A stretch of DNA of 50,463 nucleotides from Anaerolineaceae bacterium (GCA_021107195.1 JAIOTF010000013.1:1-50463); one strand, 5' to 3'. Positions 1 through 50,463 are shown, counted from the stretch's first letter. The notes: generated by a model from the sequence alone, not told the origin. Made by a program: numbers and translations.

Positions 1-309
1 AGAAAAATCTGGGCAGGGTCGGTCAATTGCGTGTAATGCATTTGGCGGGGATAAGGGAAAAATCCCGGTTCAAACTGAAAGACAAACTTGGGAATGGAAG
101 CAAGGAGGTCATAGGATTAAAAAATTCGTATTAATCAGTGCAGTTGAAAAATATTTCCAAGAAGCTGGAATTGATTGGAAGTAGGGCATATTAATTTGTA
201 TGCGAATCACACAAATACAGTCAGGCCACACAATGCCTTGGGGTATCGTTCCCCTGCACCGGAAACTATCATCCAAACTACGCAAGGTCTGCAATTTGCA
301 CTAACATAA
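1..309 (+). mobile_element. Degraded 3' end of an IS transposase (DDE/rve integrase type, IS3-like); a remnant, not intact
   Basis: Frame 1 at 214-309 reads NTVRPHNALGYRSPAPETIIQTTQGLQFALT*. This is the conserved C-terminal YN..RPH.aLGY..PA motif of rve-type transposases. Upstream, similar pieces (e.g. FKLKDKLGNG, resembling GKLRDELLNGE) occur only in other frames and are broken by stops. The window starts inside the element. Confidence 0.45.
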
Positions 310-587
310 TGAGTGGTATTAACAATGGGGGCACGTCAATGTTTGGTGAGAAGAGTTAAGTACATTAAATTTGACTCTTTGTCAGGAATAAAACAAAGCT
401 AGGATTCAAGTGGTAAGTTTACGAAGTACCACGATGTGCCTACCTTGTTCGCAGGAATCCTCCCCTACCAGGGTTTCACATTCTGGTAAAATTGCACTTG
501 TCCCAACCTGCTGGAGCGGGTTGGGTAATATCAAATTAATTGTACATGGCTGCGCTTTGCAGCCGGCATTTAGAGAAGGAGCATTTC

Positions 588-1910
588 ATGGGTGAAGCTG
601 TAAAGGCTGATCTTATTAGGCGGTTGGAAGATAAAACTGCCGTTGTTGCTATCATGGGACTGGGCTATGTGGGCCTTCCGCTGGCGGTGGTGTTTGCCAA
701 TGCCGGCTTCAAGGTGATCGGGATTGACCCTATCCAGGAAAAAGTAGATATTCTCAACAAAGGTGAATCCTATATTCAGGATGTTCCAACTGAGAATGTG
801 GCCCGCCTTGTGAAGGCCGGTATGCTGTCGGCAACCACCGATTTTGCGGTTTTGAAGGATGTGGATGCGGTTAGTATTTGTGTGCCGACCCCTTTGCGCA
901 AGACTGGCGACCCTGACCTTTCTTTCATCGTTTCGGCCACCGAATCATTGGCGCCTTACCTGCACCATGGCATGGTCGTGGTGCTTGAGTCCAGCACTTA
1001 TCCTGGCACGACCCGCGAAATGGTCTTGCCCCGTTTGGAAGAAGTCAGCGGTCTCACCGTCTGCGAAGACTTTTTCCTCGCTTTTTCGCCGGAACGGGTT
1101 GACCCGGGCCGTGAAGACTGGACTACGATCAATACTCCCAAAGTATTGGGCGGTATTTCCAATGATTGCACCGATGTAGCCGCCGTCTGGTACAGCCAGG
1201 CGTTGGAGCAGATCGTGCCGGTATCTTCTGCCGAAGTGGCCGAGATGGCCAAACTTCTTGAAAACACTTTCCGCATGATCAACATTGGTATGGTCAATGA
1301 ACTGGCCCTGATGTGCGACCGGCTGGATGTGGACGTGTGGGAAGTGATTGACGCTGCGGCCACCAAGCCGTTCGGTTTCATGCGCTTCAACCCTGGCCCT
1401 GGTTTGGGCGGGCACTGCATTCCCATCGACCCACTTTACCTTTCCTGGAAGCTCAAATCATTAAATTACACTGCACGTTTCATTGATCTGGCTTCCGAGA
1501 TCAATACCACCATGCCGCGGTTTACCGTTGGGTTGGTGCAGAATGCGCTCAACGATCACGGCAAGCCGGTCAAGGGCAGCCGCGTGCTTGTGCTGGGCGC
1601 GGCCTACAAGCCGAATGTGGACGATGTGCGCGAATCCCCTGCCCTGGATGTGATTGGCCTGCTGCGCCAAAAAGGCGCTGACATTGCCTACCATGATCCC
1701 TATATTCCTCATTTATCCCATGACGACTGGGACATGGATTCCGTGCCGGATGTGATGCGGTCTGTATCTGAAGCGGATTGTGTGGTGATTGTGACCAACC
1801 ACCGTGATTATGATTATGATGCCATTCTTGAGCATGCTGCATTGATCGTGGACACCCGCAACGCACTCGGCAGGAAGGGCCTCAATCATCCCAAAGTAGT
1901 GAGATTGTAA
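588..1910 (+). CDS. Nucleotide-sugar 6-dehydrogenase (UDP-GlcNAc/UDP-ManNAc dehydrogenase group, WbpA/WbpO/WecC-like)
   Basis: ORF 540-1910. A GAAGGAG Shine-Dalgarno just upstream of ATG 588 favours that start. Rossmann motif IMGLGYVGLPLAVVFA, catalytic-Cys region GGHCIPIDP, and length typical of the family. Confidence 0.85.
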   Translation: MGEAVKADLIRRLEDKTAVVAIMGLGYVGLPLAVVFANAGFKVIGIDPIQEKVDILNKGESYIQDVPTENVARLVKAGMLSATTDFAVLKDVDAVSICVPTPLRKTGDPDLSFIVSATESLAPYLHHGMVVVLESSTYPGTTREMVLPRLEEVSGLTVCEDFFLAFSPERVDPGREDWTTINTPKVLGGISNDCTDVAAVWYSQALEQIVPVSSAEVAEMAKLLENTFRMINIGMVNELALMCDRLDVDVWEVIDAAATKPFGFMRFNPGPGLGGHCIPIDPLYLSWKLKSLNYTARFIDLASEINTTMPRFTVGLVQNALNDHGKPVKGSRVLVLGAAYKPNVDDVRESPALDVIGLLRQKGADIAYHDPYIPHLSHDDWDMDSVPDVMRSVSEADCVVIVTNHRDYDYDAILEHAALIVDTRNALGRKGLNHPKVVRL

Positions 1911-2887
1911 TGGCAAATTATCTTGTCACCGGCGCGGCCGGCTTCATCGCATCCAAAGTCAGCGAACTTTTCCTTGAGGATGGTCACTCCGTGGTTGGTG
2001 TGGATAACCTCAACGATGCTTATGATGTGCGCTTGAAAGAATACCGTCTGGCGCGATTGCAGCAGCGGGAAGGTTTCACCTTTGCGCGGCAGGATATTTG
2101 TGATATGCCCGCACTTGAGAAGCTCGCCCAGGCACAGGGCGGTTTTGATGCTGTCATCAACCTGGCTGCACGGGCTGGCGTGCGTTACAGCGTGATCAAT
2201 CCCTGGGCTTATCTTGACGCTAACACAAAAGGCGCATTAAATCTGTTGGAGCTATGCCGCCGCTATGATATTCCCAAATTCGTTCAGGCATCCACTTCCA
2301 GCATCTATGGTGCCAATGCCCCCATGCCGACGCCTGAGGATGCCGATAGCAGTCATCCTTTGCAGCCCTATGCGGCCAGCAAGAAGGGTGCAGAGACCAT
2401 GGCTTACAGTTATCATTATCTGCATGGCATTGATGTTACCGTCTTCCGCTATTTCACTGTCTATGGCCCTGCCGGTCGCCCGGATATGGTCATGTTCCGT
2501 TTTGCCAAATGGATTGCCGAAGGCGAAGAAGTCCATTTGAATGGTGATGGCAGCCAGACCCGCGGTTTTACTTACGTGGATGACATTGCCCGCGGCACCA
2601 TCCTGGGCCTGAAACCGCTTGGCTATGAGATCATCAATCTCGGCGGCCACCAGAGTATCTCGATCAATGAACTGATTGCTATTCTCGAACGCCTGATTGG
2701 TCGTTCCGCAAAGATCGTGCGTCATGACCAGCATCCTGCTGATGCCATGGCAAATCAGGCTTTGGTGGAGAAAGCACGACAGCTTTTGGGATGGAACCCC
2801 CAGGTTTCTCTGGAAGAGGGTATCCCTCACATGGTGGATTGGTATATGAAAGAACGGGAGTGGGCGCGCAACGTTAAACTGACATGA
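1910..2887 (+). CDS. NAD-dependent nucleotide-sugar 4-epimerase (UDP-glucuronate/UDP-GlcNAcA 4-epimerase-like SDR)
   Basis: N-terminus LVTGAAGFIASKV...VVGVDNLNDAYDVRLK is typical of the UDP-glucuronate 4-epimerase clade. YxxxK motif is present (YAASKKGAE). The start shares one base with the upstream stop (TAATG). Confidence 0.85.
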   Translation: MANYLVTGAAGFIASKVSELFLEDGHSVVGVDNLNDAYDVRLKEYRLARLQQREGFTFARQDICDMPALEKLAQAQGGFDAVINLAARAGVRYSVINPWAYLDANTKGALNLLELCRRYDIPKFVQASTSSIYGANAPMPTPEDADSSHPLQPYAASKKGAETMAYSYHYLHGIDVTVFRYFTVYGPAGRPDMVMFRFAKWIAEGEEVHLNGDGSQTRGFTYVDDIARGTILGLKPLGYEIINLGGHQSISINELIAILERLIGRSAKIVRHDQHPADAMANQALVEKARQLLGWNPQVSLEEGIPHMVDWYMKEREWARNVKLT

Positions 2888-4236
2888 ACCTCTTAAAAAA
2901 ATGGCAGAAGATCTGGCAGGAAGACCGGCTGCTTCAGGGGGTTGTACGCAATACCGGCTATTTATTCAGCAGTAATACCATCACAATGGTGCTCAGCATG
3001 GTGCAGAGCGTTCTCGCTGCGCGTCTGCTGGGCGTGGCTGCGCTGGGTGTGCTTGGCACGATCACCGTCTTTGCTTCCACAGTCAACCGCCTGTTTTCTT
3101 TCCGCATGGGCGATTTGGTGGTTAAATACTTTGGCGGCTATTTGGAAGAGCACGACCTGCAGCGTGCCGGATCATTGATCAAGGTATCTTTGTTTGTTGA
3201 AATGGTTTCCTCCCTGGTTGCCTTTTTTGTGCTGCTCTTTTTAGCTCCCATCGCCGCCGCCATTTTTGCCAAAGACCCGTCTATGACAGTCTGGTTCCGC
3301 ATTTATGGCGTTTTTATTTTAGGCAGTTTGATTGATGAAACCTCCGTGGCTGTGTTGCAGGTTACCGATCGCTTTCGCAGCCAGGCTGTTTTGAACCTGG
3401 TGCAAAGTGTGATGACTGCCATGATCATCGGCCTGGCCTTTTTGATGAATGCGGGATTGCCCCTGGTGCTGTTCGCCTATCTGACAGGCAAGATCGTGCT
3501 CGGCTTCGGCGGCGTTTTTCTTGCTTTCCGCAGCCTGCGCCGCGTCCTTGGTGCGGGCTGGTGGCGTCAGCCAATGGCTAAGCTGCCTCCCTGGCAGGAA
3601 TTGGCGCGCTTTGCGGTTTCTACCAATTTGAGCACTACGATCAATCTGGTCGTGCGCGACAGCGAGCAGCTTTGGGTGGCCTATTTCCTTTCGCCGCTTG
3701 CCGCGGGCTATTACAAGATCGCCCTGGCCGTGGTCAATATGGTCGTTATGCCGATCACACCTTTCATCAGCACCACCTATCCCAAGATTAGCGGCAGTGT
3801 TGCCGTCAAGAACTGGAAACAGCTTCGGAACCTGCTGCGCCGCGTGACCACCATCTCTGGTGTATGGACCGCTCTTTCTTCGGTTGGGCTGATTGTTTTG
3901 GGACGCTGGTTCATTCAATTCATGTATGGTGCAGAATATCTTCCTGCCCACCCGATCCTGCTTGTGCTCTTGATCGGCTATGGCCTTGCCAATACCTGTT
4001 TCTGGAACCGGCCGCTCTTGCTGGCTTTTGGAAAGCCAATGGTTCCCTTCTATGCTATGGCGGTTTTCGGTCTGATCAAGGTCGCTCTTGCTTTCATTGT
4101 CGTTCCCGCCTGGGGAGCGATGGGCGAAGCGGTGCTCCTCTCCGGATACTTCGTCTTTTCTGTAGGCTGGATCATTCTGGCCGGGATGCGCGAATTGCGT
4201 CGTGGTGAGCAGGCTCAGCTTGCTGTAGAGGCTTGA
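2884..4236 (+). CDS. Wzx-like polysaccharide flippase (MOP superfamily, polysaccharide biosynthesis protein)
   Basis: 450 aa and hydrophobic throughout, with many predicted TM helices. ATGA overlap with the epimerase gene. It lies in a glycan operon. Confidence 0.7.
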   Translation: MNLLKKWQKIWQEDRLLQGVVRNTGYLFSSNTITMVLSMVQSVLAARLLGVAALGVLGTITVFASTVNRLFSFRMGDLVVKYFGGYLEEHDLQRAGSLIKVSLFVEMVSSLVAFFVLLFLAPIAAAIFAKDPSMTVWFRIYGVFILGSLIDETSVAVLQVTDRFRSQAVLNLVQSVMTAMIIGLAFLMNAGLPLVLFAYLTGKIVLGFGGVFLAFRSLRRVLGAGWWRQPMAKLPPWQELARFAVSTNLSTTINLVVRDSEQLWVAYFLSPLAAGYYKIALAVVNMVVMPITPFISTTYPKISGSVAVKNWKQLRNLLRRVTTISGVWTALSSVGLIVLGRWFIQFMYGAEYLPAHPILLVLLIGYGLANTCFWNRPLLLAFGKPMVPFYAMAVFGLIKVALAFIVVPAWGAMGEAVLLSGYFVFSVGWIILAGMRELRRGEQAQLAVEA

Positions 4237-5360
4237 TGAAGATTGCATGTATTGCCACTTCGCAGGTGCCTTCCAATACAGCCAACAGCATCCAGGTGAT
4301 GAAAGCCTGCGATGCCTTGCAGCAAGCTGGAGAAGAAGTCTGTTTGTGGGTGCCAGGAGAAGGCAGTACGGATGCGGTTGACCAGACCAATCTCTATGGT
4401 TTGAAAACACGCTTTGAAGTACATCAATTGACCTCGTATAAAACCCTGCGCCGCTATGATTTTGCCTGGCGTGCTTTGCGTGCTGCCCGTACCTGGAATG
4501 CAAATCTCATTTACACTTGGTTTTTGCCGGATGCCGTCCTTGGCCTATGGGCCGGATTGCCCGTCATTCTCGAACTGCATGACCTGCCTACTGGCAAGGC
4601 TGGCCCCTGGTGGTTCCGCCAGTTTGCCAAAGCCGCTGGCAAAAAGCGCCTGCTGGTTATCACCGCTGCCTTGCAGAAGGGGCTTGAAGATGATTACAAT
4701 ATTCGTTTTACCCCCCATCAGGTGCAGGTTGCCCCGAATGGCGTTGATTGGCAGGATTACCAGGATTTGCCGGATGCAGAGCAAGCCCGCCAGCAGTTGG
4801 GACTGGTTCAGCAGCCAACCGCTGTTTATACTGGTCATTTCTATGCCGGTCGCGGTATGGATTTGCTCTTTGGTCTCGCCAAACACCTGCCGCAGGTGCA
4901 GTTCCTGTGGGTAGGTGGCCGCAAGCAGGATGTGGACGGCTGGCAGGCGCGGTTGCAGGAAGAAGGTGTCGCCAACGTGATCTTAACCGGCTTTGTTGAC
5001 AAGCGCGACCTGCCTTTATACCAGGCAACCGCTGACTTCCTTTTGATGCCCTATGAACGTGCTGTCGCCGGCAGCAGCGGCGGCAATTCAGCGGCTATTT
5101 GCAGCCCGATGAAGATGTTTGATTACCTCGCTGCTGGACGGGTTATCCTGACCAGCGACTTGCCCGTGCTGCGTGAAGTGCTCAATGAGGATAACGCTGT
5201 CTTCTGCCCGGCAGAAGATGTTGATGCCTGGCAGGCTGCGCTCGAAAGCCTGTTGGCTGATGAAAACCGTTGCCACAAGTTGGCGCAGCAGGCCCGCCTT
5301 GATGGACAGGATTTTTCCTGGCTGGAGCGCGCCCGCCATGCTCTGGACGGTTTCGTGTAG
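4236..5360 (+). CDS. Glycosyltransferase, GT4 (group 1) family
   Basis: ORF 4233-5360 (TTG); ATG 4236 overlaps the upstream TGA (TGATG). N-terminus MKIACIATSQVP and the C-terminal region PMKMFDYLAAGRVILTSDLPVLREVL fit the GT-B retaining-transferase pattern. Confidence 0.8.
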   Translation: MKIACIATSQVPSNTANSIQVMKACDALQQAGEEVCLWVPGEGSTDAVDQTNLYGLKTRFEVHQLTSYKTLRRYDFAWRALRAARTWNANLIYTWFLPDAVLGLWAGLPVILELHDLPTGKAGPWWFRQFAKAAGKKRLLVITAALQKGLEDDYNIRFTPHQVQVAPNGVDWQDYQDLPDAEQARQQLGLVQQPTAVYTGHFYAGRGMDLLFGLAKHLPQVQFLWVGGRKQDVDGWQARLQEEGVANVILTGFVDKRDLPLYQATADFLLMPYERAVAGSSGGNSAAICSPMKMFDYLAAGRVILTSDLPVLREVLNEDNAVFCPAEDVDAWQAALESLLADENRCHKLAQQARLDGQDFSWLERARHALDGFV

Positions 5361-5550
5361 CCGAATCAAGCTGTCGTTGCGAAGGAGCGACTGACACATG
5401 CCCTGGAGGCAGTGCCAGGGAACAATCCCTAAGCCAGAGAAGGAGATTGCCCACCCTACGGGCACGATGACGTCGGGCTCCGCCCTCCTCGCAATTACAG
5501 AACATTGAACCTCTGCAAAAATCCCAAAAAACGATTATCATGGTGATAAC

Positions 5551-7098
5551 ATGATTATGAAAATACAAATGAAATCTTTCAAAACCCGGTTACTTGTTTC
5601 CTTCCTCGTCGCCCTCGCTGGAGGTGCAGTGCTGGCAGCTGTCTCACCCGGCACATTCCTGGGCGGCTGGCTGGCTGCCGGCGTGCTTTTCTGGGGTGCG
5701 GGGTTGGTTCTGCTCTCTGTATGGCAATGGGCAGGCGGGGGCAAGACCCTCGGCTGGATGATCTTCCTCGCCTTCTTTCTGCGCCTTGTCTTTGGCGCTG
5801 GCATGACCCTCGCCCTGCCTGTCTATGGATATGACAGTGAACAACAAAAAGCCGGGTATCTCTTCTATGATGCTTTCCAGCGCGATCAGGAAGCCTGGAC
5901 GCTGGCTAATTCCGATGATGCCTTGTGGGCCAGTTTCCGCGATGAATTCACTTCTGACCAGTATGGCGGTTTGCTTTCTCTGAGTGCTGGAATCTACCGC
6001 TACTTTAGTCCGGGAGCACATCGTTCGCTTCTCATTCTGATCCTGGCGGCTTTTGCCCCTGCCCTGGGGGCAGCTTTCCTTTTCTCTGCGGTCTCCCATC
6101 GTTGGGATAGCCGCCTGGCAAGATGGGCTGGCTGGATCTTTGTGCTCTACCCCGATGCCATCTTCTTTTCCGGTTCGCAAATGCGGGAGCCTTTCCTGAT
6201 CGGCATCGCTGCCATCGGCTTTTGGGCAGTCCTCTACTGGCAGGAAAAGCGCCGGACGGCATGGGTTGCCTTCTTCGCCAGTTTTGTGTTTGGCATGCTC
6301 TTTTCCTCCCGAGTGACGCCTTTTATCTTTGGCATGTTCCTCATCATCTTTTGGGCGGAGTATCTCATTCCCCGCAGCCGCTCCTGGAAGATCATCGGTT
6401 GGATTGGTGTGGCAGTAGCCGGGTTTGGGTTTGTTATGCTTACCTGGCGCTGGCTGGAGACTTCCGCCTGGTGGGACCTCCAGGTCACCGAAGATGCCTC
6501 TGGCTGGGTGGCGAAGATCATCGCCGACATGGACCTCAAAGTACAGTATGCTTTTATCACCGTCTATGGTCTTGCACAGCCTGTGCTTCCAGCAACTATC
6601 GCTGACCCGGCCATTCCCCTGTGGAAGACGATCGCCATTGTGCGCTCATTGGGCTGGTATCTGCTTGTTCCCAGTCTCATCTACGCTTTCCTGGCGGTGT
6701 GGTTTGTCAAACCTGCCAAAGAGCGGCGCATCCTTGCCTGGATGGTGGTATCCAGCGTGCTTTGGATGATTGTGGCGGCAGCACGCGCCGGTGGCGATAT
6801 GACCGATAATCCCCGCTACCGGGTGCAGTTCATTTCCTTCCTGGCATTGCTTGCTGCCTGGGCACTTTTGTGGGCCTGGCAGCACCGTGACCTATGGCTG
6901 GTGCGCATCATAGCCGTCGAAGCTGTTTTCCTTGGTTTCTTCGGCAACTGGTACTTCAGCCGTTATTTCCATTGGGGCGGACGCTTGCCATTTTGGGATA
7001 ATGTAAAATGGATCGTTGGATTGAGCGTTTTCATTCTGGGCAGTGGTTTGCTTTGGGAAGGGGTCAAATGGCTGCGCAAACGTCAGTCGATGCGCTGA
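5551..7098 (+). CDS. Large polytopic membrane protein, function unknown (possible GT-C-type glycosyltransferase or polymerase)
   Basis: 515 aa with more than 10 hydrophobic segments rich in W/F/Y. It follows the GT4 gene and precedes a polyprenyl-phosphate GT2 gene. I recognised no soluble domain. Confidence 0.6.
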   Translation: MIMKIQMKSFKTRLLVSFLVALAGGAVLAAVSPGTFLGGWLAAGVLFWGAGLVLLSVWQWAGGGKTLGWMIFLAFFLRLVFGAGMTLALPVYGYDSEQQKAGYLFYDAFQRDQEAWTLANSDDALWASFRDEFTSDQYGGLLSLSAGIYRYFSPGAHRSLLILILAAFAPALGAAFLFSAVSHRWDSRLARWAGWIFVLYPDAIFFSGSQMREPFLIGIAAIGFWAVLYWQEKRRTAWVAFFASFVFGMLFSSRVTPFIFGMFLIIFWAEYLIPRSRSWKIIGWIGVAVAGFGFVMLTWRWLETSAWWDLQVTEDASGWVAKIIADMDLKVQYAFITVYGLAQPVLPATIADPAIPLWKTIAIVRSLGWYLLVPSLIYAFLAVWFVKPAKERRILAWMVVSSVLWMIVAAARAGGDMTDNPRYRVQFISFLALLAAWALLWAWQHRDLWLVRIIAVEAVFLGFFGNWYFSRYFHWGGRLPFWDNVKWIVGLSVFILGSGLLWEGVKWLRKRQSMR

Positions 7099-7118
7099 TA
7101 TCTGTCTTATGGGTGCGG

Positions 7119-7127
7119 TGTTATAAT
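7119..7127 (+). promoter_or_regulatory. Candidate extended -10 promoter element (TGtTATAAT) upstream of the second glycan operon
   Basis: The sequence ggTGtTATAATgg lies in the 250-bp gap between 7098 and 7350. There is no clear -35, which an extended -10 can tolerate. Confidence 0.3.
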
Positions 7128-7349
7128 GGAGACAGCTTTTTAACCGTACCGCGCCAGAGTTTTTCTCAATGTTTGATTGTGTAAAATCATGTCTTAAACC
7201 AATTGTCTTTGACCTCTGGGGTGCAAAAGCACTGGCAGGGTTAAGGGCGATTCTTTTTAAGATAGCAGCAAATCGGATCATTTGATCCGTAAAAGAAATG
7301 TGCCACAGCCCGCAATGGGTGGTGATATGATGATATTTGGGAGCAGAAC

Positions 7350-8327
7350 ATGAAACTATCTTTGATCACGCCGGTTTACAACGAGGAAAAGAATTTGCCC
7401 TTGCTGTACAATGCCGTCCAGCAGGCCCTTGCCGGCTTTAGCGAACCCTGGGAATTGATCCTGGTGGATGACGGCAGTCAGGATGATAGCCTGCAAGCCT
7501 TGCAATCTCTGGTAGAAAAAGACCCGCAGCATGTACGCGTGGTTGCTTTACGCCGCAATTTCGGCCAGACCGCGGCCATGGCAGCCGGGATCGACCATTC
7601 CAGCGGGGAGATCATTGTGATGATGGATGCTGACCTGCAAAATGACCCGGCAGATATCCCGATGATGCTCGAAAAGATTGACGAGGGGTATGATCTGGTC
7701 AGCGGCTGGCGCAAGAATCGACAGGATACATTTATTACCCGCATCTTGCCCTCCCGCATCGCTAACAAGATCATTTCTGCTGTTACCGGTGTCCATCTGC
7801 ATGATTATGGCTGTTCGCTCAAGGCCTATCGCCGTGAAGTCATCACCGGTTTCCGTCTGTATGGCGAGATGCATCGCTTTATCCCTGTTTACGCCAATTC
7901 CGTCGGTGCAAAGATCATCGAAGTGCCTGTCAATCACCATCCCCGCAAATACGGCCAGGCCAAGTATGGGCTGGAACGTACTATTAAAGTGATGCTCGAC
8001 CTCTTTACTGTAAAATTCCTGACCAGTTATTCCAATAAACCCATCTATCTCTTTGGCGGGACAGGGGCGATACTGGTTTTTTTCAGTGCCCTCACCTTTG
8101 TCTTTCTGGCTGTCCGCCGCCTCTGTTTTGGGATTTCTGTCCTCGAATCCCCGATATTCTGGATGGCGATTCTTATGGCGATCATGGGTTTTCAATCCAT
8201 TTTGATGGGCCTGATTGCTGAATTGCAAACCCGTACGTATCACGAATCGCAGGACAAACCCACCTACACTGTGCGCAAGGTGATTGATGCCCAATCGCTG
8301 TCTGACGAGCAATTGGGAAATTCCTGA
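7350..8327 (+). CDS. GT2 polyprenyl-phosphate glycosyltransferase (GtrB/ArnC/DPM1-like) with C-terminal TM helices
   Basis: Motifs LSLITPVYNEEKNL, VDDGSQDDS, RRNFGQTAAMAAGI and MDADLQNDP, plus two C-terminal hydrophobic helices. This is the classic GtrB/ArnC architecture. Confidence 0.85.
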   Translation: MKLSLITPVYNEEKNLPLLYNAVQQALAGFSEPWELILVDDGSQDDSLQALQSLVEKDPQHVRVVALRRNFGQTAAMAAGIDHSSGEIIVMMDADLQNDPADIPMMLEKIDEGYDLVSGWRKNRQDTFITRILPSRIANKIISAVTGVHLHDYGCSLKAYRREVITGFRLYGEMHRFIPVYANSVGAKIIEVPVNHHPRKYGQAKYGLERTIKVMLDLFTVKFLTSYSNKPIYLFGGTGAILVFFSALTFVFLAVRRLCFGISVLESPIFWMAILMAIMGFQSILMGLIAELQTRTYHESQDKPTYTVRKVIDAQSLSDEQLGNS

Positions 8328-9460
8328 TGCGAATCCTGGTGCTGACCCATGAATATCCGCCGGTAGGCGGTGGTGGCGGTCGTGTAGCGCAGGATATTTG
8401 CACAGGGCTGGCGCAGCGCGGTCATGAGATCACCATTCTAACTGCTCAATGCGATGATTTGCCCGAGAAAGAAGTGCAGGACAGCTTGCGCCTGGTGCGC
8501 ATCAAGTCAGGCCGCCGCCAGCCATTCCGGGCAGATATGCGAGCTATGCTTGGCTATGTTTGGGCCAGCTTCTGGCACGGGCGACGTGTCATCCGCCGCT
8601 GGAAACCTGATGTGATCCATGTCCATTTTGCCGTACCAGCCGGTGTGGCCGCCTGGGCGCTTTCGGTATTTACTGGCGTGCCTTATGTGTTAACTGCCCA
8701 TCTGGGTGATGTTCCCGGCGGTGTGCCGGAAAAGACAGGCAAATGGTTTCGCTGGATCATGCCTTTCACCCCGCCCATCTGGCGCCGGGCAGCCCAGGTA
8801 ACTGCCGTCAGCGATTTTACCCGCCGCCTGGCCTTGAAACATTATCCAGTTGATATTCAGGTGGTCCCAAATGGGGTTGATTTGCAAGGCTTGAACCCCG
8901 GCAAAATTCAGGTTAACAATCCGCCGCAAGTGGTTTTTGCCGGGCGCTTTATGACGCAGAAAAACCCCCTGCAAATAATTGAAGCCCTCGCCGCTGTTCA
9001 GGACTTAACCTGGAACTGTGTTATGCTCGGCGACGGTCCGCTTCGTCCCGCTGTGGAAGAAGCTATCGCCCGCCACAATATGCAAGAGCGTTTCACCCTG
9101 CCTGGCTGGGTTACTACGCATGAAGTGATCGACTGGTATCGGAAGAGTGACATTTATTTTATGCCTTCCTTGTCCGAAGGTTTGCCGGTGGTTGGTGTTC
9201 AGTCCATGTCGATGGGCCTGGCCCTTGTTTTGAGTGCTGTTGGCGGCAGTGTTGAACTGGTCAATGATGGCGAAAACGGTTTCTTGCGGGAGCCGGATGA
9301 TCTTGATGGTTTCGCTGCCGCCCTGCGGACATTGTTGAGCGATCCCGAGCGTTTGCTTGCCACGCGTCAGGCCAGCCGCAAGATGGCAGAACGCTTTGAC
9401 CTACGCGCCATTGTGGCTGCCTATGAGAAAATCTTCATTCAGGCTGTCAAAAACGCATGA
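8327..9460 (+). CDS. Glycosyltransferase, GT4 family
   Basis: MRILVLTHEYPPVGGGGGRV at the N-terminus. C-terminal EGLPVVGVQSMSMGLALVLSAVGGSVELVNDGENGFL matches the GT-B E-x7-E region. One-base overlap with the upstream stop. Confidence 0.85.
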   Translation: MRILVLTHEYPPVGGGGGRVAQDICTGLAQRGHEITILTAQCDDLPEKEVQDSLRLVRIKSGRRQPFRADMRAMLGYVWASFWHGRRVIRRWKPDVIHVHFAVPAGVAAWALSVFTGVPYVLTAHLGDVPGGVPEKTGKWFRWIMPFTPPIWRRAAQVTAVSDFTRRLALKHYPVDIQVVPNGVDLQGLNPGKIQVNNPPQVVFAGRFMTQKNPLQIIEALAAVQDLTWNCVMLGDGPLRPAVEEAIARHNMQERFTLPGWVTTHEVIDWYRKSDIYFMPSLSEGLPVVGVQSMSMGLALVLSAVGGSVELVNDGENGFLREPDDLDGFAAALRTLLSDPERLLATRQASRKMAERFDLRAIVAAYEKIFIQAVKNA

Positions 9461-9536
9461 TCGTTCTTGCAGTGGGATGCAGGAAAAACACGGAATTATT
9501 GGAAGAAAAAAATAACAGACAAACGGAGAATAACCG

Positions 9537-10142
9537 ATGGCTGTAAGAATTCATGAAAGCGCAGAAGTAGCCAGCGATGCCGTGATCGGTGATGGCACCA
9601 GCATCTGGCACCAATGCCAGGTGCGGCCGGGCGCCCGCATCGGGCAAAATTGTATCCTCGGCAAAGGGGTTTATATTGACGCCGGCGTTGTTCTTGGCAG
9701 CAATGTCAAAATTCAGAACTACGTTTCTGTTTTTCACGGCGTCACTATGGAAGATGGCGTTTTTGTTGGGCCGCATGTGTGTTTCACCAATGACATGCGA
9801 CCGCGGGCCATCAACCCCGACGGCAGTCTCAAAAGTGCCGATGATTGGGAGTTGAGCAAGACCCTCATCAAGAAAGGTGCTGCACTGGGGGCTAATTCCA
9901 CCATCCGCTGCGGCGTTACCATTGATGAGTGGGCCATGGTTGGCTCCGGCAGCGTAGTCACCCGCGATGTGCCTGCTTATGGCCTGGTTTACGGCAACCC
10001 GGCAAAATTGAATGGCTTTGTCTGCCCCTGTGGCGAGGTTCTTGAAAAAGAAGAGGAAAAAGACGGTTTGGTAACAGCCCGCTGTCCGAAATGCGAGGCT
10101 AGGATTGAAATCGCCAAAGAAGATTGGGAGAAAGTTGAATGA
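9537..10142 (+). CDS. wbpD: Hexapeptide-repeat (left-handed beta-helix) N-acetyltransferase, WbpD-like, with a C-terminal Cys4 zinc-ribbon tail
   Basis: Repeated [LIV]G.. hexapeptide pattern (IGDGTSIWHQCQV..GARIGQNCILGKGVYI..). C-terminal CPCG...CPKC. It sits directly before DegT-type aminotransferase, Gfo/Idh/MocA oxidoreductase and dehydrogenase genes. Confidence 0.7.
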   Translation: MAVRIHESAEVASDAVIGDGTSIWHQCQVRPGARIGQNCILGKGVYIDAGVVLGSNVKIQNYVSVFHGVTMEDGVFVGPHVCFTNDMRPRAINPDGSLKSADDWELSKTLIKKGAALGANSTIRCGVTIDEWAMVGSGSVVTRDVPAYGLVYGNPAKLNGFVCPCGEVLEKEEEKDGLVTARCPKCEARIEIAKEDWEKVE

Positions 10143-11221
10143 AGATCAACATAGCTAAACCAGTGATGGGCCCGGAAGAAAAACAAGCGGTTATGGAAGT
10201 CCTCGATTCGGGCATTATCACCCAGGGGCCACGCGTCAAAAAATTCGAAGACGGGTTTGCCGCCATGTGCGGGGTTAAGCATGCCATTGCCACCACCTCC
10301 GGCACCACTGCTCTTCATATTGCTCTTCTGGCGCACGGCATTGGGCCTGGTGATGAAGTCATCACTTCAGCATTTACTTTCATTGCCTCTTCGAACAGCG
10401 TATTATTCGTCGGCGCCCGTCCTGTCTTTGTCGATATTGACCCAAACACTTTTAACCTTGACCCTGCCCAGATCGAAGCGGCCATTACTCCTGAAACCAA
10501 AGCCATCATCCCCGTGCATCTCTTTGGGTTGATGTGTGAGATGGACGCCATTATGGCGATTGCCAAAAAACACAATTTGATCGTCATCGAGGACGCCTGT
10601 CAGGCGCACGACGCCACCTGCAAGGGCAAGAAGGCCGGCTCCTTTGGTACGGGCACTTTCTCGTTTTATCCGACAAAGAACATGACCGCCGGCGAAGGCG
10701 GGATGATCACCGCCGATGACGATCAAATCGACGAACTTTGCCGCGTCATCCGTAATCACGGCATGCGCCGCCGCTATTACCATGATATGCTCGGATATAA
10801 TTTCCGCATGTCGGATATTCATGCCGCGATTGGTCTGGTACAGCTCGGCCGTCTGGCAGGCTACAACCAGAGCCGACAGGCGCATGCTGCTTTCCTTGAC
10901 GCCAATTTGAAAGGTGTTGTGACCCCTTCTGTGCCGGAAGGCCTGGAGCATGTCTACCATCAGTATACGATCCGCATCCCCGACGGTAAGCGGGATGCCC
11001 TCGCTGCTTACCTTAATGAGCAAGGGATCGGTACGATGATTTACTATCCTGTGCCTATTCACAAACAAACCTTTTATCAGGAAGAATACGGCTATGACCA
11101 GCATCTGCCAGAGACCGAGAAGGCCGCTGATGAAGTGCTTTCCCTGCCGGTACATCCTCTGGTCACAGATGACGAAATGGCGCACATCGTAAAATCCGTC
11201 AATCATTTTATGGGAGCATAA
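10139..11221 (+). CDS. wbpE: DegT/DnrJ/EryC1-family PLP-dependent sugar aminotransferase (WbpE-like)
   Basis: Motifs HAIATTSGTTALHIAL and DEVITSAFTFIAS, and the PLP-lysine region FSFYPTKNMTAGEGG. ATGA overlap with the upstream gene. Confidence 0.85.
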   Translation: MKINIAKPVMGPEEKQAVMEVLDSGIITQGPRVKKFEDGFAAMCGVKHAIATTSGTTALHIALLAHGIGPGDEVITSAFTFIASSNSVLFVGARPVFVDIDPNTFNLDPAQIEAAITPETKAIIPVHLFGLMCEMDAIMAIAKKHNLIVIEDACQAHDATCKGKKAGSFGTGTFSFYPTKNMTAGEGGMITADDDQIDELCRVIRNHGMRRRYYHDMLGYNFRMSDIHAAIGLVQLGRLAGYNQSRQAHAAFLDANLKGVVTPSVPEGLEHVYHQYTIRIPDGKRDALAAYLNEQGIGTMIYYPVPIHKQTFYQEEYGYDQHLPETEKAADEVLSLPVHPLVTDDEMAHIVKSVNHFMGA

Positions 11222-11223
11222 GT

Positions 11224-12222
11224 ATGACCTTACGAGTGGCAGTGATCGGTGTCGGCTCAATGGGCAAGAACCACGCACGCGTCTATGCAGACTTGCCGGA
11301 TGTGGAACTGGCAGCTGTTTCGGATGTCTCGCCAGAGTTAGCGCAGTCGATTGGCGAAAAATACGGCGTGCCCGGCTATGCCGATTATCGCCGGATGCTG
11401 TCTGTTGAGAAGCCGGATGCGGTGTCCATCGTTGTGCCGACCGCCATGCATGAAGAGGTGGCTCTGGCAGTGATGGAGGCAGGCGTGCATTTATTGATCG
11501 AAAAACCCATCGCTGCCACCGTTGATGAAGGCCGACGCATTATCCAGCGTGCCAAAGAGTTGGAACGTGTGCTGATGGTTGGTCATATTGTGCGTTTCAA
11601 TCCCGCCATGCAGGAACTGAAGAAAAAGCTCCAGGCAGGCGAACTCGGTCGAATCTTTCAGGTCTTCTGCCGCCGGGCAGGCCCTTTCCCTGCCCGCATT
11701 CGCGATGTTGGTGTGGTTGTTGACCTTGCCCCGCATGATGTTGACGTGATGCGCTTCTTATTGGGTGAAGACCCCAAACGAGTCTTTGCCGAGACCGAAC
11801 AGCGCATTCACACCGACCACGAAGACCTCCTCTTTGGCTTGCTGCGCTTCCCACACGGCGTAACCGGAGCAGTGGAGATCAACTGGCTTACCCCCACCAA
11901 AATGCGTGAGACCCTGGTTTTAGGTGAACGCGGCCTTTTCCGCGTCGATGATCTTACTCAGGATCTCTACTTCTATGAGAATGCTCAAACCGCCGGTGAA
12001 CTCTGGGCTGGTTTGCGCACTATCAAGGGCGTCAGCGAAGGCAGCATGATCCGCTACACTTTGCAGCGCTACGAGCCATTGAAAGCCGAATTACAGGCCT
12101 TTGTGCAGGCTGTGAACGGCGAGATTGCTGTGCCGATTACGGGTGAAGATGGTCTCGCGGCCCTGCGTCTCGCTTTGGCTCTGGTCGAGTCCGGCAGGAC
12201 CCATCAGGTGATCGAGGTATAA
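11224..12222 (+). CDS. wbpB: Gfo/Idh/MocA-family NAD-dependent sugar oxidoreductase (WbpB-like 3-dehydrogenase)
   Basis: N-terminal Rossmann motif VAVIGVGSMGKNHARVY and the EKP motif (LLIEKPIA). The operon context matches the WbpA/B/E/D pathway. Confidence 0.75.
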   Translation: MTLRVAVIGVGSMGKNHARVYADLPDVELAAVSDVSPELAQSIGEKYGVPGYADYRRMLSVEKPDAVSIVVPTAMHEEVALAVMEAGVHLLIEKPIAATVDEGRRIIQRAKELERVLMVGHIVRFNPAMQELKKKLQAGELGRIFQVFCRRAGPFPARIRDVGVVVDLAPHDVDVMRFLLGEDPKRVFAETEQRIHTDHEDLLFGLLRFPHGVTGAVEINWLTPTKMRETLVLGERGLFRVDDLTQDLYFYENAQTAGELWAGLRTIKGVSEGSMIRYTLQRYEPLKAELQAFVQAVNGEIAVPITGEDGLAALRLALALVESGRTHQVIEV

Positions 12223-12224
12223 GT

Positions 12225-13550
12225 ATGTTCCTGACTGATTTAAAATCCCGCATTCTCTCCAGGCAGGCCAAAGTTGCCGTGATTGGTCTCGGTTATGTTG
12301 GTTTGCCAGTGGCCTGCATGTTCGCCGATGAAGGTTTTGATACCCTCGGTGTGGACATCAAGCTGGAGCGCATTGACAAGATCAGCGCCGGTGTTTCCCC
12401 GATAGAAGGGGATGAACCGGGCTTGCAGGAATTGCTTGACCGCGTGCATGCATCCGGCAGGCTGCGCGCCACAAATGCGTATAGCCTGTTGTCTGACTGT
12501 GATGTGGTGCTGATCGATGTTGAAACTCCAGTGGACGCGCACAATCAGCCGCGTTATGCCGCTTTGCGGGCAGCGTTGCAAAGTCTGGCACCGGTTCTGA
12601 AAGAAGGTGCTCTCGTCATCGTCGAGTCCACCATCGCCCCCGGCACCATGCAAAAAGTCGTCTTGCCTTTGCTCAGTGCAGGCAGCGGACTAGAGCTGGA
12701 TCATAGTTTCTTTCTCGGTAACTGCCCTGAACGCGTGATGCCCGGTAAATTGCTGCATAACCTTGCCCATCTCAGCCGGGTGGTGGGCGGCAGCACGCCC
12801 GAAACCGCCGAAACGATGGCTGTGCTGTACAGCTGCATTGTCAAGGCTGACCTTGACTCCGCTGACTGGATCACTGCCGAGCTGGTTAAGACCACCGAAA
12901 ACGCCTACCGTGATGTGCAGATTGCCTTTGCCAATGAAGTTGCTTTGATCTGCGAAGTGATGGGAGCTGATGTCTGGAAAGTGCGCGAGCTGGTTAACAA
13001 AAGCCCCTTCCGCAATATGCACTTGCCTGGGGCTGGCGTAGGCGGGCACTGCATCCCCAAAGACCCCTGGCTGCTGGCATATGGTGTGCATGACACAGGG
13101 CTGGATTTACGTGTTATTCCTGCCGCCCGTGCGGTCAATGACAGTATGCCCCATCACATGGCAGACCTGACGATTGCGATGTTGGCTAAAGCGGGGGTGT
13201 CTGTTGATGCAGCCCGCATTCTTGTCATGGGCTATGCTTACCTTGAAAATTCGGACGACACGCGCAACAGTCCATCGGAAGCTCTTGTCGCGCGTTTCCA
13301 GGAACTGGGCGCCTATATCGCTGTTCACGATCCCTTTGTTGCTGGTTATCAGGGTGATCTCCTAAATATGGCTCAGGGCTGTGATGCAGTTGTGGTGATG
13401 GTCAAGCATCAAGCCTATCAGCAGTTGGACTTGCCAGCCCTGGGCGCTGCCATGCGCCATCTCCTGCTGATCGACGGACGCAAAGTATTTGAGAGGCACC
13501 AGGCCGAAGCTGCCGGTTTTGTCTATCAAGGTATCGGCCAGGGGCAATAA
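12225..13550 (+). CDS. wbpA: UDP-N-acetyl-hexosamine 6-dehydrogenase (WbpA/WecC-like)
   Basis: VAVIGLGYVGLPVACMFA Rossmann motif and the GGHCIPKDP catalytic-Cys motif. It is a paralogue of the 588-1910 product. Confidence 0.8.
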   Translation: MFLTDLKSRILSRQAKVAVIGLGYVGLPVACMFADEGFDTLGVDIKLERIDKISAGVSPIEGDEPGLQELLDRVHASGRLRATNAYSLLSDCDVVLIDVETPVDAHNQPRYAALRAALQSLAPVLKEGALVIVESTIAPGTMQKVVLPLLSAGSGLELDHSFFLGNCPERVMPGKLLHNLAHLSRVVGGSTPETAETMAVLYSCIVKADLDSADWITAELVKTTENAYRDVQIAFANEVALICEVMGADVWKVRELVNKSPFRNMHLPGAGVGGHCIPKDPWLLAYGVHDTGLDLRVIPAARAVNDSMPHHMADLTIAMLAKAGVSVDAARILVMGYAYLENSDDTRNSPSEALVARFQELGAYIAVHDPFVAGYQGDLLNMAQGCDAVVVMVKHQAYQQLDLPALGAAMRHLLLIDGRKVFERHQAEAAGFVYQGIGQGQ

Positions 13551-13585
13551 CCTGTGAATACAATGCCAAATATTGGAAAGCAAAG

Positions 13586-15577
13586 ATGAAAGAAACCCTT
13601 TTATTACTCCTCTGGATCGCACTCTGGTCCCTGGGCGGCGTATGGATCGTCCGCAGTGCCTTCAACTTGCGTCCCAATGAACAATTCATCGCCGGTATTG
13701 GTGTCGGCCTCATCTTCGAAAACTGGGTTGCCAACCTTGCCGGTCAACTTTTCCCCGAGCTATTTGCCTTCTGGTTGGCGCCGATCATTGTATTGCTCAC
13801 CGGGCTGGTCTTTTCCTGGCAGACCTTGCGCAAAGACTGGCGTTCGTTATTCTGCTTTAGACTCAATCCTTTGCAGATCGCGCTTTTGCTTGGTTTGGTC
13901 TACGTTTTCTTTATGGTTGGACGCGGCCTGGCCATTCTCGATGATTATCAAAATCTGCCGGTCACATCCCTGCTGGCAGCCGGGGAGATTCCTCCCCGCT
14001 TTGCCCTTGACCCTGCGGTCAGTTTTAATTATCACTACCTGGTGCTCCTCTTTTCGGCGCAGTTAATGCGCGTTGGGGGGATATATCCCTGGCTGGCTCT
14101 TGACCTGGCCCGCGCCATTGGTTTTTCCATCGGCTTGATGTTGACAGGCTTGTATGTCCAGCGCATCACGTGGAGCAAAATGGCGGGAGTCGTCGCTGGA
14201 GTAGTGGCTGCCTTTGGCGGGGGAACCCGCTGGTTGATGCTCTTGCTGCCCGGGCGCATCCTTGACCGTATGGCCCCCCATTTGCAGATGCTGGGCGCCT
14301 ATGCCAACTTCTCCGACCTGTCTCAGGCCCTGGTTTCCGGTTTTCCGGTGGATACGGGTGCCCGCTGGGATATCCCCTTTGCCTATGCCAATGGGCTCAA
14401 CGGGGTAAGCGTGTGGGGGTATCATTCCGGACACACCGCCTTCACGGCAGTCATTATCGGCATTTTGTTCCTGACCCACAATCGTCAACGGGAATGGTAT
14501 GGGGGCGTGGTAACCGCTATCCTTCTGGCTGGACTGGCCCTGGTCAGCGAAGTGGCATTTACTACCTTGGTGGTGGGGTTGGTGCTGATTGCGCTCATTT
14601 ACGCTATCCAGCATAAATCCCTGCGCTTGCCGGCCTCTCTCTGGTCCTGGTTCTGGGTGGTGGCCGCCGCTGGTGTAGTTTCCCTCTTTCAGGGAGGGGT
14701 GATTACCGGCGTAGTTGTCAGCAAGCTGGGCGAGATTTTCAACCCTGCACAGGTAACGGCTTCATATTTCACCGGCGGTTTTTCTCTGCTCTGGCCGCCA
14801 GCAGTGCTTTCCGGCCATCTCGGCTTTTTAGAGATCACCGACCCCTACCAGTTATTGGCAATCCTGTTTGAGGTGGGGCCGACGATCATCATTCTGCCGT
14901 TGGTTGCCATTTGGGCAGTCAAGACTTATCGCTGGGGACGTTGGTATGAAGCCGCTGTTTTCATTTATGCCTTCCTCAGTTGTGTTCTCTTCTTTGTGCG
15001 TTATGACGGCTCGGCTGGTCCCACCGCTCTGATCCGGGCACAAAACTTCACCGGTCTCACTATTACCTGGGCTGTGCCTGTGCTTTGGCTGTGGGGGCGC
15101 AAGCGCTCGGACACTATCAAGACTTTGATTGCTGCTCTTCTCCTCCTTACTATCTATGGCGGTATGGTTGTCTTTGGTGCCGGGTTGACCGCTGCCCGCG
15201 AACCACTGGTTGGCACCTTTATGAATGATCTCGATGCCCGCATGCTTGACCGCTATTGGGATCAGCTTCCCCAGGATGCACTTATTTTTGATCCTTCACC
15301 TTCCAGGGCACCTACCGTTTTTGCCCGTTATACCGATTCACATCTCACCTGGTATGTTGAAAAACCGCAGTGGCAGGAGCTAAAGACTGTACCGGAGCCG
15401 TACGCTTTACATCGTGCCGGGTTTGATTATGTCTATCTGGACCATGCCTATTGGACGAGTCTTTCCCAGGTTGATCAGGAAGTTTTTGTTGATGAGTGCA
15501 TGACCCTTGTTGCGGAAGAAAACGCCAAACACGGCGATGATTTCCGCCGCTTGTTGGATATTCGCAGTTGTCAATAA
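13586..15577 (+). CDS. Large polytopic membrane protein with a C-terminal soluble domain, function unknown (possible GT-C-type glycan transferase/polymerase)
   Basis: 663 aa. About 500 aa are hydrophobic helices, followed by a ~140-aa hydrophilic tail (RMLDRYWDQLPQDALIFDPSP...). It is the last gene of the glycan operon. Confidence 0.6.
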   Translation: MKETLLLLLWIALWSLGGVWIVRSAFNLRPNEQFIAGIGVGLIFENWVANLAGQLFPELFAFWLAPIIVLLTGLVFSWQTLRKDWRSLFCFRLNPLQIALLLGLVYVFFMVGRGLAILDDYQNLPVTSLLAAGEIPPRFALDPAVSFNYHYLVLLFSAQLMRVGGIYPWLALDLARAIGFSIGLMLTGLYVQRITWSKMAGVVAGVVAAFGGGTRWLMLLLPGRILDRMAPHLQMLGAYANFSDLSQALVSGFPVDTGARWDIPFAYANGLNGVSVWGYHSGHTAFTAVIIGILFLTHNRQREWYGGVVTAILLAGLALVSEVAFTTLVVGLVLIALIYAIQHKSLRLPASLWSWFWVVAAAGVVSLFQGGVITGVVVSKLGEIFNPAQVTASYFTGGFSLLWPPAVLSGHLGFLEITDPYQLLAILFEVGPTIIILPLVAIWAVKTYRWGRWYEAAVFIYAFLSCVLFFVRYDGSAGPTALIRAQNFTGLTITWAVPVLWLWGRKRSDTIKTLIAALLLLTIYGGMVVFGAGLTAAREPLVGTFMNDLDARMLDRYWDQLPQDALIFDPSPSRAPTVFARYTDSHLTWYVEKPQWQELKTVPEPYALHRAGFDYVYLDHAYWTSLSQVDQEVFVDECMTLVAEENAKHGDDFRRLLDIRSCQ

Positions 15578-15716
15578 ACCCAATATGATGTAGAATCCAG
15601 CCTTGTTGTCTGGACGATAATTATACCGGTTGCATCACATGCAAACTTTCAGGTAAAATTAGCTCGCGAAAACAGAAATCATTCACTGAATTCAGGTGTG
15701 CAAAAAAGGACAGCTT

Positions 15717-17873
15717 ATGAATAATGTAAAAGAGATCATTCCTAATAATTTCAACTTGCCAGAGCGAATCAGCAGGTTGGGCGAATTTGCCTATAACCTG
15801 TGGTGGGTGTGGAATCCGGAGACCCAGCGTGTTTTCTCCTGGATCCAGCCGACCCTGTGGGAACGCGTCAACCATAATCCGGTGATGTTCCTGAAGAAGG
15901 TTGCATCAGAACGATTGCAGGCTGCCACTGAAGACGAAGAATATCTGGCGCATTATGATCAGGCCATTGAACAATTTGACCGTTATATGGCCAATGGCGA
16001 CACCTGGTGTGCTAACGAGGCCGGAGAAGTTAACAAAGGCCAGATCGCTTATTTCTCCTTTGAATTCGGGCTGCATGAATCTGTCCCGGTTTATGCCGGT
16101 GGTTTGGGCATTTTGTCCGGCGACCATCTGAAAGAGGCCAGCGATCTCGGTTTGCCCCTGGTCGGTGTCGGGTTCATTTACCAGCAGGGGTATTTCACCC
16201 AGACCATCACCGAAGACGGCTGGCAGGAAACCCGAAATTATTATCTCAATTTTGAAGAGATGCCCATTATTCCCCTTCTGGATGCTGATGACAACCCGGT
16301 CGAGATATCGGTCATGTTGTCCGACCATGTGGTCTGGGCCCGCCTATGGAAGATGCAGGTTGGACGGGTATCGCTTTATTTGTTGGATTCCAATCTGGAT
16401 CAAAACTCACCCGTCGACCGCCAGCTCACCGCGCGCCTTTATTCCAATGATCTCGAAGTACGCATCTCGCAGGAGATTTTGTTAGGAATTGGCGGCGTGC
16501 ATGCCTTACGCCGCCTGGGATTGTATCCCACGGTCTGGCACATGAACGAAGGCCATTCGGCTTTCCTCGGTTTGGAGAGAGCGTGCGAGATCATCAAGCA
16601 GAGCGGCGTCAGCTTTAAAGAAGCGGCTGAAGAGGTACGCAAGACCAATGTCTTTACCACCCACACCCCAGTCCCCGCAGGTAATGACCAATTCCCCGTG
16701 TGGCTGGTGGAAAAATACTTCTACAACTACTGGTCGCAGCTTGGTTTGAGCAGGGATGACTTCATTCAACTTGCATGCCATGAACAACCCTGGGGTGAGA
16801 CCTTCAGCATGCCGGTGCTTGCTCTGCGCCTGTCAGAGTACGCCAATGGCGTTTCCAAATTGCACGGTCAGGTTTCCCGCAAGATGTGGCATTTTTTGTG
16901 GCCAGAGAAGGAAGAACAGGATGTACCCATTAGTCATGTGACTAATGGTGTGCACAATGGTTCCTGGTTAGCCAGGCGCACCCGCGTCCTCTTCGATAAT
17001 TATCTTGGTGAAGACTGGATGGAGCATATTGATGACATCGCCATGTGGGATAAAGTGCTCGACATTCCCGATGAAGAACTGTGGGCTATTCGCCGCCATT
17101 TGAAGCGCAAGCTGACCATGTTTGCCAATCGCCGTGTGCGCCGCCAGTGGCTGAGCAACACCGTGCATCCGGTGCAGGTGATTGCGGGCGGTGCCATGCT
17201 GGAGCCGTATTCCCTCACTATTGGCTTTGCCCGCCGCTTTGCCACTTACAAACGTGGTTATCTCATCTTCCGTGATTTTGATCGTTTGCTGCGTATCATC
17301 AATGATGAAGACCGTCCGGTGCAGATCATATTTGCCGGCAAGGCCCACCCGGCTGACGAGCCTGGCAAGATGCTTATTCAACAGGTTTACCGCGCTGTCA
17401 AAGATGCCAAAACAGGTGGTCGTCTGGTTTTTCTCGAAGATTATGATATGAACGTAGCCCGTTACCTTGTTCAGGGTGTTGATGTGTGGCTGAACACCCC
17501 GCGCCGTCCCAATGAAGCTTCTGGCACGTCGGGCATGAAAGCAGCTATGAATGGCGCTTTGAACTTCTCGATCATGGATGGCTGGTGGTATGAAGGCTAC
17601 AATGGTCACAATGGTTGGGCGATCGGTGATGGTACGGAATATGCTGACCACAATCAGCAGGACGATGCCGATGCAGAGGTCCTGTACAATGTGTTGGAAA
17701 ACGAGATCATTCCGCTTTATTACAGCGGCCGCCTGGGCGACAGCATGTCGCGCGGCTGGATGGAAATGGTCAAGGAATCCATTCGCACCCTTTCACCGCA
17801 GTTCAGCATGAGCCGCATGGTTAAAGAATATACTCGTAACTTCTATCAACCCGCAGCGGGCGAGAAGAAGTAA
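15717..17873 (+). CDS. glgP: Alpha-glucan (glycogen/maltodextrin) phosphorylase, GT35, alpha-glucan-family type
   Basis: ORF 15696-17873; AAGGA lies upstream of ATG 15717. The N-terminal FAYNLWWVWNPE region is typical of this subfamily. PLP-lysine motif EASGTSGMKAAMNGALNFSIMDGWW. Confidence 0.9.
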   Translation: MNNVKEIIPNNFNLPERISRLGEFAYNLWWVWNPETQRVFSWIQPTLWERVNHNPVMFLKKVASERLQAATEDEEYLAHYDQAIEQFDRYMANGDTWCANEAGEVNKGQIAYFSFEFGLHESVPVYAGGLGILSGDHLKEASDLGLPLVGVGFIYQQGYFTQTITEDGWQETRNYYLNFEEMPIIPLLDADDNPVEISVMLSDHVVWARLWKMQVGRVSLYLLDSNLDQNSPVDRQLTARLYSNDLEVRISQEILLGIGGVHALRRLGLYPTVWHMNEGHSAFLGLERACEIIKQSGVSFKEAAEEVRKTNVFTTHTPVPAGNDQFPVWLVEKYFYNYWSQLGLSRDDFIQLACHEQPWGETFSMPVLALRLSEYANGVSKLHGQVSRKMWHFLWPEKEEQDVPISHVTNGVHNGSWLARRTRVLFDNYLGEDWMEHIDDIAMWDKVLDIPDEELWAIRRHLKRKLTMFANRRVRRQWLSNTVHPVQVIAGGAMLEPYSLTIGFARRFATYKRGYLIFRDFDRLLRIINDEDRPVQIIFAGKAHPADEPGKMLIQQVYRAVKDAKTGGRLVFLEDYDMNVARYLVQGVDVWLNTPRRPNEASGTSGMKAAMNGALNFSIMDGWWYEGYNGHNGWAIGDGTEYADHNQQDDADAEVLYNVLENEIIPLYYSGRLGDSMSRGWMEMVKESIRTLSPQFSMSRMVKEYTRNFYQPAAGEKK

Positions 17874-17903
17874 ACTGTTCTGACGGCAAAACAAGAAAAA
17901 CTG

Positions 17904-17953
17904 CATGGCAGTGAGGTTCTGCTTCGGTCAGAGCCGGGCTGCCATGTTTTTCT
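17904..17953 (+). terminator. Rho-independent terminator after glgP
   Basis: Outer stem CATGGCAG...CTGCCATG. An inner stem GGTTCTG/CAGAGCC flanks a CTTCGGT loop. It is followed by TTTTTCT. Confidence 0.7.
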
Positions 17954-18078
17954 GTCTAATTTAGACAACACAGTATACAATGATAAGAGGATTGGTGTTT
18001 TCATTTGGACCCAAGGCCTCGATGATAAGTAGATGGGCACATCCTGAAGGTATCAGGATTTGCTGATGGAGTGAAGAA

Positions 18079-18624
18079 ATGAATGATTTATTAAGTTCAA
18101 CTTTGTTTACGCAGCCGATTTGGGTGGGAGCGTTGATCATTTTTTTATTACGGATGATCAATATCTCAATGGATACGGTGCGGTTGTTGTTCATGATCCA
18201 GGGCAGGAAATTCATTGTCTGGATTTTGGGATTTATTCAATCCATCCTGTTTGTGGTGGCAATTGGTTCGGTGCTTTCCAGACTGGATAATGTCTGGTTC
18301 CTGCTGGCCTATGCCGGTGGTTATTCTACGGGTGCATTTGTAGGTATGTGGGTTGAAGAGCGCCTGGCATTGGGCCATCTTCAGGTGACGATCATCTCAA
18401 CCTCATTAGGCACCTCGATCGCAGAGCATTTGCGCTCAGAAGGATTCGCTGTCACTGAAATTCCAGCCCGCGGCAAAGACGGGATGGTCAGCATTTTGCA
18501 CTGCGATGTCATGCGCAAAGACCTGCATTTGATAGAAACAGTCACCATGGAAGCAGATCCTAAAGCTTTCATCACCACTGAAAACGTGCGGCCATTGCGG
18601 GCGGGTTTCTGGCGCAACAAATAG
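18079..18624 (+). CDS. UPF0316-family small membrane protein (N-terminal TM region plus DUF2179-type C-terminal domain)
   Basis: 181 aa. Three N-terminal helices carry the RMINISMDTVRLLFMIQGRK motif. The C-terminal alpha/beta domain (ITIISTSLG..IAEHLRSEGFAVTEIPARGKDG) is characteristic of UPF0316/YebE-like proteins. Confidence 0.7.
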   Translation: MNDLLSSTLFTQPIWVGALIIFLLRMINISMDTVRLLFMIQGRKFIVWILGFIQSILFVVAIGSVLSRLDNVWFLLAYAGGYSTGAFVGMWVEERLALGHLQVTIISTSLGTSIAEHLRSEGFAVTEIPARGKDGMVSILHCDVMRKDLHLIETVTMEADPKAFITTENVRPLRAGFWRNK

Positions 18625-18926
18625 AATACTTTAAAGTGGCTGCTTGCGCCTCATTTTGGGATAGGATGGCTGAGAAAAAGGGGATTCTTCCTGATTTCTC
18701 ATGAAATTCTTTTCTGAATCAGTGTTTTTGGCATACATACTGCACTATAACAGATGGAGTTCTTTGTCTATTTACAGGACGAGTTTTACCAAAAATCTAC
18801 TATGATTTTTGATAAAACAGGCTATACTATAGATTAAGGAAAAGGTTAAGGGACTTGAATTGCGGTCTTTTATTAAAAGGACAGAAAAGTTTAAGTGGAC
18901 GTATGTATTGCAATAGGAGGATGAAC

Positions 18927-20471
18927 ATGAAGACCCAAAAATTGTTTTACCGGACGGCAACTCTGCTCGTGGTGTTGTGTTTGGCCCTGGCAGCTTCCAC
19001 ACCAGCGGTCGCAAAAGCTCCCGCCGTACCTGCACAGGCCGGAGCGGCGTTGATGTCGTTGCAAGCCTCTGCAGCATCTGTTAACGTGGGCGACACCTTC
19101 AATGTGACCGTACAGGTGGTAGCCGGCGTTCAGGAAGTGGATACGGTGCAAGCCAGTATCGACTTTGACCCGAATTATCTGGAGGTCGTTGCCCCGCCGA
19201 CTTCAAGCGGTGTCCTCACTACACCTCTCCAGAATGTCTATGACAATTCCCTCGGCACCGTGGATTTCGGTGCGGGTTTGTTGGGTAGTTCCATTTCGGG
19301 GACGTTTTCTGTGGTCACTGTCCAGTTTCGGGTGAAAGCTGCAACCAGTGGCACGACCCTTTCCTTCCATTCAGGTTTGCCGCGTGAGACCAACGTGCTC
19401 TATCAGGGCAGTTCTGTCTTTGGCGGCGCAACGGGTACCACCATTGCCGTAACGGGCAGCGGCGGGCCAACCCCAACCCCTGGACCAAACCCCAATCCCA
19501 ATCCCAATCCTTATCCGTATCCTTATTATTATCCTTACTATTACGGAAATATTCCCACCTTCGGTATCCTTTCGGTAATAGAGGATGATACGGTTACGGT
19601 GCAAACTTATAACTTCCCCGCTAATCGGGACTTCATTGTCCGCATGGGGCCCTATGGTGGATACGGCGTCGGCGGTATTGAGGTTGCTACCCTGAATTCC
19701 GGCACAGGCGGCTCATTCCAGGCCACTTTTGACATTCCGGATTCATTAAAGGGCAGTTATCAGATTGCGGTACGCATGGATAGCACCACTGGAGGCTACT
19801 ACAGCTTCAACTGGTTCTATAACAACACCAGTACCTCATCCGGTGGTTCCTACATTCCGACCGGGATTCCATATACAGACGTGATCAGCGTTGTTTCTGA
19901 TTCGACTGTTACTTTACAGACCTACAACTTCCCACCTAATCTTGATTTCACAGTGCGGATTGGTGCATACGGTACATACGGCATCAATGGTACCGTTGTT
20001 GCCACGACCAATTCCGGTACGGGGGGGGCCTTCCAGGTGACTTACAATATTCCTGACGCACTCAAGGGCAGCAGTATGCTCTCGATCCGTCTGGAAAACC
20101 TCGCTACCGGGTATTATGCCTACGATTGGTTTTATAATGCCGATGGTGGGGGGTATACACCGCCAGGCGGCAGCCTGCCGAACTACACAGGTTTCCCTTA
20201 CACAAGTGTAACCAATGTGGTCAAGGATACATCTGTAACGTTGCAAACCTACAATTTTCCGGCGAATCTCGACTTCACAGTACGGGTTGGCCCATACGGT
20301 ACATATGGGGTCAATGGTGTCGTAGCTGATACGATCAACTCCGGTACAGGCGGTTCTTTCCCGGTAACGGTCAGTATCCCCGCCCAGTATGTTGGTACGC
20401 CGATGCTGTCCATTCGCTTTGAAAATGCAGCTTCAGGATACAATGCTTATGACTGGTTTTATAATCAGTAA
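18927..20471 (+). CDS. Secreted protein: signal peptide, cohesin-like domain, Pro-rich linker, then three tandem copies of an unrecognised ~95-109 aa domain
   Basis: ORF 18855-20471; AGGAGG precedes ATG 18927. Signal peptide MKTQKLFYRTATLLVVLCLALAASTPAVAKA. Cohesin-like segment VNVGDTFNVTVQVVAGVQEVDTVQASIDFDPNYLEVV...VTVQFRV. Linker GPTPTPGPNPNPNPNPYPYPYYYPYYY. Three repeats share TV(T/L)QTYNFP.N.DF.VR.G.YG.YG..G..VAT.NSGTGG.F...IPD.LKG......R.....GYY.(F/Y).WFYN. Confidence 0.8.
   Translation: MKTQKLFYRTATLLVVLCLALAASTPAVAKAPAVPAQAGAALMSLQASAASVNVGDTFNVTVQVVAGVQEVDTVQASIDFDPNYLEVVAPPTSSGVLTTPLQNVYDNSLGTVDFGAGLLGSSISGTFSVVTVQFRVKAATSGTTLSFHSGLPRETNVLYQGSSVFGGATGTTIAVTGSGGPTPTPGPNPNPNPNPYPYPYYYPYYYGNIPTFGILSVIEDDTVTVQTYNFPANRDFIVRMGPYGGYGVGGIEVATLNSGTGGSFQATFDIPDSLKGSYQIAVRMDSTTGGYYSFNWFYNNTSTSSGGSYIPTGIPYTDVISVVSDSTVTLQTYNFPPNLDFTVRIGAYGTYGINGTVVATTNSGTGGAFQVTYNIPDALKGSSMLSIRLENLATGYYAYDWFYNADGGGYTPPGGSLPNYTGFPYTSVTNVVKDTSVTLQTYNFPANLDFTVRVGPYGTYGVNGVVADTINSGTGGSFPVTVSIPAQYVGTPMLSIRFENAASGYNAYDWFYNQ
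19545..20468 (+). repeat. Three tandem in-frame coding repeats (19545-19862, 19863-20189, 20190-20468) inside the cohesin protein gene
   Basis: By-eye alignment of the three translated segments shows a conserved core (see the CDS entry). The copies are diverged at the DNA level, so this is an old domain triplication. Confidence 0.8.
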
Positions 20472-20503
20472 GCATTAGTCCCACTTTTGCTTTACCTTTT
20501 TAC

Positions 20504-20541
20504 CCTCCCGCTGATCTTAAATCCAGCGGGAGGCTTTTTTT
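20504..20541 (+). terminator. Rho-independent terminator after the cohesin-repeat gene
   Basis: Perfect 10-bp stem CCTCCCGCTG / CAGCGGGAGG with a 10-nt loop, followed by CTTTTTTTAA. Confidence 0.85.
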
Positions 20542-20630
20542 AATCCGGATATCTTGTACCAGACTTGATATGGAGGATCGAAGAAATCAAAATCATCATA
20601 GCGAAGATGGTGGAGGGTGCTTTTCACCAC

Positions 20631-20660
20631 AGACGGACACAGTCCAGACGGACACAGTCC
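20631..20660. repeat. Perfect 15-bp direct tandem repeat (AGACGGACACAGTCC x2) in a convergent intergenic region
   Basis: Read directly: 20631-20645 and 20646-20660 are identical, and a partial third unit ACAG follows. Confidence 0.9.
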
Positions 20661-20794
20661 ACAGGTAAGCGTTGGCACAGATCTACTCTTACAATGGATT
20701 TGTTTTCACCAGGGTGTTCGCGGAAGATCTTGAAAAAGGGTGAGCAGGAAAACGAGACATCAAATTCCAGGTAGGCGAAGCAGAAGAATGGGTT

Positions 20795-23194
20795 TTATGG
20801 CACAGCTTTGAATAACTGATTGCCATACGCCAGCAAGATCACTCGATTGCCCGGGGAAACGATGGTAAATGCAGTTGGTTCACCCTCCGGTATCCGGTAA
20901 TCGGCGTCAAATTTTGGGTAGAATTTCTCATTCAACGTTTTCAAGCTAGTCGTGAATTGATAAATGACTGCCTGCTTGCTGTCCAGGATTGTCACGTAAG
21001 AGAAGGGAGCAGGATTAGACATCATTTGACTGAATTGATTTTGGAATGATCCTGTATTGGCAGTTGCCGCATCACTGATTGCGTATTTGACCAGATCGAT
21101 GGGCATGTCGGTGCAGACTGTGGGTTGTTGAATTTCATTTTTTTCATTGACAATGCGCGGGTCACATATTGTCATTGTTCCTGACTCGTGTAACAGATAG
21201 ATCTGGTTTTCAAAATAGACAACATCAACCACGTCTTTGAGGTTTGGAATAGTGGCATCAAAGAAGAAGCGGTCCTTGCTACCTTCATAGTCCAGAATTT
21301 CAGCATCCTCGCTATTATCATGTTTGAAGAACCACATAGCGTTGTTATCCGGACTGAGCACAAACATCCCGATTTCGCTGATCTCTATACTTTTGATCTC
21401 TCCCCATCCTTCCGCAGGGGTTGCCAATGTGCCAGAGACTGGCTCCAGGTCTGGCACACAGAATAGATAATTTCCCGCCTTGTCTAAAGCCAGAATGGGT
21501 GCTCCTTTGGGAATTGGTTTGTCAAACATCTTTTTGTTCAGCACTACCATGTCAACCAGAGGTTGGATTGTGATGCCGTCCACCGCTCCCGGCCCGCATT
21601 TGAAATTAGGATCCAGACTGTATTCGTAATCCTGACCGGTTTGAATCAAACGCTGAACCGTTCCGCTGTTGCTGTCCAGCAGATAAATATCGCTCTCGTT
21701 GGCTACCATTTGCGTGATATGCCATCCTCGATTTGTGTCTGTGCCCAGGATCGGGTAATAGTTCAGCCGTGTGATGTCATTGATCGTATCCAGTGTTTCT
21801 TCCGCTTTGGCGCGCAACATACGGGACTCTTCGCTTTGCCCAAAGTTGTCTGCCTGGTCCAACCATGTGAGCACTTGCATCCAGCTTGTGGCACGCAGGG
21901 TAGGATCAGAAGTGATGTCGGCTTCGGTGGCAGTGGCCATTGCTCTGCTCAGATATTCCTGACGTTGTTCATTGCGGCCAGTCGTAAAATAGACAGCCGA
22001 AGCAATAACTGCGATCAGGACAGGAACCACGATAGCAATTGCCAGCATTGTTTTGGGGGAGAGAGAAAGGTTGAGGGGATCGTCTCCCGGTAAAAATCGC
22101 CCCAGTAATTTTGAAAGGCGGTTCTTGATCTTGCCCTGGGTGGCTTTGCCGCTGACCCACAGGTCGGCCAGTTTCTCTTTTACCTCTGGTTGGCTGCGAC
22201 GCATCTGGCGGCGTGGGCCAGGTTGTTTGGTCTGCGGCATGCTTACCTGCCCGGTGGGAGATGCTGATGGAACAACGCCACTTGTGTCGGGCTCCGCCGT
22301 CTGTCGGTCGGGAACCGGCGGAAGAGTTGTAAGCGGGATTTTCTCAATAGCTGGTTCAGCCGGAGGCGCTTCAGCCATAGGGGGCGGGCTGCCGGGGGGC
22401 TCAGCCGCCGCTGGCGGCGCAGCGGGTTCAACGGGTGCTTCGCTCTGGATACCTTGTGCCCGCGGCTGATAAATGCGCCCCTGTCCCCGGCGGAACTGGA
22501 GCAACACTGCTCGTAATTCGTTTAGAGATGGTTCAAGGATTCGGCGGCGTATCTGTCCGAGCGGCAGCCGGGAAATGTCTTCCAGCGTTCCCGCTGTCCA
22601 GGATTCTGGCGGTTCAGGGCAAAAGATCAGCAGATCGCCGGGAGCGGCTTCGGTTTGGAAATAACTGAGCTGGATTGAGCGCCCCACTCCCAGTCCGCGG
22701 CCGGCGGTAAAGGGTTCATAGAAAGTCTGAACACCTGTTTTTCCCAGGAAAAAGGATTTGGTATCGCCAGCATGCACAACAAAAATTTGATTTCTACGCA
22801 GAACAGCCAGATTAAAAATGCCGATTTTTTGTCTGTTTCCATGACCAGATTGATTTTTCTTTAAGAGGAAGCTGTTCAGGTCTTCGGCTACAGTGCGCAG
22901 ACCGGTGGTGGCAGAACCGCGGGAATTGAAATACGTCGTTGCTAACCGGTTGAGCAATTCATCCATTTGGCTGAAGGGCAGCCAGGCATCTTCTTCCAGG
23001 GTCAGGAACAGGAAAAGAATGTCCTCGCTGCGGTTGCGATGGGCTCTTTTGGGGGCATCTTTCACCAGTAAGCCAGGAATTCTAACGCTTTCCTGACCGG
23101 CACTGCGGTGGAGTGGCAGAGTATAAATATCAAACACGTTTTTTCCTGTCGTTTTGTTGTTTTCTTTGAATTGATTATACATCCATTCGCTCAT
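20795..23194 (-). CDS. Membrane protein: N-terminal cytoplasmic PP2C/SpoIIE-like domain (probably inactive), Pro/Ala-rich linker, one TM helix, large extracytoplasmic domain
   Basis: ORF 20795-23206 starts at TTG; the first ATG is at 23194. NLAVLRRNQIFVVHAGDTKSFFL and APGDLLIFCPEPPESW mirror the PP2C motifs (vanvGDSRayl; pGD.lll.SDGl), but acidic metal ligands are replaced. The TM helix is LAIAIVVPVLIAVIASAVYF. Confidence 0.65.
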   Translation of the reverse strand: MSEWMYNQFKENNKTTGKNVFDIYTLPLHRSAGQESVRIPGLLVKDAPKRAHRNRSEDILFLFLTLEEDAWLPFSQMDELLNRLATTYFNSRGSATTGLRTVAEDLNSFLLKKNQSGHGNRQKIGIFNLAVLRRNQIFVVHAGDTKSFFLGKTGVQTFYEPFTAGRGLGVGRSIQLSYFQTEAAPGDLLIFCPEPPESWTAGTLEDISRLPLGQIRRRILEPSLNELRAVLLQFRRGQGRIYQPRAQGIQSEAPVEPAAPPAAAEPPGSPPPMAEAPPAEPAIEKIPLTTLPPVPDRQTAEPDTSGVVPSASPTGQVSMPQTKQPGPRRQMRRSQPEVKEKLADLWVSGKATQGKIKNRLSKLLGRFLPGDDPLNLSLSPKTMLAIAIVVPVLIAVIASAVYFTTGRNEQRQEYLSRAMATATEADITSDPTLRATSWMQVLTWLDQADNFGQSEESRMLRAKAEETLDTINDITRLNYYPILGTDTNRGWHITQMVANESDIYLLDSNSGTVQRLIQTGQDYEYSLDPNFKCGPGAVDGITIQPLVDMVVLNKKMFDKPIPKGAPILALDKAGNYLFCVPDLEPVSGTLATPAEGWGEIKSIEISEIGMFVLSPDNNAMWFFKHDNSEDAEILDYEGSKDRFFFDATIPNLKDVVDVVYFENQIYLLHESGTMTICDPRIVNEKNEIQQPTVCTDMPIDLVKYAISDAATANTGSFQNQFSQMMSNPAPFSYVTILDSKQAVIYQFTTSLKTLNEKFYPKFDADYRIPEGEPTAFTIVSPGNRVILLAYGNQLFKAVP

Positions 23195-23613
23195 AGTTTT
23201 TTTCAATCATCTGTGCGCATCACAAAATTCATCATTCTATGTGCGATGATGATTACGGAAATGGTTGCATGCTCTGTACCTGCTTTGTTGATTCCCGGGT
23301 CCGAAAAGTTCATTCTTCTTAATCAGTGAAAATTTGGTATGATTAACAATATATTTGGGGAAACCTCGGTTATCATTTGTATTGTACTTTGATATTTAGT
23401 AGGGATGTTTTGCTTGTTTTTTGTGGTCAGATTGGTATACTTAATTAGATAGAGTTTTAACCATGAGTACTTTGTATCAAGCCATTGCTGAAATTGGCAT
23501 ATTTGTTGCAAGTAATGGTGGGAGGAACCTTTAGTATTTATCCTTAGAATTACCGATATAGGGAGATGTGAAAGGTATTCACATCGTCGGGCAATTTGTC
23601 CAGGAGGAGTTAG

Positions 23614-25749
23614 ATGAAGACATTGAAAATCGCAGTTTTGATTGCCATGTTAGTGAACATGGTCTTTCTCACCGGGAGTGCGCCGCTTGATGCGGGGCCT
23701 GTTGTCCCGGATGTGGTAGAACCACCGGCAAAGATATCTCCTCGCCCGGCAGCGGTTCAGGGGACTGGTTCGCAGACTGTCAATGGCTGGCCCCCAACCA
23801 ATTATGGCGGTTCAGGCGTGGCGACCAACCCTTCATATCCCAACCGTGTCATTTTGAATGGTTATGTTGGTGATTATGCCTGGGCGTTGTACGTCTTTAC
23901 CCTGCCGCCCGAAGTAGCTGTTGATGGCACAAACTTGCTGGATCTCACTATTGGATTCTATGGCGGTGATTTCAATGCTGGCGGTGATCCGCCCGCAATT
24001 GAATTGTGGAATTACAATACGAGCGGGTATGCTACCAGCGTTGACGCAGCTTATGAAGCCACTGGCTGGCACATGATTAACACCACTGCCTTGGCGGCTG
24101 ATCCTGTTTCGGATTATGTCGATGCCAATGGTCAAGTCTGGGTACGCATCCGCACCTACCCGGGCGTTTCCGCTTTTGTGGATAATGTTAAGGTGAGCTA
24201 TATCTATAATAAGGCGCCCAATCCGCCGATCCTGGTTACGCCAGCGGATCACTCTATCAATATTTCCACATATCCCACTTTCACATGGGACGAGAACAGT
24301 AATGATATCAGCGTCAGTTATTCAGTGTATTTGCAGCGCTTTGGCGACCCCAACTTTACTATCGTTCCCGGTTGTACCGACGTTTTTGGTTCAAGCTGTA
24401 CGCTGACCGGTTTTCCGGTTGCGGGCACGCCTTTGCTCCCCGGTTGGGCCTATGACTGGAAAGTGAGCGCCAAAGATGTCAGCAATTACACGGTCTTCAG
24501 CACCACTACCAGGCAGTTCACCACTTACGGTACTTGCCATGCGTTGACTTTCAATGTGTTTGGTAATTCCGGCGTCGCACCGTTGACATCGCCGATAAGT
24601 TCTTCGGGATGTCCGGATAATCATTACTATGCCGGAACCGTGGTCAATTTGACCGCACAGCCTGATATGGGCAAAGAAGTGTTCAGTTGGACGAACACGG
24701 ACGATGATACTCTTGAGGGTTTGACCAATACGGTTACCATGCCGAATGCTGCTCATGCAGTTGACATTGTATATGAACCGTCCTGTTATCTTTTGACCGC
24801 TGCCTATACTGGCACTGGTCTTGATCCTACGGCCAGCCCGCTGCGCTCTTCACCCACCTGTGACCCGTTGGGCGATGGCTATTTCATTTATGATGAAGCC
24901 ATAACCATGACTGCATATCCAGACCTGCCCTTGTGGTATCTGGCAAGCTGGACTGGTACATCTGGCGCTTTCAACAACACTTTCACCATGCCGCCCTATG
25001 ATCACACTGTAACGGCTAATTACTCACAGGCCTGCTATTCATTGACCCTTACGCATAACGGTAACGGCGCCAATCCTATTGCCAATCCAACCATGTCTGC
25101 TGGCTGTGATCCCGGAAAATACTTGTCCGGCGAAGCCATTACATTGAACGCCACCCCGGACTTTGGCTATTCGGTGAGCGGCTGGACGGGCACGGATAAC
25201 GATACCAGCACCAATAGCACCAATACACTGACCATGCCCAATTTCAATCAGAATGCGTCGGTGACCTATGCAGTAGCAGGCGCAACTGCCACGATCAACG
25301 GCAGCGTTAGTCTGACTGGCCGCCCGATACCGCCTAACAATCAATGGTTGACCAACCTGACCATCAAGCTGCTTTCCCCCGGTACATCCACGGTGCATTA
25401 CACTTTCACTGTCAACACGGATAATATGGGCGAATTCAGCATCCCCGGTCTGATCCCGGGAACCTACGACATTCTCACCAAGGGTGCAACCACGCTGCAG
25501 AACAAGATATCTTCAAAGGTGATTGCCGACGGCTTGAATGCCTTTACAATGGGAACCCTCAAAGAAGGCGATTCAAACAATGACAATTATGTCAATGCCA
25601 CCGACTTTTCCTTGTTGGCTGCTTCCTATGGTAAGTGCCTGGGGACGACTGGCTACAATGATTATGCCGATTTCAATAATGACAACTGCGTGACCGGGGC
25701 TGACTTCTCCTTGTTGGCCACGAACTACGGTCTTGGCGGACAGTGGTAA
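23614..25749 (+). CDS. Secreted multi-domain surface protein with a C-terminal type-I dockerin
   Basis: CCAGGAGGAG RBS and a signal peptide MKTLKIAVLIAMLVNMVFLTGSA. An FN3-like segment is followed by three ~83-aa repeats (C..LT......G..P.....S..C....Y..G..+.+TA.PD.G....W.GT......T..TMP......V.Y) that resemble Listeria-Bacteroides/InlB B-type repeats. Then come a PEGA/CarboxypepD_reg-like segment and a duplicated Ca-binding dockerin motif GDSNNDNYVNATDFSLLAASYG ... DFNNDNCVTGADFSLLATNYG. Confidence 0.85.
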   Translation: MKTLKIAVLIAMLVNMVFLTGSAPLDAGPVVPDVVEPPAKISPRPAAVQGTGSQTVNGWPPTNYGGSGVATNPSYPNRVILNGYVGDYAWALYVFTLPPEVAVDGTNLLDLTIGFYGGDFNAGGDPPAIELWNYNTSGYATSVDAAYEATGWHMINTTALAADPVSDYVDANGQVWVRIRTYPGVSAFVDNVKVSYIYNKAPNPPILVTPADHSINISTYPTFTWDENSNDISVSYSVYLQRFGDPNFTIVPGCTDVFGSSCTLTGFPVAGTPLLPGWAYDWKVSAKDVSNYTVFSTTTRQFTTYGTCHALTFNVFGNSGVAPLTSPISSSGCPDNHYYAGTVVNLTAQPDMGKEVFSWTNTDDDTLEGLTNTVTMPNAAHAVDIVYEPSCYLLTAAYTGTGLDPTASPLRSSPTCDPLGDGYFIYDEAITMTAYPDLPLWYLASWTGTSGAFNNTFTMPPYDHTVTANYSQACYSLTLTHNGNGANPIANPTMSAGCDPGKYLSGEAITLNATPDFGYSVSGWTGTDNDTSTNSTNTLTMPNFNQNASVTYAVAGATATINGSVSLTGRPIPPNNQWLTNLTIKLLSPGTSTVHYTFTVNTDNMGEFSIPGLIPGTYDILTKGATTLQNKISSKVIADGLNAFTMGTLKEGDSNNDNYVNATDFSLLAASYGKCLGTTGYNDYADFNNDNCVTGADFSLLATNYGLGGQW

Positions 25750-25763
25750 GTTTCTTTAGATCT

Positions 25764-26378
25764 ATGAGTATCAAAGCAGCGCCAGGTTTCCTGGCGCTGC
25801 TCTTTCTGTTATCAGCCTGTCAACCCCAGGTCGAGGTAGAAGAAGCAGAACCATCTGCTTTGCCCGTGGTAACTGTTACACCAGTAGTGTTGGCTGCCGA
25901 AACAGCAGAGAAAGAACAGCATATTGCCCAGCCTCCTGAAAAAACAGCCGCTTTTTTTCTGGAATTACAGGACGAGCTGGTACAGGCTGGAGAAGAATTT
26001 GTAGTTTGTGTTCTTGTTGACACGGGCGGCCAGGAGGTGGATACAATCCAGGTCAGTTTGAATTTTGACTCCAAGCTGTTAGAAGTGGTTGAACTCCGAC
26101 CCGGCGAAGTTTTCGATACAGAGCTGCAATCCATGTTTGATAACCAGGCCGGAATGATTGATTATGCTGCCGGTTTACTGGGAAGCAAACGAAGCGGGCA
26201 AGTGGAAGTTATGCAAATTGAATTGAAAGCACTGCAAGAAACCGCAGCCAGTACTTCGCTCTCATTCAATTTTGGCCTCCCGCGTGAAACCGGCGTCTAC
26301 CTGGAAGGCTACTCGGTGCTTAAAGAAGATGGAGCCCAGGATTTTGTCATCCCACTGGAAGATGCTCCTGGCGAATAA
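25764..26378 (+). CDS. Lipoprotein with a cohesin-like domain (paralogue of the cohesin module in 18927-20471)
   Basis: ORF 25743-26378 (GTG); ATG is at 25764. Lipobox LLFLLSAC. EFVVCVLVDTGGQEVDTIQVSLNFDSKLLEVV...MIDYAAGLLGS...LSFNFGLPRETGVY aligns by eye with FNVTVQVVAGVQEVDTVQASIDFDPNYLEVV...TVDFGAGLLGS...LSFHSGLPRETNVLY. Confidence 0.8.
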   Translation: MSIKAAPGFLALLFLLSACQPQVEVEEAEPSALPVVTVTPVVLAAETAEKEQHIAQPPEKTAAFFLELQDELVQAGEEFVVCVLVDTGGQEVDTIQVSLNFDSKLLEVVELRPGEVFDTELQSMFDNQAGMIDYAAGLLGSKRSGQVEVMQIELKALQETAASTSLSFNFGLPRETGVYLEGYSVLKEDGAQDFVIPLEDAPGE

Positions 26379-26410
26379 GGGGACTATCTTTAATTGTTCA
26401 ATAGTAATGA

Positions 26411-26450
26411 TATAAGCCTCCTGATCCAAGCAGGAGGCTTATAATTTGCA
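26411..26450 (+). terminator. Hairpin terminator after the cohesin lipoprotein gene
   Basis: 13-bp stem TATAAGCCTCCTG / CAGGAGGCTTATA with a 7-nt loop, followed by a weak U-tract (ATTTGCATATT). Confidence 0.55.
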
Positions 26451-26583
26451 TATTCAATTGTGAGTCACAGGTGGAGAGCGTTCGCGCAAAAGTCAACCAG
26501 CTCCATTTCATCCGTGCTTTTCAATTAACTTCATTTGTGGTAATCTTATTTTTCAGTTATCCCCATTGCAGGAGGAACACCCT

Positions 26584-28707
26584 GTGCAAAAACGCCCGAA
26601 AATTTCTTTTGAGCTTATTCTTGTCCTCATCGTGCTGGTGATCCACATCTCCATGGCGGTGCGCCCGCCCAACAGTGTCATGAACTGGTTCATCGCCGAT
26701 GACGTATTCTATTATTTCAAAACCGCCCAAAATATTGCCGCGGGGAGCGGCGTGACCTTTGATGGCATTGCCCAATCCAATGGCTTTCATCCTTTATGGA
26801 TGTTGATCTGTATTCCTGTCTTTGCTCTTGCAAACACAACAAATCTCATCCTCCCTTTACGCATCATTATGCTCGTCCTGGGCTTGTTCAGTGCCGGAAC
26901 GGGCGTCTTTTTGTATCGCTTGCTCAAGAAAGTAACCTCGCGGGAAATTGCTGCTGTTGTCTCGCTGGTCTGGGTACTTTCCCCCACTGTGCATGCCACC
27001 GTTACCCGCCTCGGCCTCGAAACGGGCGTGAATGCCTTCTTTATTGTATTGTTACTTTATTTGTTTGCCAATTGGGAAGAACGGCAGCGCCAGGGCCAAC
27101 CCGGTACCTGGAAGCAGGTCCTCTGGCTGGGGCTTGTGGCCGTTCTCACCCTGTACAGCCGTCTTGATAACAGCTTTCTGGTCTGCATCGTCGGTGCCTG
27201 GATTGTTCTCCGTAGCAGCAGTATTGACCGCTCCCTGTTTGTTGGCGAACTGCTCTCCACCGGATTGGCAGTTTTTCTGGCGTTTGTGCTTCGCCTGGGA
27301 TTAGGCAATGCTTATTACCAAATGGTCTCAGCCATGATCCTCATGTTAGTCGCTGCTATGGCCATCCGCGCGCTTTTTCATTATCTGTTCGGCTTGTACA
27401 ATCGTTCATTTCTGCATCAGGCAAGTGTGAAAAACATTGTATTGCGCATAGCCGTTTCGACTGCTGCTGGTACGGCTGCGATCACCGTGCTGGTCATGGC
27501 GCTCATCCGCATGGGCCGCTTGACCAGCTTCCCGCGCTCGGCTTTGCTCATCGAATTTATTCTCTCGCTCATCTTTGCTGCAGCGCTGCGCTTTATCGTG
27601 CGCAAGTGGGGTGTTCAGCCAGCCGCTGCGGAACCTGCCGTAAGCGGATATGGTTTGAAACAGGTCTTGCAGTTCAATGAGCTGCGCCTCGAAAACTGGA
27701 AGTTGTTTTTTACTCGGTTTGCCGCCTATTTCCTGCCCCTGGGCGCTGCGCTTGGTGCGTACATGGCCTACAACCATGCGAAATTCGGCACCTCCACCCC
27801 TGTCAGCGGGCAGATCAAACGCTGGTGGGGCACCATTTATACTGTTTACGGCCGGCCCAAATCAGACTTGTGGGGTGTATTGGGTTTCGACAAGAACGGC
27901 TCATGGCGCATCATCACTGATCCCATCTATGAATTAGCCAAGACCATGGCTGAGAATCGCGGTTTGGAATCAGGAAGCAGTCTCTATTCGGGCATCGTTG
28001 TCGCGGGTATTGTGCTTATCCTTGCCTTTGCGCTCGCGATTCTTGCCCTGAACCGCAAATATACAGCTTCGGCCTGGAAGGGTTTGGGTTTGATGCCCCT
28101 GTGGGCTGGCAGCATGATCCAGATGGCTAATTACACCATGACGGGTTATGTGGCGGCAAAAGCCTGGTATTGGGTAGGCCAGATGCTGTTTGCTACGTTG
28201 ATCCTGGCTATCATGGCCGAGATCGTCTGGCGTAAGCTGCAAGCCACCAAACTTGATAAGCGCATCCTGCAAGCCCTGCCAGCGATTATTTCTGTGATCC
28301 TGGTTGTGGGTTATGTGAATTATTCTATGGAGCTTGTCCCGCCTACCGTTTCCCCGGAAAATGAAGAAGTTTATCTGGGCGGCGCTCATGGTCTGGAAAC
28401 CTATACCGAGCCGGGTTCCCTGATCGGTTCAACCGGCGGGGGAGTACTCGGCTATTTCACCCAGGGTCGCACTATCGTCAATCTGGATGGCCTGATCAAC
28501 AGCTATGATTATTACCTGTTGATGCAGGAAGGCAGAGCCAGCGAGTATCTGGACGAAATTGGCCTGGACTATCTGTATGGCGCGCGCTACGTGCTGGAAG
28601 AAAGCGAACCGTATTTCAACACCTTCCACGGCCGCACCGAATATATCGGAGAGGTGGTCGGTTCAGCGCTGATGCACTACCTGCCGGAGGATCAAGCCCA
28701 ACCATAA
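26584..28707 (+). CDS. Large polytopic membrane protein, putative GT-C-fold glycosyltransferase
   Basis: ORF 26566-28707 (TTG). AGGAGG lies 8 nt upstream of GTG 26584. The first periplasmic loop carries FIADDVFYYFKTAQNIAAGSGVTFDG..SNGFHPLW, an acidic DD..YY motif of the kind seen in GT-C/oligosaccharyltransferase-like enzymes. There are more than 12 hydrophobic helices and a C-terminal soluble domain. Confidence 0.55.
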   Translation: MQKRPKISFELILVLIVLVIHISMAVRPPNSVMNWFIADDVFYYFKTAQNIAAGSGVTFDGIAQSNGFHPLWMLICIPVFALANTTNLILPLRIIMLVLGLFSAGTGVFLYRLLKKVTSREIAAVVSLVWVLSPTVHATVTRLGLETGVNAFFIVLLLYLFANWEERQRQGQPGTWKQVLWLGLVAVLTLYSRLDNSFLVCIVGAWIVLRSSSIDRSLFVGELLSTGLAVFLAFVLRLGLGNAYYQMVSAMILMLVAAMAIRALFHYLFGLYNRSFLHQASVKNIVLRIAVSTAAGTAAITVLVMALIRMGRLTSFPRSALLIEFILSLIFAAALRFIVRKWGVQPAAAEPAVSGYGLKQVLQFNELRLENWKLFFTRFAAYFLPLGAALGAYMAYNHAKFGTSTPVSGQIKRWWGTIYTVYGRPKSDLWGVLGFDKNGSWRIITDPIYELAKTMAENRGLESGSSLYSGIVVAGIVLILAFALAILALNRKYTASAWKGLGLMPLWAGSMIQMANYTMTGYVAAKAWYWVGQMLFATLILAIMAEIVWRKLQATKLDKRILQALPAIISVILVVGYVNYSMELVPPTVSPENEEVYLGGAHGLETYTEPGSLIGSTGGGVLGYFTQGRTIVNLDGLINSYDYYLLMQEGRASEYLDEIGLDYLYGARYVLEESEPYFNTFHGRTEYIGEVVGSALMHYLPEDQAQP

Positions 28708-28720
28708 AGAGATTTTCTGG

Positions 28721-28777
28721 TGCAAGGTCGAGGCATTTGCTGTACAATGCGCCTTGACCTTGCAGCCTTTTATCTTT
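28721..28777 (+). terminator. Rho-independent terminator for the + strand membrane protein gene
   Basis: 13-bp stem TGCAAGGTCGAGG / CCTTGACCTTGCA (one G-U pair), followed by GCCTTTTATCTTT. Confidence 0.6.
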
Positions 28778-28785
28778 ACCATTTT

Positions 28786-28825
28786 TCCATAAAAACAGAG
28801 GCTGCCCATATTGGGCAGCCTCTGT
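28786..28825 (-). terminator. Rho-independent terminator for the minus-strand mmd operon
   Basis: Perfect 14-bp stem ACAGAGGCTGCCCA / TGGGCAGCCTCTGT with a 3-nt loop. On the minus strand it is followed by TTTTTATGG. Confidence 0.8.
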
Positions 28826-28847
28826 CAATATCAAAAACAAACTGCTG

Positions 28848-29966
28848 CTAAACGAACCCTGTTACCAATGCCAGCAGCAAACCGCCGGCAATCACACTGC
28901 CCAACTGTCCGGCAGTGTTGGAGCCCATGGCGTGCATCAGGATGAAGTTATGGGGATCTTCCTCGTGTGCCATCTGGGCCGAAAGACGGCCTGCCATCGG
29001 GAAGGCACTGATACCGCAGGCACCGATCAACGGATTGATCTTGCCGCCGGTAACGAAGTTCATCAGCTTCCCAAACATCAGCCCCATCACTGTGTCCATG
29101 ATGAAGGCCAGCAAACCCAGTGCCAGGATCATCAGTGTTTTGGCATCGATGAAGCTCTCAGCAGCCATCGTGGTACCAATCGCCAATCCCAGGAAAAGCG
29201 TCGCCACATTGATGATCTCGTTTTGTGCTGACTTGTCCAGGCGATCCACTACACCGCTTTCTTTCAGCAGGTTGCCCAGCATCAATGTCGCAATCAGCGG
29301 GGCTGCGTCCGGGGCGATCAAGCTGATGATCACCGTTACGGCCAGGGGGAAGATGACCACTGCCGCTTTGGAGACCGACCGGGGGCTGTAATCCATGCGG
29401 ATGCTGCGTCCTTTTTTAGTGGTCATCAAGCGCATCACAGGCGGCTGGATGATCGGGATCAGACTCATATACGAATACGCCGCTACTGCAATTGGCCCCA
29501 TGAGTGCAGGGGCGAGAATATTGGTAACAAAGATCGCCGTCGGGCCGTCAATGGCGCCGATCACGCCGATGGAGGCAGCTTCGTTGAGCGGGAAGCCCAG
29601 CAGAGTTGCCAGAATGAGGGTGCCGTAGATGCCGAATTGTCCGGCTGCGCCCAGCAGCACCATGTGTGGCATGGCCAGCAGCGGACGGAAGTCGATCATT
29701 GCTCCTACGCCGATGAAGATCAGCAGCGGGAAGAGTTCTGTGCCGATGCCGAAATCGTAGATGAACTCGAACACGCCGTGATCTGATGACATGCCCAGGT
29801 TTGCGAGGATACAGCCGAAGCCGATTGGGAGCAGGAGGTTTGGTTCATACTCCTTCACAATCGCCAGAGCGATGAGGATGCCGCCAACGGCCAGCATGAC
29901 TGCATTGCCCCAGTAGAAACTGGCGAAGCCACGGGTGATTTCCTCAAGGATTGATGTAAAATCCAT
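28848..29966 (-). CDS. mmdB: Na+-translocating decarboxylase beta subunit (OadB/GcdB/MmdB family)
   Basis: 372 aa integral membrane protein. The N-terminal region ...AIVKEYEPNLLLPIGFGCILANLG matches the conserved OadB motif (..KKFEPLLLLPIGFG..). It is the last gene of the operon. Confidence 0.9.
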   Translation of the reverse strand: MDFTSILEEITRGFASFYWGNAVMLAVGGILIALAIVKEYEPNLLLPIGFGCILANLGMSSDHGVFEFIYDFGIGTELFPLLIFIGVGAMIDFRPLLAMPHMVLLGAAGQFGIYGTLILATLLGFPLNEAASIGVIGAIDGPTAIFVTNILAPALMGPIAVAAYSYMSLIPIIQPPVMRLMTTKKGRSIRMDYSPRSVSKAAVVIFPLAVTVIISLIAPDAAPLIATLMLGNLLKESGVVDRLDKSAQNEIINVATLFLGLAIGTTMAAESFIDAKTLMILALGLLAFIMDTVMGLMFGKLMNFVTGGKINPLIGACGISAFPMAGRLSAQMAHEEDPHNFILMHAMGSNTAGQLGSVIAGGLLLALVTGFV

Positions 29967-29979
29967 TTTGGCCTCTTTC

Positions 29980-30408
29980 TCAGTCGCTGAATTCCATCAG
30001 CGGCTGGCCGTGCTTGACATGATCGCCGGGGCTTACATGAATGCGGGCGATCGTGCCGTCGCGGCTGGCGCGGATGGAATTGTTCATTTTCATCACTTCC
30101 AGGACCAACAATTACTGTCCGTTTTTCACGGCTTCCCCTTCACGAACACTTAAGGAGAGGATTACACCAGGAATGGGTGCGGGAACGGTTTTCGCGCCGC
30201 CCTGGACGGGGGCTGCCGCTGCGGCAACTGCCGGTGCAGCGGGGGCCGAAGGCGACGGGGCGGATGGGGCTGCTGCAACCGCGGCCTGCACTTCTTCGGG
30301 CCACACTTCAAAGGTCTCACCGTCTACCTTTGCCAGGATGGGGCGCGTTTTTGTATCTTCTACTTCAACATCATACGTTTCATTGTCAACTTTGACACGT
30401 AGTTTCAT
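29980..30408 (-). pseudogene. mmdC: Biotin carboxyl-carrier subunit (MmdC/GcdC-like) interrupted by an in-frame TAA at 30112-30114
   Basis: GAGGTG RBS plus ATG 30408. The N-terminal part is MKLRVKVDNETYDVEV, an Ala/Pro linker, then GVILSLSVREGEAVKNGQ followed by TAA. The same frame continues LLVLEVMKMNNSIRASRDGTIARIHVSPGDHVKHGQPLMEFSD* (stop 29980-29982). This segment contains the E(A/V)MKM biotinyl-lysine motif. Frame continuity is confirmed by the codon-aligned antisense ORF 29935-30153. Confidence 0.8.
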
Positions 30409-30442
30409 CAAAACCACCTCGTGATCTTTTTAGTGTTTCCGG

Positions 30443-30754
30443 TTATTTTTGCAAAGGAGCAACTTGCCATGCGCTCAGTTCAGATGACTCTGGCGCAGTG
30501 GTCAGACTGGCACTGGATTTCTGGAAAGCAAGGGCTACTGTAACTGCCGCAGCAGCGGCCTTACGCTTGCTGTCTCCGGCAGCGGTTGGTATTTCCGCTT
30601 CCTCGACTTCTTCCATTTCAGCTTCAACCACTTTTTTCTTAGGTGTGGTGATTCTGACCAACAGCTCCATGGCGCCCCACAGGATCAAGATCGCGACAAA
30701 GATCAAGATAATGCCGATCAATGAGATCCAAAGGGAAATTGCCAGATTACTCAT
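30443..30754 (-). CDS. mmdD: Small membrane subunit of Na+-pumping decarboxylase (OadG/MmdD-like)
   Basis: 103 aa. It has a single N-terminal TM helix (ISLWISLIGIILIFVAILILWGAM) and a charged/Ala-rich tail. AAGGAG RBS. It lies between the carboxyltransferase and biotin-carrier genes. Confidence 0.7.
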   Translation of the reverse strand: MSNLAISLWISLIGIILIFVAILILWGAMELLVRITTPKKKVVEAEMEEVEEAEIPTAAGDSKRKAAAAAVTVALAFQKSSASLTTAPESSELSAWQVAPLQK

Positions 30755-30766
30755 GGGTTTCTCCTT

Positions 30767-32317
30767 TTATACGGGCATGTTGCCGTGTTTGCGCGGCAGG
30801 TTTTGCTTGCGTTTGTTGCGCAGAGTCTTCAGTGCGGCAACGATCATCGGGCGGGTTTCCTTGGGTTCGATCACATCATCAATGTAACCAGCTTGTGCGG
30901 AAGCATAGGGGTTGAGGAACAGGTCCTTGTAATCCTGGGTAAGCTTTTCGCGTTCTGCTTCAGGATCTTCGGCAGCCTTGATCTGTCTACGGTAGAGGAT
31001 ATTGGCTGCGCCGCCGGCGCCCATTACTGCGATCTCGGCACTCGGCCAGGCATACGTAACATCTGTGTCCATGTATTTGCTGCTCATGGCGATATAGGCG
31101 CCGCCGTATGCTTTGCGGGTGACGATGGAGATCTTGGGATTGGTGGCATTCGCATAGGCGTACAAAATCTTGGCGCCGTGGCGAATGACGCCGCCGTGTT
31201 CCTGGTTGATGCCGGGCAGGAAGCCGGGCGAGTCGACGAAGGTAACCAGCGGGACATTGAAACTGTCGCAGAAACGCACAAAGCGGGCGATCTTGTCGGC
31301 GGCGTCAATGTTCAATGAACCTGCCAGAACACTGGGTTCCTGACCGACGATACCCACACTGTACCCGCCGATGCGCGCCATACCGATCAAGGCATTTTGA
31401 GCATAGGTGGATTGCAGTTCCAGGAAGGAGCCTTTGTCTACTACCAGCTCGACGACGTCGTGCATGCGGTAGGGGGTTTGCGGGTTGATGGGGACGATGG
31501 AATTGAGGACCTCATCCATTCGGCCGGGGTCATCCGCCGGTTCGACATAAGGCGGATTTTCCATATTGTTGTTGGGCAAATAGCTGACCAGCCGCCGCGC
31601 CAGGGCCAATGCGTCCTGGTCGCTGGGGGCTGCCATGTGGGCAATGCCGCTGATGCCGAGGTGGGTGGCTGCGCCGCCCAGGCTTTCGAAATCTGTTTCT
31701 TCGCCGGTCACCGATTTGATCACCTGTGGCCCGGTCAGGAACATGAAGGATTTCTTCTCGACCATGATGATAAAATCTTGCAAAACGGGCGAGTACGCTG
31801 CACCGCCGGCGCAGGGGCCCATCACCAGACTGATTTGGGGAACAACGCCGGAATACTGCGAGTTGCGGCGGAAAATTTCGGCATATCCACCCAGGCTGTA
31901 AATGCCTTCCTGAATGCGGGCGCCTCCGGAGTCCAGGATACCGATCACCGGGGTGCCATTGCTGGCAGCCAGGTCCATTACATGGCTGATCTTTTGGCCT
32001 TGCATTTCACCCAGCGAGCCACCGCTGACAGTGAAGTCCTGTGCATAAACATAAATGGTGCGGCCGTCGATCTGGCCGTAGCCAGTGACCACACCATCGC
32101 CGAGAAGTTTCTCGCCGCCAAGTTCCAAATCGTGCTTGCGGGATGTTACAAATGGTTCCAACTCCTGAAAAGTGCCTGGATCCAGCAGAAGGTCGATTCG
32201 TTCGCGGGCTGTCAGCTTGCCTTTGGCGTGCTGTTTTTCAATCCGCTTCTCGCCGCCGCCGAGGCGCGACTTTTTGCGTTTCTCACGCAGTTCCAAAATT
32301 CGGGGATCTTCGGGCAT
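30767..32317 (-). CDS. mmdA: Methylmalonyl-CoA decarboxylase alpha subunit / acyl-CoA carboxyltransferase (propionyl-CoA carboxylase beta family)
   Basis: ORF 30767-32323; the second ATG (32317) has AAAGGA at better spacing. The family-typical N-terminus is LGGGEKRIEKQHAKGKLTARERIDLLLDPGTFQELEPF. Other motifs are GGARIQEG, GPCAGGAAYSP and VTRKAYGGAYIAM. Confidence 0.9.
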   Translation of the reverse strand: MPEDPRILELREKRKKSRLGGGEKRIEKQHAKGKLTARERIDLLLDPGTFQELEPFVTSRKHDLELGGEKLLGDGVVTGYGQIDGRTIYVYAQDFTVSGGSLGEMQGQKISHVMDLAASNGTPVIGILDSGGARIQEGIYSLGGYAEIFRRNSQYSGVVPQISLVMGPCAGGAAYSPVLQDFIIMVEKKSFMFLTGPQVIKSVTGEETDFESLGGAATHLGISGIAHMAAPSDQDALALARRLVSYLPNNNMENPPYVEPADDPGRMDEVLNSIVPINPQTPYRMHDVVELVVDKGSFLELQSTYAQNALIGMARIGGYSVGIVGQEPSVLAGSLNIDAADKIARFVRFCDSFNVPLVTFVDSPGFLPGINQEHGGVIRHGAKILYAYANATNPKISIVTRKAYGGAYIAMSSKYMDTDVTYAWPSAEIAVMGAGGAANILYRRQIKAAEDPEAEREKLTQDYKDLFLNPYASAQAGYIDDVIEPKETRPMIVAALKTLRNKRKQNLPRKHGNMPV

Positions 32318-32407
32318 ACGCATTCCTTTAATAGGTTGAAAATTTGGATAGATGAATGGATAAACAAATCATGCCTGAACATTGTCAGACAATCACAGCT
32401 TTATTAG

Positions 32408-32436
32408 ATTTTATCATAAATCATCTTCTTAGTCAC
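32408..32436 (-). promoter_or_regulatory. Candidate sigma-70-type promoter for the mmd operon
   Basis: The minus strand reads GTGACT, 17 nt, TAAAAT. It lies about 90 nt upstream of the mmdA start. Confidence 0.4.
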
Positions 32437-32732
32437 TTGATGAAAATCATATTGCCAACGGGTTATTACATTACTTTCAGGTTAGCTTATGCAGGTTTGT
32501 CTAGTCCACCTGGTCTACCTGGTTTTATTGCCTGATTCATCGGTTTCTTGCAATGACACACTTTTTATTCTTGTTTTTTGGGAGCACAGGCGCTTTTCTT
32601 GTCCTGTTAAACTGGCCGGCCAGAGTGCGTTATTGGCTTTGCTGCCTTTCAACTTTGTAAATCGACGTTCATATTTCTCTAATTTGTTCATGTTAGGATT
32701 TTAATAGTGATTATTTATAGGAGGTAGGAAAT

Positions 32733-34148
32733 ATGCAGCCCAAAAAACGCTTATTGGTACTTGTATTGATTTTGATCTTTAGCATCTCATGCCGCTCTGT
32801 CGGTGCATTTTCGTGGGGCGGGAAGGATGCTGCCGCAGTTGATCCGGCGCCCGGGCCAGTACGGGAAAATGTTCAACCCGATGCGCTGTCAAAGCCCCAG
32901 GCCGCGCCAGAAGAGGTCTGGGCGCCCGAACCTGAAGAAGATCCCCAGCAGCCTTTACTGCCTTCTCCAGTCCCACAGGAGCAGCAGGCTGATCAGCAGG
33001 CGTCCCCTGCAATCCCGCAGGGACCCATTGGTCCAAAATCTTATCCCGCCGGCATCAATCCCTTGAGCGGCTTGCCGGTAGTGAACCCTGATAATCTTTC
33101 ATTACCGCCGGCGCTGGTATCGATCACCAATTGGCCGCCGGCAGCCCGGCCGCAAGCCGGTCTTTCGTTCAGCCCCTTTGTCTATGAATTGTATATTGGC
33201 GAAGGTATGTCCCGCTTCCTGGCTATGTTCTATGGTGATTTCCCAATGTCCGAGAACCCTGCTGATGCCGGCAATTCTCTGGTGGGTCCTATTCGTTCGG
33301 GACGCCTGCCTTATGAATCACTGCGAAATCTTTATAATGGGTTTTTGGTTATGTCTTCTGCCTACTCTGGCGTGGCCGCCAATTTGAGCCAGTATAGTAA
33401 TATCTACGGCTCGGATACGGATGATATCAATTCCGCCATGATCCCGGTCGACAAAATGGAACAGATCGCCCAGGCCAACCAAAAGCGGCTGGGTGAAAAT
33501 TCACTGCAGGGCAATGTCTATGATGAAACCCCGCTCTCTGGTGGTCAACCAGCCAATCGCTTGTGGTTCATTTATAATCAGATTGATCAGGTCGTCTGGC
33601 AGTACGATCCACAAAGCGGTGCATACCGCCGCTACCAGGACAATGCCGATGGCACAACTTTCATTCAGGCCACAGACCGCATCAATGGCGAAGGGTTGAC
33701 CTACGAGAACGTCATCCTTCTCTTTGCCCAACATCGTGCCTGCAATGAAGTGGCATTCGACATTGATTTGCAGTACATTCCCCGTTCTCCGGCGCTGCTC
33801 TTCCGCGATGGTCAGATGCACAAGATTTTTTGGACCACCAGAAGCGAGGAATATGAACGTACGACCGGCAAGTTGCGCCCGATCCGCTTTATCGATGAGA
33901 ACGGCAATCCTATCTCCCTCAAGCCAGGCCAGACCTGGGTTCATCTTGTGCCAACCGGCACACCGTATTGGGAGGCTCCTGATCGCCAGGAAGTGCCGAT
34001 GAATGCACCGCAATGGGTTGCATCCGATCCTTCCGGCTTGCTCTATAACCTTCTGAATAATCGCGACGAAGGCTCCTCTAACTGGGTCTCGCGCTACTAT
34101 GCTTCCATGATCGTCTACGACCAGGCTGTCTGCGAAGCACTGCGTTAG
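32733..34148 (+). CDS. DUF3048-family lipoprotein (YerB-like)
   Basis: TAGGAGG RBS and lipobox LILIFSISC, then a low-complexity Pro/Gln-rich linker. The DUF3048 signature region follows: NPLSGLPV....PPALVSITNWPPAARPQAGLSFSPFVYELYIGEGMSRFLAMFYGD. Confidence 0.8.
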   Translation: MQPKKRLLVLVLILIFSISCRSVGAFSWGGKDAAAVDPAPGPVRENVQPDALSKPQAAPEEVWAPEPEEDPQQPLLPSPVPQEQQADQQASPAIPQGPIGPKSYPAGINPLSGLPVVNPDNLSLPPALVSITNWPPAARPQAGLSFSPFVYELYIGEGMSRFLAMFYGDFPMSENPADAGNSLVGPIRSGRLPYESLRNLYNGFLVMSSAYSGVAANLSQYSNIYGSDTDDINSAMIPVDKMEQIAQANQKRLGENSLQGNVYDETPLSGGQPANRLWFIYNQIDQVVWQYDPQSGAYRRYQDNADGTTFIQATDRINGEGLTYENVILLFAQHRACNEVAFDIDLQYIPRSPALLFRDGQMHKIFWTTRSEEYERTTGKLRPIRFIDENGNPISLKPGQTWVHLVPTGTPYWEAPDRQEVPMNAPQWVASDPSGLLYNLLNNRDEGSSNWVSRYYASMIVYDQAVCEALR

Positions 34149-34174
34149 GTTTAATTGGTGATCGCTGATTGCAT

Positions 34175-34212
34175 GGGCTGTCTCAAATCATCTGAGACAG
34201 CCCGTTTTTCTT
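34175..34212 (+). terminator. Rho-independent terminator after the DUF3048 gene
   Basis: 11-bp stem GGGCTGTCTCA / TGAGACAGCCC, followed by GTTTTTCTTC. Confidence 0.8.
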
Positions 34213-34361
34213 CTCCGTGCCTTCAGCGTACGTATATTATGAACATCACACAGTATCCAAGGGGAACTTAATTCCGACTTCGACATTCCGTCAGGCCAGC
34301 CCCGTAGTATACTATGGGCAGCGTTCTTCGGAACCAAACTCCCATACAAAGGAGCAGTGGA

Positions 34362-35183
34362 ATGAAATTGTTGATTGCAGCCGATATGGAAGGTATTTCG
34401 GGTGTCGTGGCCTGGGATCATGTGTCCGCCAAACATCCAGAGTATACTCGTTTTCGAAAAATGATGACAGCCGACGTGAATGCAGCCATTGAAGGTGCAT
34501 TGAAAGCCGGTGCAGATGAAATCCTGGTGGCCGATGGGCATGGCTCTGGCAATAATATCCTCATCGAAGATCTTAACCCCGTTGCCAGTCTCCATTCCGG
34601 CAATGCTGCCCCCTTTGCGATGGTACAGGGCGTGGGCAGTGACGTGGATGCTGCTATGTTTATCGGTTACCATGCCCGCGTTGGCTCTACACCCGCGGTT
34701 TTGGATCATACCTGGTCCAGCAGAGTTGTTGCCAATGTGTGGCTTAATGGCAAGATCATTGGCGAAACCGGATTAAATGCTGCTGTTTGTGCGCATTACG
34801 GTGTCCCGGTGATCATGGTTTCCGGTGACCAGACATTGGCATCCGAAGTCAATAAGACTATTCCCGGTGTCGAGACCGCAATTGTCAAAATCGCTACCAG
34901 TCACCAATCTGCACAATGCTATTCATTGAAGGAATCGCGCGGGCGCATTCGTGAAGCCTCGGAACGCGCTGTGCAGCGTCTCAAGAAAGGAGAGGGGCCA
35001 AAGCCGTATCAGATTTCTAAACCAATTACTGTCACAGTGGAACTCAAGACCTCCGGTATGGTGGATGGCTCTTCATTGATACCCAATGTGAAACGTCTGG
35101 ATGCCCGCCGCGTGGAATTTGAATGCACGGATATGCTTCATGCTTACCATGCCTTCCGTTCTTTGGTTGGTATGACCTTCTAA
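34362..35183 (+). CDS. dppA: D-aminopeptidase, peptidase family M55 (DppA-like)
   Basis: ORF 34314-35183; AAGGAG lies upstream of ATG 34362. The family-typical N-terminus is MKLLIAADMEGISGV, with internal motifs VADGHGSG and GYHA. Confidence 0.85.
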   Translation: MKLLIAADMEGISGVVAWDHVSAKHPEYTRFRKMMTADVNAAIEGALKAGADEILVADGHGSGNNILIEDLNPVASLHSGNAAPFAMVQGVGSDVDAAMFIGYHARVGSTPAVLDHTWSSRVVANVWLNGKIIGETGLNAAVCAHYGVPVIMVSGDQTLASEVNKTIPGVETAIVKIATSHQSAQCYSLKESRGRIREASERAVQRLKKGEGPKPYQISKPITVTVELKTSGMVDGSSLIPNVKRLDARRVEFECTDMLHAYHAFRSLVGMTF

Positions 35184-35244
35184 AGGTGCATCTGTCGTAT
35201 CCTATGCACCTGGCGAAGTGTGTCTTGAGACAGAGAGAAATACA

Positions 35245-36351
35245 ATGCCATATCCTCTAAAACTGGACTTGCTCCACGGCAGCCTGGAATTTCCTGCTTA
35301 TCTTCCTGATGCCACTTTTGGCGTCGTTCGGGCAGTGGATTCAGTGGATCTGGAGGACAGCCAAATCCAGGCCGTGGTGATGAACAGTTTTCATCTCATG
35401 CAGCGTCCGGGTTCCTCCACAGTGACTGCTCTCGGCGGGCTGCATAAGATGAGCGGTTGGCAGCACCCGATCATTACCGATTCGGGTGGATTTCAAGCTT
35501 ATTCCCTCATTCGTCAGAATCCAAAATTTGGCAAGCTCACCGAAAAAGGTCTTGTTTTCCAGCCTGAGGGCAGCTCGCGCAAATATCAGTTAACCCCCGA
35601 GAAAAGCATTCAGCTTCAGCTCAGTTATGGCACGGATGTTGCCATTTGTCTCGATGACTGCACTCACGTCGATGCCCCGTATGAAGAGCAATGTCTTTCT
35701 GTGGAGCGCACTATTGCCTGGGCGCGCCGCAGCCGGGATGAGTATGACCGTCTTATGGCACAAAAGAATCTGCCCGAAGCACAGCGCCCCCTATTGTTTG
35801 GTGTCATCCAGGGCGGCGGCGAACCTGAACTGCGCCGCCAATGCGCCGAAGCTTTGCTTGAGATTGGCTTTGATGGCTATGGCTTTGGCGGTTGGCCCCT
35901 GGACGGCGAGGGCAATCTGCTTACTGACATTCTTGCTTACACCCGCTCCCTCATTCCCGAAGAATATCCAATCCATGCGCTGGGAATCGGTCACCCCAAG
36001 AATGTCCTCCAGTGTTACGAGTTAGGCTATGGCATTTTCGATTGCGCCATGCCCACTCGCGATGCGCGTCATGGCCGTCTTTATACCTTTGTCCATCCGG
36101 CGGATGGCCCTGGGGCAGGTCTGGACGGTGATTGGCTTAAGTATCTCTACATTAATGACAAGCAGCATATTCGCGACAGCCGCCCTGTGCATCCTTACTG
36201 CGATTGTTTAGTCTGCCGTAATTATTCACTGGGTTATTTACGCCACTTATTCAAGATGAACGATAGTCTTTATCACCGGCTCGCTACGTTGCACAATCTG
36301 CGCTTTATGACTCAGCTTATGCAGCGCATTCGGACGAGATTTCATGGCTGA
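35245..36351 (+). CDS. tgt: TGT-family base-exchange enzyme (tRNA-guanine transglycosylase-like), divergent from canonical bacterial Tgt
   Basis: ORF 35218-36351; ATG is at 35245. Conserved TGT motifs: ITDSGGFQ, LDDC, GVIQGG, IFDCAMPTRDARHG, and the zinc site CDCLVCRNYS...LHNLRF. Non-canonical motifs: YLPDAT instead of FMPVGT, GFGGWPLDGEG instead of GGLAVGE, and ALGIGHP instead of LMGVGKP. Confidence 0.8.
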   Translation: MPYPLKLDLLHGSLEFPAYLPDATFGVVRAVDSVDLEDSQIQAVVMNSFHLMQRPGSSTVTALGGLHKMSGWQHPIITDSGGFQAYSLIRQNPKFGKLTEKGLVFQPEGSSRKYQLTPEKSIQLQLSYGTDVAICLDDCTHVDAPYEEQCLSVERTIAWARRSRDEYDRLMAQKNLPEAQRPLLFGVIQGGGEPELRRQCAEALLEIGFDGYGFGGWPLDGEGNLLTDILAYTRSLIPEEYPIHALGIGHPKNVLQCYELGYGIFDCAMPTRDARHGRLYTFVHPADGPGAGLDGDWLKYLYINDKQHIRDSRPVHPYCDCLVCRNYSLGYLRHLFKMNDSLYHRLATLHNLRFMTQLMQRIRTRFHG

Positions 36352-37153
36352 TACTGCTCGCCTGGAGGAGCTGGTGATTGCCGTACGCCGCGGCACCCGC
36401 TACCGTACGATCCATGAAGACCTTATACGCCGGGTGGGAGCGCGGGAACTGGAGAAACGTTCCAGTTTCAAGGAAGCCGTCAAAACCACCCGCAGCAAGT
36501 TGCATCAGATTGGTGGAGCTTATCTTGAGAGCGGTGCTTCTTTTGATGGCTGGCGAGACAAACTTGCTGATTTGCCACCTTCAGCTACAGATCCCCTTGT
36601 GCTGAAATTTTGCCGTCAGGCAATGGCGCAGCATGCTTCCACACGCGAACGAATACCCATTCTGGAAGAGTTCTTCCATCAGGTACTGGCACCGTTGGGG
36701 GAGATACATTCTGTACTTGATTTGGCTTGCGGTCTCAATCCCCTTGCCCTGGCCTGGATGCCTCTTGCAGACGATGTTGTTTACCATGCTTGTGATATTT
36801 ATCAAGATATGCTCGACTTTGTCAGCCAATTCCTCAGTCACTGCGGCGTTGAAAATCACATCTCGATGTGTGATTTGTCCGTCGCCTGTCCGCCGCAAAC
36901 TGTGCAGGTGGCCTTTTTGTTAAAAACCATTCCTTGTCTGGAACAGTTGGATAAATCCATAGGTCTCCGACTGCTGGATGACATTTCCGCGGAGCATCTT
37001 CTGGTCTCTTTTCCCGCCCGCAGTTTGGGCGGACGGGCCAAAGGCATGGTGCAAAATTATGAAAATCATTTCAATCAGCTTGTTGCAGGGCGTGGTTGGG
37101 AGATTCAACGTTTTGAATACAGTACAGAGCTGGCCTTTCTGGTCAGCCGGTAA
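36344..37153 (+). CDS. FmrO/Arm/Rmt/Kgm-family 16S rRNA methyltransferase (m7G1405 class), copy 1
   Basis: Motifs HASTRERIPILEEFF, SVLDLACGLNPLAL, YHACDIY, AFLLKTIPCLEQ and VSFPARSLGGRAKGM. From memory, these align with ArmA HSSTNERVATLNDFY, SILDFGCGFNPLAL, YHAYDID, VFLLKMLPVLKQ and ISFPIKSLSGKEKGM. It overlaps the tgt-like stop by 8 nt. Confidence 0.8.
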   Translation: MADTARLEELVIAVRRGTRYRTIHEDLIRRVGARELEKRSSFKEAVKTTRSKLHQIGGAYLESGASFDGWRDKLADLPPSATDPLVLKFCRQAMAQHASTRERIPILEEFFHQVLAPLGEIHSVLDLACGLNPLALAWMPLADDVVYHACDIYQDMLDFVSQFLSHCGVENHISMCDLSVACPPQTVQVAFLLKTIPCLEQLDKSIGLRLLDDISAEHLLVSFPARSLGGRAKGMVQNYENHFNQLVAGRGWEIQRFEYSTELAFLVSR

Positions 37154-37159
37154 GAGAAC

Positions 37160-37996
37160 ATGATAAAGCTCACTGAACAGCAGCAGGAAGACCTGGCGGC
37201 CCAAATTTTCCAATCCCGTAAATATCGCGGTTTGAATATTCCACTCGCCACCGTGCAAAACCTGTTGACACAGGAAGCAGACAAGCATTCTTCCACCCGT
37301 GCCCTGGTCAAAGCCGTGCGGCACAAAATGCATAACATCGTTGCCCCCTATCTGGGCGATCCTGAATACAGCATGGCCGAGCGTTGTCTGCAGAAAGCTT
37401 TTGATAAACACGATCCTGCGGAGGTTCGTCTGGCTTGCTCACGCCTGATGGGGGCGCACGCTTCCACGCGGGAGAGGCTGCCTGTGCTTCAGGAGTTTTA
37501 TGATGCTATTTTTTCTACCATCGGTCGTCCGTCGGTGATCCTTGATCTCGCATGCGGCCTGAATCCACTAGCCTATCCCTGGATGAATTTACCCCTTTCC
37601 ACCCAGTATTGGGCCTATGACCTTCACCAGCCGCGGGTGGACATGCTCAACCGCTATTTTGGATTGCAAGGCTTGCAGCCCCTGGCACGCCATCAAGACA
37701 TCCTCGTAGAGCCACCGCAGATTGAAGCAGACGTGGCCTTCTTTTTCAAAGAAGCCCATCGATTCGAACAACGCCAACGCGGCTGCAACCGGGCTTTTTG
37801 GCAGGCAGTCAATTCCCGGATGCTGGTTGTAACCCTGCCAGCCGTCAGCCTAACCGGAAAGCATCAATTGGCTGACCAGCAGCGCAATCTGGTGTACACT
37901 ACGATTGACGATTTGCCCTGGCATGTGACTGAACTGTGCGTTGGCACAGAATTGATCTTCTGTATTGAAAAAGGTTATGGCGCGAAGAAAGAGTAA
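37160..37996 (+). CDS. FmrO/Arm/Rmt/Kgm-family 16S rRNA methyltransferase (m7G1405 class), copy 2 (diverged paralogue)
   Basis: IFQSRKYRGL (compare ArmA ILESKKYENL), HASTRERLPVLQEFY, VILDLACGLNPLAY, YWAYDLH, AFFFKEAHRFEQ and VTLPAVSLTGK. It starts 6 nt after copy 1. Confidence 0.8.
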   Translation: MIKLTEQQQEDLAAQIFQSRKYRGLNIPLATVQNLLTQEADKHSSTRALVKAVRHKMHNIVAPYLGDPEYSMAERCLQKAFDKHDPAEVRLACSRLMGAHASTRERLPVLQEFYDAIFSTIGRPSVILDLACGLNPLAYPWMNLPLSTQYWAYDLHQPRVDMLNRYFGLQGLQPLARHQDILVEPPQIEADVAFFFKEAHRFEQRQRGCNRAFWQAVNSRMLVVTLPAVSLTGKHQLADQQRNLVYTTIDDLPWHVTELCVGTELIFCIEKGYGAKKE

Positions 37997-39473
37997 GCAG
38001 CAATCCCCATTGAGCAGCGAAGAGATCCTCGAACAACAGATGGAGCGATTCCAGCCTTTGCTGGATGAAAAAGAATGGCTGCGTATGCGCGCAGAGCTTC
38101 AAATGCCTCTCTATCAGGCAGTGCGGGCCAACCCATTGAAAGTTGACCCCCAGCAGGCTATTCAGCGATGGGTGCGCAATTATGATTGGACCATTGAGGC
38201 CGTGCCATTTTGCTCCACGGGCTGGTGGATTTCTTCCAGTCCACAGCCGATCAGCCATCCTGTGGAGCACCGGCTGGGTGAGTATTACATTCAAGACGCA
38301 GCTTCGATGATGCCGGTGGAATTATTTGATTTCCAGGAGCTTGAAGCTCCTCTCATTCTCGATATGGCCGCCTCGCCAGGTGGCAAGACGACCCACATTG
38401 TCAGCCGCACAGGCGACCGTGGTCTTGTCATCGCCAATGACTCAAGCCGTGACCGCATCACTGCTCTGCGCCTGGTGATGCAGTCCTGGGGGGCGATCAA
38501 TATCGCTGCGACCCATTACCCGGGTGAAAAATATGGAGTCTGGTTCCCTGAAACCTTTGATCGGGTCTTGTTAGATGCACCCTGTTCCATGCAGGGATTG
38601 CGTGCCACCGAATCGCATAACCTGCGCACTATTTCGCAAAAAGAGCTTCTTTCTCTGGCGCGCCGTCAGGTGCGCCTCCTCACCAGTGCATTGCGGGCGG
38701 TCAAGGTCGGCGGGCAGGTGGTCTATGCTACCTGTACCCTTTCCCCGGAAGAGGATGAAGCTGTTCTCGATGCTGTCTTAAAGCGCTTTGCCGGCGCAGT
38801 GGAAGTTGTCAATCTCTCGCATCAATTCTCTGGGATAGGCAAGGCGCTCCCTGGTTATGGTGACCAGTCTTTTGATCCCACCGTGCAGGGGGCTGCGCGC
38901 CTCTGGCCGCACCGTTTTGGGACTGCTGGTTTTTTCACCGCTTTGCTGACCAAGACAGCTCCTTTTCCAGGCAGGCAGGATTCTCCACCTGCACGTCCCT
39001 TTGAGCGCACCGGACTGCGCTGGTTGACTCGCTCTGGTGAGGATGCTCTATTGGGGAGGATGCAAGATATGTACGGCATCAATTTTGAACCGGTGTTGGC
39101 GCAACAGGGTTTGACATTGTGGCAGCGTAATCAGCGTATCTTTGCTTTACCAGAGGCCTACCTTGACCATTTTGAGACTTTGCCGTTTCAATTCCTGGGG
39201 ATGCTGGTGGGCGAAGAGACTCCTTCCGGTTTTGCACCATCCTTTGAGTGGGTGGCTCGTTTTGGCCGCCAGGCGACCACTGGTACAGTAATCCTGACGC
39301 TTCAACAGGTCAGCGCCTGGCTGCGGGGAGAAAATATTCCTGGTCGTTTTGGCGGTCAGGATGACCGCGGCAAGGTGTTAATTGTCGTAGATGAAACCAA
39401 ACGTTTGTTGGGGAGGGGCAGGGTGCTCTCGGATCGACTCAAAAACCTGACGCCACCCAGACTGGTCTACTAA
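37977..39473 (+). CDS. rsmF: NOL1/NOP2/Sun-family rRNA m5C methyltransferase, RsmF (YebU)-like
   Basis: ORF 37965-39473; ATG 37977 overlaps the upstream gene by 20 nt. Motifs YYIQDAASMMP, ILDMAASPGGKTTHI, DRVLLDAPCS and YATCTLSPEEDE. The C-terminal extension ends RVLSDRLKNLTPPRLV, resembling the E. coli RsmF tail (RIGSRLKNSYPRELV, from memory). Confidence 0.8.
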   Translation: MARRKSKQQSPLSSEEILEQQMERFQPLLDEKEWLRMRAELQMPLYQAVRANPLKVDPQQAIQRWVRNYDWTIEAVPFCSTGWWISSSPQPISHPVEHRLGEYYIQDAASMMPVELFDFQELEAPLILDMAASPGGKTTHIVSRTGDRGLVIANDSSRDRITALRLVMQSWGAINIAATHYPGEKYGVWFPETFDRVLLDAPCSMQGLRATESHNLRTISQKELLSLARRQVRLLTSALRAVKVGGQVVYATCTLSPEEDEAVLDAVLKRFAGAVEVVNLSHQFSGIGKALPGYGDQSFDPTVQGAARLWPHRFGTAGFFTALLTKTAPFPGRQDSPPARPFERTGLRWLTRSGEDALLGRMQDMYGINFEPVLAQQGLTLWQRNQRIFALPEAYLDHFETLPFQFLGMLVGEETPSGFAPSFEWVARFGRQATTGTVILTLQQVSAWLRGENIPGRFGGQDDRGKVLIVVDETKRLLGRGRVLSDRLKNLTPPRLVY

Positions 39474-39955
39474 CGCCGGAGTAATCTGATCTTGTTTTTT
39501 GCTGCCCAGAGTGAGAGTTTTGTCGATTTAACATTAATTTTTCCATTAAATCCAGTTATGGCGGCTCGGCGTGTAAGGAGGGTGTAAGGATGGGGATAGC
39601 TGAACTTTGTTGCTTTGGTGTATACTTAATAAAATCAACGTGACTGTAATTGGCGCATGACAATCGGCTTGAGATGCTTGGTCTTTCTATACAGATTGAG
39701 AGCACGACCATATTTCTCGCCAAGCTGTTAGTTTGGTAGGACGGTACTTAAACGTGGTTTGATTTTTAACCGCCAATCTACGTTAATTTCCGCTAATTTT
39801 TGGGTGTTTTAAGGCATTTTTCGACAAGATTAGCGAGAATTCGTGGTTTATTTGAAGATTAAGCAAGACTCCACGGTTAACTACCGTGATACCGTTAGTT
39901 TTTGATCCGTTGAAAAACAGTTTGACAGAAGATTTTCAGGATTTTGGTGGAAAAC

Positions 39956-41491
39956 ATGGCAAGTGACCACACCCAGGTTCGTCGCACAAACATCTTTGAT
40001 AAGTCCATCATGGTAGATCTGACGCACGCTGTGACGGAGATTACTTCCTGTTTGGAGCAAGAACAATTAATAAAAGCCAGTGCTACACACCTGATGCGTT
40101 TGTTGAATGCGGATGGATGTTTTGTTGCTGGATGGCATCCTGAAACCCAGGAAAATTTGGTCTGCAAGTTATTTGACCCCCCCTTTTTTCAAAAATCAGA
40201 CTATCAGTTTGATCCGTGCCTTCTTTTGCAAAGCCGGAGGCTGCATCTGGTTTTGCAAGAAGGCCGTATTTTGCAGGTCGATGTATCTGATTCTGCTCTT
40301 AGCGCGATTGAACGGCAAGTCTTTAGTGGTACTGGTATCAAAAGCATGTTGCTGTTGCCGCTGATAGCAGCCGATCGGTTTCAAGGTGCGATTGGGGTGC
40401 TGCATATACAAAAACCTCGTCTATATGATAAGCAGGACATTCTGGTCGGTTACCTCATTTCCAGCCAGGCTTCCACCTCATTATCCAACGCATATCTTTT
40501 TCAGGATTCGCGCCAACGCACCGAGGAGCTCGATGCCGTGCGCAAAGCTGCATTGAGTATTACAGCCAGTCTTGACTTGCAGCAAGTGCTGAACGCAATT
40601 TTGAAGAGCACGCTGGAATTATTGAGTGAAGTGGCAGACGCCCATATATTTCTGTATCAAAACGGAAAACTGATTTTTGGCGCAACCCGTTGGAGAGATG
40701 GACGTTCAAATGACCTTTGGGCGGAACCACGTCCTGGGGGGCTCACCTATACCGTTGCCAGACAGGGGGAAGAGGTCCTCGTTGAAGACATGCAGGATCA
40801 TCCGCTCTTCCCAAAAGATATTGTTGATTGGGAGGGGGCGATCATTGGCCTGCCGTTGAAGATTGGTCAGACCGTCGTGGGTGTGATGAATGTGGCCTGC
40901 CAGCAGCCGCGCAAGTTTTTGCCTTCCGAGCTGCGCATTCTCAAGCTGCTCGGCGATCAGGCTGCTATTGCCATTGAAAAAGCCCGTTTGCATCAATTGC
41001 TGGATCAGCAGGCACATACCGATGCTCTCACTGCTTTGCCCAACCGACGGGCCTTCATGGAACGTTTGGAGTTGGAAGTGCTGCGTTCCCGCCGTTACCA
41101 CCATCCATTTGCGCTGGCGATGATGGATATTAATCAGTTCAAGTCTGTTAATGACCGTTATGGTCATCCCGTTGGGGATTTGGTTTTGCAGCAAACAGGT
41201 AAATTTCTCCAGGATTCGATTCGCGACACAGATTTTGTGGCCCGTTTTGGTGGAGATGAGTTCGTCTTCATTTTCCCGGAAACGAATTTGGCCTCGGCTC
41301 AGATACTCTTCGGAAAGATCACTGATAGTTTTTCAAAATTCCCATTTAAGCTGCCTGACGATAAAGAGATCAAATTAACCACCGCGGTTGGTGTTTCAGT
41401 TTTTCCGGATATGGCCACGAATGGAGAACACCTGGTGCAGTTAGCCGATCAGGAGATGTATCAGCACAAGCGGAAGCTCAGTCAAGGTTAG
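39956..41491 (+). CDS. Diguanylate cyclase: GAF-GAF-GGDEF
   Basis: ORF 39944-41491; GGTGG lies 5 nt upstream of ATG 39956. Two GAF-like regions precede ALTALPNRRAF...GHPVGDLVL...RFGGDEFVFIF. The I-site RDTD lies 5 residues upstream of GGDEF. Confidence 0.9.
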   Translation: MASDHTQVRRTNIFDKSIMVDLTHAVTEITSCLEQEQLIKASATHLMRLLNADGCFVAGWHPETQENLVCKLFDPPFFQKSDYQFDPCLLLQSRRLHLVLQEGRILQVDVSDSALSAIERQVFSGTGIKSMLLLPLIAADRFQGAIGVLHIQKPRLYDKQDILVGYLISSQASTSLSNAYLFQDSRQRTEELDAVRKAALSITASLDLQQVLNAILKSTLELLSEVADAHIFLYQNGKLIFGATRWRDGRSNDLWAEPRPGGLTYTVARQGEEVLVEDMQDHPLFPKDIVDWEGAIIGLPLKIGQTVVGVMNVACQQPRKFLPSELRILKLLGDQAAIAIEKARLHQLLDQQAHTDALTALPNRRAFMERLELEVLRSRRYHHPFALAMMDINQFKSVNDRYGHPVGDLVLQQTGKFLQDSIRDTDFVARFGGDEFVFIFPETNLASAQILFGKITDSFSKFPFKLPDDKEIKLTTAVGVSVFPDMATNGEHLVQLADQEMYQHKRKLSQG

Positions 41492-41518
41492 GCCAGCCGT
41501 TTGAAAGGGGACAATGTA

Positions 41519-42847
41519 ATGAACAAGCGAGTCTTGTTTTTGATTTTTGGGGTCTTTTTGTTGATTTCCTGTTCCCCTTTATCAATACTTCTTTCAACAG
41601 AACAAACAGAATCTATAGAACCCAGCCTTCCCATTATCACGGCAACAATTCAGCCAAATATCAGCAGTAACACAGAGACAGAACCAACCTCCTCACCGCA
41701 AAAGTCTCCCACTCCCGCGCTGTTGCCGCCAGAGGATGAATCTCCTTTGCATGCAAGCTTTCCGTCTGATAAATTCCCCTCAGGGCAGATCGTTGGCCTG
41801 TGGGTTGATCCCCAGGGTAGTTTGTGGGTGAGCGGCAGTCAGGGTGTCTACCGCAGGGATGACGATGGTTGGCTTGCGCTCTATACCTCGCCGGCTGGGC
41901 AAATCCTGGGGCAGGATGATATTGGCCGGGTGTGGGTGCTTCTCGATGAGGGCAATCAGATTGCTGCCTATCGCGATGGTAATTGGCTTCTCTATGGCCC
42001 GGAGCGTGGTTGGCAGCCAGTTGCCTGGGGGGGGTATCTTTCACGCGGCTTTGGGGATGGCCTGGTCACTGATGATCAGGGCAGGCTGTGGCTGGCGACT
42101 GGCGGCGATGATTTGCGCCGGCTTGATCCAACCAATGGCCTCTGGACGCGGTTGACCGCCCGGCAGATAGGCTATCAACCCCCGCAGGAAGAAGGATATC
42201 AAGGTCATTTTTTGACCGATGTGGTCCGTTCAGACTCCGGAAAGATTTGGATTGCAAATTGCATCGGGATCGGCGAGTCGTTAGCTGGTCAGGGCATCCG
42301 CCGCTTCGATGGACAGAATTGGCAGGACACATCTTTTACTGAGGACGACTGTATCTTTGATTTGGAAGTGGGGGCAAGAGGGGTGGTCTGGGCGGGTGCG
42401 GTTGATGCCCTGCTGCAATACTCTCCCATTACCGGCTCCTGGTCGCGCATTGAACTGCCCTTGTGGGGCCGCTTCCAGGTCGTTGTGGATGTTACCCTCG
42501 ATGAACAGGGGCGTCCCTGGGTGGAGCTGCTGCGCGCCGGCGGCGCAAGTCTGGATGGTGGTGCAGCCCGCTATTATTTGGATGGAAATACCTGGATCCC
42601 TGTGTTTGAGCTTTCGGAATGGCAGCCGAACACGCTGGCGCTTGCCGGGGAGGGCACGGCCTGGCTTTTCCTGGACGGCATGCTGTATTATTATTCCAGT
42701 GATGGCTTGCAGGAGGTTGCTCCGGTGCCGGCCCAGTATGCTGATCTGGTTTTGGATGGCGGCGGAAGGCTCTGGATTGCGAGAATGCTGGCTGCCGATG
42801 GCCAGTTGTGGTGGTATGATCCGCCGCAGCCCGAGGAAGGATCATAG
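41519..42847 (+). CDS. Lipoprotein with an ~8-bladed beta-propeller of two-component-regulator-propeller (Reg_prop)-like repeats
   Basis: ORF 41501-42847; ATG is at 41519. Lipobox FLLISC. Eight repeats follow the pattern G(r/k).W(v/i/l)....g+.r.d...W (GSLWVSGSQGVYRRDDDGW, GRVWVLL.., GRLWLATGGDDLRRLDPTNGLW, GKIWIAN.., GVVWAGA.., GRPWVEL.., GTAWLFL.., GRLWIAR..). Confidence 0.7.
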   Translation: MNKRVLFLIFGVFLLISCSPLSILLSTEQTESIEPSLPIITATIQPNISSNTETEPTSSPQKSPTPALLPPEDESPLHASFPSDKFPSGQIVGLWVDPQGSLWVSGSQGVYRRDDDGWLALYTSPAGQILGQDDIGRVWVLLDEGNQIAAYRDGNWLLYGPERGWQPVAWGGYLSRGFGDGLVTDDQGRLWLATGGDDLRRLDPTNGLWTRLTARQIGYQPPQEEGYQGHFLTDVVRSDSGKIWIANCIGIGESLAGQGIRRFDGQNWQDTSFTEDDCIFDLEVGARGVVWAGAVDALLQYSPITGSWSRIELPLWGRFQVVVDVTLDEQGRPWVELLRAGGASLDGGAARYYLDGNTWIPVFELSEWQPNTLALAGEGTAWLFLDGMLYYYSSDGLQEVAPVPAQYADLVLDGGGRLWIARMLAADGQLWWYDPPQPEEGS

Positions 42848-42922
42848 TTCCTCTTCTGTGCCCAGGTGGGTGGTATTGTATTCCCGATGTGTAACAGTGA
42901 CCAAACTGTCTGCGGGGCTTTC

Positions 42923-42952
42923 TTGACAAATTGCAAGCGGGACGTATATACT
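42923..42952 (+). promoter_or_regulatory. Strong sigma-70-type promoter upstream of the SPFH-like operon
   Basis: Consensus TTGACA at 42923-42928. TATATA/TATACT follows at 16-18 nt spacing (42945-42952), about 55 nt upstream of the first CDS. Confidence 0.6.
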
Positions 42953-43010
42953 GATTTAGGCTACGTGAGTTTTGGCAGCATTCTCTCTATAGAGTTCTTT
43001 ACAGGTGGGT

Positions 43011-44744
43011 ATGGCTCGTAAGAAAAAGACCAAGAAAAAAAATAATCTTTTACCCATAATACCAGTCATTGTATTGGTGTTGATTTTCTTTTTTGCTTTT
43101 TTCAATGAAATCAAGATCGTTGTGGGTTTTTGGTGGTGGGTCATTACTGCCATTCCCAAAGTCATTCTGGGGATGGATATTGGAGTGATGTCACGCGGTG
43201 ATGATTTTTACCAGGTGCAAAGGATTGTCCGTTTTAATTTAATTATTGGCCTGGGTTTCGTTTTTGTTTTTTGGTTGTTCCTTGCTGCACTGCAATCCCT
43301 CCTGCCAATTTCATCTATCAGGGAAATATTTTCAACCATGCGTATTGTATTTCGCCATTTTCGGGGAAAGCAGGTTCGTATTGCGCGCGTGGTTGGCGGG
43401 CATAACGTTTCCCCTGAAGAAAAAATGCAGCGTAAGAAAAAGTTTTCGTTTATCACAAATTTGATGCTGGATGATGAAGATAAGAAAGTGAAGTTTGAAC
43501 GTGGAGTGATTCTGTTGGATTCGGACAGTGCAATAGCTTTGGAAGAAATGACATCTGCTCCTGATTTGGTACTCATTGCATGGCGTTGGTTGTTAAGAAC
43601 ACTAAGACTTTTAGATGATGATACACCTCGTGTTTGCGGACCGGGGCTGATTTTCATCCATCCTTGGGAGCGGGTACATTCTTTTGTTGATCTGCGCAAA
43701 CAAATCCGTTCCGAAACAGAGGTTGTTGCGCTTACGGGTGACGGAATCGAAATCCGATCTTTTGTATTTTCTCTCTTTAGTGTTGGCCGGCAGCCCAAAC
43801 CTTTGCAACTGGCTTATAATGACGGCTTAGGCGAGGAGAACTTTCAGGCGGTTACCTTTTTTGAAGAAAAAGGCCGATTATGTGTGACAGGCTTCAAGGA
43901 TGACCTTGCCCAGGATGATCGCAGCGAAGCCTATCATTTTGCCCGGGCTGCCGGGCGCATGGGCGAGCTTGGGGCCTATTTTAATCCGCAAGACCCCGGT
44001 GTCCGGCCCGTTTATGACCCCAACCGCGTGTTTAACGCTGTTTATGCCCGCGCCCGGAACGGTAGCAGCGACCTTATCCGTTGGGATGATCTACCCCTCA
44101 TCTTCACTAAAGATGCTTTCAAGGAAATGGCTTCACAATTTAATTTTGATGAAATGAGTAATCCTATAGGGAAGACTTGTTTGATGGACTTCAAGCAGCG
44201 TGTCAACACTGCTGTACGCAACCTCGGGGTATTGACTTATAGTGTCGTTGTGCATCAATCTGGTGAACCCCTCAAAAAGGGAAACAGTTATGATCCTGCA
44301 GAGCTGCTTTCAAGCCCCGTGCGGGACTTCACCACTCCAAAGGTGCTGCGCGAACGCGGCATTATGAATATTTACTCTGCTTTTACTGCCGTTACCCCCT
44401 GTCCGGATGCAATCTATCAACAGCGTCTTGATAACTGGCAAGCCCGCTTACAGCGCGATATTGATATGGTAACCGCAAGACGTGAATTGGAAGTGCGCAA
44501 TATTTACAGCCGCGCACGCAGTCAGGCACAGCAAGAATTATCTACTGCCCTGAATGATATATTGAAGGATCGACAATACTCGGAAGAAGCCATGGCATTG
44601 CTGGTATTCCAGGCATTGGAAGAATATGCCTGCAATCCTGAGACGCGTCAGCGGCTGCCTAATGAGGTCATCACCTTATTGCGCAACTTGCATGATCGTA
44701 TCCTGCCACCGGGCACAAACAGTTTTCCCTTCTTAAGGGACTGA
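43011..44744 (+). CDS. Membrane-anchored protein with a divergent SPFH/band-7-like domain (uncharacterised family), paralogue A
   Basis: ORF 43005-44744 (GTG); ATG is at 43011. It has an N-terminal poly-Lys stretch (ARKKKTKKKNN) and three hydrophobic helices. CGPGLIFIHPWERVHSFVDLRKQIRSETEVVALTGDGIEIRSFVFSLFSV matches the SPFH core pattern (GPGL.F..P....V..VDLR.Q.......V.T.D...+.V.....+++). The C-terminus is helical and Arg/Gln/Glu-rich. Confidence 0.6.
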   Translation: MARKKKTKKKNNLLPIIPVIVLVLIFFFAFFNEIKIVVGFWWWVITAIPKVILGMDIGVMSRGDDFYQVQRIVRFNLIIGLGFVFVFWLFLAALQSLLPISSIREIFSTMRIVFRHFRGKQVRIARVVGGHNVSPEEKMQRKKKFSFITNLMLDDEDKKVKFERGVILLDSDSAIALEEMTSAPDLVLIAWRWLLRTLRLLDDDTPRVCGPGLIFIHPWERVHSFVDLRKQIRSETEVVALTGDGIEIRSFVFSLFSVGRQPKPLQLAYNDGLGEENFQAVTFFEEKGRLCVTGFKDDLAQDDRSEAYHFARAAGRMGELGAYFNPQDPGVRPVYDPNRVFNAVYARARNGSSDLIRWDDLPLIFTKDAFKEMASQFNFDEMSNPIGKTCLMDFKQRVNTAVRNLGVLTYSVVVHQSGEPLKKGNSYDPAELLSSPVRDFTTPKVLRERGIMNIYSAFTAVTPCPDAIYQQRLDNWQARLQRDIDMVTARRELEVRNIYSRARSQAQQELSTALNDILKDRQYSEEAMALLVFQALEEYACNPETRQRLPNEVITLLRNLHDRILPPGTNSFPFLRD

Positions 44745-44758
44745 AGGTTAATCTTTTT

Positions 44759-46168
44759 ATGGTACAGCAGATACGAGAATTTTTCAACGAGATTAGGCAA
44801 GGGATCGCTCGTCTGCGCAACCGCTATCGCGGCCAGTTTTACCGTTTTTTGCAAGGCATGTGGGCCAATCCGGAATTAAACCGCCAGTTACAGTCATTCT
44901 TTGGTCTGTTTGCGATAATTTTTTTGGTTGTGATGTTGTCTTGTTTTACCATTTTGGGAGATCGACTGAATCCAGAACCTCTGGATGTTGGCAGCGTAGC
45001 CCAAAAAGTTCACGACACCAATCCTTTCTTTGCGCATGTTCCTCGGGGAATCCTGGAATTTTTTGTGCTGCGGGTCAGTGGCGAAACACTTCGCTACGCT
45101 ATCTTACCGCTTTTAGCGGTCATTCTCATTTTTATTGCCGGAGCTTATTTTGTGAAGGATGTTTACGACCTGGACACATTTGGTCAGGGGTTGCGCCACA
45201 TGGTTTCGGCAATGTTCGGTCTTTTCTATCCGAAATTACTTGTGGATGAAGGGGAAGTCAAGCTTGAGGATGGTAAGACCAACCTCTTGAATGCCCTTGG
45301 CGGGCCCGGGTATGTCTTGATCCAACCGGGGAATGTCGTCCAGTTCCGGCAGATTCGTGAATTGACTAACCCCTCCATGTCAGAGTCATATTTTTTGGCT
45401 CATTTTGAATATCTCGAACTACCGGTCAGTTTGGAAGACCAGATTGGTCACTCTCCATCAGCAGTTTATGAAACCCGTGATGGAATTTTGACGCGCTTCA
45501 GGGATATTCGCTACGGCTATCGCATCATGCCGGCAGACGACGGTTTCAAACGTTCTCCAGATCAACCTTATTCTTATGACCCAGTTGCATTAGAATCTTT
45601 TCTGTTTGAACGGAGTGTTGACGACGAGGGGCTGCGCACCTGGCAAAGGAATATTTCCTTTGCTATTGATGGGCCTATTCGTGCCTTTGTTGGTGAAAAA
45701 ACCATTGATTTCTTAATGGCCCCAGGCATTGATGAGCAGGAAGTCCGTCGCATCATTCGTACTCGGGTATTGAATGCCCAGCCTCTGCGAAAATTTGGGG
45801 CGGAATTACTCTGGATTGATATTGGTAAGATTGAATTGTTTCAATTTGGTGATCAGATCAATAGTAAACGAATCCAGCGATGGGCAGCAGACTGGAAGGG
45901 TGACGCCGATGTTACCCGTGCCTATGGGGAAGCGACAAAACGGGTGTTCCTGGAAATTGGCCGCGCAGAAGCCCAGGCAGAGGCCCTCAAGAGCATTGCC
46001 AAGTCACTTGGTGATGTTGATTGGCAGGACGATGAGGTATCCAACCTGCGGCGCATTTTGTTGAGCCGCACAGCACAGTTTTTGGAAACATTTCTTGAAA
46101 AACAACCTGAGGAACTCGATTGTCAAACCCGCACCCCGCCCCTGAATGGCGATAAAGAGGACAAATGA
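44759..46168 (+). CDS. Membrane-anchored protein with a divergent SPFH/band-7-like domain, paralogue B
   Basis: There are hydrophobic helices near the N-terminus. GGPGYVLIQPGNVVQF...LEDQIGHSPSAVYETRDGILTRFRDIRYGYRIMP, QPYSYDPVAL and GAELLWIDIGKIE are followed by AYGEATKRVFLEIGRAEAQAEALKSIAKSL. It aligns by eye with paralogue A (RPVYDPNRV; W.A.....D...A..E). Confidence 0.6.
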   Translation: MVQQIREFFNEIRQGIARLRNRYRGQFYRFLQGMWANPELNRQLQSFFGLFAIIFLVVMLSCFTILGDRLNPEPLDVGSVAQKVHDTNPFFAHVPRGILEFFVLRVSGETLRYAILPLLAVILIFIAGAYFVKDVYDLDTFGQGLRHMVSAMFGLFYPKLLVDEGEVKLEDGKTNLLNALGGPGYVLIQPGNVVQFRQIRELTNPSMSESYFLAHFEYLELPVSLEDQIGHSPSAVYETRDGILTRFRDIRYGYRIMPADDGFKRSPDQPYSYDPVALESFLFERSVDDEGLRTWQRNISFAIDGPIRAFVGEKTIDFLMAPGIDEQEVRRIIRTRVLNAQPLRKFGAELLWIDIGKIELFQFGDQINSKRIQRWAADWKGDADVTRAYGEATKRVFLEIGRAEAQAEALKSIAKSLGDVDWQDDEVSNLRRILLSRTAQFLETFLEKQPEELDCQTRTPPLNGDKEDK

Positions 46169-47283
46169 CAGATTTTAATTCGGCTTGTGGCTGGCTGTTC
46201 CAATTTGAAGACTCTCATCTTTCGTCCTTTGGTAAGGCAATGATTGAAATCATTGAAGCAGACCTGGGCGTGAAAACATGGACACAGTTACCACAATGGC
46301 CTCAGGATACTCCTCAGCCAATTGATATTGAAGGAAAAATCCAGCGATATGAGGGTTTTACTGAAAATCTCAGTCAGGATCCTCTGGAATTCCCGGAAGC
46401 TATGGTGCGTCTTGCTTATTACTACCTGCGCAAGGAGAATCCAGGCGAGGCTTTGTCTGTCCTGGAGCGGGCAGAAAAGGCATATCAAGCATTGAGCAAA
46501 GGGGATATTGCTGAGATCGTTAATTTAAAGTTCATGCTGGCCGTTGTGGACTGGTTGAAAGGCTGCACTGCGCTGCGGATGTTCAATACTCGCATGGCAT
46601 ATAAATATTGGGAGGCCTCAATTTCCAGTTTTGGAGAAATCGCGAAGAATGAAGATAGCCGATATTCCACAGACAAGGCTGTTTTTTGCGGTGCTCGGTT
46701 GAAGAATATGCTGGTTGATCTGATCTGTTTGCCAGAGGAAGCGTTTAGCTGGCTGGATCCGGATAAATATAGATGGATCGAGAGTTTTGGAGGGAAAGAT
46801 CGGCTTAATGAACCTACCAGACAGTTAAAAGATATTCTCGAAGAGTTATTGGAAAAATCAGATTTAACAGGTATCAACGCTGAATTGCAGAATTTTCGCC
46901 AGGTAAGCGAGGAATCCGTTTATAGTCTTAACCCCGCCCTGAATTATGGTGAAGCAGACGCTTTGCTTGTGACGGGTCTGTGTTTATTGTCGATGGGGAA
47001 TGCTGAACAGGCGCGCAAAGCAATCGATCAGGCGTCTTCCAAATTTCTGCCTGACACTCACCCGCGCGCTATTTCGTATTGGCTGCTTGGAATTGCATAC
47101 TGGCGCCGGCCGGTCAAAAAGACTGAGGCTGTGAAATATTGGCAGTGGGCGATCCAGGTATTTAAAAAGCTGCAATACCAGGCTGATATGAGCCGTAAAG
47201 AAAAAGCGCGCAATTGGTATCGCAGCCAGATTGTTTTTATGCGGTGCGCTTTAGAAAAGAAAATTGCCGAGAAATTCAATTGA
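46165..47283 (+). CDS. Soluble all-helical TPR-like protein, function unknown
   Basis: ATGA overlap with the upstream gene. Helical-repeat-like segments include AMVRLAYYYLRKENPGEALSVLERAEKAYQAL and ALLVTGLCLLSMGNAEQARKAIDQA...AISYWLLGIAYWRR...AVKYWQWAIQVFKKL. I recognised no catalytic motifs. Confidence 0.6.
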   Translation: MTDFNSACGWLFQFEDSHLSSFGKAMIEIIEADLGVKTWTQLPQWPQDTPQPIDIEGKIQRYEGFTENLSQDPLEFPEAMVRLAYYYLRKENPGEALSVLERAEKAYQALSKGDIAEIVNLKFMLAVVDWLKGCTALRMFNTRMAYKYWEASISSFGEIAKNEDSRYSTDKAVFCGARLKNMLVDLICLPEEAFSWLDPDKYRWIESFGGKDRLNEPTRQLKDILEELLEKSDLTGINAELQNFRQVSEESVYSLNPALNYGEADALLVTGLCLLSMGNAEQARKAIDQASSKFLPDTHPRAISYWLLGIAYWRRPVKKTEAVKYWQWAIQVFKKLQYQADMSRKEKARNWYRSQIVFMRCALEKKIAEKFN

Positions 47284-50071
47284 TTTGGGAAAACGCTATC
47301 AGGCTTTGACTTGTTGAGTCTTCAGATGGAACATCCCGCAATTCAAAGCAAGGTGTTATCTTATCTTCTGACCCATTATTATTTTGGGGGAGTTGCTGCA
47401 CAAATCGGATTGCCAGGTTATCTTTCATTGTTTCGTAGACCTGGTGTAAAGTCCGAGCATTGCCAAAAGTTTTAACCTCTTTGGTTTTAAGGTAAGCGAT
47501 AAAGTCAATTGCAGCATCTGATACGTCCCGAGGGAGTTGAATTCGGTCTGCGTTTGCTAAATTGTCCAGAATTACCCCTAGTTCCTCAACCGTGAAGTCC
47601 GGGAAATGGATCTTCTTTTGGAAGCGGGAAGGCAGACCGGGATTAGCATGCAGGAAGTGTTGCATTTTGTCGGGATACCCTGCTGCGATCACGACGATCC
47701 GTTCGCGGTGATCTTCCATTAATTTGACCAGCGTTTCGATTGCTTCCTGTCCAAAATCTCCGTCTCCCCTGGCAGCCAAAGCATAAGCTTCATCGATGAA
47801 GAGCACGCCATCCAGGGCTTGCTTGAATTTCTCTTCCGTCTTAATCGCTGTCTGTCCAACGTATCTTCCTACCAGATCGCTGCGGGAGACTTCAACGCAA
47901 TGTCCCTTACGCAGCAAGCCCAGGTGACGGAATATCTTTCCCACCAGGCGTGCGGTGGTGGTTTTTCCCGTTCCCGGGTTGCCCGTAAACAGAAAATGGC
48001 GCAGGATCGATTGCGGATGGGAATCCCCATTTGTTTTGTGCAGGGTAATTTCCAATTGAATGCGGTAGGCCACTTTCCGCAGTTCTTTTTTTACATTTTG
48101 TAAACCCACCAATTCATCCAATTCCGAGAATAGCGATTCGAGATTTTGTTCTTCAGGCATCAGGTAGCTGCGGTAATGTGCCGGGATGTCTGTTTCTGTC
48201 AGCGGGGTATCAATGGGAACATTCTGCTCAAAAATGCGCAATGCATGCAGCCGTTCCACTGCTTCGACCAGATTATGCATTTCGCCTGCATTGCCGAAGT
48301 ACTCATCCCGTGAGTTGTAGAGTCCGGTGACGATCTCTTCCAGCAGCTCGTTGACAGGATCTTCAGTCGAAAGCTGGCGGTCTTCAAGCATCTTTTGCAG
48401 AATGGCAAGCAACTCGTCCGGGGAATAATCCGGAAATGTCAGGCGGTTTTGTTCTGGGATGCGCCGCGGCAGACCTGGATTTTCCTTGTAAAAAGCGCTC
48501 ATCTTTTCCGGGTACCCCGCTGCGATCAGCACCCACGGATTGATGTCATCCTCCATCCGGGTGAGGAGTGTGCCCAGAGCTTCCTGCCCAAAACCACCAC
48601 GCTCCTTTTCAGTGAGGAGATATGCCTCGTCCAGAAAGAGAACCCCGCCTGCAGCGCTGTCAATGGCGGTATTGGTTTTTTGGGCTGTACCACCCACATG
48701 ATTTGCAATCAAATCTGCTGCCTTGACTTCAATTAAATGCCCTTTGGGTAATAAACCGATTTCGCGATACAGCTCTCCTACCAGACGCGCCACTGTGGTT
48801 TTGCCCGTGCCGGGGTTTCCTGAGAAGATCATGTGCAGAGAAGGTTGTAAATCACGTTTTTGCTTTCGACGTTGGGTTACGATCAGCCAGGCGCGCATTT
48901 CAAGCAGGTGCTGTTTCACAGAATCCAGGCCTACTAACCGGGACAGCTTTTGTTCGGCTGATTCGTTCGGATCCCGCACGGATTGGAACCAGCCTGCTTT
49001 TCTCGCTGAAGCCAGGTTGACTGTACCAACGCCTTCAAGGGCATCCACCCAGGAACGAATCGATTGGTTCTCAGCGGCCATCCATTCGCTCAGTATTTGA
49101 AGCTTGGCGGGTTTATCTGCTATCTCCGCTCCGGCGGGAAGGGAAGCCACCAGCCAACTGATCTCTGCTGCCTGCGGCGGCCCGATCTGATGAGAACTTC
49201 TTGCGGATCTTTGGGTTATTCTGCTTTGGTTCAGTCCGTTTCTCAATGCTGGCAATGGGAGTTGCTGCAGCGATTGAAACAGAGTTTGCGGAGTTTCCGC
49301 AGAAAAGATGAGGATGCAGATGTTCCGGTTTTGCGATGGCAGATGCTGCCAATCAGAGACCAACCCGGCCAACGTGCGTTGATCATCGAAAAAAGTCAGC
49401 GAGGTTTCAGCTTGCTGGATAATTACCGCTGTTGGCTCTTCCCCGGTTTTCGTCATCATCGTATGCAGGGTGCGGATAGCGTGGGTGTCGCCCATACCAC
49501 CCTGCCCCAACTTATATATTTGCGGCTGCTCCTTAACCCGATATTCCGTTTGTGGTTCTGATACGCCAATTACAGTTTGCTGCGTCTGTTGGAATGCTGC
49601 TGGTGCGCCATTGATGTGCGAGCTGCGTACCCCTTCGGTTTTAAGCAGCATCCTGTTTTGGAAAGGGCCATTGTCCAGATGGCGCATGCCTGTTCGGTCC
49701 AGTGCATGATGACTAAAGATTTCAGGGGAATCGGTAATGGAGACTGCGGGGTTATGGCTATCATGTGGAGGGTTTAAGGCTTTCTTTCGGGGCTTATCCG
49801 GCAGCGCCCCATTTTTGGATTCGCTATCCAGAAAATGGAGCGACTGATGCGGCGAAAAGAAGGCAATATTGGCATATCCTTGTTGTTTGAGAATCGTCCA
49901 TAATACCTGATAGATATTGTATTCTTCGTTTTCTCCGAGGAAATATCTGTCCCGGGTACCCATCCCGTACAGCATCAGCAGCCGTTCGCGCCGGTGAGAG
50001 TGGATGAAGTCGTACATTTCCTTCACCCGGCCATTTTGTATCCGTATGTGATTGAGATTTTTTAGCACCAT
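47276..50071 (-). CDS. Three-module AAA+ ATPase: degenerate N-terminal module plus two canonical CbxX/CfxQ/SpoVK-type AAA+ modules
   Basis: 931 aa. There are two copies of the family signature: (V/L)GL..VK.....+...H(M/F).F.GNPGTGKTT.ARLVG....+GLL.KGH..EV...DL+...VG.TA.KT.......GGVLF(L/I)DEAY.L......FGQEA+.TL+..MED......+IAAGYP.KM..F...NPGLP.R. The Walker A coding sites are at about 48797-48823 and 47960-47986. The N-terminal ~330 aa shows an AAA-like layout with degenerate motifs (LLMLYGMGTRDRYF; AVIIQQAETS; ICILIFSAETP). Confidence 0.9.
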   Translation of the reverse strand: MVLKNLNHIRIQNGRVKEMYDFIHSHRRERLLMLYGMGTRDRYFLGENEEYNIYQVLWTILKQQGYANIAFFSPHQSLHFLDSESKNGALPDKPRKKALNPPHDSHNPAVSITDSPEIFSHHALDRTGMRHLDNGPFQNRMLLKTEGVRSSHINGAPAAFQQTQQTVIGVSEPQTEYRVKEQPQIYKLGQGGMGDTHAIRTLHTMMTKTGEEPTAVIIQQAETSLTFFDDQRTLAGLVSDWQHLPSQNRNICILIFSAETPQTLFQSLQQLPLPALRNGLNQSRITQRSARSSHQIGPPQAAEISWLVASLPAGAEIADKPAKLQILSEWMAAENQSIRSWVDALEGVGTVNLASARKAGWFQSVRDPNESAEQKLSRLVGLDSVKQHLLEMRAWLIVTQRRKQKRDLQPSLHMIFSGNPGTGKTTVARLVGELYREIGLLPKGHLIEVKAADLIANHVGGTAQKTNTAIDSAAGGVLFLDEAYLLTEKERGGFGQEALGTLLTRMEDDINPWVLIAAGYPEKMSAFYKENPGLPRRIPEQNRLTFPDYSPDELLAILQKMLEDRQLSTEDPVNELLEEIVTGLYNSRDEYFGNAGEMHNLVEAVERLHALRIFEQNVPIDTPLTETDIPAHYRSYLMPEEQNLESLFSELDELVGLQNVKKELRKVAYRIQLEITLHKTNGDSHPQSILRHFLFTGNPGTGKTTTARLVGKIFRHLGLLRKGHCVEVSRSDLVGRYVGQTAIKTEEKFKQALDGVLFIDEAYALAARGDGDFGQEAIETLVKLMEDHRERIVVIAAGYPDKMQHFLHANPGLPSRFQKKIHFPDFTVEELGVILDNLANADRIQLPRDVSDAAIDFIAYLKTKEVKTFGNARTLHQVYETMKDNLAIRFVQQLPQNNNGSEDKITPCFELRDVPSEDSTSQSLIAFSQIN

Positions 50072-50086
50072 AAAAAAGTCCAGGAT

Positions 50087-50463
50087 TTAGACCGAGAGAT
50101 GATCTTGTCTTCTCGCTTGAGATTTTTGATAAAGGATATGATTTTTGACTTCTCGCCCGGTATCCGGCAGTATTTGTAACTCGCCGGTTTGCAAGCCATA
50201 TTCTTCCAGGCTGTGCAGAATTTCGGATGCGCGTTGTTTCAATTCGTGATCGGTACGCTGTTCAGCATCGGCAGAGATCAAATGCAGGTGATTGCTGGCA
50301 GTTTTATTCTTGTTGGGCTGCACGCCAATGATGATCTCATCACCCGCCAGATTCATTACGTTTGCCTGGAAAGTTTTCCTCTGGTCGTTTTTCTCGTAAG
50401 CGGAAGTGGTCAGGACAAAGCCCTGGTCTTCCAGCGCCTGAATGACAATATCTGCGATGTTGA
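50087..50463 (-). CDS. Hypothetical protein, 5'-truncated by the window end; upstream partner of the AAA+ gene
   Basis: The reading frame is open from the window edge to TAA at 50087-50089 (listed ORF 50087-50356; I translated upstream with no stop: ..NIADIVIQALEDQGFVLTTSAYEKNDQRKTFQANVMNLAGDE..). It ends 15 nt before the AAA+ start on the same strand. I recognised no domain. Confidence 0.5.
   Translation of the reverse strand, partial: NIADIVIQALEDQGFVLTTSAYEKNDQRKTFQANVMNLAGDEIIIGVQPNKNKTASNHLHLISADAEQRTDHELKQRASEILHSLEEYGLQTGELQILPDTGREVKNHILYQKSQARRQDHLSV

Follow-up and report, generated by a model that had tools for sequence, protein, structure and literature searches.

What is a tRNA-guanine transglycosylase gene doing in one row with two FmrO-family methyltransferase genes and an rsmF-like gene, in the chromosome of a member of the Anaerolineae (Chloroflexota)? 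The window, that is, the whole stretch of 50,463 nucleotides that was analyzed, carries on its plus strand four open reading frames, here called tgt, fmr1, fmr2, and rsmF, which overlap or nearly abut in the ORF listing. Our reading, to which we give a probability of roughly 0.6, is that they form a housekeeping operon co-producing enzymes that modify two RNAs meeting at the decoding center. In such an operon, Fmr1 would dock on the mature 30S subunit in the manner of Sgm and RmtC and make m7G1405 at the top of helix 44, and RsmF would make m5C1407, two nucleotides from G1405. Fmr2, a paralogue of long standing whose gene is translationally coupled to rsmF, would dock on the same 30S surface and engage helix 44 differently, methylating another nearby position or a different assembly state, and Tgt, with its non-standard base pocket, would replace G34 in tRNAs with GUN anticodons by a 7-deazaguanine obtained by salvage. 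The explanation rests on gene structure, family and fold, individual residues, selection, and synteny and junctions, from which we infer substrates, sites, and phenotypes.

The gene junctions of the operon (Table 1) were read directly. At the tgt/fmr1 junction (ATGGCTGA), the fmr1 ATG at 36344 precedes the tgt TGA at 36349 to 36351, giving an 8-nt overlap; the fmr1 TAA (37151 to 37153) and the fmr2 ATG at 37160 are separated by a 6-nt gap; and the rsmF ATG at 37977, with AAAAAGG just upstream, lies inside fmr2 (TAA at 37994 to 37996), an overlap of 20 nt. These coordinates agree with those of the first-pass annotation, which had described overlaps or tiny gaps among the four frames. The tgt frame can be opened from a GTG (35218 to 36351, 377 aa) or from the ATG at 35245 (368 aa), the latter being the choice of gene callers in relatives; that of rsmF can be opened from a TTG (37965 to 39473, 502 aa) or from its ATG (498 aa). 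Upstream, the terminator-like hairpin is probably the edge of the transcription unit. No terminator was found in the 61-nt interval between the M55 D-aminopeptidase gene and tgt, and the unit probably starts with the former, in this lineage only; the aminopeptidase gene also precedes tgt in the species loci L003, L004, L007, L010, L011, L020, L083, and L085. Measured against one 97%-identical relative, dN/dS ranges from 0.05 to 0.19 across tgt, fmr1, fmr2, and rsmF, and these genes are under purifying selection.

Table 1. Positions of the operon genes and their upstream flank in the window
Feature	Position	Strand	Description
Terminator-like hairpin	34173..34215	+	Strong, intrinsic type; 13-bp stem plus T run, after DUF3048 gene
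M55 D-aminopeptidase gene	34362..35183	+	DppA-like; 61 nt upstream of tgt
tgt	35245..36351	+	Bacterial-type tRNA-guanine transglycosylase, distinct subfamily
fmr1	36344..37153	+	FmrO/Sgm/Rmt-family 16S rRNA methyltransferase, 269 aa
fmr2	37160..37996	+	FmrO-family methyltransferase, paralogous to fmr1, 278 aa
rsmF	37977..39473	+	rsmF-like m5C methyltransferase

The same arrangement recurs in relatives. Of 78 informative species loci, 74 have tgt immediately before fmr1, and the complete four-gene order is present in about 40. The step from tgt to fmr1 is an overlap in 53 of 69 loci and measures at most 30 nt in 63 of 69 (median, -4 nt), and fmr2 overlaps rsmF in 33 of 36. Since these junctions recur, the four-gene packing is not a matter of chance. 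Identity to the window proteins also co-varies between genes across loci (rho, 0.38 to 0.82). Clusters in relatives contain further genes, each scoring above its own NCBIfam cutoff: rsmI (Cm1402) in about 32 loci, rsmE (m3U1498) in about 22, and yhhQ, encoding a YhhQ-type queuosine-precursor transporter, in about 23. Three loci (L034, L045, and L070) are colinear for yhhQ-rsmI-tgt-fmr1-fmr2-rsmF-rsmE, and all three additional genes are absent from the 50-kb window itself. The clustering of enzymes for C1402 and U1498 with a queuosine-precursor transporter lends independent support to the suggestion, made from the window alone, of a decoding-center (h44) modification module. Fused modification enzymes for neighboring sites are known from 23S rRNA (RlmKL). 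As in cases of that type, several enzymes for one functional center are encoded together here and are occasionally fused; unlike those cases, the cluster combines rRNA enzymes with one that exchanges bases and is known only to act on tRNA and DNA. In E. coli and P. aeruginosa, acquired m7G1405 enzymes come into conflict with RsmI or RsmF (PMC3923132), and these two are the enzymes co-encoded in the clusters described here.

Profile searches and structure comparison placed both middle genes in the FmrO/Rmt family, as the first-pass annotation had proposed. Against the FmrO profile (PF07091; cutoff, 27 bits), Fmr1 scores 200.8 bits and Fmr2 150.3 bits, each over profile positions 1 to 253 of 255; against NF000466, the Rmt family equivalog of NCBIfam, they reach 218.8 and 170.2 bits, below the cutoff of 250. 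They share the Pfam family, and the N1/N2 plus class I methyltransferase fold, of the 16S rRNA m7G1405 methyltransferases, namely Sgm, KgmB, GrmA, and FmrO from aminoglycoside producers and ArmA and RmtA-H from pathogens. Fmr1 aligns over its full length with Sgm residues 15 to 280 (E value, 1e-46). It retains every residue that RmtC has been shown to require for docking on the 30S subunit, distorting helix 44, and catalyzing methylation, the roles being taken from PMC10288597 and bioRxiv 10.1101/712810. The retained residues are KY, K43, K47, R50, H54, Y60, HASTRER, and the motif I/II aspartates, together with K194, R231, and M235 (K204, R241, and M245 in RmtC numbering). Among Fmr1 orthologues, no variation occurs at the equivalents of RmtC K43, K47, R50, H54, Y60, and K204, and little or none at those of R241 and M245. 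Compared with the 30S-docking N1 residues of RmtC (K20/Y21, K47, R50, and H54), Fmr1 has Y20, K43, K47, R50, and H54, which do not vary either, and the helix-44-distorting loop carries R226, R231, and M235 within SLGGRAKGM. The SAM-binding set, tested as motif I, the Ser and Arg of HxSTxER, and the counterparts of Asp160 and Asp188, is invariant in the orthologue alignments of both Fmr1 and Fmr2, as are the counterparts of the catalytic Lys204 and Tyr60. From its sequence, Fmr1 is predicted to produce m7G1405.

The last gene was likewise placed in RsmF, as anticipated. Its product scores 47 bits against PF17125 and 130 bits against PF01189, and residues 38 to 497 align with residues 30 to 469 of E. 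coli YebU (199 bits). An RsmF N-terminal domain, an RsmB/F catalytic domain, and a C-terminal PUA-like domain reproduce the three-domain architecture of E. coli RsmF (YebU), with which the protein also shares the full-length alignment and both catalytic Cys motifs, DAPCS and ATCT, read in the translation. It differs from the E. coli enzyme in its score against NF008898 (275.9 bits over a full-length alignment, below the 588-bit equivalog cutoff) and in being co-translated with an FmrO paralogue; some acquired m7G1405 enzymes are reported to hinder RsmF in E. coli. The predicted product is m5C1407.

The first gene encodes an unusual member of a well-defined family. Tgt scores 315 bits against PF01702 and 322.6 bits against TIGR00430, above the cutoff of 306.75; it is 34 to 35% identical to the Z. 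mobilis and E. coli enzymes, and its structural model matches bacterial TGT with a TM score of about 0.85. Catalytic Asp102, Asp156, and Asp280, Cys158, the CxCxxC...H zinc site, and Arg286/Arg289 are all retained, and TDSGG, LDDCT, FDxAMPTR, and CDCxxC...H are conserved across 69 TGT orthologues. In Z. mobilis Tgt, Arg286 and Arg289 contact the anticodon loop. Like bacterial tgt, the gene is linked in relatives to the queuosine-precursor transporter; unlike it, the gene adjoins FmrO rather than queA or yajC-secDF. The base pocket also sets the protein apart from bacterial Tgt, as do two insertions. The preQ1 pocket signature is GGLAVGE, which contains the Leu231/Ala232 peptide switch (PMC11570991 and PMC3660597), Val233, and Glu235; binding of guanine exposes the NH of Ala232, and the peptide flip is stabilized by Glu235 (PMC3660597). 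Here, GGWPLD takes its place, with Pro at the Ala232 position and Glu235 lost. GGWPLD is invariant in close Anaerolineae homologues, and GGWP[LF]D is found in all but one of approximately 195 TGT hits with a readable motif, the residue after Asp being variable. This pattern departs from the preQ1 signature and also from GG[LS][AS]G, the signature of queuine salvage (PMC11570991). The label "divergent TGT" given earlier is therefore apt, since the protein lies above the Tgt equivalog cutoff yet does not have the canonical pocket. A second tgt was not found in the 1.7 Mb of sequence examined, an amount that is uninformative genome-wide.

The bond between tgt and fmr1 goes further than adjacency. 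A metagenome search seeded with the GGWPLD pocket alone gave 108 loci, 98 of which have FmrO downstream, and the association holds to TGT identities as low as 46%. A natural TGT::FmrO fusion of 628 aa occurs in two independent NCBI assemblies, and a natural RsmI::TGT fusion of 710 aa is followed by FmrO. The conserved overlap, the co-occurrence of GGWPLD and FmrO, and the fusions exceed the usual signal of a shared theme and suggest a tighter functional link, which the housekeeping-module explanation does not account for. Together with the yhhQ linkage and a pocket change that removes exactly the element reading guanine N7, they favor an alternative in which TGT and Fmr1, with RsmI in some lineages, act as one pathway or complex on a single RNA target. 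For example, N7-methylation, which turns a guanine into a good leaving group, might be followed by exchange for imported 7-deazaguanine, or TGT might be recruited to the 30S subunit. We consider this rather unlikely, because TGT still scores above the Tgt equivalog cutoff and keeps the catalytic Asp residues, the zinc site, and Arg286/Arg289, only two lineages among some 200 loci show fusions, and genes for enzymes modifying different RNAs cluster elsewhere too. Moreover, a 7-deaza base cannot be N7-methylated, which constrains the order of steps, and we know of no UGU motif next to G1405 and of no biochemical precedent for such a pathway.

Fmr2 is 29% identical to Fmr1 and belongs to a conserved clade of its own; monophyly is supported for the Fmr1 clade at 99/100 and for the Fmr2 clade at 97/100. 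Its AlphaFold model (pLDDT, 92.3) consists of an N1/N2 helical domain and a class I SAM methyltransferase domain, and the top 16 PDB hits are all m7G1405 methyltransferases, the best being Sgm (TM score, 0.82/0.87; rmsd, 2.5 Å), followed by RmtC, RmtB, RmtF, and ArmA. The equivalents of the 30S-docking residues (KY, K47, R50, and H54) and Y60 are kept, with Y22 and H58 invariant and K21, R54, and K56 nearly so. Also invariant are HASTRER, D129, D154, D180, and K197, which make up the SAM-binding residues and the K204 equivalent. The changes fall elsewhere: FFKEAHRFEQ replaces LLKTIPCLEQ, and in place of the SLGGRxKGM loop stands SLTGxHxL, in which the equivalents of RmtC K236 and R241 are not conserved and GM is missing. 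Thus, of the earlier description of two G1405-class methyltransferases, the family of both and the fold hold, and the functional label G1405-class is tentative for Fmr2, which has no equivalents of RmtC K236, R241, and M245. Fmr2 also has motifs of its own (KEAHRFEQRQRG), which are strongly conserved, and a dN/dS of 0.19. It is a separate, selected paralogue with a remodeled helix-44-distorting loop.

Alternatively, Fmr2 could redundantly methylate G1405 as a second enzyme, or it could be catalytically silent and assist RsmF by binding or remodeling helix 44; in neither case would it modify a new site. The retained docking residues and Y60 would suit such a role, as would the loss of loop residues essential for RmtC activity, and fmr2 and rsmF not only overlap but also move together when displaced from tgt-fmr1 (L072 and L077). 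However, the full invariance of the SAM-binding residues and the K204 equivalent is unexpected in a non-catalytic protein, the conservation of Fmr2's own motifs and its dN/dS speak against redundancy or a helper role, and RsmF can do without Fmr2, since fmr1-rsmF is retained in seven species loci that lack it. We hold this possibility to be doubtful.

Less probable still is another RNA, such as tRNA, as the methylation target of Fmr1, Fmr2, or both in place of 16S rRNA. Such a target would explain the linkage to tgt, and the tight coupling to a tRNA enzyme and the scores under the Rmt equivalog cutoff are consistent with it. Nevertheless, the N-terminal residues with which RmtC contacts h44, h45, and h27 of the 30S subunit show no variation in Fmr1, and Fmr2 has most of them, the helix-44 loop residues are kept in Fmr1, and rsmI, rsmF, and rsmE are co-clustered.

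The genomic setting bears on whether these genes serve resistance. GC content is uniform across the window, and no transposase, integrase, or mobile element was found in its 50 kb, nor were aminoglycoside biosynthesis genes, whose absence nearby had been remarked before. The neighboring genes have ordinary roles in metabolism or surface polysaccharides; those for sugars, at 540 to 15577 and 20 kb from the operon, resemble a surface-polysaccharide set of the Wbp type. The gene order, whose loss in relatives the first-pass annotation would have counted against the operon proposal, is kept across dozens of Chloroflexota species. Of 332 GTDB species genomes with matches, the 80 best are all Chloroflexota except one MAG labeled Poribacteria; they include the cultured Longilinea arvoryzae and Levilinea saccharolytica. 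The best reading is that the operon is chromosomal, vertically inherited, and housekeeping in Chloroflexota. Although by family the genes are nearest to Sgm of a producer and the Rmt enzymes of pathogens, it is very improbable that the FmrO genes are the usual resistance determinant, either producer self-protection or a horizontally acquired cassette, given this window, the synteny, the monophyly of both clades, and the housekeeping rsmI, rsmE, rsmF, and tgt around them.

Unlike Sgm/Rmt-type enzymes, those of Chloroflexota are encoded chromosomally and inherited vertically across a non-producer phylum, among housekeeping rRNA and tRNA modification genes; they comprise two old paralogues, one with a remodeled helix-44 loop, and are coupled translationally to tgt, to which they are fused in one lineage. 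In the housekeeping operon, constitutive high-level resistance to 4,6-disubstituted deoxystreptamine aminoglycosides would be an expected side effect, and the module probably confers intrinsic resistance to 4,6-disubstituted aminoglycosides. The conservation of the four-gene operon suggests that decoding-site "resistance" methylation is an ordinary built-in feature of Chloroflexota.

Chloroflexi homologues of m7G1405 enzymes have already been noted as "uncharacterized" (bioRxiv 10.1101/712810). In NCBI records, many Fmr2 homologues and some Fmr1 homologues are labeled "hypothetical protein," because their scores fall under the NF000466 cutoff.

The four-gene operon proposed in the first-pass annotation, in which a TGT-family gene, two FmrO-family methyltransferase genes (fmr1 and fmr2) and an rsmF-like gene are translationally coupled, was borne out by direct reading of the junctions. 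The start sites chosen there are also those picked by gene callers in close relatives, yielding a 368-aa TGT and a 498-aa RsmF. The end of tgt overlaps the fmr1 ATG by 8 nt (ATGGCTGA), fmr1 ends 6 bases before the fmr2 ATG, and rsmF overlaps fmr2 by 20 nt, its ATG being closely preceded by AAAAAGG. Upstream, a hairpin resembling a very strong terminator, with a stem of 13 bp and a T-rich tail, was found between a DUF3048 gene and a dppA-like peptidase gene, the latter ending 61 nt before tgt; given this hairpin and this spacing, the transcription unit is therefore probably dppA-tgt-fmr1-fmr2-rsmF. A promoter scan was uninformative, with fewer matches than in shuffled sequence and none on the + strand. 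No preQ1 riboswitch was detected when the window and nine related loci were scanned against Rfam; the sole match was a 6S RNA gene (RF00013, 77 bits) that lies a few kilobases 5' of the operon in one of the related loci (L017).

Coordinates of features in the window (operon genes from the ORF listing) and in related loci from other genomes or metagenome contigs (L numbers)
Feature	Coordinates	Strand	Remarks
tgt ORF	35218 or 35245-36351	+	stop TGA at 36349-36351
fmr1 ORF	36344-37153	+	ATG at 36344
fmr2 ORF	37160-37996	+	ATG at 37160
rsmF ORF	37965 or 37977-39473	+	ATG at 37977
Terminator-like hairpin	34173-34205 or 34173-34215		
Surface-polysaccharide cluster	540-15577		resembles Wbp pathway for diacetamido-uronic acid
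Cohesin and dockerin domain proteins	18855-20471, 23614-25749, 25743-26378		
Large ORFs	5551-7098, 13586-15577, 26566-28707, 43005-46168		no Pfam match at E up to 0.01
Large ORF	20795-23206	-	no Pfam match at E up to 0.0001
TGT::FmrO single ORF	L207:6001-7887, L209:6001-7887		GGWPLD-type TGT (Pfam) 9-356, FmrO domain 376-621
RsmI::TGT fusion	L208:633-2765		
ORF between tgt and fmr1	L001:6929-7999		356 aa
ORF directly 5' of tgt	L046:4504-4884		126 aa
MiaB/RimO-like gene after tgt	L162:2915-3997		
NYN + OST-HTH gene after tgt	L168:10449-11441		(-) strand
NYN + OST-HTH gene after tgt	L179:5399-6184		
RsmI paralogues	L066:4211-4912 and 12299-12805(-)		
RsmI paralogues	L141:5600-6316 and 12007-12690(-)		
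6S RNA gene	L017:1399-1574	-	

All functions discussed here were assigned from sequence, fold, and context. In profile searches, the TGT scored 315 bits on PF01702 and 322.6 bits on TIGR00430 (cut-off, 306.75); it is 34 to 35% identical to the Z. mobilis and T. maritima enzymes, and its AlphaFold model (pLDDT 88) superimposes on bacterial TGT with a TM score of ~0.85. Fmr1 and Fmr2 matched PF07091 with 200.8 and 150.3 bits, Sgm being the best solved relative of both (E values of 1e-46 and 6e-32, respectively), and the top 16 PDB matches of the Fmr2 model (pLDDT 92.3) were all m7G1405 methyltransferases (Sgm, TM 0.82/0.87). The RsmF-like protein carries PF17125 and PF01189 with the cysteine motifs DAPCS and ATCT, and its residues 38 to 497 align to E. 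coli YebU/RsmF. The NCBI equivalog cut-offs were missed by Fmr1 (218.8 versus 250), Fmr2 (170.2 versus 250), and RsmF (275.9 versus 588), which makes them divergent family members and not close copies of characterized enzymes.

A scan with one genome per GTDB species returned an Fmr1 relative in 332 genomes, and the homologues of both Fmr1 and TGT were overwhelmingly from Anaerolineae and other Chloroflexota. The best 80 of these 332 genomes belonged to Chloroflexota throughout but for one MAG labelled Poribacteria, and included the cultured Longilinea arvoryzae and Levilinea saccharolytica. Among these best 80, 78 loci were not truncated by a contig end, and TGT immediately preceded Fmr1 in 74 of them; the order tgt-fmr1-fmr2-rsmF was found in about 40 loci and tgt-fmr1-rsmF, without Fmr2, in 7. 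The tgt-fmr1 pair alone occurred mainly in Ktedonobacteria and other non-Anaerolineae lineages. The tgt and fmr1 genes overlapped in 53/69 loci (median, -4 nt) and fmr2 and rsmF in 33/36, the distance from fmr1 to fmr2 had a median of +9 nt and reached 2.6 kb, and the fmr2-rsmF pair was displaced as a unit in two loci (L072 and L077). These junction distances show two tightly coupled pairs with a looser link between them. All four genes are under purifying selection (dN/dS of 0.05 to 0.19 against a 97%-identical relative), and divergence from the window proteins co-varied between genes across loci (rho of 0.38 to 0.82), as expected for co-inheritance. An ORF without a family match separates tgt from fmr1 on a 5.4-Mb Chloroflexota MAG contig (L001), and a conserved ORF with no Pfam/NCBIfam match lies directly 5' of tgt in L046, as well as in L018, L027, L036, L055, L056, L063, L074, L148, and L154.

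To compare the two FmrO paralogues, the residues described for RmtC were used, namely, those docking on the 30S subunit (K20, Y21, K43, K47, R50, and H54), those for catalysis and SAM binding (Y60, S107, R111, D160, and K204), and the loop distorting helix 44 (K236, R241, and M245) (bioRxiv 10.1101/712810; PMC10288597). In the orthologue alignment, Fmr1 retains all of them, most being invariant, and several share RmtC numbering (K43, K47, R50, H54, and Y60, with K194, R231, and M235 corresponding to K204, R241, and M245). Fmr2, only 29% identical to Fmr1, retains the docking, SAM-binding, K204, and Y60 equivalents, invariant or nearly so. Nevertheless, LLKTIPCLEQ of Fmr1 is replaced by FFKEAHRFEQRQRG, conserved to an equal degree, and SLGGRxKGM by SLTGxHxL, with no conserved equivalent of K236, R241, or M245. 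We infer that Fmr1 and Fmr2 share a docking surface on the 30S subunit and that Fmr1 is an m7G1405 enzyme; Fmr2 would engage helix 44 differently, acting on another target or another substrate state, and, with its changed helix-44 loop, may modify a new position in rRNA. In a distance-based neighbour-joining tree, Fmr1 (99/100) and Fmr2 (97/100) were each monophyletic and weakly sisters (61/100), with Sgm, RmtB, RmtC, and RmtF outside; the deep branching is weakly supported because the reference sequences are partial, copied from alignments. That Fmr2 is a decaying duplicate was rejected, given its dN/dS of 0.19, its own clade, and its invariant private motifs and SAM-binding residues.

In the relatives, three more genes adjoin the operon: rsmI (16S Cm1402; TIGR00096, 188 to 234 bits versus a cut-off of 167.9) in ~32 loci, rsmE (m3U1498; NF008692, 197.7 bits versus 196) in ~22, and a YhhQ/COG1738 queuosine-precursor transporter gene (TIGR00697, 116 bits versus 51) in ~23. 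The fully colinear order yhhQ-rsmI-tgt-fmr1-fmr2-rsmF-rsmE was seen in L034, L045, and L070, and a rearranged ...rsmF-rsmE(-)-yhhQ-rsmI(-) form in more than 14 loci. Since none of rsmI, rsmE, and yhhQ lies within the window's 50 kb, its lineage has kept the four-gene core only. The recurrence of these neighbours suggests an ancestral cluster with predicted enzymes for C1402, G1405, C1407, and U1498, which all lie at the top of helix 44, along with a predicted enzyme and a predicted importer serving the wobble base of the tRNA, which is read at the decoding centre. It has been described that ArmA hinders RsmI at C1402, that, in P. aeruginosa, RmtD hinders one of the methylations at C1402, and that Sgm and RmtC reportedly hinder RsmF at C1407 (PMC3923132). 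Clustering with rsmI and rsmF is notable because acquired m7G1405 enzymes disturb these native methylations elsewhere, whereas Fmr1 of Chloroflexota is co-encoded with the enzymes concerned, suggesting that potentially conflicting methylations are co-expressed from one locus. We favour, with a probability of about 60%, a housekeeping unit for decoding-centre modification, with intrinsic resistance to 4,6-disubstituted aminoglycosides as an expected by-product. Two RsmI paralogues, 31 to 38% identical to each other, are present in L066, L117, and L141; the copy adjoining tgt scores ~190 bits on TIGR00096 and the other ~225 to 234.

The TGT retains all catalytic and zinc-binding residues, and every TGT of the cluster has GGWP[LF]D, followed by a variable residue where Glu235 would be, in place of the canonical pocket motif GGLAVGE. 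The Leu231/Ala232 peptide of Z. mobilis Tgt flips, exposing its NH when guanine is bound and its carbonyl when preQ1 is bound, and Glu235 stabilizes both states (PMC3660597). Because a proline at position 232 offers no NH and Glu235 is lost, this switch cannot work alike in the GGWP-type enzyme. The motif differs from the preQ1 signature and also from the queuine-salvage signature GG[LS][AS]G (PMC11570991), and in a 50%-identity representative library the ~45 best-scoring clusters had GGWP-like pockets, canonical L[AS]VGE types starting below ~254 bits. The operon's TGT belongs to a distinct subfamily. No second tgt was found in the 1.7 Mb of sequence examined, which is too little to speak for whole genomes. 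In a few distant lineages, what follows a GGWP-type TGT is not FmrO: L162 has a MiaB/RimO-like radical-SAM protein there, and L168 and L179 have an NYN and OST-HTH RNase-like protein.

Metagenome contigs were also searched with the motif GFDGxGxGGWPLD alone, which seeds on TGT and not on FmrO; 108 of the 120 loci retrieved had sufficient downstream sequence to judge. Fmr1 was immediately 3' of TGT in 92 of these 108, a divergent FmrO in 2 further loci (L181 and L196), and Fmr1 lay farther downstream in 4 more, so that FmrO was downstream in 98/108 overall, down to 46% TGT identity. Natural gene fusions are classic evidence for functional association. A 628-aa TGT::FmrO fusion, with an overlapping rsmI directly 5', is present in two independent NCBI assemblies (GCA_048633415.1 and GCA_030614715.1), the copies being 1 residue apart, and a 710-aa RsmI::TGT fusion, followed by an FmrO gene overlapping by 8 nt, occurs on a contig (Logan SRR21151030) present in two samples. 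Fusions are rare (two lineages among ~200 loci); together with the seeded search, they suggest that TGT and FmrO are linked beyond synteny. In the FmrO part of the TGT::FmrO fusion, Arg stands at the position of His54 and Phe at that of Tyr60.

Such linkage bears on the main alternative, which we consider unlikely and in which GGWP-type TGT and FmrO (with RsmI in some lineages) form one two-enzyme pathway or complex with a shared target at or near the decoding centre. For instance, N7-methylation might prime a guanine for exchange with imported 7-deazaguanine, or the TGT-family enzyme might work on the small ribosomal subunit. A shared target would account for the fusions and for why the N7-reading switch was lost, but is without biochemical precedent; if true, it would be the first link of guanine base exchange with rRNA methylation. 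A TGT subfamily lacking that switch and welded to FmrO points to undescribed base-exchange/methylation chemistry or cooperation, and there is a real chance that the operon hides new chemistry.

As for the housekeeping reading, m7G1405 is a costly resistance mark, to our knowledge confined to aminoglycoside producers and to pathogens that have acquired it. Judged by its gene content, the whole phylum appears to have an m7G1405-type enzyme among its core genes, co-translated with enzymes whose activity conflicts with it in other bacteria. Confirmation would make m7G1405 a native modification of the decoding centre in Chloroflexota, and the phylum a natural system where G1405, C1402, and C1407 methylation coexist. 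For the Arm/Rmt resistance enzymes, whose origin is, as far as we know, still unknown, these genes would then be a large reservoir in the environment and a candidate for the source from which they evolved. Literature searches returned nothing relevant on FmrO or queuosine in Anaerolineae or on FmrO with a transglycosylase, and no account of the fusions, the operon, the GGWP-type TGT subfamily, or the Fmr2 paralogue; in the literature searched, Chloroflexi homologues of the m7G1405 enzymes are named only as "uncharacterized" in a tree legend (bioRxiv 10.1101/712810).

A conventional resistance or producer self-resistance cassette, as an FmrO-family gene might suggest, is very unlikely and was rejected, given that the 50-kb window holds no transposase, integrase, or aminoglycoside pathway and that its sugar genes are of the Wbp type. 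GC content is even across the window. The surface-polysaccharide cluster comprises two UDP-sugar dehydrogenases, an epimerase, a Wzx-type flippase, GT2 and GT4 transferases, a hexapeptide acetyltransferase, a DegT aminotransferase, and a GFO/IDH/MocA oxidoreductase. Further genes encode glycogen phosphorylase, oxaloacetate decarboxylase and carboxyltransferase, the DUF3048 protein, and a GAF-GGDEF cyclase. Five large ORFs of 469 to 803 aa lack a Pfam match. Finally, the cohesin and dockerin domain proteins, one also with InlB B-repeat-like domains, suggest a cellulosome-like cell-surface assembly in this Anaerolineae bacterium.
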